From assembly GCA_051362555.1 (NCBI GenBank), contig CM120643.1, forward strand, positions 5,704,001 through 5,768,000: a DNA stretch of 64,000 nt. Reading direction: 5' to 3'. Position 1 is the stretch's first letter; each line of letters begins with the position of its first letter. The DNA comes from Lingula anatina (lineage: Eukaryota; Animalia; Brachiopoda). Under the pieces are notes generated by a model that saw nothing but the letters and a program-made list of their open reading frames with translations, was not told the DNA's origin and did not search any database. The position numbers and the translations under genes were made by a program. Of this stretch, positions 1-64,000 are shown piece after piece.

Positions 1-3000
1 GTTAATAATTTTGACAAATCTTGTCCAATATTTCTGAAATTTGCACAAATGATGCTTAACAACAATATAAATCTGTGATAAGCTGCTCAGTTGACTGTGT
101 CTAATGAAAAGTATCTTCTTCTGACAATATCTTTGAAAAAACTAAAAATTACACTGAAAACACTGGCAAATTCCACGGCTTAAAATAGATAAATGTCAAT
201 AATTTTGCAATGTGATTATAAAATAAAATAGCAAATGTGATGATTTGAGGTTGTTTGTGTAAAAGGTTGCAAATTACCTATAACTGTTATCTGGAAAACA
301 ATATATACCCTTACAAGACTTCTCCTTACTACCAATGCCAGATGCAGATTACTCCTTACAATGGGTTTCTGGAATGGGTTGTTGTTATCCCAATATTTGA
401 CAATGTCCTAAATCTTGCCACATGACATGTATTGTACACATGGATAAGACATAGTGCTGCTCTTGGTGCTGTCTTTCACTGCCTGCTTCTTCATGGTAAG
501 GGTACTCTGGAAAAAGAATAATATAACTGAAATAACTAAAATATTACATTGGAAAAACGGTCAAATTCAAGGACTTAAAATAGTTAAACATTAATAATTT
601 TGTCAAATCTAGTCCATTATTTCTGAAATTTGCACAAATGATGCTTAACAACAATAAAAATCTGTGATAAGATCATCAGTTGACTGTATCTAATGATAAG
701 TGTTTTTTAGGACAATATATTTGGGAAAACTGAAATTTACATTGAAAAGACTGGCAAATCCGAGGACTTAAAATAGTTAAATGTTAATAATTTTGTCAAA
801 TCTTGTCCAGTGTTTCTGAAATTTGTACAAATGATGCTTAACAACAATAAAAATCTGTGATAAGCTGATCAAATGACTGTGTCTATGAAAAGTATCTTCT
901 TCCGACGATATCTTTGAAAAAAACTTAAAATTACACTGAAAACACTGGCAAATTGCATGCATTAAAATAGTTAAATGTTAATAATTTTGACAAATCTTGT
1001 CCAGTATTTCTGAAATTTGCACAAATGATGCTTAACAACAATATAAATCTGTGATAAGATGCTCAGTTGACTGTGTCTAATGAAAAGTGTCTTTTGGGGA
1101 CAATATATTTGGGAAAACTGAAATTTACATTGAAAAGATTGGCAAATCCGAGGACTTAAAATAGTTAAACGTTAATAATTTTGACAAATCTTATCAAATA
1201 TTTCTGAAATTTGTACAAATGATGCTTAACAACAATAAAAATCTGTGATAAGCTGATCAGTTGGCTGTATCAAATGAAATGTGATTTTTGGGACAACAAG
1301 TTTGGGAAAAGTGAAATTTACATTGAAAAGACTGGCAAAACCCAGGACTTGAAATAGTTAAATGTTAATAATTTTGACAAATCTTGTCTAATATTTCTGA
1401 AATTTGCACAAATGATGCTTAACAACAATATAAATCTGTGATAAGCTGCTCAGTTGACTGTGTCTAATGAAAAGTATCTTCTTCTGACAATATCTTTGAA
1501 AAAACTAAAAATTACACTGAAAACACTGGCAAATTACATGGCTTAAAATAGATAAATGTTAATAATTTTGCAAAGTGATTATAAAATAAAATAGCAAATG
1601 TGATGACTTGAGGTTGTTTGTGTAAAAGGTTGCAAATTACCTATAACTGTTATCTGGAAAACAATATATACCCTTACAAGACATATCCTTACTACCAATG
1701 CCAGATGCAGATTACTCCTCACAATGGGTTTCTGGAATGGGTTGTTGTTATCCCAATATTTGACAATGTCCTAAATCTTGCCACATGTCATGTATTGTAC
1801 ACATGGATAAGACATAGTGCTGCTCTTGGTGCTGTCTTTCACTGCCTGCTTCTTCATGGTAAGGGTACTCTGGAAAAAGAATAATATAACTGAAATAACT
1901 AAAATATTACATTGGAAAGACTGGCAAATTCAAGGACTTAAAATAGTTAAACATTAATAATTTTGTCAAATCTAGTCCATTATTTCTGAAATTTGCACAA
2001 ACGATGCTTAACAACAATAAAAATCTGTGATAAACTGATCAAATGACTGTGTCTATGAAAAGTATCTTCTTCCGACGATATCTTTGAAAAAAACTTAAAA
2101 TTACACTGAAAACACTGGCAAATTGCATGCATTAAAATAGTTAAATGTTAATAATTTTGACAAATCTTGTCCAGTATTTCTGAAATTTGCACAAATGATG
2201 CTTAACAACAATAGAAATCTGTGATAAGATGCTCAGTTGACTGTGTCTAATGAAAAGTGTCTTTTGGGGACAATATATTTGGGAAAACTGAAATTTACAT
2301 TGAAGAGACTGGCAAATCCGAGGACTTAAAATAGTTAAACGTTAATAATTTTGACAAATCTTATCAAATATTTCTGAAATATGTACAAATGATGCTTAAC
2401 AACAATAAAAATCTGTGATAAGCTGATCAGTTGGCTGTATCAAATGAAATGTGATTTTTGGGACAACAAGTTCGGGAAAAGTGAAATTTACATTGAAAAG
2501 ACTGGCAAAACCCAGGACTTAAAATAGTTAAATGTTAATAATTTTGACAAATCTTGTCCAATATTTCTGAAATTTGCACAAATGATGCTTAACAACAATA
2601 TAAATCTGTGATAAGCTGCTCAGTTGACTGTGTCTAATGAAAAGTATCTTCTTCTGACAATATCTTTGAAAAAACTAAAAATTACACTGAAAACACTGGC
2701 AAATTCCATGGCTTAAAATAGATAAATGTCAATAATTTTGCAATGTGATTATAAAATAAAATAGCAAATGTGATGATTTGAGGTTGTTTGTGTAAGAGGT
2801 TGCAAATTACCTATAACTGTTATCTGGAAAAAAATATATACCCATACAAGACTTCTCCTTACTATCAATGTCAGATGCAGATTACTCCTTACAATGGGTT
2901 TCTGGAATGGGTTGCTGTTATCACAACATTTGACAATGTCCTAAATCTTGCCACATATCATGTATTGTACACATGGATAAGACATAGTGCTGCTCTTGGT

Positions 3001-6000
3001 GCTGTCTTTCGCTGCCTGCATCTTCATGGTAAAGGTACTCTGGAAAAAGAACAATATAACTGAAAAAACTGAAAATAACATAGAAAACGCTGGCAAATTC
3101 CACGACATAAAATAGTTAAACGTTAATAATTTTTTTCAAATCTTGTCCAATCTTTCTGAAATTTGTACAAATGATGCTTAACAACAATAAAAATCTGTGA
3201 TTAGATGATCTGTTGACTGCATCTAATGAAAAGTGTTTTTTTTTTGGGGACAACATATTTGGGAAAACTGAAATTTACATTAAAAACACTGGCAAATCTC
3301 ATGACTTAAAATAGTTAAACGCTAATAAAATTTTTAAATCTTGTCCAATATTTCTGAAATTTGTACAAATGATGCTTAACAATAATAAAAATCTGTGATT
3401 AGATGATCTGTTGACTGTATCTAATGAAAAGTGTTTTTTGGGACAACATATTTGGGAAAAATGAAATTTACATTGAAAAGCCTGGCAAATCCAAGGACTT
3501 CAAATAGTTAAACGTTAATAATTTTGTCAAATCTTGTACAATATTTCTGAAATTTGTACAAATGATGCTTAACATCAATTAAAATCTGTGGTTAGATGAT
3601 CTGTTGACTGCATCTAATGAAAAGTGTTTTTTGGGACAACATATTTGGGAAAACTGAAATTTACATTGAAAAGACTGGCAAATCCAAGGACTTCAAATAG
3701 TTAAACGTTAATAATTTTGTCAAATCATGTATAATATTTCTGAAATTTGTACAAATGATGCTTAACAACAATAAAAACCTGTGATAAGCTGATCAAATGA
3801 CTGTGTCTAATGAAAAGTATCTTCTTTCGACAATATCCTTGAAAAAAACTGAAAATTACACTGAAAAATCTGGCAAATTCCATGGCTTAAAATAGTTAAA
3901 TATTAATTATTTTGCAATGTGATTATAAAATAAAATAGCAAATGTGATGATTTGAGGTTGTTTGTGTAAGAGGTTGCAAATTTCCTATAACTGTTATCTG
4001 AAAAACAATATATACCCATACAAGACTTCTCCTTACTATCAATGCCAGATGCAGATTACTCCTTACAATGGGTTTCTAGAATGGGTTGTTGTTATCACAT
4101 TATTTGACAATGTCCTAAATCTTGCCACATATCATGTATTGTACACATGGATAAGACATAGTGCTGCTCTTGGTGCTGTCTTTCGCTGCCTGCATCTTCA
4201 TGGTAAAGGTACTCTGGAAAAAGAACAATATAACTGAAAAAACTGAAAATAACATAGAAAACGCTGGCAAATTCCACGACATAAAATAGTTAAACGTTAA
4301 TAATTTTTTTCAAATCTTGTCCAATCTTTCTGAAATTTGTACAAATGATGCTTAACAACAATAAAAATCTGTGATTAGATGATCTGTTGACTGCATCTAA
4401 TGAAAAGTGTTTTTTTTTTGGGGACAACATATTTGGGAAAACTGAAATTTACATTAAAAACACTGGCAAATCTCATGACTTAAAATAGTTAAACGTTAAT
4501 AAAATTTTTAAATCTTGTCCAATATTTCTGAAATTTGTACAAATGATGCTTAACAATAATAAAAATCTGTGATTAGATGATCTGTTGACTGTATCTAATG
4601 AAAAGTGTTTTTTGGGACAACATATTTGGGAAAAATGAAATTTACATTGAAAAGCCTGGCAAATCCAAGGACTTCAAATAGTTAAACGTTAATAATTTTG
4701 TCAAATCTTGTACAATATTTCTGAAATTTGTACAAATGATGCTTAACATCAATTAAAATCTGTGGTTAGATGATCTGTTGACTGCATCTAATGAAAAGAG
4801 CTTTTTGGGACAACATATTTGGGAAAACTGAAATTTACATTGAAAAGACTGGCAAATCCAAGGACTTCAAATAGTTAAACGTTAATAATTTTGTCAAATC
4901 ATGTATAATATTTCTGAAATTTGTACAAATGATGCTTAACAACAATAAAAACCTGTGATAAGCTGATCAAATGACTGTGTCTAATGAAAAGTATCTTCTT
5001 TCGACAATATCCTTGAAAAAAACTGAAAATTACACTGAAAAATCTGGCAAATTCCATGGCTTAAAATAGTTAAATATTAATTATTTTGCAATGTGATTAT
5101 AAAATAAAATAGCAAATGTGATGATTTGAGGTTGTTTGTGTAAGAGGTTGCAAATTTCCTATAACTGTTATCTGAAAAACAATATATACCCATACAAGAC
5201 TTCTCCTTACTACCAATGCCAGATGCAGATTACTCCTTACAATGGGTTTCTGGAATGGGTTGTTGTTATCCCAATATTTGACAATGTCCTAAATCTTGCC
5301 ACATGACATGTATTGTACACATGGATAAGACATAGTGCTGCTCTTGGTGCTGTCTTTCACTGCCTGCTTCTTCATGGTAAGGGTACTCTGGAAAAAGAAT
5401 AATATAACTGAAATAACTAAAATATTACATTGGAAAAACGGTCAAATTCAAGGACTTAAAATAGTTAAACATTAATAATTTTGTCAAATCTAGTCCATTA
5501 TTTCTGAAATTTGCACAAATGATGCTTAACAACAATAAAAATCTGTGATAAGATCATCAGTTGACTGTATCTAATGATAAGTGTTTTTTAGGACAATATA
5601 TTTGGGAAAACTGAAATTTACATTGAAAAGACTGGCAAATCCGAGGACTTAAAATAGTTAAATGTTAATAATTTTGTCAAATCTTGTCCAGTGTTTCTGA
5701 AATTTGTACAAATGATGCTTAACAACAATAAAAATCTGTGATAAGCTGATCAAATGACTGTGTCTATGAAAAGTATCTTCTTCCGACGATATCTTTGAAA
5801 AAAACTTAAAATTACACTGAAAACACTGGCAAATTGCATGCATTAAAATAGTTAAATGTTAATAATTTTGACAAATCTTGTCCAGTATTTCTGAAATTTG
5901 CACAAATGATGCTTAACAACAATATAAATCTGTGATAAGATGCTCAGTTGACTGTGTCTAATGAAAAGTGTCTTTTGGGGACAATATATTTGGGAAAACT

Positions 6001-9000
6001 GAAATTTACATTGAAAAGATTGGCAAATCCGAGGACTTAAAATAGTTAAACGTTAATAATTTTGACAAATCTTATCAAATATTTCTGAAATTTGTACAAA
6101 TGATGCTTAACAACAATAAAAATCTGTGATAAGCTGATCAGTTGGCTGTATCAAATGAAATGTGATTTTTGGGACAACAAGTTTGGGAAAAGTGAAATTT
6201 ACATTGAAAAGACTGGCAAAACCCAGGACTTGAAATAGTTAAATGTTAATAATTTTGACAAATCTTGTCTAATATTTCTGAAATTTGCACAAATGATGCT
6301 TAACAACAATATAAATCTGTGATAAGCTGCTCAGTTGACTGTGTCTAATGAAAAGTATCTTCTTCTGACAATATCTTTGAAAAAACTAAAAATTACACTG
6401 AAAACACTGGCAAATTACATGGCTTAAAATAGATAAATGTTAATAATTTTGCAAAGTGATTATAAAATAAAATAGCAAATGTGATGACTTGAGGTTGTTT
6501 GTGTAAAAGGTTGCAAATTACCTATAACTGTTATCTGGAAAACAATATATACCCTTACAAGACATATCCTTACTACCAATGCCAGATGCAGATTACTCCT
6601 CACAATGGGTTTCTGGAATGGGTTGTTGTTATCCCAATATTTGACAATGTCCTAAATCTTGCCACATGTCATGTATTGTACACATGGATAAGACATAGTG
6701 CTGCTCTTGGTGCTGTCTTTCACTGCCTGCTTCTTCATGGTAAGGGTACTCTGGAAAAAGAATAATATAACTGAAATAACTAAAATATTACATTGGAAAG
6801 ACTGGCAAATTCAAGGACTTAAAATAGTTAAACATTAATAATTTTGTCAAATCTAGTCCATTATTTCTGAAATTTGCACAAATGATGCTTAACAACAATA
6901 AAAATCTGTGATAAACTGATCAAATGACTGTGTCTATGAAAAGTATCTTCTTCCGACGATATCTTTGAAAAAAACTTAAAATTACACTGAAAACACTGGC
7001 AAATTGCATGCATTAAAATAGTTAAATGTTAATAATTTTGACAAATCTTGTCCAGTATTTCTGAAATTTGCACAAATGATGCTTAACAACAATAGAAATC
7101 TGTGATAAGATGCTCAGTTGACTGTGTCTAATGAAAAGTGTCTTTTGGGGACAATATATTTGGGAAAACTGAAATTTACATTGAAGAGACTGGCAAATCC
7201 GAGGACTTAAAATAGTTAAACGTTAATAATTTTGACAAATCTTATCAAATATTTCTGAAATATGTACAAATGATGCTTAACAACAATAAAAATCTGTGAT
7301 AAGCTGATCAGTTGGCTGTATCAAATGAAATGTGATTTTTGGGACAACAAGTTCGGGAAAAGTGAAATTTACATTGAAAAGACTGGCAAAACCCAGGACT
7401 TAAAATAGTTAAATGTTAATAATTTTGACAAATCTTGTCCAATATTTCTGAAATTTGCACAAATGATGCTTAACAACAATATAAATCTGTGATAAGCTGC
7501 TCAGTTGACTGTGTCTAATGAAAAGTATCTTCTTCTGACAATATCTTTGAAAAAACTAAAAATTACACTGAAAACACTGGCAAATTCCATGGCTTAAAAT
7601 AGATAAATGTCAATAATTTTGCAATGTGATTATAAAATAAAATAGCAAATGTGATGATTTGAGGTTGTTTGTGTAAGAGGTTGCAAATTACCTATAACTG
7701 TTATCTGGAAAAAAATATATACCCATACAAGACTTCTCCTTACTATCAATGTCAGATGCAGATTACTCCTTACAATGGGTTTCTGGAATGGGTTGCTGTT
7801 ATCACAACATTTGACAATGTCCTAAATCTTGCCACATATCATGTATTGTACACATGGATAAGACATAGTGCTGCTCTTGGTGCTGTCTTTCGCTGCCTGC
7901 ATCTTCATGGTAAAGGTACTCTGGAAAAAGAACAATATAACTGAAAAAACTGAAAATAACATAGAAAACGCTGGCAAATTCCACGACATAAAATAGTTAA
8001 ACGTTAATAATTTTTTTCAAATCTTGTCCAATCTTTCTGAAATTTGTACAAATGATGCTTAACAACAATAAAAATCTGTGATTAGATGATCTGTTGACTG
8101 CATCTAATGAAAAGTGTTTTTTTTTTGGGGACAACATATTTGGGAAAACTGAAATTTACATTAAAAACACTGGCAAATCTCATGACTTAAAATAGTTAAA
8201 CGTTAATAAAATTTTTAAATCTTGTCCAATATTTCTGAAATTTGTACAAATGATGCTTAACAATAATAAAAATCTGTGATTAGATGATCTGTTGACTGTA
8301 TCTAATGAAAAGTGTTTTTTGGGACAACATATTTGGGAAAAATGAAATTTACATTGAAAAGCCTGGCAAATCCAAGGACTTCAAATAGTTAAACGTTAAT
8401 AATTTTGTCAAATCTTGTACAATATTTCTGAAATTTGTACAAATGATGCTTAACATCAATTAAAATCTGTGGTTAGATGATCTGTTGACTGCATCTAATG
8501 AAAAGTGTTTTTTGGGACAACATATTTGGGAAAACTGAAATTTACATTGAAAAGACTGGCAAATCCAAGGACTTCAAATAGTTAAACGTTAATAATTTTG
8601 TCAAATCATGTATAATATTTCTGAAATTTGTACAAATGATGCTTAACAACAATAAAAACCTGTGATAAGCTGATCAAATGACTGTGTCTAATGAAAAGTA
8701 TCTTCTTTCGACAATATCCTTGAAAAAAACTGAAAATTACACTGAAAAATCTGGCAAATTCCATGGCTTAAAATAGTTAAATATTAATTATTTTGCAATG
8801 TGATTATAAAATAAAATAGCAAATGTGATGATTTGAGGTTGTTTGTGTAAGAGGTTGCAAATTTCCTATAACTGTTATCTGAAAAACAATATATACCCAT
8901 ACAAGACTTCTCCTTACTATCAATGCCAGATGCAGATTACTCCTTACAATGGGTTTCTAGAATGGGTTGTTGTTATCACATTATTTGACAATGTCCTAAA

Positions 9001-12000
9001 TCTTGCCACATATCATGTATTGTACACATGGATAAGACATAGTGCTGCTCTTGGTGCTGTCTTTCGCTGCCTGCATCTTCATGGTAAGGGTACTCTGGAA
9101 AAAAAACAATATAACTGAAAAAACTGAAAATAACATAGAAAACGCTGGCAAATTCCACGACATAAAATAGTTAAACGTTAATAATTTTTTCAAATCTTGT
9201 CCAATCTTTCTGAAATTTGTACAAATGATGCTTAACAACAATAAAAAATCTGTGATTAGATGATCTGTTGACTGCATCTAATGAAAAGTGTTTTTTAGGA
9301 CAATATATTTGGGAAAACTGAAATTTACATTGAAAAGACTGGCAAATCCGAGGACTTAAAATAGTTAAATGTTAATAATTTTGTCAAATCTTGTCCAGTG
9401 TTTCTGAAATTTGTACAAATGATGCTTAACAACAATAAAAATCTGTGATAAGCTGATCAAATGACTGTGTCTATGAAAAGTATCTTCTTCCGACGATATC
9501 TTTGAAAAAAACTTAAAATTACACTGAAAACACTGGCAAATTGCATGCATTAAAATAGTTAAATGTTAATAATTTTGACAAATCTTGTCCAGTATTTCTG
9601 AAATTTGCACAAATGATGCTTAACAACAATATAAATCTGTGATAAGATGCTCAGTTGACTGTGTCTAATGAAAAGTGTCTTTTGGGGACAATATATTTGG
9701 GAAAACTGAAATTTACATTGAAAAGATTGGCAAATCCGAGGACTTAAAATAGTTAAACGTTAATAATTTTGACAAATCTTATCAAATATTTCTGAAATTT
9801 GTACAAATGATGCTTAACAACAATAAAAATCTGTGATAAGCTGATCAGTTGGCTGTATCAAATGAAATGTGATTTTTGGGACAACAAGTTTGGGAAAAGT
9901 GAAATTTACATTGAAAAGACTGGCAAAACCCAGGACTTGAAATAGTTAAATGTTAATAATTTTGACAAATCTTGTCTAATATTTCTGAAATTTGCACAAA
10001 TGATGCTTAACAACAATATAAATCTGTGATAAGCTGCTCAGTTGACTGTGTCTAATGAAAAGTATCTTCTTCTGACAATATCTTTGAAAAAACTAAAAAT
10101 TACACTGAAAACACTGGCAAATTACATGGCTTAAAATAGATAAATGTTAATAATTTTGCAAAGTGATTATAAAATAAAATAGCAAATGTGATGACTTGAG
10201 GTTGTTTGTGTAAAAGGTTGCAAATTACCTATAACTGTTATCTGGAAAACAATATATACCCTTACAAGACATATCCTTACTACCAATGCCAGATGCAGAT
10301 TACTCCTCACAATGGGTTTCTGGAATGGGTTGTTGTTATCCCAATATTTGACAATGTCCTAAATCTTGCCACATGTCATGTATTGTACACATGGATAAGA
10401 CATAGTGCTGCTCTTGGTGCTGTCTTTCACTGCCTGCTTCTTCATGGTAAGGGTACTCTGGAAAAAGAATAATATAACTGAAATAACTAAAATATTACAT
10501 TGGAAAGACTGGCAAATTCAAGGACTTAAAATAGTTAAACATTAATAATTTTGTCAAATCTAGTCCATTATTTCTGAAATTTGCACAAACGATGCTTAAC
10601 AACAATAAAAATCTGTGATAAACTGATCAAATGACTGTGTCTATGAAAAGTATCTTCTTCCGACGATATCTTTGAAAAAAACTTAAAATTACACTGAAAA
10701 CACTGGCAAATTGCATGCATTAAAATAGTTAAATGTTAATAATTTTGACAAATCTTGTCCAGTATTTCTGAAATTTGCACAAATGATGCTTAACAACAAT
10801 AGAAATCTGTGATAAGATGCTCAGTTGACTGTGTCTAATGAAAAGTGTCTTTTGGGGACAATATATTTGGGAAAACTGAAATTTACATTGAAGAGACTGG
10901 CAAATCCGAGGACTTAAAATAGTTAAACGTTAATAATTTTGACAAATCTTATCAAATATTTCTGAAATATGTACAAATGATGCTTAACAACAATAAAAAT
11001 CTGTGATAAGCTGATCAGTTGGCTGTATCAAATGAAATGTGATTTTTGGGACAACAAGTTCGGGAAAAGTGAAATTTACATTGAAAAGACTGGCAAAACC
11101 CAGGACTTAAAATAGTTAAATGTTAATAATTTTGACAAATCTTGTCCAATATTTCTGAAATTTGCACAAATGATGCTTAACAACAATATAAATCTGTGAT
11201 AAGCTGCTCAGTTGACTGTGTCTAATGAAAAGTATCTTCTTCTGACAATATCTTTGAAAAAACTAAAAATTACACTGAAAACACTGGCAAATTCCATGGC
11301 TTAAAATAGATAAATGTCAATAATTTTGCAATGTGATTATAAAATAAAATAGCAAATGTGATGATTTGAGGTTGTTTGTGTAAGAGGTTGCAAATTACCT
11401 ATAACTGTTATCTGGAAAAAAATATATACCCATACAAGACTTCTCCTTACTATCAATGTCAGATGCAGATTACTCCTTACAATGGGTTTCTGGAATGGGT
11501 TGCTGTTATCACAACATTTGACAATGTCCTAAATCTTGCCACATATCATGTATTGTACACATGGATAAGACATAGTGCTGCTCTTGGTGCTGTCTTTCGC
11601 TGCCTGCATCTTCATGGTAAAGGTACTCTGGAAAAAGAACAATATAACTGAAAAAACTGAAAATAACATAGAAAACGCTGGCAAATTCCACGACATAAAA
11701 TAGTTAAACGTTAATAATTTTTTTCAAATCTTGTCCAATCTTTCTGAAATTTGTACAAATGATGCTTAACAACAATAAAAATCTGTGATTAGATGATCTG
11801 TTGACTGCATCTAATGAAAAGTGTTTTTTTTTTGGGGACAACATATTTGGGAAAACTGAAATTTACATTAAAAACACTGGCAAATCTCATGACTTAAAAT
11901 AGTTAAACGTTAATAAAATTTTTAAATCTTGTCCAATATTTCTGAAATTTGTACAAATGATGCTTAACAATAATAAAAATCTGTGATTAGATGATCTGTT

Positions 12001-15000
12001 GACTGTATCTAATGAAAAGTGTTTTTTGGGACAACATATTTGGGAAAAATGAAATTTACATTGAAAAGCCTGGCAAATCCAAGGACTTCAAATAGTTAAA
12101 CGTTAATAATTTTGTCAAATCTTGTACAATATTTCTGAAATTTGTACAAATGATGCTTAACATCAATTAAAATCTGTGGTTAGATGATCTGTTGACTGCA
12201 TCTAATGAAAAGTGTTTTTTGGGACAACATATTTGGGAAAACTGAAATTTACATTGAAAAGACTGGCAAATCCAAGGACTTCAAATAGTTAAACGTTAAT
12301 AATTTTGTCAAATCATGTATAATATTTCTGAAATTTGTACAAATGATGCTTAACAACAATAAAAACCTGTGATAAGCTGATCAAATGACTGTGTCTAATG
12401 AAAAGTATCTTCTTTCGACAATATCCTTGAAAAAAACTGAAAATTACACTGAAAAATCTGGCAAATTCCATGGCTTAAAATAGTTAAATATTAATTATTT
12501 TGCAATGTGATTATAAAATAAAATAGCAAATGTGATGATTTGAGGTTGTTTGTGTAAGAGGTTGCAAATTTCCTATAACTGTTATCTGAAAAACAATATA
12601 TACCCATACAAGACTTCTCCTTACTATCAATGCCAGATGCAGATTACTCCTTACAATGGGTTTCTAGAATGGGTTGTTGTTATCACATTATTTGACAATG
12701 TCCTAAATCTTGCCACATATCATGTATTGTACACATGGATAAGACATAGTGCTGCTCTTGGTGCTGTCTTTCGCTGCCTGCATCTTCATGGTAAGGGTAC
12801 TCTGGAAAAAAAACAATATAACTGAAAAAACTGAAAATAACATAGAAAACGCTGGCAAATTCCACGACATAAAATAGTTAAACGTTAATAATTTTTTCAA
12901 ATCTTGTCCAATCTTTCTGAAATTTGTACAAATGATGCTTAACAACAATAAAAAATCTGTGATTAGATGATCTGTTGACTGCATCTAATGAAAAGTGTTT
13001 TTTAGGACAATATATTTGGGAAAACTGAAATTTACATTGAAAAGACTGGCAAATCCGAGGACTTAAAATAGTTAAATGTTAATAATTTTGTCAAATCTTG
13101 TCCAGTGTTTCTGAAATTTGTACAAATGATGCTTAACAACAATAAAAATCTGTGATAAGCTGATCAAATGACTGTGTCTATGAAAAGTATCTTCTTCCGA
13201 CGATATCTTTGAAAAAAACTTAAAATTACACTGAAAACACTGGCAAATTGCATGCATTAAAATAGTTAAATGTTAATAATTTTGACAAATCTTGTCCAGT
13301 ATTTCTGAAATTTGCACAAATGATGCTTAACAACAATATAAATCTGTGATAAGATGCTCAGTTGACTGTGTCTAATGAAAAGTGTCTTTTGGGGACAATA
13401 TATTTGGGAAAACTGAAATTTACATTGAAAAGATTGGCAAATCCGAGGACTTAAAATAGTTAAACGTTAATAATTTTGACAAATCTTATCAAATATTTCT
13501 GAAATTTGTACAAATGATGCTTAACAACAATAAAAATCTGTGATAAGCTGATCAGTTGGCTGTATCAAATGAAATGTGATTTTTGGGACAACAAGTTTGG
13601 GAAAAGTGAAATTTACATTGAAAAGACTGGCAAAACCCAGGACTTGAAATAGTTAAATGTTAATAATTTTGACAAATCTTGTCTAATATTTCTGAAATTT
13701 GCACAAATGATGCTTAACAACAATATAAATCTGTGATAAGCTGCTCAGTTGACTGTGTCTAATGAAAAGTATCTTCTTCTGACAATATCTTTGAAAAAAC
13801 TAAAAATTACACTGAAAACACTGGCAAATTACATGGCTTAAAATAGATAAATGTTAATAATTTTGCAAAGTGATTATAAAATAAAATAGCAAATGTGATG
13901 ACTTGAGGTTGTTTGTGTAAAAGGTTGCAAATTACCTATAACTGTTATCTGGAAAACAATATATACCCTTACAAGACATATCCTTACTACCAATGCCAGA
14001 TGCAGATTACTCCTCACAATGGGTTTCTGGAATGGGTTGTTGTTATCCCAATATTTGACAATGTCCTAAATCTTGCCACATGTCATGTATTGTACACATG
14101 GATAAGACATAGTGCTGCTCTTGGTGCTGTCTTTCACTGCCTGCTTCTTCATGGTAAGGGTACTCTGGAAAAAGAATAATATAACTGAAATAACTAAAAT
14201 ATTACATTGGAAAGACTGGCAAATTCAAGGACTTAAAATAGTTAAACATTAATAATTTTGTCAAATCTAGTCCATTATTTCTGAAATTTGCACAAACGAT
14301 GCTTAACAACAATAAAAATCTGTGATAAACTGATCAAATGACTGTGTCTATGAAAAGTATCTTCTTCCGACGATATCTTTGAAAAAAACTTAAAATTACA
14401 CTGAAAACACTGGCAAATTGCATGCATTAAAATAGTTAAATGTTAATAATTTTGACAAATCTTGTCCAGTATTTCTGAAATTTGCACAAATGATGCTTAA
14501 CAACAATAGAAATCTGTGATAAGATGCTCAGTTGACTGTGTCTAATGAAAAGTGTCTTTTGGGGACAATATATTTGGGAAAACTGAAATTTACATTGAAG
14601 AGACTGGCAAATCCGAGGACTTAAAATAGTTAAACGTTAATAATTTTGACAAATCTTATCAAATATTTCTGAAATATGTACAAATGATGCTTAACAACAA
14701 TAAAAATCTGTGATAAGCTGATCAGTTGGCTGTATCAAATGAAATGTGATTTTTGGGACAACAAGTTCGGGAAAAGTGAAATTTACATTGAAAAGACTGG
14801 CAAAACCCAGGACTTAAAATAGTTAAATGTTAATAATTTTGACAAATCTTGTCCAATATTTCTGAAATTTGCACAAATGATGCTTAACAACAATATAAAT
14901 CTGTGATAAGCTGCTCAGTTGACTGTGTCTAATGAAAAGTATCTTCTTCTGACAATATCTTTGAAAAAACTAAAAATTACACTGAAAACACTGGCAAATT

Positions 15001-18000
15001 CCATGGCTTAAAATAGATAAATGTCAATAATTTTGCAATGTGATTATAAAATAAAATAGCAAATGTGATGATTTGAGGTTGTTTGTGTAAGAGGTTGCAA
15101 ATTACCTATAACTGTTATCTGGAAAAAAATATATACCCATACAAGACTTCTCCTTACTATCAATGTCAGATGCAGATTACTCCTTACAATGGGTTTCTGG
15201 AATGGGTTGCTGTTATCACAACATTTGACAATGTCCTAAATCTTGCCACATATCATGTATTGTACACATGGATAAGACATAGTGCTGCTCTTGGTGCTGT
15301 CTTTCGCTGCCTGCATCTTCATGGTAAAGGTACTCTGGAAAAAGAACAATATAACTGAAAAAACTGAAAATAACATAGAAAACGCTGGCAAATTCCACGA
15401 CATAAAATAGTTAAACGTTAATAATTTTTTTCAAATCTTGTCCAATCTTTCTGAAATTTGTACAAATGATGCTTAACAACAATAAAAATCTGTGATTAGA
15501 TGATCTGTTGACTGCATCTAATGAAAAGTGTTTTTTTTTTGGGGACAACATATTTGGGAAAACTGAAATTTACATTAAAAACACTGGCAAATCTCATGAC
15601 TTAAAATAGTTAAACGTTAATAAAATTTTTAAATCTTGTCCAATATTTCTGAAATTTGTACAAATGATGCTTAACAATAATAAAAATCTGTGATTAGATG
15701 ATCTGTTGACTGTATCTAATGAAAAGTGTTTTTTGGGACAACATATTTGGGAAAAATGAAATTTACATTGAAAAGCCTGGCAAATCCAAGGACTTCAAAT
15801 AGTTAAACGTTAATAATTTTGTCAAATCTTGTACAATATTTCTGAAATTTGTACAAATGATGCTTAACATCAATTAAAATCTGTGGTTAGATGATCTGTT
15901 GACTGCATCTAATGAAAAGTGTTTTTTGGGACAACATATTTGGGAAAACTGAAATTTACATTGAAAAGACTGGCAAATCCAAGGACTTCAAATAGTTAAA
16001 CGTTAATAATTTTGTCAAATCATGTATAATATTTCTGAAATTTGTACAAATGATGCTTAACAACAATAAAAACCTGTGATAAGCTGATCAAATGACTGTG
16101 TCTAATGAAAAGTATCTTCTTTCGACAATATCCTTGAAAAAAACTGAAAATTACACTGAAAAATCTGGCAAATTCCATGGCTTAAAATAGTTAAATATTA
16201 ATTATTTTGCAATGTGATTATAAAATAAAATAGCAAATGTGATGATTTGAGGTTGTTTGTGTAAGAGGTTGCAAATTTCCTATAACTGTTATCTGAAAAA
16301 CAATATATACCCATACAAGACTTCTCCTTACTATCAATGCCAGATGCAGATTACTCCTTACAATGGGTTTCTAGAATGGGTTGTTGTTATCACATTATTT
16401 GACAATGTCCTAAATCTTGCCACATATCATGTATTGTACACATGGATAAGACATAGTGCTGCTCTTGGTGCTGTCTTTCGCTGCCTGCATCTTCATGGTA
16501 AGGGTACTCTGGAAAAAAAACAATATAACTGAAAAAACTGAAAATAACATAGAAAACGCTGGCAAATTCCACGACATAAAATAGTTAAACGTTAATAATT
16601 TTTTCAAATCTTGTCCAATCTTTCTGAAATTTGTACAAATGATGCTTAACAACAATAAAAAATCTGTGATTAGATGATCTGTTGACTGCATCTAATGAAA
16701 AGTGTTTTTTTTGGGGGGACAACATATTTGGGAAAACTGAAATTTACATTAAAAACACTGGCAAATCTCATGACTTAAAATAGTTAAACGTTAATAAAAT
16801 TTTTAAATCTTGTCCAATATTTCTGAAATTTGTACAAATGATGCTTAACAATAATAAAAATCTGTGATTAGATGATCTGTTGACTGTATCTAATGAAAAG
16901 TGTTTTTTGGGACAACATATTTGGGAAAAATGAAATTTACATTGAAAAGCCTGGCAAATCCAAGGACTTCAAATAGTTAAACGTTAATAATTTTGTCAAA
17001 TCTTGTACAATATTTCTGAAATTTGTACAAATGATGCTTAACATCAATTAAAATCTGTGGTTAGATGATCTGTTGACTGCATCTAATGAAAAGTGTTTTT
17101 TGGGACAACATATTTGGGAAAACTGAAATTTACATTGAAAAGACTGGCAAATCCAAGGACTTCAAATAGTTAAACGTTAATAATTTTGTCAAATCATGTA
17201 TAATATTTCTGAAATTTGTACAAATGATGCTTAACAACAATAAAAACCTGTGATAAGCTGATCAAATGACTGTGTCTAATGAAAAGTATCTTCTTTCGAC
17301 AATATCCTTGAAAAAAACTGAAAATTACACTGAAAAATCTGGCAAATTCCATGGCTTAAAATAGTTAAATATTAATTATTTTGCAATGTGATTATAAAAT
17401 AAAATAGCAAATGTGATGATTTGAGGTTGTTTGTGTAAGAGGTTGCAAATTTCCTATAACTGTTATCTGAAAAACAATATATACCCATACAAGACTTCTC
17501 CTTACTATCAATGCCAGATGCAGATTACTCCTTACAATGGGTTTCTAGAATGGGTTGTTGTTATCACATTATTTGACAATGTCCTAAATCTTGCCACATA
17601 TCATTTATTGTACACTTAGATAAGACATAGTGCTGCTCTTGATGCTGTCTTTCGCTGCCTGCATCTTCATGGTAAGGGTACTCTGGAAAAAAAACAATAT
17701 AACTGAAAAAACTGAAAATAACATTGAAAAGACTGGCAAATCTGATGACTTAAAATAGTTAAATGTTAATAATTTTGTCAAATCATGTCCAATATTTCTG
17801 AAATTTGTACAAATGATGCTTAACAACAATAAAAATCTGTGATTAGATGATCTGTCGACTGTATCTAATGAAAAGTGTTTTTTGAGACAACATATTAGGA
17901 AAAAATGAAATTTACATTGAAAAGACTGGCAAATCTCATGGCTTAAAATAGTTTAACATTATTAATTTTGTCAAATCTGGTCAAATATTTCTGAAATTTG

Positions 18001-18215
18001 TACAAATGATGCTTACCAACAATAAAAACCTGTGATAAGCTGATCAAATGACTGTGTCTTATGACAAGTATCCTCTTTGGACAATATCTTTGAAAAAACT
18101 GAAAATTACACTGAAAACACTGGCAAATCCCATGACATAAAATAGTTAAACGTTAATAATTTTGTCAAATCTTGTCCAATGTTTCTAAAATTTGTACAAA
18201 TGATGCTTAACAATA
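1..18215. repeat. Composite satellite array: ~194-bp monomers plus a ~395-bp cassette unit, with higher-order repeats of 4881 and 3707 bp
   Basis: The monomer start GTTAATAATTTTG-CAAATCTTG recurs at about 1, 590, 783, 977, 1171 and 1363. Cassette copies (the ORF-track MCKRLQI... segment) lie at about 255, 1618, 2788, 3962, 5136, 6499, 7669, 8843, 10206, 11376, 12550, 13913, 15083, 16257 and 17431, with spacings of 1363/1170/1174. The array runs off the left edge and degenerates at ~17.7-18.2 kb. Confidence 0.97.
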
Positions 18216-18526
18216 ATTTAAATATATGTTGGAATTTACAACAGGTGACTATATACAACTTTTTCAATAGCAGTATATGAATCAGCTGTGCAACAATTTT
18301 TGAAATGGAATAATATCTGTAATTTTACAGCTGGAACATAATTTATATCTTATTTTCTAACTCAGAAATTTTAATTTTCTGCATAAAATGAACCCATTAC
18401 CTGTCTCTCAATCCATGAGTGTACTAAATTGACAAGCAACCTTTACAGCTTCATGAAGGCCATTACCCAGTGCACTACCTGACAACCCATTTCTTTGATA
18501 TCATCTTCATTCTCAGCAATACTTAC

Positions 18527-18640
18527 TACACCCTTCCTCATCACTGTTAGCTCTACAGTCATTGTCCTGGTCACATCTTCATGATAAGTTGATAAAGCAG
18601 CCATTATCACATACAAACTTATATGGAGGACATGTGTGAT
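18527..18640 (-). pseudogene. Degenerate exon encoding an LDL-receptor class A (LDLa) repeat
   Basis: The minus strand reads (D)HTCPPYKFVCDNGCFINLS*RCDQDNDCRANSDEEGC, matching the LDLa pattern C-x4-F-x-C-x-NG...W-x-CD-x3-DC-x3-SDE-x2-C with the conserved Trp turned to TGA. The exon is 114 nt, phase 1/1, with a GTAAGT donor; the acceptor reads ...CTTCCTGTGG (AG lost). Confidence 0.85.
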
Positions 18641-18960
18641 CCACAGGAAGACAATAAAAAATACATCTTTAAAGCAATCTACTTTATTTTCAAGTGTCTT
18701 AAAAACTGTTCCTTCAATTTCTTTGACAAAGCAATAAAATATCCGAAAGATTTATATAAAAATTCTTACATCAGTAGCAACACAAAATCACTCAAATATC
18801 AGGTATTACATTGAACAAGATGAAAACTTGCTGAAAGGCTGTAATTAAGCAGCATTACAGATTCAAAAACTCACTGAAATATGTAAAAATCTAGAAGACA
18901 ATGCAATCTACTTATGACGATTTATGAAACTCTATTGTTATCTGACCATCTTGAAAATAA

Positions 18961-19400
18961 GTCTGGAGTCATTGTGTGTGTGTGTTTTTTTAGTATAGTC
19001 CCGTGTCTCCTAGTACAGTGTAGTAGTCTGGAGTCATTGTGTTCCATTGTGGCAGTATAGTCCTGTGCCTCCTAGTACAGTGTAGTAGTCTGGAGTCATT
19101 GTGTTCCATTGTGGCAGTATAGTCCTGTGTCTCCTATTACAGTGTAGTAGTCTGGAGTCATTGTGTTCCATTGTGGCAGTATAGTCCTGTGTCTCCTAGT
19201 ACAGTGTAGTATTCTGGAGTCATTGTTGTCCATTGTGGCAGTATAGTCCTGTGTCTACTAGTACAGCGTAGTAGTCTGGAGTCATTGTGTTCCATTGTGG
19301 CAGTATAGTCCTGTGCCTCCTAGTACAGTGTAGTAGTCTGGAGTCATTGTGTTCCATTGTGGCAGTATAATCCTGTGCCTCCTAGTACAGTGTAGTGTGG
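18961..19400. repeat. 62-bp minisatellite, about 7 copies
   Basis: Unit GTCTGGAGTCATTGTGTTCCATTGTGGCAGTATAGTCCTGTGCCTCCTAGTACAGTGTAGTA starts at 19026, 19088 and onward at the same period. Confidence 0.95.
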
Positions 19401-19788
19401 AGTCAGATGATGGACTGGAAAAGACAAAAAAAAGTCAATGACTAGGGTTTTTCCTCAAGATCCAGAATATTAGAATTACATCAAATAAAATGCAAAGAAA
19501 TATTTTATAAAATAAATTTACCAAAAAAAGTATTGTTGTAAGTCAAAGCTGAAGCATACACTGTACCAGTAATGATAATAAAGAGGTGGGTTTATGGTGC
19601 TTTCTAAAACTCGGGATGGTAGTGCTAGTTCACGTAAGTGGACACTCCATGGGAAGTTTTAGTTGTTCATAGTTAAGTTCATATATTACTATTTCGACAG
19701 ATGACTCAAAAGAAACAAGAAAAATGCCCACTTAAAATAAAAATTATATTAGAAGGCATAACGTCAGCTCTCCAATTAATTATCTCAC

Positions 19789-19880
19789 CTTCATAAGCCA
19801 TTGGGTAATTACAGAAGAAAAGAGAATGGAAAAGTTGAAGTAGATGACGGCTTGCAATCGTGTCAGTTCTCCAAAAACAC
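19789..19880 (-). pseudogene. Possible degenerate first (signal-peptide-like) exon of the LDLa-containing gene
   Basis: The minus strand reads ...CFWRTDTIASRHLLQLFHSLFFCNYPMAYE-G|gtgaga. This phase-1 donor joins the LDLa exon in frame (E-D-H-T-C). No in-frame ATG precedes the hydrophobic stretch. Confidence 0.3.
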
Positions 19881-20109
19881 TTTTAATCTGCAGCGTCAAG
19901 GTTCTGCAGCACATTGTAAAATCTTCACCAGCACATTGCATCGTGATGTGAACAGTGAACAACTGACACAGTCGATACCATATGTATCCGTCACTTTAGA
20001 TGTCTCATCCTGAATTCACCGATTAAGTTTGTCAATAGAATCTATAACAAAACCATCTAAGAAAAGTGTCCTGATGTATGGTGAAACTCAGTGTGCAGAA
20101 CGTTTGATG

Positions 20110-20300
20110 AAAATTCCGACTTTTCAGCGTCACGCTTCGCCTAGTCTACGCCATATAAAAATTGTTTAGTATATAGATGGCGCTATGCAAGAGGTGAGAC
20201 TTAGGATTTGTAAAGGACTGCGGCCAGTATCAGCAACAGGTTCACCGCCTGCTTTCTAAGAAACTCGTGCGAGGAGGGAGAGAGTTCTGGGACCGTAATA
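20110..20300. promoter_or_regulatory. Candidate bidirectional promoter
   Basis: A locally CpG-rich patch with ATGGCG (YY1-like) motifs on both strands and TATAAAA at ~20154. It sits between the divergent minus-strand LDLa remnant and the plus-strand micro-exon gene. Confidence 0.3.
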
Positions 20301-20491
20301 GATATGACCAGGGTCCAGGCACTGTGATATATATTGCGATATTTAGTAGAAAGACTCAAGGTCGAGAGCTTCAACGGTGCGTCAATCTGATTGGTTTAAA
20401 GTTAAGGAAACAATACAGGAACCGTCCAATGAAATTCTTTTATACAATAATTATTCCTGTTTATTGTTTTAGTAAACAAAGCAAAGAGACA

Positions 20492-21894
20492 ATGTCTACA
20501 CAGTCGCTGGTGAGTTTTATTTTTTATTCAATACTGAAATTCTGCAGCAAGTTCAATGTAAGCCCACACAGCACATAATGATGAAATGCTCCTTTAATAT
20601 TGTCAAATACATTTAAGACTTTATTTTAGTGTATATCATAACTTGTAAATAATAAATAAATGTGCCATCTTATTCCAGTGGGATTACATGTACAAGCCTG
20701 AAGTCCACACAAGTGGTAAGTCCACACCATTGCTTTATTCAATCAACTTGATGCATTTTTTATCTTTTAGGAAGGATTCATGAAATAAAATTACAACAAC
20801 ATCTTGACTCTCAGGGTGCAAGTCTGGACCCTCAGGGGCTGTTGGCAATGAATTTGGAGACCTAGCTAATGTGCACTAACTCCATGGAAACTCTCACTGA
20901 ATACAATCAGATTAACAGACTAACACGCTTCTTTTTGTCTCCAACATACTCCAACATACTCACATAAATGGTATTCCTTAAAATTCAATTCTGTTCTTTC
21001 AGGTGATACTAAAGAAGAGAATAATGTAGCAATTGTTAAGACCCAAAGCATTGAGGAACTAGGTAAGGCTGGAATCTCAGTAAAATAATAGTGTTATGAA
21101 TTTTAATGTACTCGCACACACACATACACTAACAAACACACATACACATACACATACACATACACACCGCAAGCGTGTTGCTCAAGCAAAAATCTATTTT
21201 TTAGCATACTTAAGAAGATAATTTATTTATTTTTAAGTCAATTAAATCTTTGAATGTGTCTTCATCAAATTGAATCCTTTTTGAACATGCACAGATATAA
21301 TGGAATGTTAAGTTTGTATTTTTAAATATTTAAATATTATTAAAACATCATTTTTTCTTTAGCTGATATCAAAGACACAAAGAGTGTGTCAGATGCTGAG
21401 GGCAGTGAGGAGAGAGGTAAGACAGTAAGATCAATTTAACAGGTGTTCATTTAACACACTTAAAAAATTTACACACACACAAACAGGCTCTCAGACACAA
21501 ACAGGTCTTCCAAACAGGTCTTCCAGAAGATGGTCAGAATTTTCCAAGTTTACATTGATGGGGATTTAATTTTTTGTCAGAAGACAGTCCACAATGGAGG
21601 ATGGATCAGCAAACATAATTTGCAAGACTGTCAGAAAATCTCTCTAGATCCGACCCTTACAAACATTGTGTTTTTATTCCCTGTTCAGTGATCTAAATCT
21701 TTGAATACATCTTTGACTATGGTATTGAATCCTTGTTGTGCATGGGCATGGGATGTTGAATGTGTGTTCCTTTTTTTCTTCAGTTGATGTCAAAGACACA
21801 ACAATTACTATGACAGAGTTCGTGAAGGAGAGAGGTAAGACAGCAGGGTCAGTAGAATAGGGATCTATTTATTACATTGATGACATGTAATAGT

Positions 21895-21942
<48 letters not shown>

Positions 21943-22615
21943 GATACCAAACTGAAAGACAAGAACAATGTAACACTTGTAAAGACCCTAAGTATGGAGG
22001 AGATAGGTAAGACAGGAATCTCAGTAAAATAGTTATGAATTTTAATATACTTATGAAACATGCATGCACACACACATACACTAACAAACACACATACACA
22101 CACATACACACAACAAGCATGCTGCTCAAGCAAAGTCTTTAACATACTTAAGAAGATTATTTATTTCTTAAGTCATTTAAATATTTGAATGTGTCTTCCA
22201 TAAATTGTAATACTGAATCCTATTTGGACATGCACAGATATGGAATGTTAAGTTTCTATTAGATATCATTTTTTCTTTAGCCAATATCAAAGACACAGAG
22301 AGTGTGTCAGATGCTGAGGGCATCAAAGAAAAAGGTAAGACAATAAGCTTAGGACAATTTAATGGGGAATTCATTTAACACACTTAAAAATGTCAACACA
22401 CACAGATGGACTTTAGGGGGGAGACTCTCATGCACAAACACTGAGTTTAAATTCTCTGTTCAGTGATCTAAATCTTTGAATGAATCGATGACTTTGTTAA
22501 GTAATGTATTGAATTCTGGTTGTGCACAGGTATGAAATGTTTCATTTGTTTTCCTGTCTTTCTTCAGTCAATATCAAAGACACAAAACCTGTGACAGTGG
22601 ATGTGAAGGAGAGAG
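20492..22615 (+). CDS. Spliced micro-exon gene, unknown acidic/Lys-rich repetitive protein (3' end uncertain)
   Basis: Canonical AG/GT exons: 20473-20509 (ATG at 20492, MSTQSL), 20679-20715 (WDYMYKPEVHTS), then phase-1 exons 21003-21062 (GDTKEENNVAIVKTQSIEEL), 21363-21416 (ADIKDTKSVSDAEGSEER), 21784-21834 (VDVKDTTITMTEFVKER), 21941-22006 (VDTKLKDKNNVTLVKTLSMEEI), 22281-22334 (ANIKDTESVSDAEGIKEK) and 22568-22615 (VNIKDTKPVTVDVKER). The joined frame is open. Possible further exons are 23142-23164 and 23316 onward, with AATAAA at 23392. Confidence 0.7.
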
Positions 22616-22710
22616 GTAAGACAGTAGGGTCAATAGAATAGGGGTCTATTTATTACACTGATGGAATGTGATTGTGCATGTACACACGCACACGCACACA
22701 CACACACTCC
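21003..22710 (+). repeat. Tandem duplication of a three-exon block including its introns (~0.8-0.9 kb unit)
   Basis: Exons and introns of 21003-21900 are paralogous to 21941-22710. Examples: GGAATCTCAGTAAAATA after exons A and A'; CAGTGATCTAAATCTTTGAAT in both second introns. Confidence 0.85.
21896..21938. repeat. (CA)n microsatellite
   Basis: Direct read. Other simple repeats: (CA)n ~24948-24980 and ~35792-35818, poly-T ~30870-30917, (TTTA)n ~32806-32840, (AAAT)n ~48687-48717, poly-A ~62713-62743, (TA)n ~63571-63610. Confidence 0.95.
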
Positions 22711-23975
22711 TTATGTTGTGCCAACACAGTTTGTGCTTTTGGCAAGTTTAAAATAACATTGGCAGAATTGTTTATTCCAAATACTGGTAAAAGTGTTTCA
22801 TTGAAGCTTCATACATGAAATATGATGTTGCACTGACTTATTGAACATTTTATACTTTTGCCTCTTAGTAAGTATAATACATTTCAGCGCCAATCTAGGT
22901 GGAGGAGGGTATTGAATCTGTTCACGTCTTGCTTCAGACGGAGGGCACAAACATAAATGGTTATTATTATTATTATTAATTAATTAATTAATTAATTCTA
23001 AACACTTCAGACATTAAGAAATGAAGAAAAGTCAACAGTATTTTTAAAAGAATAGATTTATTATACATTTACAGAGAAGTTCTTTTTGATTGTCTCTTTG
23101 TTTTGATGGTATCATAACTAAGTAAGCTTTCAGTTTTTTAGAGGAAAACTATGTCAAACAGCTGGTAAAACTGTAAACATTGAAGTAGTAAATTAATTAT
23201 ATCACAGTAGCCAGGAGCTGGTGGTTGTAGAGATACTGTCAACATCTATTTACGCCTAACTGAATACACATTTTAACTGAATTATATTTTAAAATTTAAT
23301 CTTTTATTTTTTTAGGGTTGTCAGTGCAGAACTTTCTTTGCCTCTGTAGAAGCCAGTTAAAAACTGCAAAATGTCATTCTCTAAATTTTACAATAAAATA
23401 TTAATATTTGTTATCAAATGAGTTTTGTTTTTCTTTTCTTAATTGAGGGTACCATTGGGGAGGGGTGTTCACAGTTCACAGGAAATAAAACCATTAATGT
23501 ACAAATCACAGTAAATAAAACTTTATTTGTATCTCACTGACAATGCTCATGGAAAATCCTGAAAATTACGAATTAGTGGGTATAAGGCTTTGTTTGACGA
23601 AGGGCAAAGAATAAAAAGCCACATTTTTGAGTCACGCAAATTAGTTGCTTTACGGATCACGCTAAATAATATGGACATTTCACGCATCTCGGGTAAAATA
23701 AAAAGTGACTTTCATGGGTAACAATATACCCAATGGGACTAGTTTGAAAAAACATAATATAACGATTCTTGCATAAAGGCATTTGAGACGTCATGCAAGA
23801 AGCCACCACTTGACTTTTATTACAATAAATGAAGCACTATAGTACCCTGTAATTACCTTATTCCAAAACACAACATTTGATTTCTGATTCAAGTTTTTCT
23901 TAAATTTTTATCCAATTCTTTTTTTATTTCATTTATTAAACTTAAGAAATAAACTATACATGGTACAAACTTTTA

Positions 23976-24232
23976 GGCTTCGTTCACATGCAATGTCTAT
24001 TTTCTAAATTCTATTTTCTATTTTCGGTATGTCTTATGATCACGGTCTGTGCACTGAATATCCCGCGGCGTAATTACTGGCAGCGCGAGCCAGTTACTAT
24101 AAGTTACTATAAGTAACTGGCTCGCGCTGCCAGTAATTACGCGGCGGGATATTCAGTGCACAGACCGTGATCATAAGATAGCGCGAATAGAAAATAGAAT
24201 TTAGAAAATAGACATTGCATGTGAACGAAGCC
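23976..24232. mobile_element. Foldback MITE, PIF/Harbinger type
   Basis: A near-perfect 257-bp palindrome with ends GGCTTCGTTCACATG...CATGTGAACGAAGCC, flanked by TTA on both sides. A 3-bp TWA target-site duplication is characteristic of PIF/Harbinger. Confidence 0.88.
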
Positions 24233-24945
24233 TTAACTATATTCAAATACGTACATAAATACTCATACTCACACACATGTACCCTACCATACGGCTCAAT
24301 TACTGATAACTTCACTTTCGGTTTTATATTCCAGCATGTTCATGTTTAAATACAATAGATATATAGTTCAAACTCCTAGGAATTCACTTTTATACGTGTA
24401 ATATTGAGAGCATTTAACGGTTAACGCATCTGGTGGCTACAGTGGAGGAACGGGGAAAACACCCCAACGTTATTAACATTTCCAGTAAAATAATTGGATC
24501 TCCCCAACTAGATGGTATCATTAATGACAGAATGAAGAAAAAAAAAAACAAAATGAATTGTGGGGATCCCAATTGTTTATATTTAAATATTACTTGTACT
24601 ATTGCTATAGCCATGTTACATGTATTATCATTAAAAAAAGTACTGTAAATAGCGGCAACAAGTTCTTTTTTAACTCATTTTTCAAAACGATTAAAGGATT
24701 CAAAATCTTTTACAACACCCTGCTGCGGTACGATTTTATCTCTTTTACGCCCACTACGCTTAAAAATATGTGCTCGAAGTAGCTACATCTTTTTACTTTT
24801 CTTGTCCCAAATGTACCCATAAAATATGATAAGCACAGGTGTTGACTCGATTTCCGTGTTCATCGAAAGACTTACTAAAGAAAGAGAGAGGGAGCACGTT
24901 ATAATTATTTTTCTATACAACGTACGTAAGTGCGCCCGCACGCAA

Positions 24946-24984
<39 letters not shown>

Positions 24985-25217
24985 GCCAGGCGCGAAGAAA
25001 GGGGGGGGGGGGGGAACCAATGCCGAAGTTGTGCGTCGGCAAAATGTTTGTCCTACCTAAATCATCATCAAAGTTATAATAAAGTACAGAATGTGCAGAC
25101 CAGCATAATTAACAGCTGTGGGCTTGGATACAAAACCGTCGCCAACGCTCTCAGTTCAGGTCTATCCTTTAAAATAAAATGTTTTATTATATAAAATATA
25201 ACATGAGTAAAACCATA

Positions 25218-28200
25218 TAGTCTATGGGCCAATGTAGACCCCCCTCCCCCCCCTTAGTGATTTTCGTTCACTATGTTTTTCTGATAGCTTAGGTCCTAAG
25301 CTTTGATTTTCCGCTTGTTTGCCATTAAACTGGTGGTGGGTGTGTGTGCTACAGCCGTTGCCATGGAAACGTCTGAGATAAAAAATTGAAATTTCTGAGA
25401 CCAAAAAAATATTAAATTATTCAAATGTGTTAAGTGAATGGAATTCAAAATCCTTTCAGATGTATAGTTTAAGAGCTGCACTATACTTTATGATCCTCAA
25501 AATATTCCAATATGGCTGTAAATTCAAGATGGCGACCAATTTTTGCTAATTTTTGAGTAATTTCAATTATTTTTTTATATTTGAGTCTTTATTCAATAAT
25601 AAAGGAATATGAATGTGGGATATGTTTTGATGCGCTGGAATAGCATACAGTCTCTACTTGCTACCTACAGTATTTATTTTAGATGAAACCTTTTAATTTT
25701 GTTGTAAAATCCTCAAATCCAAAATGGTGACCAAAATATAAGTCTGCTGTCCCAACTGGAAAGATGCCAGATTTCTCATCAAAGTGTCATTCTTTATTAC
25801 TTTTAATAAACTGAATTCGAGCTAAGGACTTTTTAAAACAATTTGCATTAATATTGATTACATTAAGACTTTCAAAATTCAAAATGGCCGCCAATATGCT
25901 TATACACACTGGCTAAAATTGATATAATATATTCTTCCAACAGAATATTGATTTTAATTATCTCCCACCAACTTAGTCCCATAAGTGATTTTTGTTTACT
26001 ATTATTTTCTGGTAGGTTAGGCCCTTAGCTTTTATTTTTTGCTTGTTTGCCATTAACCTGGTGGTGGGTGTGAGTAACAGAGCTGTTGCCATGGTAGTGT
26101 CTGGGGTTGAAAATTGATATTTTTGAGACCAAAAATAAAAATTAAATATTCCAAATGCATTACAAATCATGGAATTCACAATTATACCAGATGTGTAAAT
26201 TAATAAGTGTGCTATACTTCACAATCATCAAAATGTCCCAAGATGGCAGCAAATTCAAGATGGCTGCCAATTATTGCTTATTTTTTAATAATTTTGGGAA
26301 TTTTTTTATATTTGAGTTTTTATTTAATTATTAAGAAATTGCAATGTGGCATGTGTTTTGATGTTCCATTATGGTAAAAAGCCTCTGCTGTCTGCCTTAA
26401 GTGCTTGTTAAAGATGTAACCTTTTAATTTTGACGTAAAATCCTGAAATCCAAGGTGGCTGCCACAAAACATGTCTTTTACATACGGCTGTCCTAACTGG
26501 AAAGATGCCACATTAATCATCCCAAATTACATTCTTTATTACTTTTAGGTGTACTGAATATGGACCTAGGACCCTTTTCTATAAATTGTGTTAATTCAGA
26601 TTGCATTATGACTTTTGAAATTCAAAATGGCCGCCAATTTGCTTACACATGAAATGATATAATACATTATTCCAATACAAAATAAAATTTAATAAACTCA
26701 AGCTAGCTCAGCCCTATTAGGAATTTTTATTTACTATGATTTTCTGATAGCTTGGGCCCTAAGTTCAAATATTCTGCTTGTTTGCCATGTAATAGGTGAA
26801 AGGTGTGACAGATTCAGCTGTTACCATAGTAACACAGGGGTTTTAAAATTATATTTTCTGAGACCTTTAAATTGCCATGTATTTCAAATATATGAACTCG
26901 CTGTATTGTAAACTTTTTAGAAAAAAATTAGACTTGGACCTCAGTTATCAACAAAATTATTTGAAAAAATTTTCGTAGTTAAATTGCCAAAATGGCAGCC
27001 AATTCAAGATGACGATAGGTTTATGTTAATTTCCTTCTTATTACTGAAAGTAGCTTTTTGTAAACTTTGAAAGCAGCATTGGAATTGAAAAATGTTAGGT
27101 TTTTGGATATGCTGATATGAACAGCATTGCATAATTACTGTTTACAGTGATTGTTACTCCTATATCCTCTTTTTTAAGTGTAATAAAACCTAAAACCCAT
27201 GGTGGCCATCACAAAACAGGGTTCATACATATTGCTGTGCTGACCGAATATATATTACATTTTCATTTCAAAATGCCTCTTTTGCTCTTTCTGATAAACT
27301 GAATTAAACTATTAGGATATTACCTAAATATAAATCATTTCTATTCATTTTCAGCCAAATTATATTTACTTGGCTATTCCAAAATTCACCATGGCCACAA
27401 ATGGCCATGACAGTGCAGGTATGAATTTTGCTGCAATAATATTAAACAGTGCAACAAACAAATAATTCTAAAATTTGTGCAGTTAATTATAATCAAATAT
27501 GCCCTTTCTACACTTATACACTTACTATTACTATACGATCTTGGCTTCATATTATTCAAATTCAATACATCAAAAGGTAACAACAAATACAAAAGAATAA
27601 AAGAATAAATCCAGATAGAAAGAAGGCAATTTCGGAGAACAATATACAATATTAGAAGTTTAATAGGACAGCAATATATACACAATATACACCCAGGATT
27701 TGTTGGGGTCATTTTGAATTTCAAGTTTTTTTTGTTCTTAAAATGATAATTATAGGAATAACAAACACTATAAGCCGTAAGTAAAGACTAAATACCATAT
27801 GGATATCAAAATACTTTTTCAAAACATTTCTCGATCCCATTAAATTTATTAAATTTTCAACGTTAGTTACTTACAGTAGAAACAGGTTTAGAAATCAGCT
27901 TAAACCGGCTGCAATTTTGATATTATTGCCATCTTGAAAAAAATCACATCATCTTGAAAGTTCAAAGAATGTTTTGCCATCATACCACGAATACAGATGT
28001 CTTCTTAAGTTTACATTATTGTTGAAGTTAATATATTTGAAATGTATGAAATTTTCTTAGTCTCAGAAATGTCAATTTCGAACCCCTGTGTTAGTATGGC
28101 AATGGCTGGGTTAATTGAATAGAAAACAAGCCGAAAATGGGATCTTAGGATGTAAGCGATATATAATAGTAAATAAAAGTCGCTAAAGGGGGATTCAGGT

Positions 28201-29330
28201 TAATAAAATCAATCTAAGTAACAATCTTTTGAAATATAATTTTCAATTAATTTTTTAGCAAGAGTGTATCATATTGACCATAAATATATAGTCCCCTATA
28301 CTCATTGACAGCCATTTCTTTCAAATGCGACAGAATACATTAGTATTTCAACTCAAAAGTTTTCTTTTCCATGTCAAATGTGAGTGATTAGCATGTACAT
28401 GAAACTTTGTGTGATTTCTTAGGTCAAATATGAGTGACTTGCATTTATTGGGGGGTATTATAGGTCTTTTATCTAGTCTAGGTTATTGTTGACCATTTGA
28501 TCTTTCTTTTTTTAATCATTTTACATGACCACACATCTAGTAGTGATCAGCACTGTTAAAACATAAGTATTCATTCAATTTTAAGATAAAATTAGGAATA
28601 TTGCTGTCATATTTTAGTCTACTGGTTACAAAGATGTAAATTCACGGTCATTGGCGGCCATTTTGAGTTTTGAAAGCCATACTGTAATCCAAATTAAGTC
28701 AAGTAATTGAAAAGGGTTCTGTTTTTATATTCAGTGCACCAAAAGTAATGAAGAACTTAATTTGGGATGATAAATCTGTCATATTTCCAGACAGGACAGC
28801 TACATGTAAAAGACTTGTTTTGTGGCAGCCATGTTGGATTTCAGGATTTTTCATCTCAATAAAAAGATTGCACCTTGAACAAACACTACAAACAGAAAGT
28901 AGAGATTCCATGCTACACTGGTGCATCAAAATATCCCAGATATTGCAATTCTTTAATATATGAATTAAAAAATTAAAACTTATCAAAATTTCTGAAAAAA
29001 CAGCAAAAATTGGCCGCCATCTTGGATTTGCCGCCATCTTGGAAAATTTTGTTCATCGTTAGGTATAGTGCACATCTTAGACTACATGTCTAGAATGATT
29101 TTGAATTCTATTTAGTTTATGTATTTGAAATATTTTAGATTTTGTTGGGCTCAGAAATGTCAATTTTTAACCCGTGTGTTACCATGGCAACGGCTGTAGC
29201 ACACACACCCACCACCAGTTTAATGGCAAACAAGCAGAAAATAAAAGCTAAGGACCTAAGCTATCAGAAAAACATAGTGAACGAAAATCACTAAGGGGGG
29301 GGAGGGTTTCGGTATTTGGCCCACGGACTA
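25218..29330. mobile_element. Non-autonomous DNA transposon with long TIRs, Academ-like
   Basis: Termini are TAGTCTATGGGCCAA...TTGGCCCACGGACTA, flanked by ATA/ATA. Inverted similarity extends ~670 bp (25218-25895 vs 28650-29330). The left arm is internally repeated at ~25975 and ~26715. There is no transposase ORF. TAG..CTA ends with a 3-bp TSD fit Academ. Confidence 0.8.
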
Positions 29331-30881
29331 ATAACGCCATACTATAATCAAAATTCTTCTCCCCCCCCCCCCCCAATACGCCCCCTTTCTGCTGATACCA
29401 TACAAACTCGGCGTGTGTTAAGTGTGAAAGCTATAAGGTAGATCAAGTTCATGGATAGGATATGCCATGTAAGGGGAGATAGGTTATGTCCTTTTGCGTT
29501 TCTTTATTTTGTCGATTTTGAGAAGAAATATCACTGTCTTGTATTACACTTAGTCAATATAAATTTTAAAAAGGTCAATTTCCCTTCCTCTGTCACGTAA
29601 TTCGAAAGATGTAATTAACTACAACTAATTCCTAGAAAACCTTTACCCCCTTGTGTAAATGCAATGTGCCGTCTGCAGAGCTCGGCGTCAGCTACCACGC
29701 TGGATGCTTCGCGCTTGGCGGGAGCTGAACAGTTAACGCGGTCTGAAAAATTTTAGGGAGAGTCAGATGAAATACAGAGGAAACGTGGCATATATATAAA
29801 GTTCTACATGGTAAAGCTGGAGATGTAGCCTAGTTTTACTTTTTTCTTTGAAACTTTGCAATTTACTCTGCCTTTCAGTAGTCCCATGCAACCAAAATGT
29901 TTTGCTGGTATAATGATATATCTCCCACTTCTGTCTCCCCTCTAAAACGGTCCACACAAAAAAAATCAATAATCGTATGGCAATTTTATACAGGCAATTG
30001 ACCTACTTTTATAACCATGCAGCTATCAACGAGTTTTATGGCTGCGGAGTGAAGACGTGATACACGTCTGTGATATAAAAAAATATTACTAATTACACAA
30101 TTTACAATCAGTGCATATGATTCAAAAGTGTCCCGATTTGTGAGCTTAAGGGGACATTACTTTTTGAAAGTAATGAAAAATTGGAAACAAGCCAAAATCA
30201 GAAAAAAATGCATTTTTTCTCTTATATGCAAATTAGGTTCCTTGAAGTAATATATGACTGGCCGGAAGTGATGTTCATATCAGATATTTGTAATGATGAT
30301 GATCTTAATGATAATTAATGATGCTTAAAAAAATCTTATTAAAGTTTTCAGTTGTCATCTGGTGGGAAAGAAATTTTCTGCACTAACACAATCATTCCAC
30401 AAGTGAAACATAGATAGTAAACGCGCCGCAGAGATGCACTGCATACGTCCCAGCTTTTGGGTGAAAATCGCACGCCGAAGATAATAGGCTATAATTATTA
30501 TGTAAAAATATGCGTGTCTAAGGCTTCCATTAAAATTTTGACTGCATTTCTATTCATCTGGTTCGACAAAGGTGACTTTTACAGGGATATTTTCTTTCTC
30601 TTTTTTAAAGCGAAAACTAGGCATAAAAGTCAAAATATTCAGAAGTAAAAAGATTTCAAAGTTTAAAATCTTCTTGGTCACTCGTGGTAGTTCACGGGGA
30701 AACTTTAAGACATCTTACAATTGTATAAATTGATAATCATACGATTACGCGCTTCTTAATTATGTTCGTGATACACAAGTAAATTACGCTCAAACTTAAA
30801 ACCGCCTTGACTTGTGTCAAAATTACATTTTACATTAGACAATTAAATTTTTGGGTTGTGTCAAATTGTGTTTTTTTTTTC

Positions 30882-30918
<37 letters not shown>

Positions 30919-33900
30919 TCTTCTCTTACTGTTTAAGTGCGGAAAATAGGCCTGTTTGTTGTAAATAAACTCAAGTTTAATATAAGCAACAAGTAAAGTC
31001 TTGAGTCGTTATTCTCACAACATTTGGATTTTTTACCTACTTAATTTTTTAAACAAAGTCAAGTTATTGCGTTGTCTATGATCAAACTAACAAACATCAT
31101 ATTCCATACATAAATATACTTTATAAACCTGTCTGCAGCTGCCACTACTTAAATTTCTCATGTCTAGGAAACTCGCTGATGTACAGAATATGTGTACTTA
31201 TTTAAATACAGGTGTATATGTGCTTGTCTAGATACAGGTAATCTACATGTAGAGGAAGAAGAAAACCTTTTCGATATTTCGGCTACACGTAAGACCTGAC
31301 GAAACATCCCTTGATGTCTTTTATTTTATTCTGTCTACGTGTACTTTGTGATAGCCCTGTAAAAATGTAAGCATGCTTTAATTATGAATTTTCGGGGGGA
31401 AAAAAACTAGTAGAATACTACGCAAAAATAAGTTAACACAAAAAGAAACAAATAAATATGATTGATATATCACTCCAAAGCTTTTGCTGTTTCTTTGGAC
31501 AGGATTTGATACGAGGCGGTATATCTATACTACACTGAAGGCATCCGTAACTGTTTTTTGTATCGAAATACTCTAGATGCAGCAGAATCATCATATCAAA
31601 AACACCAAAAAAGTGATAACTCATATCCACCGGAGTAGTGTATTTTTATTTTATTTCTGTTATTAGGTTACATATTTAATTCTCTTGGCTAGATTACATT
31701 AGCGTACTGTGCGATGAAATCGTAAACGATTTTTCGTGCGTTTTTTTTAAATTTTGTTTTGCATCGTAAGTGGCTACGGGCTACGGCGAATACGTTTACA
31801 TTACAAAATCAATACTGAAAAGACGTAAAGCGGTTATATTGACGTAGATAAAGATATTAAATCCTAACTTGAGCTTTAACTAAAGCGTTTACGTAACAGA
31901 CAAGAGGCTAAACTGAACAGATGAACAGGTCCAATAGTGCTGTATCATCCTCACTTCTACAATAAAACACCAACACTAAAAGTAATACTAAAAGATACCG
32001 AAATTTCTGCTCATTGTTGTCTTTTCCCCGTCATTCGTTTTAGTCTAAATCATCATTTTGTGCATTGTCTTCAAATATTCATGAAGCCCAGATTTTGGGA
32101 GAGGGGCAACTGCCACAATGAAGCCCACGTAATCCTCTAGCTAATGTCATTTACAAGCACACTTACCACATCGTAACCTTGATAACAATATAAGCTCTTT
32201 CTGTAAAATAGCAAAATTTCTGTCCACATTCAAATGATTTTGTAAGAATGAAAACATCAACTGAATAACATGGCTATAAACCAATGTTATGAGATATGGT
32301 AAGTTTAACCTGAAGCTAGGGGATGAACAAGGACAGTGAGAAGTCGTTCTCTGTAATGGGTTCCTGACCACTTCTCTAGGTCCAACCTTATCAGTAAAAT
32401 ACGTCACGGGGTGTTCCATGCCAAGTAAGTGTCTCGTCTGTCAAGCTGCAGGCAAATATGACATCATTGCAAACATTGAATCGCCGAGTAGGAGAAGGGG
32501 TTGGGGGCAACGAAAAAATTACTCACTTGAAGTTGGTCATCGACTGACTGGGGTCTCGGTCCTCGATGCAATATATCAAGAACTTTTTTATAAATATGTA
32601 AAGTGGTAAAAAAATGAACAGGGTCCATCATCCTCTTCTCCGCTAAGAACTGACGTGGCTGAAAATGTAAGGGCGGGGTGGGGGGAGGAATAAACTCCTA
32701 TTCCCCCCACCCGCCCCTGCAAATATTTTTCTCAGCCTACTGTCCTTATCATATAGAAATAAAGAAATACAGTGTTAGATATGTGTGATGGAAATGGAAA
32801 TGACTTTTATTTTATTTATTTATTTATTTATTTATTTATTAGTTTTGGAAACTTTTAAGGTCAGACTGAAAGAGTGCTTTCTTATGCCAGAATGATAACT
32901 TACAGAATATCTCTAAACCGAAATCAAAAGAATGGAGATACTCATAATAAACGCGTCTGCTTTCTCTGAATTTCGTTATTTGCATCACAGGCTGATGATT
33001 AAAAAAATGTAGACATGAAGACATTTATCGCGAAAATAAATTTGTGTTGTACTAATATGCGAATATAGAGTAGAAACTGAGTATGTCTTTTTACTGGAAG
33101 CAACTACACTGGGTTTATTTCACAACTCAAATTTTCAGTCAATGCAGAAAAGGAAATGACAGAGCAAGTCAAAGCTGAAATGACACACCAAAACGAAACA
33201 ATTGAATATTGTCACAGAAAAGCAAAGTGCGTATAAAAACGGCCAATAAATTATCTTTAAAGTGGTTTTTAATACTTCTAATTATTATCTATTTTGACCT
33301 GGGATTTAACGTATGTATTACTGCAAACTTAATTCATTATCGTGTATTTATTTTACTATTTTATCTATTTTACCTCTTGTGGGTAATTATCCTGTGCCTT
33401 ATTCCCTTATTCTTTCTTACGGGTCAACACACACCATGCCATAGAGTTGATGTGTACATGTAACTGAAGGATAGCCTTTGGAGTCTACAATACAAAGTAA
33501 AATGTGTCCCTCAGCAAGGTGGGACTACAGAGCTATATTGGCGCAGAACAGATTTGCAATTTCTTTTGGATTTCAAATTCTATCCTTTGCTCTCAGTCTT
33601 CTAAACATCTTAACTGCCGACAATCTCCAACCCCGAGAGTAGCTTGGACTTATTTTTTAAACATAACTAAAAAAACTGCCTGCTAGTATAGAAATGTAAG
33701 ACCGAGACTTTAACTTAAACACGGGCACCCAAAACTGTAAAGACTATATATTTTGTACACATGTCTATACACTGTATTTGCTCATTAATGACGTCCAGAG
33801 GTTGGCGCGGTAAACAAATATCTACACTGCTTCATTTAAAAATAACGACACTGACTGTATTTCTAACTTTAAAGTCAAACAAGAAAAGTTGGAGTAATCG

Positions 33901-34837
33901 CTTAAGTTTTTCTATAAACAGTACCCAATGCCCGTCAATATTCAGACCTGTATAAGGCTTTCACTTTAAGATAATGATAAATGAATTAAGATAATGATGG
34001 AATATGATAAGCTTTATTTATTTTTGTGTAAAGCTATCTTTTGGAAGAACGGAAGTCTTCAAATTGTCATATTTAATGTAAAAGTTTCATATCGATAGCT
34101 GAATGTAAATAAACGTTATTTTGGTTCTAAATCTCCGCTGTAATCATATCCAGTTCGAAAACACCCCTCTCATGTGGGAAGTGGGTGTGACGCTTATTTC
34201 CCTTTATAACCAAAACCAAATTCTCCAAGTAGAGCGACCCATCGTGGCATATTTAACCTCGGCCTCGGGCTGATCACTTGGCATGTTGAATTCCACGAGA
34301 ATTTCAGGGGAGAGGTTCTTGGTGGTCGTGTACGCTTCTAACTCGACCAACTCCACAAAGTCTCACCACAGCGTTACACTAACGAAGGGAAATAATGTAA
34401 TTTAAAATCTGGCAGAACTAAATTATATAAAACATGTTTTTTGAAACAAGCAAGCAAATAAACGAAAAATAAAAAATCTAACTTACTATATAAATATATA
34501 AATAATACATGTAAATATGTAAATAAAAAAGATGAAAGAAAGAAAAGAACAGAAAAAAATGAAAAGAAAAATGCTGCAAATGGGGTGAAAATGATTTCCT
34601 ACCTGCAGTTTCACTAAAGTCAATTATTATAAACGGAATGTGACTTAAATATGATGGACACATTAAGTTTTTAGTTTCTTATATATTGTATACCTTTAAT
34701 CACTCAACTAGCTGACGCCGGAATAGTTCTTTTACCTCCTCTCACCTATATTTTAATTTACTTATTTAAATAATCCTGTAGACAGTCCATTCTCTACGGT
34801 GTATTCATTGTTCGACAGCTATACTTGATCACCAGTA

Positions 34838-35142
34838 TGATGATTGACGTTTGTTTATATAACTGCCAATCAAGCCACCCACTTCTGATAGCTTTGATTG
34901 GCACCTCTCAATCACAGGAAGTAAAAGCTCCTTTGCAGGATGATTGTGATTGACGTTTGTTTAATTAACCGTCAATCAAGCTGTCAAATTTGACAGCTTT
35001 GATTGACACCTATCAATCACAGGAAATAAAAGTTCTTTGGCGGTATGGATGTGATTGACATATGTTTATTTTACCGACAATCAAACTGTCAAATTTGACA
35101 GCTTTGATTGATATCTATCAATCGCGAGATGTAAGAGTTCTT
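34838..35142. repeat. Three diverged ~106-bp tandem units with internal palindromes
   Basis: GATTGAC(G/A)T units start near 34842, 34948 and 35053. Copy 2 contains GTCAATCAAGCTGTCAAATTTGACAGCTTTGATTGAC (34971-35007). Confidence 0.85.
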
Positions 35143-35786
35143 TCATTCTACAAAGAAATTGTAGGAGCCGTCCGCACTGGACAGATTCCCCCAGGACTGG
35201 AATTTTTAAGGCAAGAAAATAATAAAGCTTGATGAAAGTATTGATCAAATAGGCCCATGATCATTAATATAAAGCGTGTTATTATATATAGTAAAATTTT
35301 ACAAGGAATTAGCTTCTTAGAAAGAGATAGCTTCTCGATCCTGGACAACGTCTCGACGTGAATTCCCAGAGAAAAAAACATACATCGCCTGCAGGGGCCT
35401 CAAGTACGGTTACCACTGTTACATGGTTCTCTTTTTTCAAATAAATTAAATTCATGACATTTGGAAACTTTTAAAATAACTGAATTCAGTATAAAAAGTT
35501 CTGAGTATTTAGAAAATGTATTATGATACTCCGGAGAAATTATAAGAAAAATGATCATATCAGCGCCCTCTATCATTTATCACTGTCTTCACGAGCACAA
35601 TATGATGAAATTCATGGACAACTTCACAATCATGTTGAGATAGACTCTGAGGTCAAATACTGTAGCATTAACACCATTGTAACTCAACTTCCTCTATTTT
35701 CCCGGACCATTACATACCTGTCAACATTGACAATTGCCAGAGAGGAAGATTCCCGTGCACGACCTACGTCCCCAACTCCGACGCAC

Positions 35787-35822
<36 letters not shown>

Positions 35823-38800
35823 CTATTTTTTATGCTTTGCAAAGTAACGCCTCGGTTAGAAATGTGTTGTTAGCAGTTTGCTATAGTAGAATAGTTTAAC
35901 TACACAAAATGATGAAGAAAAATCAAATCTGCAATTAAGAACTTTATTATATTCCAATTCAAGTCATTCAATGTTTCAAGAGGTTCATCAGATTGGTCAT
36001 ACTAACAGCCTGTTTTAATCAATAATTAAATCAAGTCAATTTTTTAGCTCCGTTTCAGTCTCCGTTATGTTGCTTTCATCGGGGATTCAGCTTATTGCAC
36101 ACCTCAGGTAGAGGCGACACTCACGTCCTTAGCCCAACTTTCTATGTTACTGGAACATTTTTGAAATATTGTTGAGATTTCTTTATGAAGTCTCAAATAT
36201 CTCACTTCGAAAAAAAATTCATTTTTTCTTAATTTAAAAAGCAAATTATCATTCTGTCCTTCAAACCGCAATCTGTACAACTCTCTTTTTTAGCCCATTA
36301 CCTATGGGGACAGTTCGGCAAAAGCACTAAATCCCATTCATTAGCATTTCTTATGTTTTCTGAAGTATTCTGGATAATTGCACAAATAGGCCCTAATACA
36401 TAAATGAAAATGTGCAACATTTCGTGCAAGTTGGCAAACATACTTAATGTGATAATCGCCGACAGTTTGTGTAGTTCAAAAATAGCAAAATTTGACTTCA
36501 CGTAAATTCTGTCGACACTGCGTAGAGATTTTACGTCGTTTTTTCACGCGCCATTACGTTGCTTGTGTGTAAAAACGCTAATTTCAATGAAAAATGCCTA
36601 TAATTTCTATTTTAATCTTTTAAAATTTCAATTTCAAGACATGACAGACAAGTATGTAAGCTTCAATTTTATTCATTGGGACAACATTTCAGAGGAAGAA
36701 TTTGATAGAGTAAATTATAACGCCACGATGATTTTCTCGCATAACGTCAGCATAACATTTGCTGGAACTTATTTTGATTTTAGTTCATTTCGTAGAGTTG
36801 ACGATTTGCCAGTTTATTTTCGAGTGCTGCGTTTTTAGTAATGGCGCTCTTTCTCATTAGACGTCATCTTGGAATTCGAAGTCCATCTTTGTGAATTACT
36901 ATAGTTGAAACATAGGGTAGGCCTAGTTACATAAGTAGAAAAAATAAATCTGAACAGGTTTTTTTAGAGGCAAAAGTTGTAAAAGTTTGTATAACCTGGT
37001 GTGTTAAAGTTAAAGGACACTGGTAAACACCCGAACGCACTCAAAACTCAATTTCCCAAACCTTTTATAGGTTACCATCATCCATACCCTCCCCCCATCA
37101 TTTTTGTGCCGTTTTTTTTTTCAACATATTTCCTTTTAATCCAACTTTCTCTATTGAATTGTTCGTCGACATCTAATTTAAACTAAAATATCATATTGTC
37201 ATTTTCAATAGCTGACTAGGTAATTTCTTTATGAACTTTTTATCCCCCCTCCCCGCCTCGCGTTATGTCTTCACTAACACAATGAGGTGATATTTTGTGG
37301 AATCCGTCACAATCATGGTTGAGACAGCATCAGAATCAAAACACTGCAGTCTCTATCGTAAGGTCTATTTGGTCAAACATAGCAAAAACTGCTCAGATAT
37401 TCAAATCAGTGGACCTTATTGAGTCATATCAAGAAAGCCAGTGACCCACATAATGTCGTTTCAATTTGGGATTGAAAAGGATCTGAAGTTAATTTTCGTC
37501 TGGCAATTTTTAAAATATACTGAACACAAACGTCGTGCAATGCATTTTTAATGTTGTAAAGTACAAATGAAGTTCCATCCGTAAAATATTGGTGAGAGTT
37601 AAAAAGGAAAGGCGGCCACTTCAACCTGCCACCTCCCCTACCATGAATGTAATGGGATGGACAGCCTGGAAGGAGACGTCACTGCCTCAGTGCTGAGTGA
37701 TCAGGAAGTGGAGCGAAGGCGGCTTAGATATTAAGTATACGAATATCGTAATTTCAGCCATATTAATATAACGTTTTAAGAAATCAGTGTTAGGTATTTG
37801 GTGATAAGTTAATTGTGATTTATTTTTGAAAAATGTTCTGACACCCGGTCGCTTTAAAGTGGTCTTGAACATTTCCCAACATTTTCCCCACGTACAATTT
37901 ATTTCCTCCTTCACTTCATCTCATCAAGTCTCATAAAACAAAGATGCAGTTGCACTTCATGTTAAGTATTTTGAACTTTGTCGGTAGAAATAGTAGTGGC
38001 AGTGGAAGTTTACTGTGAGAAATGACCAAGGAGGGGAAAATGCTGTGAAATGTCTTGTGAGAGTCTGGCAATTGACATATTGATATTTAGTGAGCGGTTG
38101 GTAGTGAAATTATAGAATATGTCATAGGTATAGTAACAAACATCCATTCCCTAAGTAAAGAACATAATTCAAGTATTAAGGGGATATAGTAATACACTTC
38201 CATTTCGAATATTGGCAAGATTCGTAAATTAAGATTTAACATTTCATTTCAATAAAATGTGTGAGCTAAATTGTAGTCGTATTGATTTCTGCGTGACATG
38301 TTATAAGATCAACCATTCAATACATAGGGGGCGAACTGATGACCCGAAATGCTGTTCTGAACGGATTTGAAAACGCTTTGTCCACAGGAATCTTTTTTGT
38401 TTTTTTTATCAATATAGCATCAGGAATTTGAGGTGATTTGCTAATTATATGTAACATATTTAAAACGTAATGATATATCAGAAAACATGGTCATCAGTTG
38501 AAAAATTGCTTTATTGTATTGAAGTAATAATAATAATAATAATAATATAATATAATTTTATTTTAAGTATGTTGTATACAATCGTAGTGTTAAGTTTGTC
38601 ACACGTGACATTTGTGAAATGGTACTATTTGTGGTATTCTTCAGCAAGACAGCAGGGGGTGACTTTCTAGTTTGGATGAGAATAAAGTACGCTAAAATAC
38701 ACAAATTTTATGTAATATTCAGCAATTTCATCTAAATCACCAATGAACACATTATCAAATCCATTTATAAATTCTACAAGTCCGGTGTCGAACTCTTAAT

Positions 38801-39359
38801 TTCTGTTTTTAGTAAACTTCAGTCTCATTCTCTAAATGTACTGAAATAAAAAATGAGACGACTTACGCTCATTGTGTGTCTTTCTTTCAATGTTCAGAAG
38901 GAAAAAAAGGATTATCGTCTCTTGAAATTTGAGTATTTGCTGTCTTGTTGAGTAAGAGATGCCATTTTACGAATCAAGATCGATTATTTTATTTCTCAGG
39001 TGAAGTATGTAGAATTAAGAAATTTCGTTTCTATTTGAGAAAAATCCTTCTTGAAAAGCTGATTTCGTACATGTAAATACCATTCATATGATGGAAAAGA
39101 CACTATTTTCGTGTTTTACTTATCTCTGAACGTAGTTCTTACAATGTAAAATATGTACAAGTTTTATCCTGAAATATATGTTTTCTGCCATTAATCTGTT
39201 GAACAAATACATTTATGGGAATGAAAATTGCTTTATTTTCCAAATTTAACTGTTTTCGGCAATTCTGTCTTAACAGCATCATTCTATCGACCAGATGATG
39301 CAGAAATTATTGATGTACATTCGAATTTATTCGAATTTATGTTCAGAAGGTTTTTTTTC

Positions 39360-39520
39360 GAATTGAAAATAGATGTAGGAAATATGAGAAAAATCGTTAT
39401 CTGTCCCTTGGATTTTAAGCATGATTTCATGTAAATGTAGTTTGTTTTCTAATTGAAAATGGATGTAGTAGACTATAGGAAATATGAGAAATATCGTGAT
39501 CTGCCCATTGGATTTTAGCC
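39360..39520. repeat. Short direct duplication (~60-70 bp, two copies)
   Basis: AATTGAAAAT-GATGTAG...TAGGAAATATGAGAAA-ATCGT-ATCTG-CC-TTGGATTTTA occurs at ~39361 and ~39451. Confidence 0.7.
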
Positions 39521-40338
39521 CAAATTTCATAAGTGAACATGTAGTTTGTTCTCTAAGTAGTTTTTGCAAGGAATTTTTTTTTATTTCATATTCACTTTAC
39601 TATCTAATGTTCATTAGTCTTTCCAGTTTGTCAATAGCTGTTAGTATAAACGTTGTATATATATATATATTTATATATATATATTTTATGTAGGACTTTT
39701 GACACTTTTTTTGCCAAACATAACGAAAGTGCGTATCCGTTTTTTGCTCCCAACAATAAGTGTTTGACTGAAAAAAGCGTGCAATTTTAAACAGAGCATT
39801 TAATAAAAATCTCATAATTGTCATTATTATATAGAAAAAAAAACAATGGCGGATCCAGGACATTTTAAAGGGGTCAGATGTTGACATTTGGAGCGAGATG
39901 GAGTATTTTGAGGACTTGATCATGTGAGTCCAGAATGGGTCTCTCTCCTCGGGGAGGGCGGAGACTAGATCCACCTTTTTTGTTTTATTTTATTTTTTTT
40001 TTTATTGAAGAAGTTGAAATATTTTGTTTTTGTCGTTAAGAACAAACATAAGACCATTAGTGTGGTAAATAGTTTATTTGTCAAGTCGAATATATAAGAA
40101 TGTTATATTTTTTACACCTGCAAGTGAATTTAAATGCAGGCATCATAATATTATACTATAATATCATAATATTCTTTTAGATACTAAACGCTTTTTAACT
40201 TGTAGTAATAAAAAGACTGAAGACGATGATATTTTACAGGTATATGTTTTATAAATATTTGAATACATAAAAGCAATTTGTATTGCTCTTAATAAAACGC
40301 TTATTGAATATACAAAATGTCTTAGTGTTTTTACTGAT

Positions 40339-40728
40339 GGCTACATGGCTCAGTGAAAGCCTGGGGTTGGGGTTCGATTCCTGGCTCGGGCACTTTGGAA
40401 TTACAAAGGGGTGCTATTAGAAAATTTCTTTGCTTACTATAAGAAGAAAGTCTACCCGGGGAGGGTGGGTGGGAACACTTAGAGGAGTAGGTAACGCGCT
40501 TGCCTCTGAGACAGAAGGTCCCCAGTTCGATTCCTGGCGCTTCTAGGTCCCAGCAAATTACCTTTTGCAAAAATAAACCCAAATAAACAATTCAAACTAC
40601 TATAAGAGGATCATACGAATGAGGAAAAACGCGAACTGAGACAGTGGCTCAGTAGGTAAGGCGACAGACTAAGAAGTAGAAAAGGACGAGCTAGGAGTTG
40701 AAAACCAAAGGTTCAAGTCGAGCTGAAG
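40339..40728 (+). other. Three degenerate tRNA-like (Pol III A/B box) modules in tandem
   Basis: 40339-40393 has TGGCTCAGTG...GGTTCGATTCC. 40471-40545 is tRNA-sized with a CCAG-TTCGATTC-CTGG T-arm. 40638-40728 has TGGCTCAGTAGG...GGTTCAAGTC. None forms a full cloverleaf. Confidence 0.6.
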
Positions 40729-43700
40729 AAAAGAAAGTCAAGAATAAACATGAGACATTTTGCACATCATCTATTACAACTTTTATGTACGTTTATTATA
40801 ACAAATACAAACAACTACACCATACAGATGTATGCAAATTCCAAACATTACGTTTTGGCTCTACATAAAAAGTAATTTTCATAACGACTGCGCAATTTGA
40901 GATATAAATTAATCTTAAATACAACTATCTACAACTAAATGTGTGGGAGATTATATACATTTTGAATATTGTCGCTCAAGATCAATCATTTTGGTTTTAA
41001 AAAAGTGCTCAAGAACACTGCATTCAAGACGACATAATACTGACCAGAACATGAAATTCTCAGGTTTTTGCCCAGAGTTAAAAGAGAAAGTTGAAGATTT
41101 GACGATGTTTTTTACATCCATCTTTCAAAGTTGAATTTGATGTATTTGTCTTGTGACTGATCCAAAATTTCTCTAGGGACATTTTTTATCCAAATTCAAG
41201 GGTGGTAACAGTATAGAAAATTCAAAATGCATATGATCTCTTGTAAGCGTTCTCCCCGCACGCGGGTACACACTCCTGACCCCACAACTAACTGTATGTC
41301 CCCATGCTGATGATCACACACAACACCAAACAGCAGTCAAACATTATTCAGTTCTGTAAATTTAATGAATGCTTTCTCATAGATAAATAAATATGTTTTT
41401 CTTCTCTTTAAATCTTAAAATAGGAACAAATTTATGCGCCGTGCGAATCAAGAACAGCATGAAGACATGGTCAGTTTACAACCTTATCCTAGTCAATAGT
41501 CATTTTATACAATATTACGTAAACAAAATTAAAAAGGTTATGCAAAAACAAGTTTACTTAAAATAACTATACGGTCACTTGTGCTCAGTGATTCAGAAAC
41601 ACTCAGCAAAAATAACCCAACAGCATGTGCAGGACTGGCACCTAATCAGGCCTTTTGTTCTCAATCACTCCTTGATCCCGACCGAAATATAGAATAAAGA
41701 AAGTGCCAAGTACAAGATCAGCATTAAATAAAACACTGAACTTCCTATTTTTTATTAAACTTTTAGCCTTACCAATCAAAGTGTCATCTTTCTGATGAAA
41801 TTTTGATTTTTCACATTTGATTAGACAAATGCCACAAAACAAAGGATTTTAAACAATAATTCAGTAAATTGGCAATTAACTGGCCAAATCATACACTAAA
41901 CTACAATGTACCAAATATAAAAACAGATACGTATGCAGATTTTATGTTAATTCAATAAAGATTTTATTTTGTTTTTAGAGGATTGGCAAAAGTTGACAGT
42001 CTACAAAAGTTCGTCAAATTACTAGGAAATACCGATACCCCCTCCCCCCCCAAAAAAAAAGTTTTGCGACAACTGTAGTTAACGATAAGAATATGATAAG
42101 GATTTTCAAGTTATTAAAGGATACGATAAATGCCAGTCCTGCACGTACACTTTAATTGTCAAAGGATGCCAAAATAAAACACTTTGTTTCTCTTAACAAT
42201 TCCGCTTTGTAACGAAGGCAAAAAGCCAATTTTCCTTCTTAAATAACCAAAACATATAAATTTCAAAAAAAAAAAAAAAAAACGACCCAACCCCTGGTTT
42301 GATTTTCTGAAAACAAAAACATTTCTACCGCCTCCCAGCAATAAAACTATGGGTCTATCACAGATCAGACATACTACTCGCATATCAAAACAGCGGGAAC
42401 CAAAGGAAGTTTATTCTTACCATGCGTCATATCCATAATTTTAGAAAGGCCTGTTTTAATACGTGTAGGCAATTCTGTAATAACTTGAGCACATTTTATA
42501 ATTTCATACTTCCGATAATTCTAAAGTGTCATAATTTGGATTACAGTGTTAACAGCTTATTGTAGTTTTATATCTCGGTCATTTCTTCCAATAAAAGATT
42601 CTTGTAAAATATCCTTCCAAGAAAAGATTCCTGTATACATTTTACGCACGAGTCTACTAATTTTTTTAAAGTTAACTTCATTAAAATCAATATTTGTATC
42701 CATATCCAATTTAATATGAATAAAAATGTATTTTCGAGTGCATAACAAAGCGTCTTATTACATATTTGCCCACACAAAATTTTACAATCAAACATTAAAC
42801 CGGTCGCACCACTACAGCGCTCTACCTTCACATCACATAATGATTGTTTTACAACAATTGATTTTATTTTCTTAGATCACTTAAGCAAGGCACTTTTTTG
42901 TTTTAGGATAATTTCAAAGTGTCTTTTCAGGTTCGAGAACTGGCGGTTATGAACAAAAGATTCTAAACGATGATAAAAACATCGTGTGCAGATAGAGTGC
43001 TGTACTGCAACCTATTTACATATGTATAATAATAAATCAGCGACGTGCAGAGTTGACCCTTGGATTTGGTCCATTTTATCAGAAGTTCCATGAATAAAAC
43101 ATTTGTTTCACGCTGCACTTCATTTGATACACGCTTTGATGCAGAATATTACAACCCAAAGCAAATATTACATTTCAAACCAAATCAAATGTCAACCCTG
43201 CAAGTTTTAACTTTAACTGCAAGTCAAAACTATACGCAAAACTTCGACACACAAGACAACGTTGACATGGGTGCAGGCGCTGGCTAACACGAATCTGATG
43301 TCTTTTCTGGGAGTGCGTCCAATCTCATCGTAGACGGTTGTTACGAGGCACTGAAATTAAATGAAAAATGAAATAAATTAAACAAAATTCATAACAATAT
43401 CTAAGGATCTGACAAAGTGAAATACATAATAATATAAACAAACTTGTTTGGTTTTTGACTTTCTTAGTTTTACATTATTTTGCGTATTTTGTGGGTAGTG
43501 TGATATAAATTCAGCATTTTATTGCTACATGTGCTTATTAAAACCTCTTCAGAATGATTCTACCAATTACTTTATTCCAATGCATCCACACTTAAATAAT
43601 TTCGTAATCCGAATGCTGGCACTTTAGCTCAACTTTTTAAAACCAAACACTTAATGGAAACATTTTATTTCAGATTATAATATCAAGGACGGTATGTAAT

Positions 43701-44659
43701 TGAAATTGAAATCGGGAAAAAATGAAGTCAAGGGAGGTCGACATTGCCCAGCAAATATACATTTGCTTTACTGGTCGGGGTTAGTTCTCTTAAAAACCAC
43801 TTGTTTATTGTCAGTTAACTTTAATAAACAGGATACATGTGTACAAGCCGCTGTCATAAAAAAGGCACCCATTGGGAGCTGAGAATGTACCGGTAGTTAT
43901 CTGCTTTGTCGTCTTGCTTTGTTTAAGACGGAATAACGCGTTCAGACCTTTGGACGGCTGGGATAATCTTCTCACTTCTTTATGAGCAAATACTTTTCTT
44001 CTGGAAAAAGCAACATAAAAAGTTGTTTAACTTGTCAAGCTAATTTCGGGATTCATGTCAATAAAAATACCCAAGAGCCATTACGCCTGAAGTGGGAAAT
44101 GCATACTTTTGGATAAAATATCGTCATCATAAACCTAGCAGTGTTGCCTTATATCATCTATACAGTACTTACAACAAACTACATCAGTTCTCAGTGCCAA
44201 AATTTCAGTCTACGTGTGGAAATTGTGGCAATGTGGCATATGAGGCTTCTTCCTCTTCCTTATGACCTTGGTCCTATCTGAATACCTCTCACCAAAATGC
44301 TCACCTGGTTTACATAATAATAATAGCACTGACTGTGGGATTGTGTTAGAGAAGACACGATGCGTTTCTCCCTAGTCTAAAACGTTACCATCAGGTTATT
44401 GTACAAACAAGCCATTTTGTTTTGCCCATTTACCTTCTTCCCACATGATTGAGGTTATCATTAACGCATCCCAATTAAGACATGCTGTCGCCTATTGCTC
44501 CAGCACTGTAAATATTTAACACTAGAGCTGTGGCATCTTAGGTTTGTACTAAAAATTGTACATGTATATCTAACATTTTAATTTTTATGCAGCAGTACAT
44601 AAGAACCCAAATATGCTTCTTAGAAAAAATAAATCACATAAGAATCAGTTTACTGAGTT

Positions 44660-46890
44660 ACGCATCATTCTCTGTTGTCGTGCCTCTGTGGTTTCGTGCG
44701 ACGTTGTATATGTGTGCACGCTTGTTTTTACGTCGCTTATTCTTCTTTGTTACGTTAAAATGATACATACGTTACCGATACATACGTTACCATGAGGCGT
44801 GTAAATATTTATTCTATTTTCATTGGTTTTCTTTCGCTTTGTGGGCCAACACTTATGTCTTTTATTTGTGTTTCATTAAAATAGTGTTGGCGCACAAAAG
44901 GAGAGACAACCAATGAAAATAGAATAAAAAATATTTACACGCTTTATGGTAACGTATGTATCATTTTAACGTAACAAAGAAGAATGAGCGACGTAATAAC
45001 ATGCGTGCGCACATATACAACGTCGCACGCAACCACAGACTCGCGACAACAGAGAACAAACAATGAAATTAGAAAACAATACCTTCACATTATTTGGTAA
45101 CGTATGTATCGGTAACGTATGTATCATATAAAGAATTTCAACAAACGGTTTCAAGACAAGTAATCTTTACTTGCCCTGCTTTTCCTTCTTATTGTAATGT
45201 TGTATACCGTAAGAATAAGGCGTTTGCTCACAAGACGGACAACAAACAATTAAAAAATAAAAGTATTTACAAGCCACATGGTAACTATTTTCATTGGTTG
45301 TCTTTCGTTTTGTGCGCCAACACTTATGTCTTAATGTTACATAAAAATGAAAGAAAACGAGACAAATAAGATTTCTTGCCTTCAACTATCTGTGAAAATT
45401 GTTCATATGATACATACGTTACCGATATATACATGGCCAAATAATATGAAGGTGTTGTTTTCTGATTCCATTGATTGTTTTCTGTTGTCACGGCTTTGTT
45501 AGTGCGTGCGACTTTGTACATGTATATGTGCGCACGTTTGTACGTCGTCCATTCTGTTTGTTACGTCAATATGATACATACGCTACCGATAAATACGTTA
45601 CCATGAAGCGTGTAAATATTTATTTATTCTATTTTCATTGGTTTTCTTTCGTTTTGTGGGCCAGCACTTATGTCTTAATGCTACATTAAAATGAAAGAAA
45701 ACGAGACAAATAAGATTTCTTGCCTCAACTATCTGTGAAAATTGTTCATATGATACATACGTTACCGATATATACATGGCCAAATAATATGAAGGTGTTG
45801 TTTTCTGATTCCATTGATTGTTTTCTGTTGTCACAGCTTTGTTAGTGCGTGCGACTTTGTACATGTATATGTGCGCACGTTTGTACGTCGTTCATTCTGT
45901 TTGTAACGTCAATATGATACATACGATTCATGTTGATTCACCGTATAGATCTTGGTAATAATAGAACTATAAATATTTTGATGCATCTAGAAAGATCTAC
46001 ATAATAGTTGTTGAATACAGTCCGAGCTTTCGGCCCGTCACGTATCCTAGGAGTTTGTTTTTTTACTTTTTGTTCATATTCCCCGAAGAAGGCCCAGGGG
46101 CCGAAAGCTCGGACTGTATTCAACAACTATTATGTAGATCTTTCTAGATGCATCAAAATATTTATAGTTCTATTATGATACATACGCTACCGATAAATAC
46201 GTTACCATGAAGCGTGTAAATATTTATTTATTCCATTTTCATTGGTTTTCTTTCGTTTTGTGGGCAAGCACTTATGTCTTAATGCTACATTAAAATGAAA
46301 GAAAACGAGACAAATAAGATTTCTTGCCTTCAACTATCTGTGAAAATTGTCCATTTGATTCATACGTTACCGATATATATGTACGTGACCAAATGTCACG
46401 ACTTTGTGAGTGGGTGTGACTTTGTACATGTGCGCACTACGTTTTACGGCCTTCATTCTTATTTGTTACGTAAATATGATACATATACGTTACCAAATAA
46501 CGTGAAGGTATTGTTTTCTGATTTTATTGTTTGTTCTCTGTTGTCGCGACTCTGTGGTTGTGTGCGACGTTGTATATGTGCGATCGCTTGTTTTTACGTC
46601 GCTTATTCTTCTTTGTTACGCTAAAATGATACATACGTTACCGATACATACGTTACCATGAAGCGTGTAAATATTTATTTTATTTTCATTGGTTTTGTTT
46701 CGCTTTGTGGGCCAACACTTATGTCTTTTATTTGTGTTTCATTAATATAGTGTTGGCGCACAAAAGGGGAGACAACCAATGAAAATAGAATAAAAAATAT
46801 TTACACGCTTTATGGTAACGTATGTATCATTTTAACGTAACAAAGGAGAATGAGCGACGTAATAACATGCGTGCGCACATATACAACGTC
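44660..46890. repeat. Patchwork of direct and inverted copies of a ~200-300-bp module (GATACATACGTTACC motif), probably a rearranged foldback element
   Basis: A hairpin centred at ~44865 (arms ~44670-44852 and ~44882-45057) is repeated at ~46535-46890. Direct copies lie at ~45285-45620, ~45640-45925 and ~46176-46380. Confidence 0.85.
45958..46176. mobile_element. Small element with perfect 79-bp inverted repeats nested in the foldback repeat
   Basis: ATAATAGAAC...GCTTTCGGCCC (45958-46036) is the exact reverse complement of 46098-46176, with a 61-bp spacer. Family not established. Confidence 0.75.
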
Positions 46891-47149
46891 GCTGACTTGA
46901 TATTCGTAAGTTTCTGCAGGGAGAAATGGGAGACATGGCCTAGTTTTTTACCTCTCAAAAAGTTTGCAATATACTTTGTCTTTCAGTGGTCCCCGATTCT
47001 TTAATATTACCAATGTTATCACTTTGAACCGCATAAAACACTTTTGGAAGTAAAAGAATCATATTAGAAACTATTACTACACTTTCTTTTTATCATTTTA
47101 TTTTTATTCATCTTAGTATTGCCACTGACGTATCTACTAGTGCCTTAAT

Positions 47150-47404
47150 TTAGGACTCATTCCCAATGACACTATTGATCTATGTAAATCGATCCAACTC
47201 CACAGGGACTCTTGCTGAATGCAATTGGATTGGCTCGCCTCCTTTTGTTTATAACATGCTTGTTTTCCATTTTCTACTCAAAGCTAGGGGGTGGTATGCT
47301 AATCTCTTAATCTGATTACATTCAGCAAGAGTCCCCCTGAATTGATCTACCTAGACAGATAAAGCACTGAATGCACTCTTATTTTTATTGGGACTGAGTT
47401 CTTA
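47150..47404. mobile_element. Old MITE-like element with imperfect inverted repeats
   Basis: GGACTCATTCCCAAT pairs imperfectly with ATTGGGACTGAGTTC; GGGACTCTTGCTGAATG pairs with CATTCAGCAAGAGTCCC. Confidence 0.6.
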
Positions 47405-48685
47405 GACCTAAATATTCTTACACAGTCATATAAATAAAACAACAACAATAAATAATAATTTTTAATATTTATTTATAATTAAAAGTTGGTTGGTACATTT
47501 ATAATGTTGAAATGATAATTCTCAGAAAAACAAAGGTCAAATAAATGTTCAAGAAGTGCATTAAAATTGAAAGTTATGAATACAGTTGATGAAATCATAT
47601 AATTACCTAACATAATATGTAAGCATGAAAAATAATGACATAAACTGCATTGTAGACTTTCAATTTAATTTTCAGACTTACAAAACTGTATTTGTACAAC
47701 ATCTGCACAGTACTTTTTAATTACATTTGTGCATTAAAAAGTAAAGGTATATAAGTCTGAAATTTTCTTAGTATTTAATTTCTCTTTCTCCCTTCTCTTT
47801 ATTTATGCCTTTCTACAACTTCAACCAGTTTCTCTTTAAATAAAATTCTGCACTAATGAGCTTAATTAAATAAATAAACATTCTTTGATTACAAACAGCT
47901 CCAAAATTACCAGGTGGGAATTTACTAGGTACCAGTACTTATAACAGACATTAACAATGTGATGATTCAGTCACCATTCTGACTTGCTTAATCCAGTATT
48001 GGTTTATTAGCACTACATGTACTTTAGGCAAGCTAACTCAATAAATAACTTTGGATATTTAAGATAAGAAAAAAATTGTCTTTTCATTCAATTTTATTTT
48101 TAAAAATCTACATAAAATTACAAAGTAAGCAACAAAAGTAATAATAAGTGCTTATCTTTTATTAAGACTACTATGACATCACAACAGTACTGTACATATT
48201 AGTATAAAAGCTTCAATATATTTATTGCCAAAATTTGCTAAATTCTTTATTTTAAAGAAATATTAATGAAATGATGTCCTCCATATTACTTACACAAAAT
48301 TGCTGCAGGCATCTTTTATACTACTGGCAAACCATAAGATGAGCACTAACATAAGACTAGACAGCAAAGCTGGCAAAATATACAGACACAAAACACAAAA
48401 CAAGGTGCAACAATAGAGTTAAATATATTTTTTTCTGTGACAGCACCGAATATGGGCCAAGGCCTATGGGATTGCAAATTCACCAGTTTTACCATTAGTT
48501 ATATAATAGCTTGTTTCAATACTTATAAAACTGTGCACACGTATTGGTAAAAATAGTCAAATCCTGTTAGTTTTTAACTCAAACAGCTTTTTTTTACTAA
48601 ACAAAACCTCTCTGCATATTTGATGTAAAACAAAAACATGGTTTGGTATCTATGGTAAGACAGTCACCAAAATACTTGCAAAAAA

Positions 48686-48718
<33 letters not shown>

Positions 48719-48959
48719 GATATTTTAAAATTTTTTTACTCAGTCAAAGTGGGGGGAGGGGGGGGGGATGCACCATGTTCAGAATGAACACCAGTGGATG
48801 TCTGGGGATGGCTACAGGAACATGGACCCTATCTCCTGATGTCAGGGAGGGAAAAAAATGGTTGGAGCCTGGTACACAAATCTTGACTGCATTGAGACAA
48901 ATCATCTCCAACAAAAGATTTCAGGACATTATGTCAGGAACCTTGGTTACAGGCACTGC

Positions 48960-49638
48960 AAAACTTCTAGAACACAGGATTGGGATGAGAAGATCTCCTT
49001 ATTCCTCATGTCCTACCGCAGCTCACAACACGACAGCACTGGCTAAACCCCAAATCTAATGGTATTAGTTAGAAAAATTGATTTACCGGCCTATATTGTT
49101 TCTGGATGGCCATGTTACATGAAGTAGATAATTTTAATTTGGTGATGATTTTCCACTTTTCAGTATTTACAACTAATGGGTGTGAATGAAAATTTTATAC
49201 CATGTGAGACTCATGAATGATTGAAAAACTTGAGTAAAAGCCTAAATAGATCCTATGAAATGGCTCGAGAAAAACTGAAAAGTGTGCAGAAATGTCAAAA
49301 AACAGTTGTATGATGCAAAGTTGAGAGAGAGTGAATATACTTGTGGTCAGAAGGTATATTTGAGGGATGAAAGTCATAAAAATTGAGAAAGTAAGAAACT
49401 TAGACCCTTATATAGAGGACCATATGATGTTATCAAAGCATCCCCACCTCTCTATACAATTAAAGATAAAAAAGGAAAAATCCAGGTGGTACATCATGAT
49501 AGATTGAGAAAATTTGTTGAAAGAGAGAGTGATTTTCAGTTGAATGAACCACAATTGGTGGAACCAATTGTAAAAAGATCAAGATTTGGTAGACAAATTA
49601 AGATGCCATCTCATTTAAGAGATTTCGCCTTAGAATGA
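48960..49638 (+). mobile_element. Degenerate Ty3/Gypsy-type (or Ginger) integrase C-terminus with GPY/F domain
   Basis: Reads QDWDEKISLFLMSYRSSQHDSTG*TPNLMVL, then SKKLRPLYRGPYDVIK...QVVHHDRLRKF...RSRFGRQIKMPSHLRDFALE*, with stops and frameshifts between. Confidence 0.88.
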
Positions 49639-49766
49639 TTATATTGATATATGTTTTGTTTATTAGTTAAGATATAATTGTATATAGATACTTCCTTAAT
49701 TTTCGGCAGTGCTGAAATAAAAGGAACTTAATTTATTTATTTGTATTTTTTATTTTTTTTTAGACC

Positions 49767-50081
49767 ATGGATGAATCAAACATATACAATATTCTCGCAG
49801 AGAAAGAGTATAATTGGTGCAGAAATTGGATCGAACAACCAAACACTCTGCTCAACATATCAATTAACAATATAATACCACAAAATTTACCACAGTCCAG
49901 AATGTCAATGTACATGGGAACTCTACTTAATGAAAGAGTGCTATTAGAGAAAGGAATGGATTGGATGATTGAAAATATCTATTCATATCAAAACAATATA
50001 ACGAAAGAAGAATGTGTAGATATCATACTTTACTTGAGAGATAAATTGTATGGCTATTTAAAAAAAAATAATAATAAATAA
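49767..50081 (+). CDS. 104-aa orphan ORF immediately downstream of the integrase (possible element accessory ORF)
   Basis: An intact frame in very AT-rich DNA, preceded by a polypyrimidine-AG and ACCATGG and followed by AATAAA signals. No family recognised. Confidence 0.4.
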   Translation: MDESNIYNILAEKEYNWCRNWIEQPNTLLNISINNIIPQNLPQSRMSMYMGTLLNERVLLEKGMDWMIENIYSYQNNITKEECVDIILYLRDKLYGYLKKNNNK

Positions 50082-50658
50082 ATACATAATAAAGATATAT
50101 TTAATAAAGTATATTATAGTTTGTACTTCCTATTATATTTCAGGTAATTTGATCAAAACAACAGTCCAAGTTGGTATAGGTTTTTTAAATATTTGTTTGA
50201 ATTTTGTTGTTGAGCATAATACATTGAGCACTGCATGAATAGGTTGATAGCTACTTTTGTCTTTTTTGAATTATGGTTATTAAAAAAAAAAAAAAAAAAA
50301 AAATTAAATATTACCTAACACGGTTACACTGTTCAAACTAATATGTTGCAGTTTAGCATGTGTTTTGCATGTAATCGGATTAGAGGTTGTCAAGGTAATA
50401 ATTCTTTTCTTTTTACACATTTTAATGATGGTATTTTATTTGGGGATTTGATATAAAAGTAATATTTATACATAGTAAAGGCGGCGATGCTGTAATACTA
50501 TGTTAGTAATTAATGAAATACTATGTTTATGATGTAATACTGTGTTAATAATGTAAAATTATGTTTATAATGTAATATGTTAATATTCATTTGAAAGAAA
50601 AGATCATTATCATATATGTTCATTCAAGAAAATAAACCATTGTATAAGTTTATTTCAG

Positions 50659-51490
50659 ATATGGATGATCTAGACATGCTAGATGAAGCCTGTTTTGTCC
50701 CGGATTATGATGACACTGATTTGGTGGAAGATCCTACTGTCCTAATTGGTGAAGAGGGGAAGGAAGTTATCCACTCAAATTGCAGAAGGAAGAAACAGAG
50801 GAAAGAAGTTCAGTGTGGTTTGTGTCTGGTGTCCAGTGCTGACCTGAGTAGACATCTTGGACGTCATGTGAAATCTGTTCATTTGCCATGGTATATGACT
50901 CCAGGATTGGTGTGCTGGTATTGCAGATCGATGGAGAAGGACAATTCGCTTTTGCGTAAACGTCATGGTGATGTTCATTCGTATGGAACTGGTGAATTCC
51001 AGGAAAAACTGTGGATCCAATTGGTGAATGGATTTATACATTTCCTGATATTAACATTAAATATGAGAAATATATGGGAACTGATGGACTATGTGAAAAG
51101 TGAAGGACTAGTAATGTTGCCAGATAACTGTTCCAAGGAGGACATTGACTTTGTAAAAATATACATTTATGGAAATGGTATGGAGCCTAAGACTGAGATT
51201 CTGAATTCTTTGTTGACTTTGTTTCACTGGAGAACTTTGTATCATCTGTTACAAAAACTTTCATTGGAGGATCGTGAACTCAGTAGTCATTGGTAACAGC
51301 AGATGAAATTTGCTCTGCTGCATGGATGAAAGATGAACTATAATATGATTTCACATTTCACATTGACATTGTTATCATTAATAATATTGTTTTGAGCAAC
51401 TTTGAGTTAAAATCACTTTGTTTACTTTAAAGTTGATTTAAAGGGATAATGGATTTTAAAAAGTTTATTTTGCTTTCCTAAAGATGGACA
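50659..51490 (+). pseudogene. Zn-finger-like ORF, probably the N-terminal part of a TatD-like nuclease gene, truncated
   Basis: ORF 50616-51296 contains CGLC...RHLGRHVKSVHLPWYMTPGLVCWYC...H...H and LFHWRTLYHLL. Downstream degenerate DFTFHID (~51347) and FCFPKD (~51468) resemble the DSHFHLD and xFxFP motifs at the start of TatD-type domains. Acceptor TTTATTTCAG ends at 50658. Confidence 0.5.
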
Positions 51491-51533
51491 TTTATGCTGA
51501 GAGATGGACTTGATTGACTTTGCTTGTGTTAAA

Positions 51534-52590
51534 CAGTGTTTGACACTCGCACTCGCCAGCTCGCCAATGCGAGTTAAAATTAAATCTGGCGAATGAAAAT
51601 TATGGTGCAAGTCGCCATTTTGGCGATTTATGTCAACTTACTGTATTAAGTTTATCGGCAAAATTTAGACTCAATTTAAGTCCGACTCGTATGCCAAAAT
51701 TTACAGGGAAGTTCATGGGATTACCCTTACTGCTAACCTCGTTTTCACTCTCATAAGCGTGATTGGTTGAAGTTGGGGAATTCCGTAATGACGTACTCAC
51801 AGTCTCGCTGTCGTTTTTGAAAGCATCTAGCCTTCGTTTGCGCGCCGGATTTTGACGATGTATAGGAAATGCTGTCTGTTTCGTTTCACTTGCGTCTTGC
51901 GAACCAAAAACACCAAGAATTGAAAAAAGGGATGCAGTGACAGTGATGAGGGGTTTGATGACTGTTATAGTGATTCAGATGAAGACAATGAAATGACTGA
52001 GAAGGATGTGGAGCAGTTTTTAAGACAAAATTAATCTTTATACTGACTTTTATCTCTTCATCTGTATCAGGACAATTCCCCCCCGGCCGATTCCCCCCAA
52101 AGAATATATATTTATGTACAAATATATAGTAAAGAGCATGAAGCTTAAATCCTTGCATCAATTGTATGAATATTTCTTGGTGTGGTGATGCAACTTAAAG
52201 ATACAAAATATAAATTTCATTAAACAAATTATGTTCATGGAGTACAAGTTCAGAAAATTTTAGAAATATAAGTACAGAAAATTTTATTAAAAATCTAATC
52301 AAAGTATCTCTAGGTAAAGTGGGGTAAATAAATATGCATATAGTTTATGTTAAATTTAGATTAGAATGTGCAAAATCTGTAGACTAAAGAATAAACACAG
52401 TTCTAGGTTTAAAAAAGGTTTTTAATTTTTTTTTCTTTATTTGCATATGATAACATCTCCATCATGAGTCATTACCACATGGCCTGCCAGCTGGCCAAAG
52501 TCTGGCTTGTGCATTTTCGGTTTTGCCAGTAACTTTCAGAGCACACTGGCCAAATTGGCCTGTACTATTTCAAACGAAGGTCAAACACTG
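51534..52590. mobile_element. Non-autonomous hAT-type element with a 6-bp target-site duplication
   Basis: TIRs CAGTGTTTGAC...GTCAAACACTG, flanked by GTTAAA on both sides, with subterminal CTCGCCA (left) and CTGGCCA (right) motif clusters. Confidence 0.85.
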
Positions 52591-52716
52591 GTTAAAGTTA
52601 AATGTTGAATCTTGGCATAACAAGAATGAACTATTTGCATTACTTGTTTATTTTAAATGTAAAGTGCGATTTCAGTTGCTGAATTATAATAATTATTAGT
52701 TTAACAATTTAAAGTA

Positions 52717-53058
52717 ATGGTTTATCAAGCCATGGAAGGGGCATTGACAGAGGTTGTGGTCAGAGAGGATGCGGAGCGCCGTAGAAGGCATCATCAAAAC
52801 TGGGGGAACATAGACAAGGTCCAAATAGCTTCCAAGGAACAAGTTCACGAATGGATAAACAATGCATGGTCAAAAATTCCCGAGGAAGCAATACGACATG
52901 GTTTTGATGCTACTGGCATCAATCCAGCACTTAGGGGAGAACCCGAGGACATGTCTAATCCATTTTTGGACAACGGCGGAGACAGCAATGGGGAGGAGTT
53001 CCTCGGGTTCACCCCTGACGACATCAATGACAGAAACCCTTTCAGAGACTGCATATGA
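52717..53058 (+). mobile_element. pogo/Tigger transposase C-terminal fragment
   Basis: SKEQVHEWINNAWSKIPEEAIRHGFDATGINPALRG...EEFLGFT matches the W-x3-AW-x2-I-x4-I-x3-F-x3-GI helix region and acidic EFxGF tail that follow the pogo DDE_1 domain. Confidence 0.8.
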
Positions 53059-53868
53059 ACAGGATATTGCATAAACACAGTGATAAAAAGAATCAAACTG
53101 ACACTATTATGAATTTATGACAAAAACAATTAACAGGTCATACTTTACATTTTATATTTTTTTCATTTATTTTATTTAAGATGATGTGTTAGTGGCACTA
53201 AACAGTAATAACATTTAACGAGTCATACTTTGCATATTATATTTATTTCAATTAAGAAAATGTGTTAGTGGCCTTGAACAATAATAACGTTATAACGAAA
53301 TACTTAGGAAACTGTGAAATGTGTAAGTGTCCAATAAAATTATTATCTTAAACTTAATATTATTGTTATTATGATTAGTAATAGTTGAAGCAGTAGACAC
53401 AAAAATAAACAAACTTTATAAAAAACGGTGTATTTAAAAAAAGAGAATTAACTATTATGAAGAGTAAAGATTTAATAATTTCCGTGGTAAGGATGAATGA
53501 AACTAAAATGAGTAAGGAAAATGAAAAAATCTGAATACATGAAATAAGAATTTTTACTAAAAAAAAAGAAAAAGAAAAAAAAGACAATTGCAAAGGGTGT
53601 CTGCTGTCAAGGAGATCTTAAAAAATGATGTGCAGAGATGGCCGAAGGAAATCGTACTCTCTCAACTCCCGTAGTGTTGATGATGCTATTGTGCACTTCA
53701 ATCAAAACAACCACATTCTCGCACCGCAGCTAGAGTTAAGTTCAATAGCATGGTGATTATGATGGCGCTCTGCGTCCCCTGCCAACATACTACCATCCTG
53801 GGTTGCACATACACTGCTCGGGTGTAAGTCCGTATATATATCGCAATCACCAACACTCACCTATCATA

Positions 53869-54745
53869 TACTGAACAAAAATATAAACGCACGAAACTAA
53901 AATGGTCAGTTAAAATGGATAATTATGAAATATGCCAAAGTTGATGGTTAATTTGTGAATTGATGGATTTGTATTGATCAAGTATGGTGGTCTGGCTTCA
54001 CATGGATGCTCCCCGTCAGTATACATAAAGGTTTAGTTTTTCCACCCATAAGACTAATGGAGCATGACCGAGTGGAGGTCAATCTGCATGACCAATACAC
54101 AGACACTCCTTACAGTCTAGGCAATAAAAGGGCACACCAAAATGTGCATTTCTGTCACTTGTCAACATGCCACAGATTTCTGAAATCATGAGGGAGTGTG
54201 ACATTGGCATGTTCAATGCTGGCTTGTTGGTAACAGAAGTTGCAGCATGCCTGAATGTGCATCATTCCACTGTCAGCCGTCTGAGAACACGCTTCAGACT
54301 CTGGTAGCATTAGGAACCACCCACATATCTGCCGACCATGTGTTACCACACCCGATATGTCGCCCATCGAACACCTGTGGGATGTTCTGGATCAGCGTTT
54401 TCATCATCATGTTCCAGCTCCCGAGAATGTTCGCCAACTGCGAGTTGCACTCCAGAAGGAATGGGATAATATCCCTCAGGCCACTACTGACAACTTAGTG
54501 ATGCCCATGCGCTGCCAGTGTACTGCTCTGTGCAAAGCTGACGGTGGCCATACTTGTTTTTAGTGTCTGATGTGAACTCAGGATGTTGATGCCCTAACTC
54601 TTGGACTATGCATTTAAACTTCCCGTAATGCTCTCAAAGTCTATTTGTTGAGGAAAATATGCTGTTAATGTTGGCCATATACTCTAGTTCCATGCATGAA
54701 AATAAATCAACATATTCTTTCGTGCGTTTATATTTTTGTTCAGTA
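53869..54745 (+). mobile_element. Internally deleted Tc1-like transposon
   Basis: 28-bp TIRs TACTGAACAAAAATATAAACGCACGAAA with a TA duplication. The N-terminal HTH (MPQISEIMRECDIGMFNAG...EVAACLNVHHSTVSRLRTRF) is fused to the C-terminus PDMSPIEHLWDVL...LQKEWDNIPQ...GGHTCF. Confidence 0.93.
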
Positions 54746-56267
54746 TACATTATAATGGCAACTCTACATAGATCGTCAGGAAAAGGTAACATAAGGCCTA
54801 GTGATGAACAGACAACTTCCAGTTGTTACGTTATAATGTGTTACGTTATAATGTGATTGTGGTATCTCGTGACTTTTTGACCAATCGGAACATTGCAAAT
54901 TGCACGCTCCAGAAGAGAAAAAAAGGTCAAGGTCAAGTGAACGCAACAGAAGCGTTTTCTCCGCAGCATGGCGATACATGTACTGATGACCGGGGCTGAT
55001 GAATGGTGCGAGATTTGTCATTGATCTACGATTCAAACATGAGAAATATTCTGGGAAAAGGACCCGTGTACAACATGTATGGATTCCCAATGGAGAGAGG
55101 TATTTTGTATGTGACTGAATGACGTTTGCCTCCGAATCCGTCGATGCATAACTATAGCGGTGACAGTGTAACTTGGATTTTCATGAGAAACTGTGCCGCG
55201 GGAGAATGTTATTGAGGTGAACAATAATTTGTTTGACAATGTGGATGTATTTAACTTTAAAGCGAGGAGGAGGATGTGGCGATAGGCCTGACTGCCCGAG
55301 GTGGCATTTATTGACATACATGTGTGCACCATCCATCAACTTCAAGACATTATAATCATTCATGTACAAATGACTTTTAAGATTAACTGTAATATTGTTT
55401 ATTCTTGTTTAGCTTGTTATATAATGTTCTAGTTCTGAAAATTGTCATGTGTTAATCATAGCTTAGTAATATAGTAAAATTGTTCAAGAACATTGCTTTA
55501 TGTTATGAGAATCCGTCCATAACACAGTCAAAACTGACAGAATTCCATGAAATTCAAATGCTTGGAAGTTCTGAGCACCTCCATTTCATGAATTTTGACC
55601 AAAACAATCTTTTCCCAAATTTTATTATTTTTTTACTGTACAAAATTCATAGCACATTAACCTAGTTATTTCTGTCTTGGTTCATTTAAGCTTACATTAT
55701 GACACATCATGAGGTTCTCCAAAGAAGGCTCATAATATTGGGGGCAATGCAGACCGGTTTTAGGACCCAGGCCAGCCAACTTCAGAAATAGAGCAGGATA
55801 CAATGATTACGTCAGGAATCTGACCTATCACTTCACATCAGTGTCAAAGATTGATGTAGCCATAAGTTATGCCTACCCTAAAGCTGACTTACAGGCAGCA
55901 GTGATGGATCATGACTATTGCCAAGTACCATGGACAGAGAGAATGATATCAGTGAAAACAGAGGTCCAATTTTAATAATAATAAGGCCCAAATATCATGA
56001 ATAATTATCAAACTAGGTAATGTGTGACATCATAGAATTATGATATTGAATCAAAACTAGTTAAAGACATATACCATCTTCCATGCTTTAATGGGATATG
56101 GATATTTCAGGTTGAGGAACAAACAGTGAAGGACATTCAATGACATTCATTGACATACATTGAGAGACCATTAAAGGATTACGCTGCCTTCCTTTCATTT
56201 AGGTCCACCATATTTAGGTCTTGGCTTGCCTAGACCTTGGCTCTTCTCAATGTGAATGCTCTCAATC

Positions 56268-56550
56268 ACAGTGGCAATTAACAGAAGCTGTTAAATAAAT
56301 ATAGCAATAACTTGTGTTTATTGGATGCCACATCCAGGACTATGAAATATGCCATGCCACTTTTTTCCTGTGCATTAAAACAAATGTGAGTTATTCAATT
56401 GTAGCTGTGTTTCATTCCAGAGCATGAGGATGAAATTAGCATTAGAGAAGCCCTTGAAATACTAAAATGTTGGAACCCAAAATGGACCCCAAGTGATTTC
56501 CTAGCAGATTACTGCCTGGCTGAGATAAATGCAGTTGAGAAGACATTTGA
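56268..56550 (+). mobile_element. Mutator/MULE DDE transposase fragment
   Basis: Across frameshifts it reads LLNKYSNNLCLLDATSRTMKYAMPLF-LCIKTNVSYSIVAV-FIPEHEDEISIREALEILKCWNPKWTPSDFLADYCLAEINAVEKTF, covering the LDAT and second-Asp motifs of MULE. Confidence 0.85.
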
Positions 56551-56702
56551 AGATAAACACTCTCCTTCAGTTATAAATACAACACAAAGATGCAGTATTC
56601 AGTTAGGCAAGGTCAATTGAAAAAATAATTATAAATATTTTTAATATCACATTAAAATATTCATTCATAGCTTTTGCAAACCGTTTTTGCAACCGTCTCA
56701 GT

Positions 56703-57038
56703 GTGGGTACAGTCAAGAACATACCAATGATCAAGCTCCTTTCCCCTGAGATAAAGAATTTCAACCCAGACAAGTCAATACAATGGTGGAATTCTAACAG
56801 TCAACGAGCTCGTCGGCCAACTTTCAAGGCGTCCATGCAGAAGCTTTTGGAGGATTCTAACAGAAGTTCATCTGCTTCATTACAGGAAAGTGACATGGGA
56901 GATGCTGATGATGAGTCAACAGCTGCAAGTGGTACTATACAGTACCAATCAGCAAGATTGAAACTGCATAACACATCCTATGAAGATGTCAGTGACTTTG
57001 ACTCTCTGTTTCATTTCAGTGATGTAGAAACTGAGTAA
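56703..57038 (+). mobile_element. hAT transposase C-terminal fragment (ZNF862-like group)
   Basis: MIKLLSPEIKNFNPDKSIQWWNS...RARRP followed by an acidic tail resembles the end of the hAT dimerisation region. Confidence 0.6.
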
Positions 57039-57299
57039 AATAAAACAAATGAGCAAATATAATATGAGCTCTATGATGTTGATATGGGTATTAATAGGTT
57101 TTCATAAAGTTTACTTAGGATAGTTGGCAAGCCTCGTTTTTTGACAATAAATATGTACAATGTGCACTGACAAAGAATGTCTTTTTATTCTTTTAAGAAA
57201 GGCATCAAAGAAACAAGTAAGAATTTTTTTTAATATAAGTAATTTTTGTGTTCTGTTAACGGGCAAGATATATTACGTGTTTCAGAGCACATTTCCTGA

Positions 57300-57945
57300 A
57301 TGAAAAGCTTTGCATAGTTATGCTTATTAACTGATGGTTGCCTTTGTGAAACAGTTCCAACAGTTGTATGGGCCAGAAATGGCTGTCTATAATGTGCATG
57401 GCTTGGTTCATCTTGCATTAGATGCCAAGAACTTTGGCAGTCTTGAAAACGTATCTGCCTTTCCCTTTGAAAACTTTTTACAGCAGTTAAAACATATGGT
57501 TAGGAAACCAAGTTTTCCAGTCTCTCAAGAGGTGGGAAGAATGTCAGAAATTCAAAAGAATGGAAGTCAAAATCATCCCTCCCCCCAAAAAAGACTTCCC
57601 AATACTGTCCAAAAATCATTGCAAAGGGCCACTGCCAGACTCTCTCCAGTTGGCCAGTCAGTTTGGAAAGGCTCAATTAGAAAAATTCTCAATTGACATT
57701 ACCAATAAAGACAGTTGCATTCATGTTGATGGAAAAGCCAGCATAGTGAAAAACATTGTGCAAAAAGATGACAGTATACGGCCGTATATGTTATTTACCA
57801 GTGTTTCAAATACTTTGATGATATTTTAACATACCACTACTATCCAGTTACCTTGGCATTGGCAAAGTTTTTGGTTCAGAGAATACCAACAGGTATGAAG
57901 CAATATCATAAGTAGAAGCAAAATGTGTCCTTCTGCCATTTGCCT
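57300..57945 (+). mobile_element. CACTA/EnSpm (CMC) transposase C-terminal fragment
   Basis: FVKQFQQLYGPEMAVYNVHGLVHLALDAKNFGSLENVSAFPFENFLQQLKHMVRKP carries the H-x2-x-HL and SAFPFEN motifs, and continues after a frameshift. Confidence 0.88.
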
Positions 57946-58660
57946 TATACATATAGACCATAATACTTTGTGCGCAACAGGAGTTCTGGTATTTTTTTTC
58001 CCATATCAAAACTATAGACGCGCAAAAAAAATGCTGTACAGGTAAGTGAAAAAATGATTATTTAATATTAAATAAAACAGATATGCATAAAACTAATATT
58101 TCTCCTCATAATTATCACATTTTGCAATGAAATTGGTCGTTTTTAAATATAGTTTTTTATTTAGACGATAGGCTGACTTGGAGCGCATTTGCGCACCGCA
58201 GTGTGTTAGATGTGTTGAGAGGAGATTGCGTTCGTGGTTGTCTTGGTTGACCCATTTTTTAAGCCATGTTGGTTTGTTTTGTTTTTCGGCGAGTTCAATC
58301 TGACTCTGAGCCTTGAGACACTGAGAGGGAATTGATTTGTCAGGAAAGTCGTATACCCATTTATCTTTATGGTGCCCTAGCTATGTCAGTTGTTACGTTA
58401 ATCTTAGACCAAAACATTTGTTTTTTAAAACAAAAAGTATATTATAGTAAGAATTTAAAGTAATGATACTAAAATGTACAAGAAGAAAAGGGTAATTCTG
58501 GTCAGAACAATATGTCTAATAAAGGCAAATAAATTCAGCGCTCCCACTATCATGCTTGTGGGCTGATTTGATAGTTGTCAGCGCCTCTAGCTTGATTTTT
58601 GTGGAACATTGTTTTGAGGCAGTGGACATTGGTCAGGTTAAGTGGCAGTGAAATATCACA

Positions 58661-58729
58661 GGAGAGCAAGCTCAGTGGCAGAGCGTTCACCTTGTGTGGA
58701 AGGTCTTGGGTTTGATTCCAAAGCTCTCC
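58661..58729 (+). tRNA. tRNA pseudogene or tRNA-derived SINE head
   Basis: Perfect acceptor stem GGAGAGC/GCTCTCC and D-arm GCTC/GAGC. The T-loop is TTTGATT (TTC lost), the anticodon arm is shortened and imperfect, and the whole is 69 nt. Confidence 0.6.
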
Positions 58730-59082
58730 TTATTCCAAAGTTACCAACAGCCTACCAGTAACTGCATGCATTCCTGTCCAATACTGCGCATATTCATGCT
58801 CTCAAACAATTATTTTAAATTGCATACAATATTTAATCGTATCTTCTTTTAAATAGCATACATTGCTGAGCTACAAAGCATTTGGCGAAAAATTTATCCA
58901 TTATATATAAGCATATCTTGGTTAAATATATTTAATACTAAATGTGCTCATCTTTCCCTAAAGTCTACTCTAGTGAAACTCAAAATTATTGCCAAGTTAT
59001 TGTTTTTTTTTTCTGTAAACACAGTGTGTTGTACCATCATTTTTTACATAATTTTCTACAGGGAATAAAGTGATTCAGGTAA

Positions 59083-59290
59083 ATGAAGAAGGCATATGTG
59101 GGCGACTACTGCTGTGTGCCTGGATGCACAAACTCCCGTGGGAAATGTAATCGGGAGGAGCAAGCAATAAGCTTTTACCAATTCCCCAAAGATGTCAGAC
59201 GTAAACACAACTGGCTGTGCCACATACCTGTAGATAAAGATTTTGTGCCTACAACATCCACAAGGATATGTTCTGTGCATTTTGAAGAAG

Positions 59291-59292
<2 letters not shown>
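59083..59292 (+). mobile_element. THAP zinc-finger fragment, cut by a (TA)n tract
   Basis: YCCVPGCTN...SFYQFPKD..RKHNW...F.PT.STRICSVHFEE is the C2CH THAP consensus, typical of P/Kolobok/Harbinger-associated proteins. Confidence 0.9.

Positions 59293-59357
<65 letters not shown>
59293..59357. repeat. (TA)n microsatellite
   Basis: Direct read. Confidence 0.97.
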
Positions 59358-59358
<1 letters not shown>

Positions 59359-59879
59359 CTCCTCTGTGGCTCTGCAAGTTAACTGGTTGGGGAAAGGGGG
59401 AAAGTTGGCTTTTTCAGAGCTGAAGCAAATCAGACATCTTGTGGCAAGGAAGTGGAAAATAAGTGTTCAAATAAAATGTACTAGACATGACTATCCAAAA
59501 CTGCACTTGGCTTCTTTTCTTAAAATTTATTCAATTGTCTATCTTTATTGAATCTATTTTATATTATTTTTCAGGGAAAAGTGTGTTAATGATGCTTCTT
59601 ATTACTCAATTTTTTATTCTATACACCTAAAAAAACATTTTATGTTTTATTGAAATTCACTGAGTAACAGGTACCTATTTCAATAATTTACTTAAAAATG
59701 TTTATTGTACAAACTGTAAAATGTTTAAAACTGGAATGAAATTATTTTGTTTGAGAGTTAAATGCATAATTTTTATTTTAACCATATATTGCATAATACA
59801 TTCACTGACATTAACACTCTATGACATTTAACTATTTTATTGTTTCAAGTGAACCATGCAGTCATGTGATAAGACATCC

Positions 59880-60115
59880 CTTCAGTGTTTATATATGTCA
59901 CAAAGTAGGGATTTCTGGGAAGTTAACATCTTTCATATCTGTAAGCTGGGGTACATTTAAATAAGCAGCTGATATTTGCAAAGATGCATGCTACAATGCA
60001 ATCAAGAGTTACTGGCAAGATGGGCCAGTTGAAGCATATTACAGAGCTTGTTACCAAGATTACACCAACACGGAACACCTTACAAGGCTGAAAAAGAAAA
60101 GGTCAAGAACTGATG
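59880..60115 (+). mobile_element. Probable Academ transposase N-terminal fragment
   Basis: SWGTFK*AADICKDACYNAIKSYWQDGPVEAYYRACYQDYTNTEHLTRLKKKR resembles the YHxxCYxxYT motif region recalled from Academ transposases. Confidence 0.5.
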
Positions 60116-61214
60116 CTGACAATTTTACATATTGCATGTTGGTTGCTTTCTTGCTTTCCATTTTTAAGCTACATCCTTTCTTTTCTTTGCTAGCTTTTGT
60201 CTTGAAAAAGGCTCCACCAAAGTTCGTGCTGTACAACAAACTTGCATTTGCATTCATCTGATCTTTTTTGGGACTTATGTTTCTCAGCATGAGCTATGTT
60301 ATTTGGTTTAATTGGAAGAAGGTACTTGAACAAAATTTTGTGTTGCACTTGGCCACTTTGATAATAAACTCCAACTGTGATCCATCTAAAATTTTGTTAA
60401 AAATGATGAACCACAAGAAAACATTCCAAAAGAACACTGAAGAGGATTCAGCAGCTTTAAAACGTCAACAAGATTTTAAGTAAAGAAAAACAACCTGCAA
60501 ATGGGGGAAAAATGGTTATTCTGGGAGTAATGCTAAAATTGACAAAACAATACTTTACTTACTGTTTTACTTGAAGTCCAAACCAGATTATTATCAATGG
60601 CAAAGGAAATTGAAAAAAAATATCAATCTGTTCTCAATATAGCATCTTTTGACCCTGTCAAATTCAATTTTGAGTTTACAGACCCTTTTGCCTGGAGTGT
60701 AATTAGTTTTCTATGTATTACTAATAATGAATTTTAGGAGTTAAAGAAGGAAATCACAGGTAACTTTGATTGGTACTGTGAGAAAGGAATGGTGAGAAGA
60801 ATGATTTTACCTGTAATTTTTTTGATGATATTTAAGAAACTCAAACAGAATTCTCAGAGTTTACTAGAGAGTTATCCCACAAAATAAAACATGGTCTTTT
60901 TGGTTTAATTTTGTTCACAGAAATTGCTTTTTATACATTTCTTTATATCTAATCTAAGAAATTTTTATTTGAAAAACCTATGAGGCAAAAATGAAGGCTA
61001 GAAGGTTTGTGCCCAATTTTTAAAATCAAAAGCACTAGAATTGAGGACTTGACTAATGATACATTTAAATCTTCTTATTCTATCCTCCACTTAATTACTT
61101 CTTTTATAAACATAGGGAATTACATCATTACGCACAGCATATTGAAGAGAATTGGAAGCATTAATGTGAAGTTAAAGGGTTCTTGGTGAATAATGGAACA
61201 TACATCGGTCTCTA

Positions 61215-61606
61215 TCTTCTTGCTTGTAGCGTCAACAGTGTGTCCAAAGTTCCCCGAGACAACGCAAGTGTACATAAGAAATGGATAGATTTATGTTCCA
61301 AGACAAAACACACAGAAAAACAACGGAGAAAGTATGGGGAAGACAGGGGGCGGTCCCTGCCCAAAGAACTGTCCCCTTTAGAACAAAAGGTATGTTTTAA
61401 ATATAATTGTAAAAATAAAATAAATAAATAAGAATAATGAAAAAGGCAAGGTGTTATAAACAAAACTGATTACCTATTGCTGTATATCACTTCAAGTGAG
61501 GTGTATCTTATTTTGTTTATTAAATTTCAGATAATTGAGATTATAGGGGAATTGGCCCTCTAAGGTGTTGTAGGGGGTCAAGAAACAGAAGAACCACCAT
61601 CTACCT
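61215..61606 (+). mobile_element. Myb/SANT-like (Harbinger accessory, MSANTD-type) gene fragment, two exons
   Basis: LACSVNSVSKVPRDNASVHKKWIDLCSKTK...ELSPLEQK|gtatgt (exon end 61389), then tttcag|IIEIIGELAL*GVVGGQE (61531-61606). It contains an in-frame stop. Confidence 0.75.
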
Positions 61607-62027
61607 GTATGTAATATTTCTTACTAATATATTTCCTACATCTAAAGAATCACCAAGAAATAATAAGCATTTGCTTACTATACCACATACATTTGTAGTT
61701 TGTTTGTGTTACATGTATTAGCACATTATTTATGAGAATTACCCTATTGTATGACATATTCAAGGTGTTAGATTTTAACATGACATTAACAATTTCCTGT
61801 AATCATTATAGGTAATGAACCTCTAGTGGCTGCAAAAACATCTTTAAATTTTAAGTCGGTAGATAAGTCTGGTTGTTGCAGGGAAATTGCCTTTTTTTAA
61901 ATTGCGGATCAGAGTGGTCTCTTGCAGAAATGTGCAACTTTTCACTCTTACAATTTACATTAGAATTATTTTTACAATTATTGCAATATCCAATTATCCA
62001 AACAACTATCCTTAAATTCCAGACAGG

Positions 62028-62285
62028 ATGGATGTTGATCTGTTCTACGAAGAAGCCCCATTCCCGGGTCTGATCAACGAAGAGAACTTCAAAATCCATC
62101 AACAGCTAGGGTAGAGAGCCTTTGGCAGAGTCTTCTTAGACTCTGAGCTGTCATTGGGCAACTTGGTGGCCATTAAATTCCTCAACAAAATGGACAGCCA
62201 GGTGTTAGAAGATTTGTTTTATGAGGGACTACTCCTCTACGGCATAAATGAGGCAGTATCGGGGATCAAGATTGCGCCCAGGTTT
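62028..62285 (+). pseudogene. Protein kinase N-lobe fragment
   Basis: FKIHQQLG*RAFGRVFL...GNLVAIKFLNK...EDLFYEG covers subdomains I-III (Gly loop with a stop, VAIK, helix-C Glu). The rest of the domain is absent. Confidence 0.75.
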
Positions 62286-62559
62286 ATTTTATGTCTTTCT
62301 ACCTCCCTTCTATGCTTTTTTTAATTTTTTCAACTATTCAAAAATTTGTTTGCTTTTTCTTTAATATGTCAAAGGCAATAAGTGGCCAATCATTGTTTGT
62401 GATTAATATTTTGATCGCTTTATTCTTATATGCAGTGCTGATTGAAAGAAGAATCTCACAATGACTTGAGAATAAAAGATGTTCATTTTTTATATTAGCC
62501 CCTGCCTCAGACAAGCTAATTATTCACGGTTGAAAAGACATGAATATAAGGTGAGATAT

Positions 62560-62711
62560 ATGTGAAAATCAGGTTGGGCTTGATTTCTACTCAAAACTTA
62601 TGTGGACATTTTCAGTCCATATGCTAGCAGGCGGCCATGTTTATTCCTGCCATGAGGTAGCTGCTACATGCTTACATAGGATAGATAGATGGACAAAGTG
62701 TAACTTTTGTA

Positions 62712-62744
<33 letters not shown>

Positions 62745-63075
62745 AGGGGTCTTTGAAAGGGACTTTGCACTCTATAGTATTGTTAAAAATAACACAGGTA
62801 TTCGCAGCGTTTATTTTAAAAAAATGTTTCGATTACATCAACAGAGATATTATGTTGTATAAGTTATTGATAAATGGGGTAGATGGAAATTTTATCGAGT
62901 ATTGAAAAACATAAACTATCAAACAACTGCCTGTGTCAAAATCAAGTACACGTATACTGACTGGTTCAACTGTCGTACTGGTGTAGGGCAAGGCGACAAC
63001 ATCTCGCCAACTTTATTCTCTATTTTTGCAAGTGATATAGTAAGTGAAAGTCATGATCTAGGAGTTGGAATAACG
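62560..63075 (+). mobile_element. Non-LTR retrotransposon (LINE) reverse transcriptase fragment
   Basis: CENQVG..., then VFAAFILKKCFDYINRDIMLYKLLINGVDG and TDWFNCRTGVGQGDNISPTLFSIF match the (D)xxKAFD and GVxQGxxxSPxLF RT motifs. Confidence 0.88.
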
Positions 63076-63568
63076 TGGATGGATCTCTATCAACTACCCA
63101 AAATAAAATGATCTTCGAAACCATTGCAAATTTTCTACTCGAAAACCTTGACATCACTCAATAAGCACTATCTTTTCTCTACTTGACCGAACTGATTTCA
63201 TTTTCTGATTTCATGTAATTTTCTTTGTAATTAATGTAATCCAATATGTATTTAGTTGTGTTGTATACATAAATTAGTTACAATCCTTTTCTTCTCCCTT
63301 TTTTTTCTTTCTTTCTGTATTTAATTTGTGGTAACTTTTGTGTTCCAATACTGAAATCTAATCTCTAATGTTTGTATTTAGCTGTGTACGTTAACTAGTT
63401 ATGACCTCCTTTGATCTTTTTTTTTTGTTATTATATGCCCTAGGGCATTTTTTTTACTAAAATGGAGAGATAAGTCTAATTTATTCGTATCCTTGATTTT
63501 ATATACTAGCTCCCCACGGGCTGCCACCATGGGTGGAGCACTTTTTCATGGTGTATTGACTTTATTCT

Positions 63569-63619
<51 letters not shown>

Positions 63620-63753
63620 TCCTGTGCTTTTTGTGTATATGCATATACGTATCCGTTTGTTTTATTTATTTACTTAATTTTGTTTTACACGGAGAGCATC
63701 TCATGCTTTTAGCACTTTGCCTCCATTTCCTTTGAATAAACATTGTTAAAAAT

Positions 63754-63945
63754 GTGTTGCAGCCTATCAAAGTTGTTGGCAAATGGGTGATGGTTAGCAC
63801 TGACCTGATAGGCCCTCTGTCGTTATCAGAGAATGGCAATAAATATGTCCTCACTCTGTCAGACTACTACACCAAGTGGATGGAGACATACCCAATCCTT
63901 TTTAAGATCTATTGTATTGAATTCATTTTAAGGTTTGGACAAAGG
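63754..63945 (+). mobile_element. Gypsy/Ginger integrase core (rve) fragment
   Basis: LQPIKV..KWVMVSTDLIGPLSLSENGNKYVLTLSDYYTKWMETYPI...FILRFG covers the first catalytic Asp region. Confidence 0.9.
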
Positions 63946-64000
63946 ATAGCTAGACACTAGTCTGTACCATGACTTCTTTGGTCAAGGACTAATTTTGGCA

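What the first reader, a model, noticed from the sequence alone, without database searches (positions are those of the whole stretch)
20473..23400. Hidden micro-exon gene made of duplicated symmetric phase-1 exons
Seen: six exons of 60, 54, 51, 66, 54 and 48 nt, all multiples of three, all phase 1/1, all stop-free and all ending AG|GTAAG. They share a D/N-x-K start (DIKDT-like in four) and an acidic end. Length differences between paralogous exons are frame-preserving (60 vs 66, 51 vs 48), which suggests selection on the reading frame. Two upstream exons supply an ATG in the correct phase. Inference: any subset can be skipped in frame, giving combinatorial isoforms as in schistosome micro-exon genes. 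No protein family is recognised.
Basis: partly seen in the sequence, partly recalled or inferred. Interest (0 to 1): 0.7.

Follow-up and report, generated by a model that had tools for sequence, protein, structure and literature searches.

The report
Acidic orphan gene from copied mini-exons
Six short, frame-keeping exons copied in tandem are spliced into RNA and likely encode the variable-length acidic spacer of a small protein with no known relatives, a real but fairly ordinary case of a gene growing by exon duplication rather than a schistosome-type micro-exon gene.

Summary
The six exons (60, 54, 51, 66, 54, 48 nt; phase 1-1; stop-free; AG|GTAAG) are there. They are one tandem duplication of a three-exon unit of about 0.93 kb. 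Plus-strand RNA reads join 5 of the 8 predicted junctions directly. Reads also join around the 66-nt exon and around the whole second unit, at only 1-7 reads per joint. Other reads carry exon variants absent from the window, so exon skipping and differences between gene copies cannot be told apart. The last exon starts at 22888, not near 23316. Its arginine/cysteine tail is in frame only in reads with 14 extra letters that the window lacks. The product (110-132 aa, pI about 4.7) has no signal-peptide-like or membrane stretch and no homologue in the searches made. It fails the schistosome MEG tests (signal peptide, exons under 36 nt). Selection shows on splice sites and frame, not on residues (dN/dS 0.49, p=0.13). 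Best reading: a lineage-specific disordered protein with a variable spacer, perhaps membrane-tethered like GAP-43 or paralemmin (inferred). The scan noted similar exon architectures in other genomes, not this sequence.

The parts
20154..20160 (+). TATA-like box (motif recalled), candidate promoter shared head-to-head with a minus-strand RNA
   Evidence: sequence; plus-strand RNA depth 4.95 in 20140-20266 in run X3; start site not mapped
20473..20509 (+). E1, 37 nt, holds the likely start ATG at 20492
   Evidence: plus-strand depth 0.7-1.5 in its bin and 0 in the next intron bin in X1-X3; E1-E2 joint not listed
20679..20715 (+). E2, 37 nt, phase 0 to 1, aromatic motif WDYMY
   Evidence: printed from 20680; joint E2-A in X1 6, X2 3, X3 3 reads
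21003..21062 (+). repeat exon A, 60 nt, phase 1-1
   Evidence: joints E2-A and A-B (X1 4, X3 3; listed as a 300-nt skip shifted by 4)
21363..21416 (+). repeat exon B, 54 nt, phase 1-1
   Evidence: joint B-C X1 1, X2 1, X3 4
21784..21834 (+). repeat exon C, 51 nt, phase 1-1
   Evidence: joints C-B' (X1 4, X2 3) and C-22888 (X1 3)
21896..21939 (+). (CA)22 run in place of the pyrimidine tract of A'; lies at the junction of the two duplicated units
21941..22006 (+). repeat exon A', 66 nt, phase 1-1; bypassed in some reads
   Evidence: joint A'-B' X2 2, X3 7, plus X1 5 with a variant start; C-A' not listed, but the tool skipped 21888-21946 as a repeat
22281..22334 (+). repeat exon B', 54 nt, phase 1-1
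   Evidence: joint B'-C' X2 7, X3 2
22568..22615 (+). repeat exon C', 48 nt, phase 1-1
   Evidence: joint to 22888 with 14 other letters between, X2 2 reads (table 5c)
22888..22956 (+). start of the last exon; frame 0 holds 22 codons (7 Arg, Trp, 2 Phe, 1 Cys, no acidic residue); a direct phase-1 join gives a stop after 3 codons
   Evidence: single-sequence model is helical, mean pLDDT 63
19789..20200 (-). first exon of a divergent spliced RNA (neighbour, approximate 5' end)
   Evidence: depth 67-87 in X1 and X2; loose ends at 19789 match 19385-19414

Best explanation
This is a spliced, weakly expressed gene whose middle was built by tandem duplication of frame-keeping exons, and it likely encodes a small acidic, unfolded, non-secreted protein whose spacer length differs between transcripts and gene copies. 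Shown: exon layout, duplication of a three-exon unit, splicing, joints that bypass exons, and exon variants in reads that the window lacks. Inferred: (a) units are gained and lost by unequal crossing-over in the homologous introns, with the last breakpoint in a CA microsatellite; phase 1-1 makes every such change frame-neutral. (b) The breakpoint cost exon A' its pyrimidine tract, which would make it the exon most often skipped. (c) Selection keeps splice sites, frame and charge rather than residues, as for a spacer. (d) In copies whose last exon has the 14 extra letters, a basic tail with Trp, Phe and one Cys would bind the inner face of a membrane and could be S-acylated, so the protein would work like GAP-43 or paralemmin: an acidic disordered body on a basic lipid anchor. 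The window's haplotype would make the tail-less, soluble form.
For: Junction reads on the plus strand at 5 of 8 predicted joints, with GT..AG ends at 4 of them. All 27 splice letters are unchanged between the three exon pairs while introns differ at 69 of 406 sites (chance 0.0065, though the exons were picked for these letters). Three of 3 independent exon length changes are multiples of three. Product pI 4.5-4.7, GRAVY -0.7 to -0.8, best 19-residue hydropathy 0.03. The 14 letters in two X2 reads restore exactly the long frame of the last exon. Disordered proteins built from tandemly duplicated symmetric exons are a known trend (PMC3632108, passages). A Cys beside basic residues suffices for GAP-43 S-acylation (PMC6944663, abstract).
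Against: Exons diverge as fast as introns (32 of 162 vs 69 of 406, p=0.47); dN/dS 0.49 does not differ from 1 (p=0.13). No stop in 29 changes has chance 0.29. The long tail rests on 2 reads in one run. Its hydrophobic moment is not special: 1222 of 5000 shuffles reach it. No translation evidence and no homologue. E1-E2 and C-A' joints are not listed. No exon joint in 2 of 6 runs laid (X5, X7).
Confidence: 0.55

Rival explanations
1. The window holds a decaying, still transcribed copy of a functional gene that lies elsewhere; most reads come from the intact copies.
For: The last exon lacks 14 letters seen in other reads and stops after 3 codons. A' has lost its pyrimidine tract. At 10 of 10 listed exonic differences the reads carry the sister exon's letter, as if the window copy holds private changes (the tables keep only the best-supported rows, which favours this pattern). 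Exon and intron divergence are equal. The locus borders a 17.7-kb satellite.
Against: All donors and acceptors are intact and no repeat exon has a stop or frameshift. Reads with 0-2 other differences cover A, B and B'. A join from C straight to 22888 is listed in X1 (3 reads; letters between 'not known').
Confidence: 0.25
2. A MEG-like diversifier: exon skipping and fast evolution make a pool of variant proteins exposed to a parasite, host or mate.
For: Small product, symmetric exons, bypass joints, fast exon evolution, several copies or alleles, no homologue, expression in some samples only.
Against: No signal-peptide-like stretch from the ATG at 20492 (best 9-residue hydropathy 1.14). No coding exon under 36 nt. 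dN/dS is below 1. Few bypass types are listed. MEGs all carry a signal peptide and appear restricted to flatworms (PMC4350168, passages).
Confidence: 0.1
3. The exons are the variable part of a longer gene whose other exons lie outside the stretch examined.
For: E1 is open from its acceptor to the ATG, so an upstream coding exon could add to it. The 5' end is unmapped, and loose-end tables were filled by repeats.
Against: A TATA-like box, plus-strand reads at 20203-20214 and a divergent transcript point to a promoter near 20150-20200. The upstream 18 kb is satellite. Both frames used at 22888 end in a stop. A scan found no other exon of this type in the window.
Confidence: 0.1

Closest known systems
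Disordered proteins assembled from symmetric exons by internal tandem duplication (Schad et al. 2013, PMC3632108; start of abstract and passages seen)
   Same: Successive homologous exons of one symmetric phase (1-1) encoding a hydrophilic, low-complexity stretch; gain by tandem duplication; skipping keeps the frame.
   Different: Here nearly the whole protein is such exons, there is no recognised family, and exon number and length vary between copies or alleles.
Schistosome micro-exon genes, MEG (PMC4671649, PMC4350168, PMC4015677; passages seen)
   Same: Small product, central run of symmetric short exons, skipping in frame, fast evolution, multiple copies.
   Different: No signal-peptide-like stretch; exons 48-66 nt, not under 36; exons are homologous repeats; introns only 106-367 nt; earlier scan notes call the genome a brachiopod (not tested here).
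GAP-43, paralemmin, CAP-23, MARCKS type proteins (PMC2148134 and PMC6944663, abstracts seen)
   Same: Acidic hydrophilic body, differential splicing, a short basic stretch with Cys at one end (long-tail form only).
   Different: No sequence similarity found, no CaaX cluster, one Cys only, much smaller; lipidation and location untested. A 'works like' lead, not membership.

Membership tests
Schistosome MEG | Central coding part mostly of microexons under 36 bp | tested here: not met
   Internal coding exons are 37-66 nt; definition in PMC4671649. A preprint listing gives a wider range of 3-81 bp (10.1101/2023.06.21.545858, listing only), which these would fit.
Schistosome MEG | Exons mostly symmetric | tested here: met
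   6 of 8 internal coding exons
Schistosome MEG | N-terminal signal peptide, secreted product | tested here: not met
   Best 9-residue hydropathy in the first 40 residues 1.14, best 19-residue 0.03; hydropathy only, no signal-peptide predictor; 5' end unmapped
Schistosome MEG | Many isoforms by exon skipping from one gene | tested here: inconclusive
   C-B' and C-22888 joints beside A'-B' joints in the same runs; gene copy of origin unknown
Schistosome MEG | High dN/dS | tested here: inconclusive
   0.49 on 51 codons, not different from 1
Schistosome MEG | Gland or epithelial expression at a host interface | not testable with these tools
   Runs are coded, with no tissue given
Disordered protein from tandem symmetric exons | Neighbouring exons homologous and of one symmetric phase | tested here: met
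   the 50 nt after each donor are 62-88% alike across all six
Disordered protein from tandem symmetric exons | Encoded region disordered | tested here: inconclusive
   Composition fits: 27 acidic, 19 basic and 1 aromatic residue in the 105 whole codons of the six exons; no disorder predictor or fold of the spliced product was run
GAP-43 / paralemmin type | Sequence homology | tested here: not met
   No Pfam hit; no homologue, all with single-exon queries of low power
GAP-43 / paralemmin type | Lipidated basic terminus binding the inner plasma membrane | not testable with these tools
   Motif present only in the long-tail form

The most novel reading that the evidence does not exclude
A free-living invertebrate runs a polymorphic family of small intracellular proteins diversified on four levels at once: exon skipping set by a CA microsatellite, exon copy number, in-frame exon length variants, and a 14-letter switch in the last exon between a membrane-anchored and a soluble form. 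That would be MEG-like variation turned inward, for example in germ-cell or immune recognition.
Probability: 0.2. Interest if true: 0.6.

Novelty: new member of a known kind. Interest (0 to 1): 0.35.

Why it matters
It is an expressed gene that homology searches and ORF scans miss, caught while it gains, loses and trims exons. It shows how a microsatellite at a duplication breakpoint can create a skippable exon. If the tail switch is real, one small indel would decide where the protein sits in the cell. The way it is built is already known, and no function is shown, so the interest is modest.

Tried and rejected
No whole genome was held, so copies could not be counted. No RNA holder was listed; the 9 runs came by species label, and 6 of the 9 were laid, with about 6% of each read (25% of X7). 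Homologue searches among proteins longer than the query: profile of the six exons, 0 of 481 candidates at E<=10; E2 frame, no candidate; A frame, 0 of 5. Full HMMER scan with the last-exon frame: 2 hits at E 5e-4, both repeat proteins, judged chance. ESM Atlas: nothing usable, best 0.85 to unnamed 20-22 aa clusters. Pfam: none for any exon frame tried. Metagenome scan: 596 pattern matches, 0 confirmed. Rfam on 18000-30000: 0. All protein queries were single exons, most with translated intron flanks; the spliced product itself was not searched or folded, so absence of relatives is weak. Rejected: 23316 as last exon (no joint listed). Rejected: the X4 joint 22334 to 21811 as back-splicing (it reads as a 48-nt C-type exon variant). 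Rejected: the weak PCNA_N hit at 18443-18748 (below cut-off). Rejected: a strongly amphipathic tail. The bacterial promoter scan does not apply. The 14 letters were sought in 19000-27000 by 13 of them: no match within 2 mismatches, one unrelated at 3. Print searches (20 of 27, 20 of 23 and 15 of 981 papers listed) showed no paper on such a gene in brachiopods. Supplements and gene models of genome papers were not looked at and may hold it. The original MEG paper was not held.

Full report
Setting. The window is AT-rich animal-type DNA (29-41% GC). Its first 18 kb is a 193-bp satellite, and the rest is rich in repeats with no long gene-like frame. No whole genome was held. Earlier AI notes on the same genome call it a brachiopod, Lingula; I did not test this.

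Observation. All six exons are as described: A 21003-21062 (60 nt), B 21363-21416 (54), C 21784-21834 (51), A' 21941-22006 (66), B' 22281-22334 (54), C' 22568-22615 (48). Each is phase 1-1, open, and ends AG|GTAAG. Six of the 8 AGGTAAG words in 18300-64000 are these donors. Two 37-nt exons upstream supply an ATG in frame. The six are one duplication of an A-B-C unit of about 0.93 kb, introns included. The 50 nt after the six donors are 62-88% alike, so A, B and C arose from one exon earlier. The two units meet in a (CA)22 run that has replaced the pyrimidine tract of A' and leaves a 106-nt intron.

RNA. Nine RNA runs were offered by species label; six were laid. In X1, X2 and X3, reads of the plus-strand RNA join E2-A (6, 3, 3 reads), A-B (4, 0, 3), B-C (1, 1, 4), A'-B' (5 with a variant start, 2, 7) and B'-C' (0, 7, 2) (several also at 92% likeness). 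That is 5 of 8 predicted joints. E1-E2 is not listed. C-A' is not listed but lies in a stretch the tool skipped as a repeat. C' joins 22888 only with letters between. Bypass joints are C-B' (X1 4, X2 3) and C-22888 (X1 3). X4 shows low depth and one variant joint; X5 and X7 show no exon joint. Counts are small, from about 6% of each run.

More than one copy or allele. Some reads differ from the window by one to three letters; others differ more and carry exons the window lacks: a 42-nt B-type exon, a diverged 48-nt C-type exon, and two B'-like exons in a row. At 10 of 10 listed exonic differences the read has the letter of the sister exon. This fits private changes in the window's haplotype plus reads from related copies, and the tables' choice of best-supported rows favours it. 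Without DNA of the same animals, skipping and copy differences cannot be separated.

Last exon. RNA puts it at 22888, not 23316. A direct phase-1 join gives three codons and a stop; products are 132 aa with all exons, 110 without A', and 76 for one unit. Frame 0 of the same exon holds 22 codons with 7 Arg, Trp, two Phe, one Cys and no acidic residue. Two reads in X2 have 14 extra letters before 22888 that put this frame in register. These letters are not in 19000-27000. Their first six match the first six at 22888 at five places, which suggests a slippage deletion in the window's haplotype (inference); a separate small exon is also possible. A single-sequence model of this frame with its intron flank is helical at low confidence (pLDDT 63). 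Its hydrophobic moment is unremarkable (1222 of 5000 shuffles).

Selection. Sister exons differ at 32 of 162 sites and introns at 69 of 406 (p=0.47). dN/dS is 0.49 (p=0.13 against 1). Absence of stops in 29 changes has chance 0.29. The 27 splice letters are unchanged (chance 0.0065, with the caveat of ascertainment). Exon length changes are in frame in 3 of 3 events, but 6 of 12 internal intron indels are multiples of three too. So exon identity and frame look kept while residues drift, as for a spacer.

Protein. It is acidic (pI 4.5-4.7) and hydrophilic, with no signal-like or membrane stretch. No family or relative was found. These searches used single exons, so they are weak.

How it likely works. 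Unequal crossing-over between homologous introns adds or removes units without changing the frame (inferred). A' has the weakest acceptor and is the exon bypassed in C-B' reads; intronic CA repeats are known splicing regulators (seen only as a cited title in PMC3796306; otherwise recalled). The long-tail form would have a basic, Cys-bearing end on an acidic disordered body. That is the plan of GAP-43, where a Cys beside basic residues drives S-acylation (PMC6944663, abstract), and of paralemmin (PMC2148134, abstract). This step is untested, and I give it about 0.3 on its own.

Comparison. Schistosome MEGs have a core of exons under 36 bp and a signal peptide (PMC4671649, passages). They all carry a signal peptide and appear restricted to flatworms (PMC4350168, passages; also PMC4015677, passages). 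This gene fails both tests, though it shares symmetry, small size and fast change. It fits the general class of disordered proteins assembled from tandemly duplicated symmetric exons (PMC3632108, passages; lead taken from scan note e1-9524913). The scan has noted similar architectures in other genomes but no look-alike of this sequence.

Verdict. It is a new member of a known kind, interest 0.35. Main rival: a decaying transcribed copy (0.25). Most novel reading not excluded: a four-level diversified intracellular family with an anchor switch (probability 0.2, interest 0.6).

Noticed in passing
window 19789-20200 and 19414 downward, minus strand: A spliced RNA runs head-to-head with the gene (depth 67-87 in X1 and X2, under 4 in X4 and X7), high in the same runs. 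It enters a 62-bp tandem array (18992-19396). Likely a non-coding or pseudogene RNA from a shared promoter.
   Followed up: partly
window 18520-18668, minus strand: Remnant of an exon with the cysteine pattern of an LDL-receptor class A repeat (pattern recalled; the piece before the stop has no Pfam hit), with an in-frame stop and an intact donor.
   Followed up: partly
window 534-18217: 193-bp satellite, about 91 copies. Identical spurious ORFs recur every 3707 nt, a sign of a higher-order repeat.
   Followed up: no
window 21500-21657: A repeat fragment sits in the B-C intron of unit 1 and is absent from unit 2. It draws depth of 450-490 from other transcripts.
   Followed up: partly
window 23972-24236: Palindromic element with 59- and 83-nt arms, present on both strands in all four runs; MITE-like.
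   Followed up: no
window 25189-26865: Degenerate tandem repeat with a period of about 730-740 nt.
   Followed up: no
window 59083-59289 and 50595-51296: A THAP domain (Pfam E 2.7e-12) and a 233-aa Cys/His-rich frame without a Pfam hit; probably transposon-derived.
   Followed up: partly

What the first reader, a model, noticed from the sequence alone, without database searches (positions are those of the whole stretch)
48700..64000. Candidate uni-strand (flamenco-like) piRNA cluster: a strand-biased library of TE fragments
Seen: about 13 short (0.2-0.9 kb) coding remnants from unrelated groups lie in 15 kb: Gypsy integrase x2, TatD-like, pogo, Tc1, MULE, hAT, CACTA, THAP, Academ, Harbinger Myb, kinase and LINE RT. 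All read on the + strand, most lack their own termini, and I recognised none on the minus strand. Under random orientation, a dozen independent pieces agreeing has a probability near 1 in 2000. Established: uni-strand piRNA clusters such as Drosophila flamenco accumulate TE fragments antisense to one long precursor. Inference: a minus-strand precursor starting right of the window yields antisense piRNAs against many TE superfamilies, here mostly DNA transposons rather than LTR elements.
Basis: partly seen in the sequence, partly recalled or inferred. Interest (0 to 1): 0.85.

Follow-up and report, generated by a model that had tools for sequence, protein, structure and literature searches.

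The report
One-way transposon pile in a brachiopod
A 15-kb stretch of probable lamp-shell (brachiopod) DNA is packed with broken pieces of many unrelated jumping genes that all read on one strand; it is likely transcribed from the opposite strand and would then supply transposon-silencing small RNAs, but the RNA data at hand showed neither step.

Summary
The strand bias is real. In 48.7-64 kb, seven independent transposon remnants are firmly identified: two Gypsy, pogo, Tc1, MULE, CACTA and THAP. Four more have weak support: LINE RT, Myb, hAT and a kinase. All read on +. Minus-strand Pfam scans found no transposon family, nor did 275 ORFs of the 30-kb left flank. The odds are weaker than claimed: p about 0.016 for seven units, 0.001 for eleven. 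Two annotation-free signals mark the block: a G-skew switch at 48,639 and a CpG drop at about 47,190, the usual trace of methylated, transcribed DNA. The genome is probably Lingula. Poly(A)-type RNA reads laid on 3 kb came mostly from other copies and disagreed on strand; no small-RNA library was listed. Best reading: a minus-strand, one-strand piRNA source locus (about 0.5). Main rival: antisense-biased debris in an ordinary long transcription unit (0.3). It is not flamenco-like in the strict sense, since the bias is not Gypsy-driven. A multi-copy Helitron cargo is unlikely. The scan flagged this layout before on other DNA (12 notes). If true, it is a new member of a known kind.

The parts
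47190..64000 (.). CpG-depleted domain that contains the block; runs off the right end of the window
   Evidence: CpG o/e median 0.45 (17 bins) against 0.86 (19 bins, 28-47 kb), Mann-Whitney p 1.4e-5 with the boundary chosen after looking; change point 47190
48639..64000 (+). G-over-C skewed block; left edge of the remnant pile
   Evidence: GC skew 0.078 against -0.015 in the flank; change point 48639, block permutation p 0.0015
48940..49638 (+). Gypsy-type integrase: end of the core and the C-terminus, broken by stops and frameshifts
   Evidence: Integrase_p58_C E 3.6e-4; 48981-49088 44% to the L001 pol, which has RT-RNaseH-integrase order
49770..50081 (+). Open frame of about 104 aa behind a splice-acceptor-like site; unknown, possibly an extra ORF of the same element
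   Evidence: no Pfam or PHROGs hit, one weak NCBIfam hit taken as noise
50661..51296 (+). N-terminal half of a TatD-fused protein family; counted with the Gypsy piece (inferred)
   Evidence: 195 relatives at E<=0.001; 18 of 25 scanned carry TatD_DNase; first 51 aa 86% identical to a Lingula anatina gene model
52705..53058 (+). pogo/Tigger-type DDE_1 transposase C-terminus followed by an AT-rich tail
   Evidence: atlas first hit 'DDE-1 domain-containing protein', score 0.96, 196 shared features; no Pfam hit
53867..54747 (+). Internally deleted Tc1 element with both terminal inverted repeats; multi-copy family
   Evidence: 30-bp perfect TIRs; HTH_23 E 1.8e-5; Sleeping Beauty E 0.0023; reads end at both termini with mixed flanks (table 7)
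54824..55524 (+). Solo-LTR-like insertion (TG...CA, 4-bp CAGT target duplication); + orientation tentative
   Evidence: termini and duplication; empty site seen in 2 contigs and 2 reads (tables 5 and 5c); AGTAAA 50 nt before the + end, but two AATAAA on the minus strand far from its end
55709..56560 (+). MULE transposase remnant with introns
   Evidence: ZSWIM1-3_RNaseH-like E 7.1e-5, MULE E 0.0093; reads of a related copy join at the + acceptor 56110
56670..57038 (+). Probable hAT transposase C-terminus (weak)
   Evidence: atlas rank 25, Dimer_Tnp_hAT cluster, score 0.83, a lead only
57331..57950 (+). CACTA/EnSpm-type transposase C-terminal remnant
   Evidence: DUF4218 E 4.9e-5, 1.3e-4; family assignment of DUF4218 recalled
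58662..58725 (+). tRNA-like SINE head (A and B boxes)
   Evidence: pattern scan of both strands, recalled box motifs
59083..59290 (+). THAP domain exon, cut off at a (TA)33 run
   Evidence: THAP E 1.6e-13; acceptor site upstream
59890..60120 (+).
   Evidence: no hit
61165..61620 (+). Myb/SANT-like remnant (Harbinger second ORF type, recalled) with a GT-AG intron (weak)
   Evidence: Myb_DNA-bind_5 E 0.024; splice sites
62028..62290 (+). Protein-kinase N-lobe remnant (weak; origin unknown)
   Evidence: PKC theta E 0.026 and 51 more kinase chains at E<=1; NCBIfam kinase E 0.012
62863..63750 (+). LINE remnant: RT piece plus a probable 3' end with AATAAA and an A-rich tail
   Evidence: RVT_1 E 0.0074; R2 E 0.06; 3' end sequence
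63760..64000 (+). Second Gypsy-type integrase core, start of the domain; runs off the window
   Evidence: 10 related loci; 57% over 35 aa to the L001 pol, inside its rve domain

Best explanation
The block is a pile of at least seven, probably eleven to thirteen, unrelated transposon remnants that all read on the + strand; it likely lies in a long non-coding unit transcribed from the minus strand, whose RNA would be cut into antisense piRNAs that would silence the matching transposon families. SHOWN: the remnants, their orientation, their absence from the 30-kb flank, the G-skew and CpG boundaries, and the existence of many 90-99% identical copies of the Tc1 and MULE pieces elsewhere in the species, some of them transcribed. 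INFERRED: transcription, its direction, a promoter right of the window, piRNA processing, and selection that keeps antisense insertions while deletions trim them to fragments. Retained introns and two insertions with their own target duplications point to repeated DNA-level insertion, not to retrocopying.
For: 7 firm and 4 weak units on +, none on -. Transposon-type Pfam hits in 6 of 171 ORFs of the block against 0 of 275 in the flank, Fisher p 0.003 (cut-offs 40 and 42 aa). About 34% of the block is recognisable coding remnant. The G-skew change point falls at the block's edge without using any annotation. CpG depletion starts at about 47.2 kb; in non-vertebrates methylated CpGs lie mostly in transcribed regions (PMC8330077, passages). 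No minus-strand host exon was detected from 18 to 64 kb. Even under an assumed 2:1 antisense bias, 11 of 11 has p 0.012. Possible targets exist: of 395 contigs laid, 98 were 99%+ and 154 were 95-99% alike; spliced reads of a related MULE copy were seen. The piRNA pathway is conserved in almost all lophotrochozoans (PMC11114477, passages). Snail clusters are enriched in DNA transposons (PMC6128900). One-strand clusters are the rule in Nematostella (402 of 457; PMC5731801). Planarian seed clusters are under-represented in poly(A) RNA (bioRxiv 10.64898/2026.01.28.702291, section 7), which would explain the blank lay.
Against: No locus-specific RNA: the first bin and the last three bins of the 3-kb lay were empty in all three RNA runs; 65-85% of what was laid ran on into other sequence; the share of first mates on + was 0.75 in X12 but 0.23 in X15. 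Only 6-25% of each run was read and the tissues are unknown. AATAAA is as common on - as on + (37 against 33). CpG loss also follows methylation of transposons themselves, and the satellite is CpG-poor too (o/e 0.26). An amino-acid-composition test of strand was weak (21 of 30 bins favour +, flank 33 of 60). Atlas, PDB and homologue searches were run only on + candidates picked by eye. The window was selected for this pattern from a very large scan.
Confidence: 0.5

Rival explanations
1. The block lies in an ordinary long transcription unit on the minus strand (a large intron, a long 3' region or a lncRNA). Sense insertions are purged because they bring splice, poly(A) or promoter signals, so antisense remnants pile up with no piRNA role.
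For: The same CpG domain. Antisense bias in introns is reported for LTRs, and for DNA transposons and LINEs in some species (PMC2911107, passages). With a 3:1 bias, 7 of 7 has p 0.13 and 11 of 11 has p 0.04. The right end of the block is not seen.
Against: No host exon was found on - inside the block or to its left, so an intron would lack its downstream exon; Pfam would miss short or unknown exons. This reading does not explain why coding remnants of so many groups are so dense here and absent from the flank.
Confidence: 0.3
2. An untranscribed, heterochromatic transposon nest; the shared orientation is chance, amplified by selection of this window from many and by a search that looked harder on the + strand.
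For: Searches that treated both strands alike give only 6-8 units (p 0.03-0.008). The RNA lay showed nothing specific to the locus. A 17.7-kb satellite array lies 30 kb away. Transposon methylation alone could lower CpG.
Against: The G skew is also present between the coding pieces (0.075) and switches at the block's edge. The weak units, the SINE head and the LINE tail all agree with +. Reading the minus-strand translations by eye showed no transposon motif.
Confidence: 0.13
3. The block is the cargo of one large mobile element (Helitron or Maverick) that captured fragments in its own orientation.
For: Fragments keep their introns, as captured DNA does. Same-orientation capture by Helitrons is recalled; the one paper read gave no general statement of it (PMC3288121). 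The right end is not visible.
Against: No Helitron-type hairpin plus CTRR end in the block on either strand (recalled motif). No Rep, helicase or Maverick gene hit. Contig depth in another individual varies from 0 to 14,000 along 3 kb, and near-identical pieces (0-1 mismatches) have depth 85-200; the tool warns that depth is no copy number. The Tc1 and the LTR inserted by their own mechanisms.
Confidence: 0.07

Closest known systems
flamenco and flam-like unistrand piRNA clusters of Drosophila (PMC10643416; passages read)
   Same: Many transposon fragments in one orientation in a stretch with no detected host gene; the authors used strand bias itself to predict clusters and confirmed two such candidates with small RNAs.
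   Different: There the bias is driven only by Gypsy elements, the syntenic candidates named span 227-1,085 kb, and the clusters are expressed in ovarian follicle cells. Here 5 of 7 firm units are DNA-transposon or THAP type, only 15 kb are visible, and expression is unknown.
Molluscan piRNA clusters, Lymnaea stagnalis and Crassostrea gigas (PMC6128900; passages and section 9 read)
   Same: Lophotrochozoan clusters enriched in Gypsy and especially DNA transposons (Kolobok, hAT, Dada, Academ); transposon-matching small RNAs mostly antisense.
   Different: Defined by small-RNA data; said to favour young elements, whereas most pieces here are decayed. The passages seen give no orientation statistics.
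Planarian type A 'seed' piRNA clusters (bioRxiv 10.64898/2026.01.28.702291; passages and section 7 read)
   Same: One-direction clusters antisense to transposons, with poorly polyadenylated precursors.
   Different: Antisense to LTR elements, in an animal with little or no DNA methylation (PMC8330077); marked by H3K9me3, which was not testable here.
Antisense bias of intronic transposons (PMC2911107; passages read)
   Same: One-way orientation of LTR, LINE and some DNA elements inside a transcription unit.
   Different: A partial bias across many introns; no exons were found around this block.

Membership tests
uni-strand piRNA cluster (general) | Dense transposon fragments in one orientation | tested here: met
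   7 firm and 4 weak units on +, 0 on -; none in the flank
uni-strand piRNA cluster (general) | 24-32-nt, 1U-biased, phased small RNAs mapping uniquely to one strand | not testable with these tools
   No small-RNA library among the 21 runs listed
uni-strand piRNA cluster (general) | One long precursor antisense to the fragments | tested here: inconclusive
   3 kb of 15 kb laid, three RNA runs; reads mostly from other copies, strand ratios 0.75 and 0.23, locus-specific bins empty or nearly so
uni-strand piRNA cluster (general) | Single promoter at the 5' end | not testable with these tools
   It would lie right of the window; no genome is held
uni-strand piRNA cluster (general) | Host has the PIWI/piRNA pathway | not tested
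   Reported as conserved in almost all Lophotrochozoa (PMC11114477, passages); not checked in this genome
flam-like cluster (van Lopik et al. 2023) | Strand bias driven only by Gypsy LTR elements | tested here: not met
   2 of 7 firm units are Gypsy; pogo, Tc1, MULE, CACTA and THAP are equally biased
flam-like cluster (van Lopik et al. 2023) | Expression in somatic follicle cells | not testable with these tools
   Tissues of the runs are not given
Helitron or Maverick cargo | Helitron 3' hairpin plus CTRR, or Rep/helicase/Maverick genes | tested here: not met
   None inside the visible block; the right end is not seen
Helitron or Maverick cargo | Whole block present in many copies | tested here: inconclusive
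   Very uneven depth and low-depth near-identical pieces argue against it, but depth is not copy number
Intron of a host gene | Flanking host exons on the transcribed strand | tested here: inconclusive
   No minus-strand exon detected by Pfam from 18 to 64 kb; short or unknown exons would be missed

The most novel reading that the evidence does not exclude
This is a gene-like, DNA-methylated, one-strand piRNA locus of a brachiopod that works as a broad trap for cut-and-paste DNA transposons of at least five groups as well as Gypsy and LINE elements. It would be the first piRNA cluster described in that phylum (two literature searches, listed none) and would show that such loci can be predicted from strand bias plus CpG depletion outside flies.
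Probability: 0.35. Interest if true: 0.5.

Novelty: new member of a known kind. Interest (0 to 1): 0.33.

Why it matters
One-strand piRNA clusters and DNA-transposon-rich clusters are both known, so the kind is not new. If confirmed, the locus would be a named, testable piRNA source in a phylum with no described cluster in the searches made. It would support antisense trapping as a general design against DNA transposons, not only against Gypsy elements. One small-RNA library would settle it.

Tried and rejected
No whole genome is held, so genome-wide orientation and junction copy number could not be counted. No RNA holder was listed by the index and no small-RNA run was offered. Only 53620-56610 was laid with reads; the rest of the block has no read data. 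Rfam: 0 matches in 18-64 kb. The 'Academ' piece: no support. The open stretch at 60543-60884: no hit in Pfam, PHROGs or viral contigs, one weak NCBIfam hit taken as noise. Second integrase: missed by Pfam, PDB, NCBIfam, PHROGs and the word-index search and confirmed only through related loci. A TatD-Gypsy link could not be shown: no paper with those terms, no TatD-type match in 10 Gypsy loci, nothing in viral contigs; counting the two as one unit is therefore a conservative inference. Poly(A)-signal depletion on the minus strand: absent. Amino-acid-composition strand test: weak. One large repeat or duplication inside the block: none. The idea that the two integrase pieces are one split element was rejected: the C-terminal piece lies left of the N-terminal piece. 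No look-alike of the Tc1 in the scan's earlier windows. No supplements were read; the cluster tables of PMC6128900 could bear on orientation in molluscs.
Full report
Setting. The window is AT-rich animal DNA: a 193-bp satellite array at 534-18217, a 30-kb stretch of small repeats, then the block in question. No whole genome is held. The one named homologue found is a Lingula anatina gene model, 86% identical over the first 51 residues of the ORF at 50661. Earlier notes on other pieces of this genome also name Lingula (AI notes, unchecked). I therefore treat the host as a Lingula-type brachiopod.

Noticed in passing
window 534-18217: 17.7-kb tandem array of a 193-bp unit (about 90 copies, 67% matches, with a 387-bp dimer period), CpG o/e 0.26.
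   Followed up: no
window 18446-18751, minus strand: 102-aa open frame with a weak PCNA_N match (E 0.0018) right beside the satellite; possibly a remnant of a viral or mobile-element clamp gene.
   Followed up: partly
window 20480-23320, plus strand: Series of repeated 50-60-nt exon-like units between clean AG and GT(A/G)AG sites (direct repeat families D13, D14, D17; sequence), in a CpG-poor zone; looks like a small gene with duplicated micro-exons.
   Followed up: no
window 44668-46892: Nest of direct and inverted repeats (343-bp period, 79-bp perfect hairpin arms at 45958-46176), CpG-rich, ending just before the CpG boundary.
   Followed up: no
window 25189-29306 and 23972-24236: Three roughly 730-bp diverged direct repeats with inverted partners at 28650-29306, and a 260-bp near-perfect palindrome; MITE-like.
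   Followed up: no
window 50661-50813: The first 51 codons of the TatD-type ORF also start a Lingula VWD-domain gene model (86% identical), either a mobile exon captured by a host gene or a gene-model artefact.
   Followed up: partly
window 60543-60884 and 53550-53870: Coding-looking + strand stretches with no family match; the second had no contig depth over 53620-53819 in another individual, so it may be polymorphic.
   Followed up: partly
window 40318-40720: tRNA-like SINE heads on + in the flank: one found by pattern scan, two more by eye.
   Followed up: no
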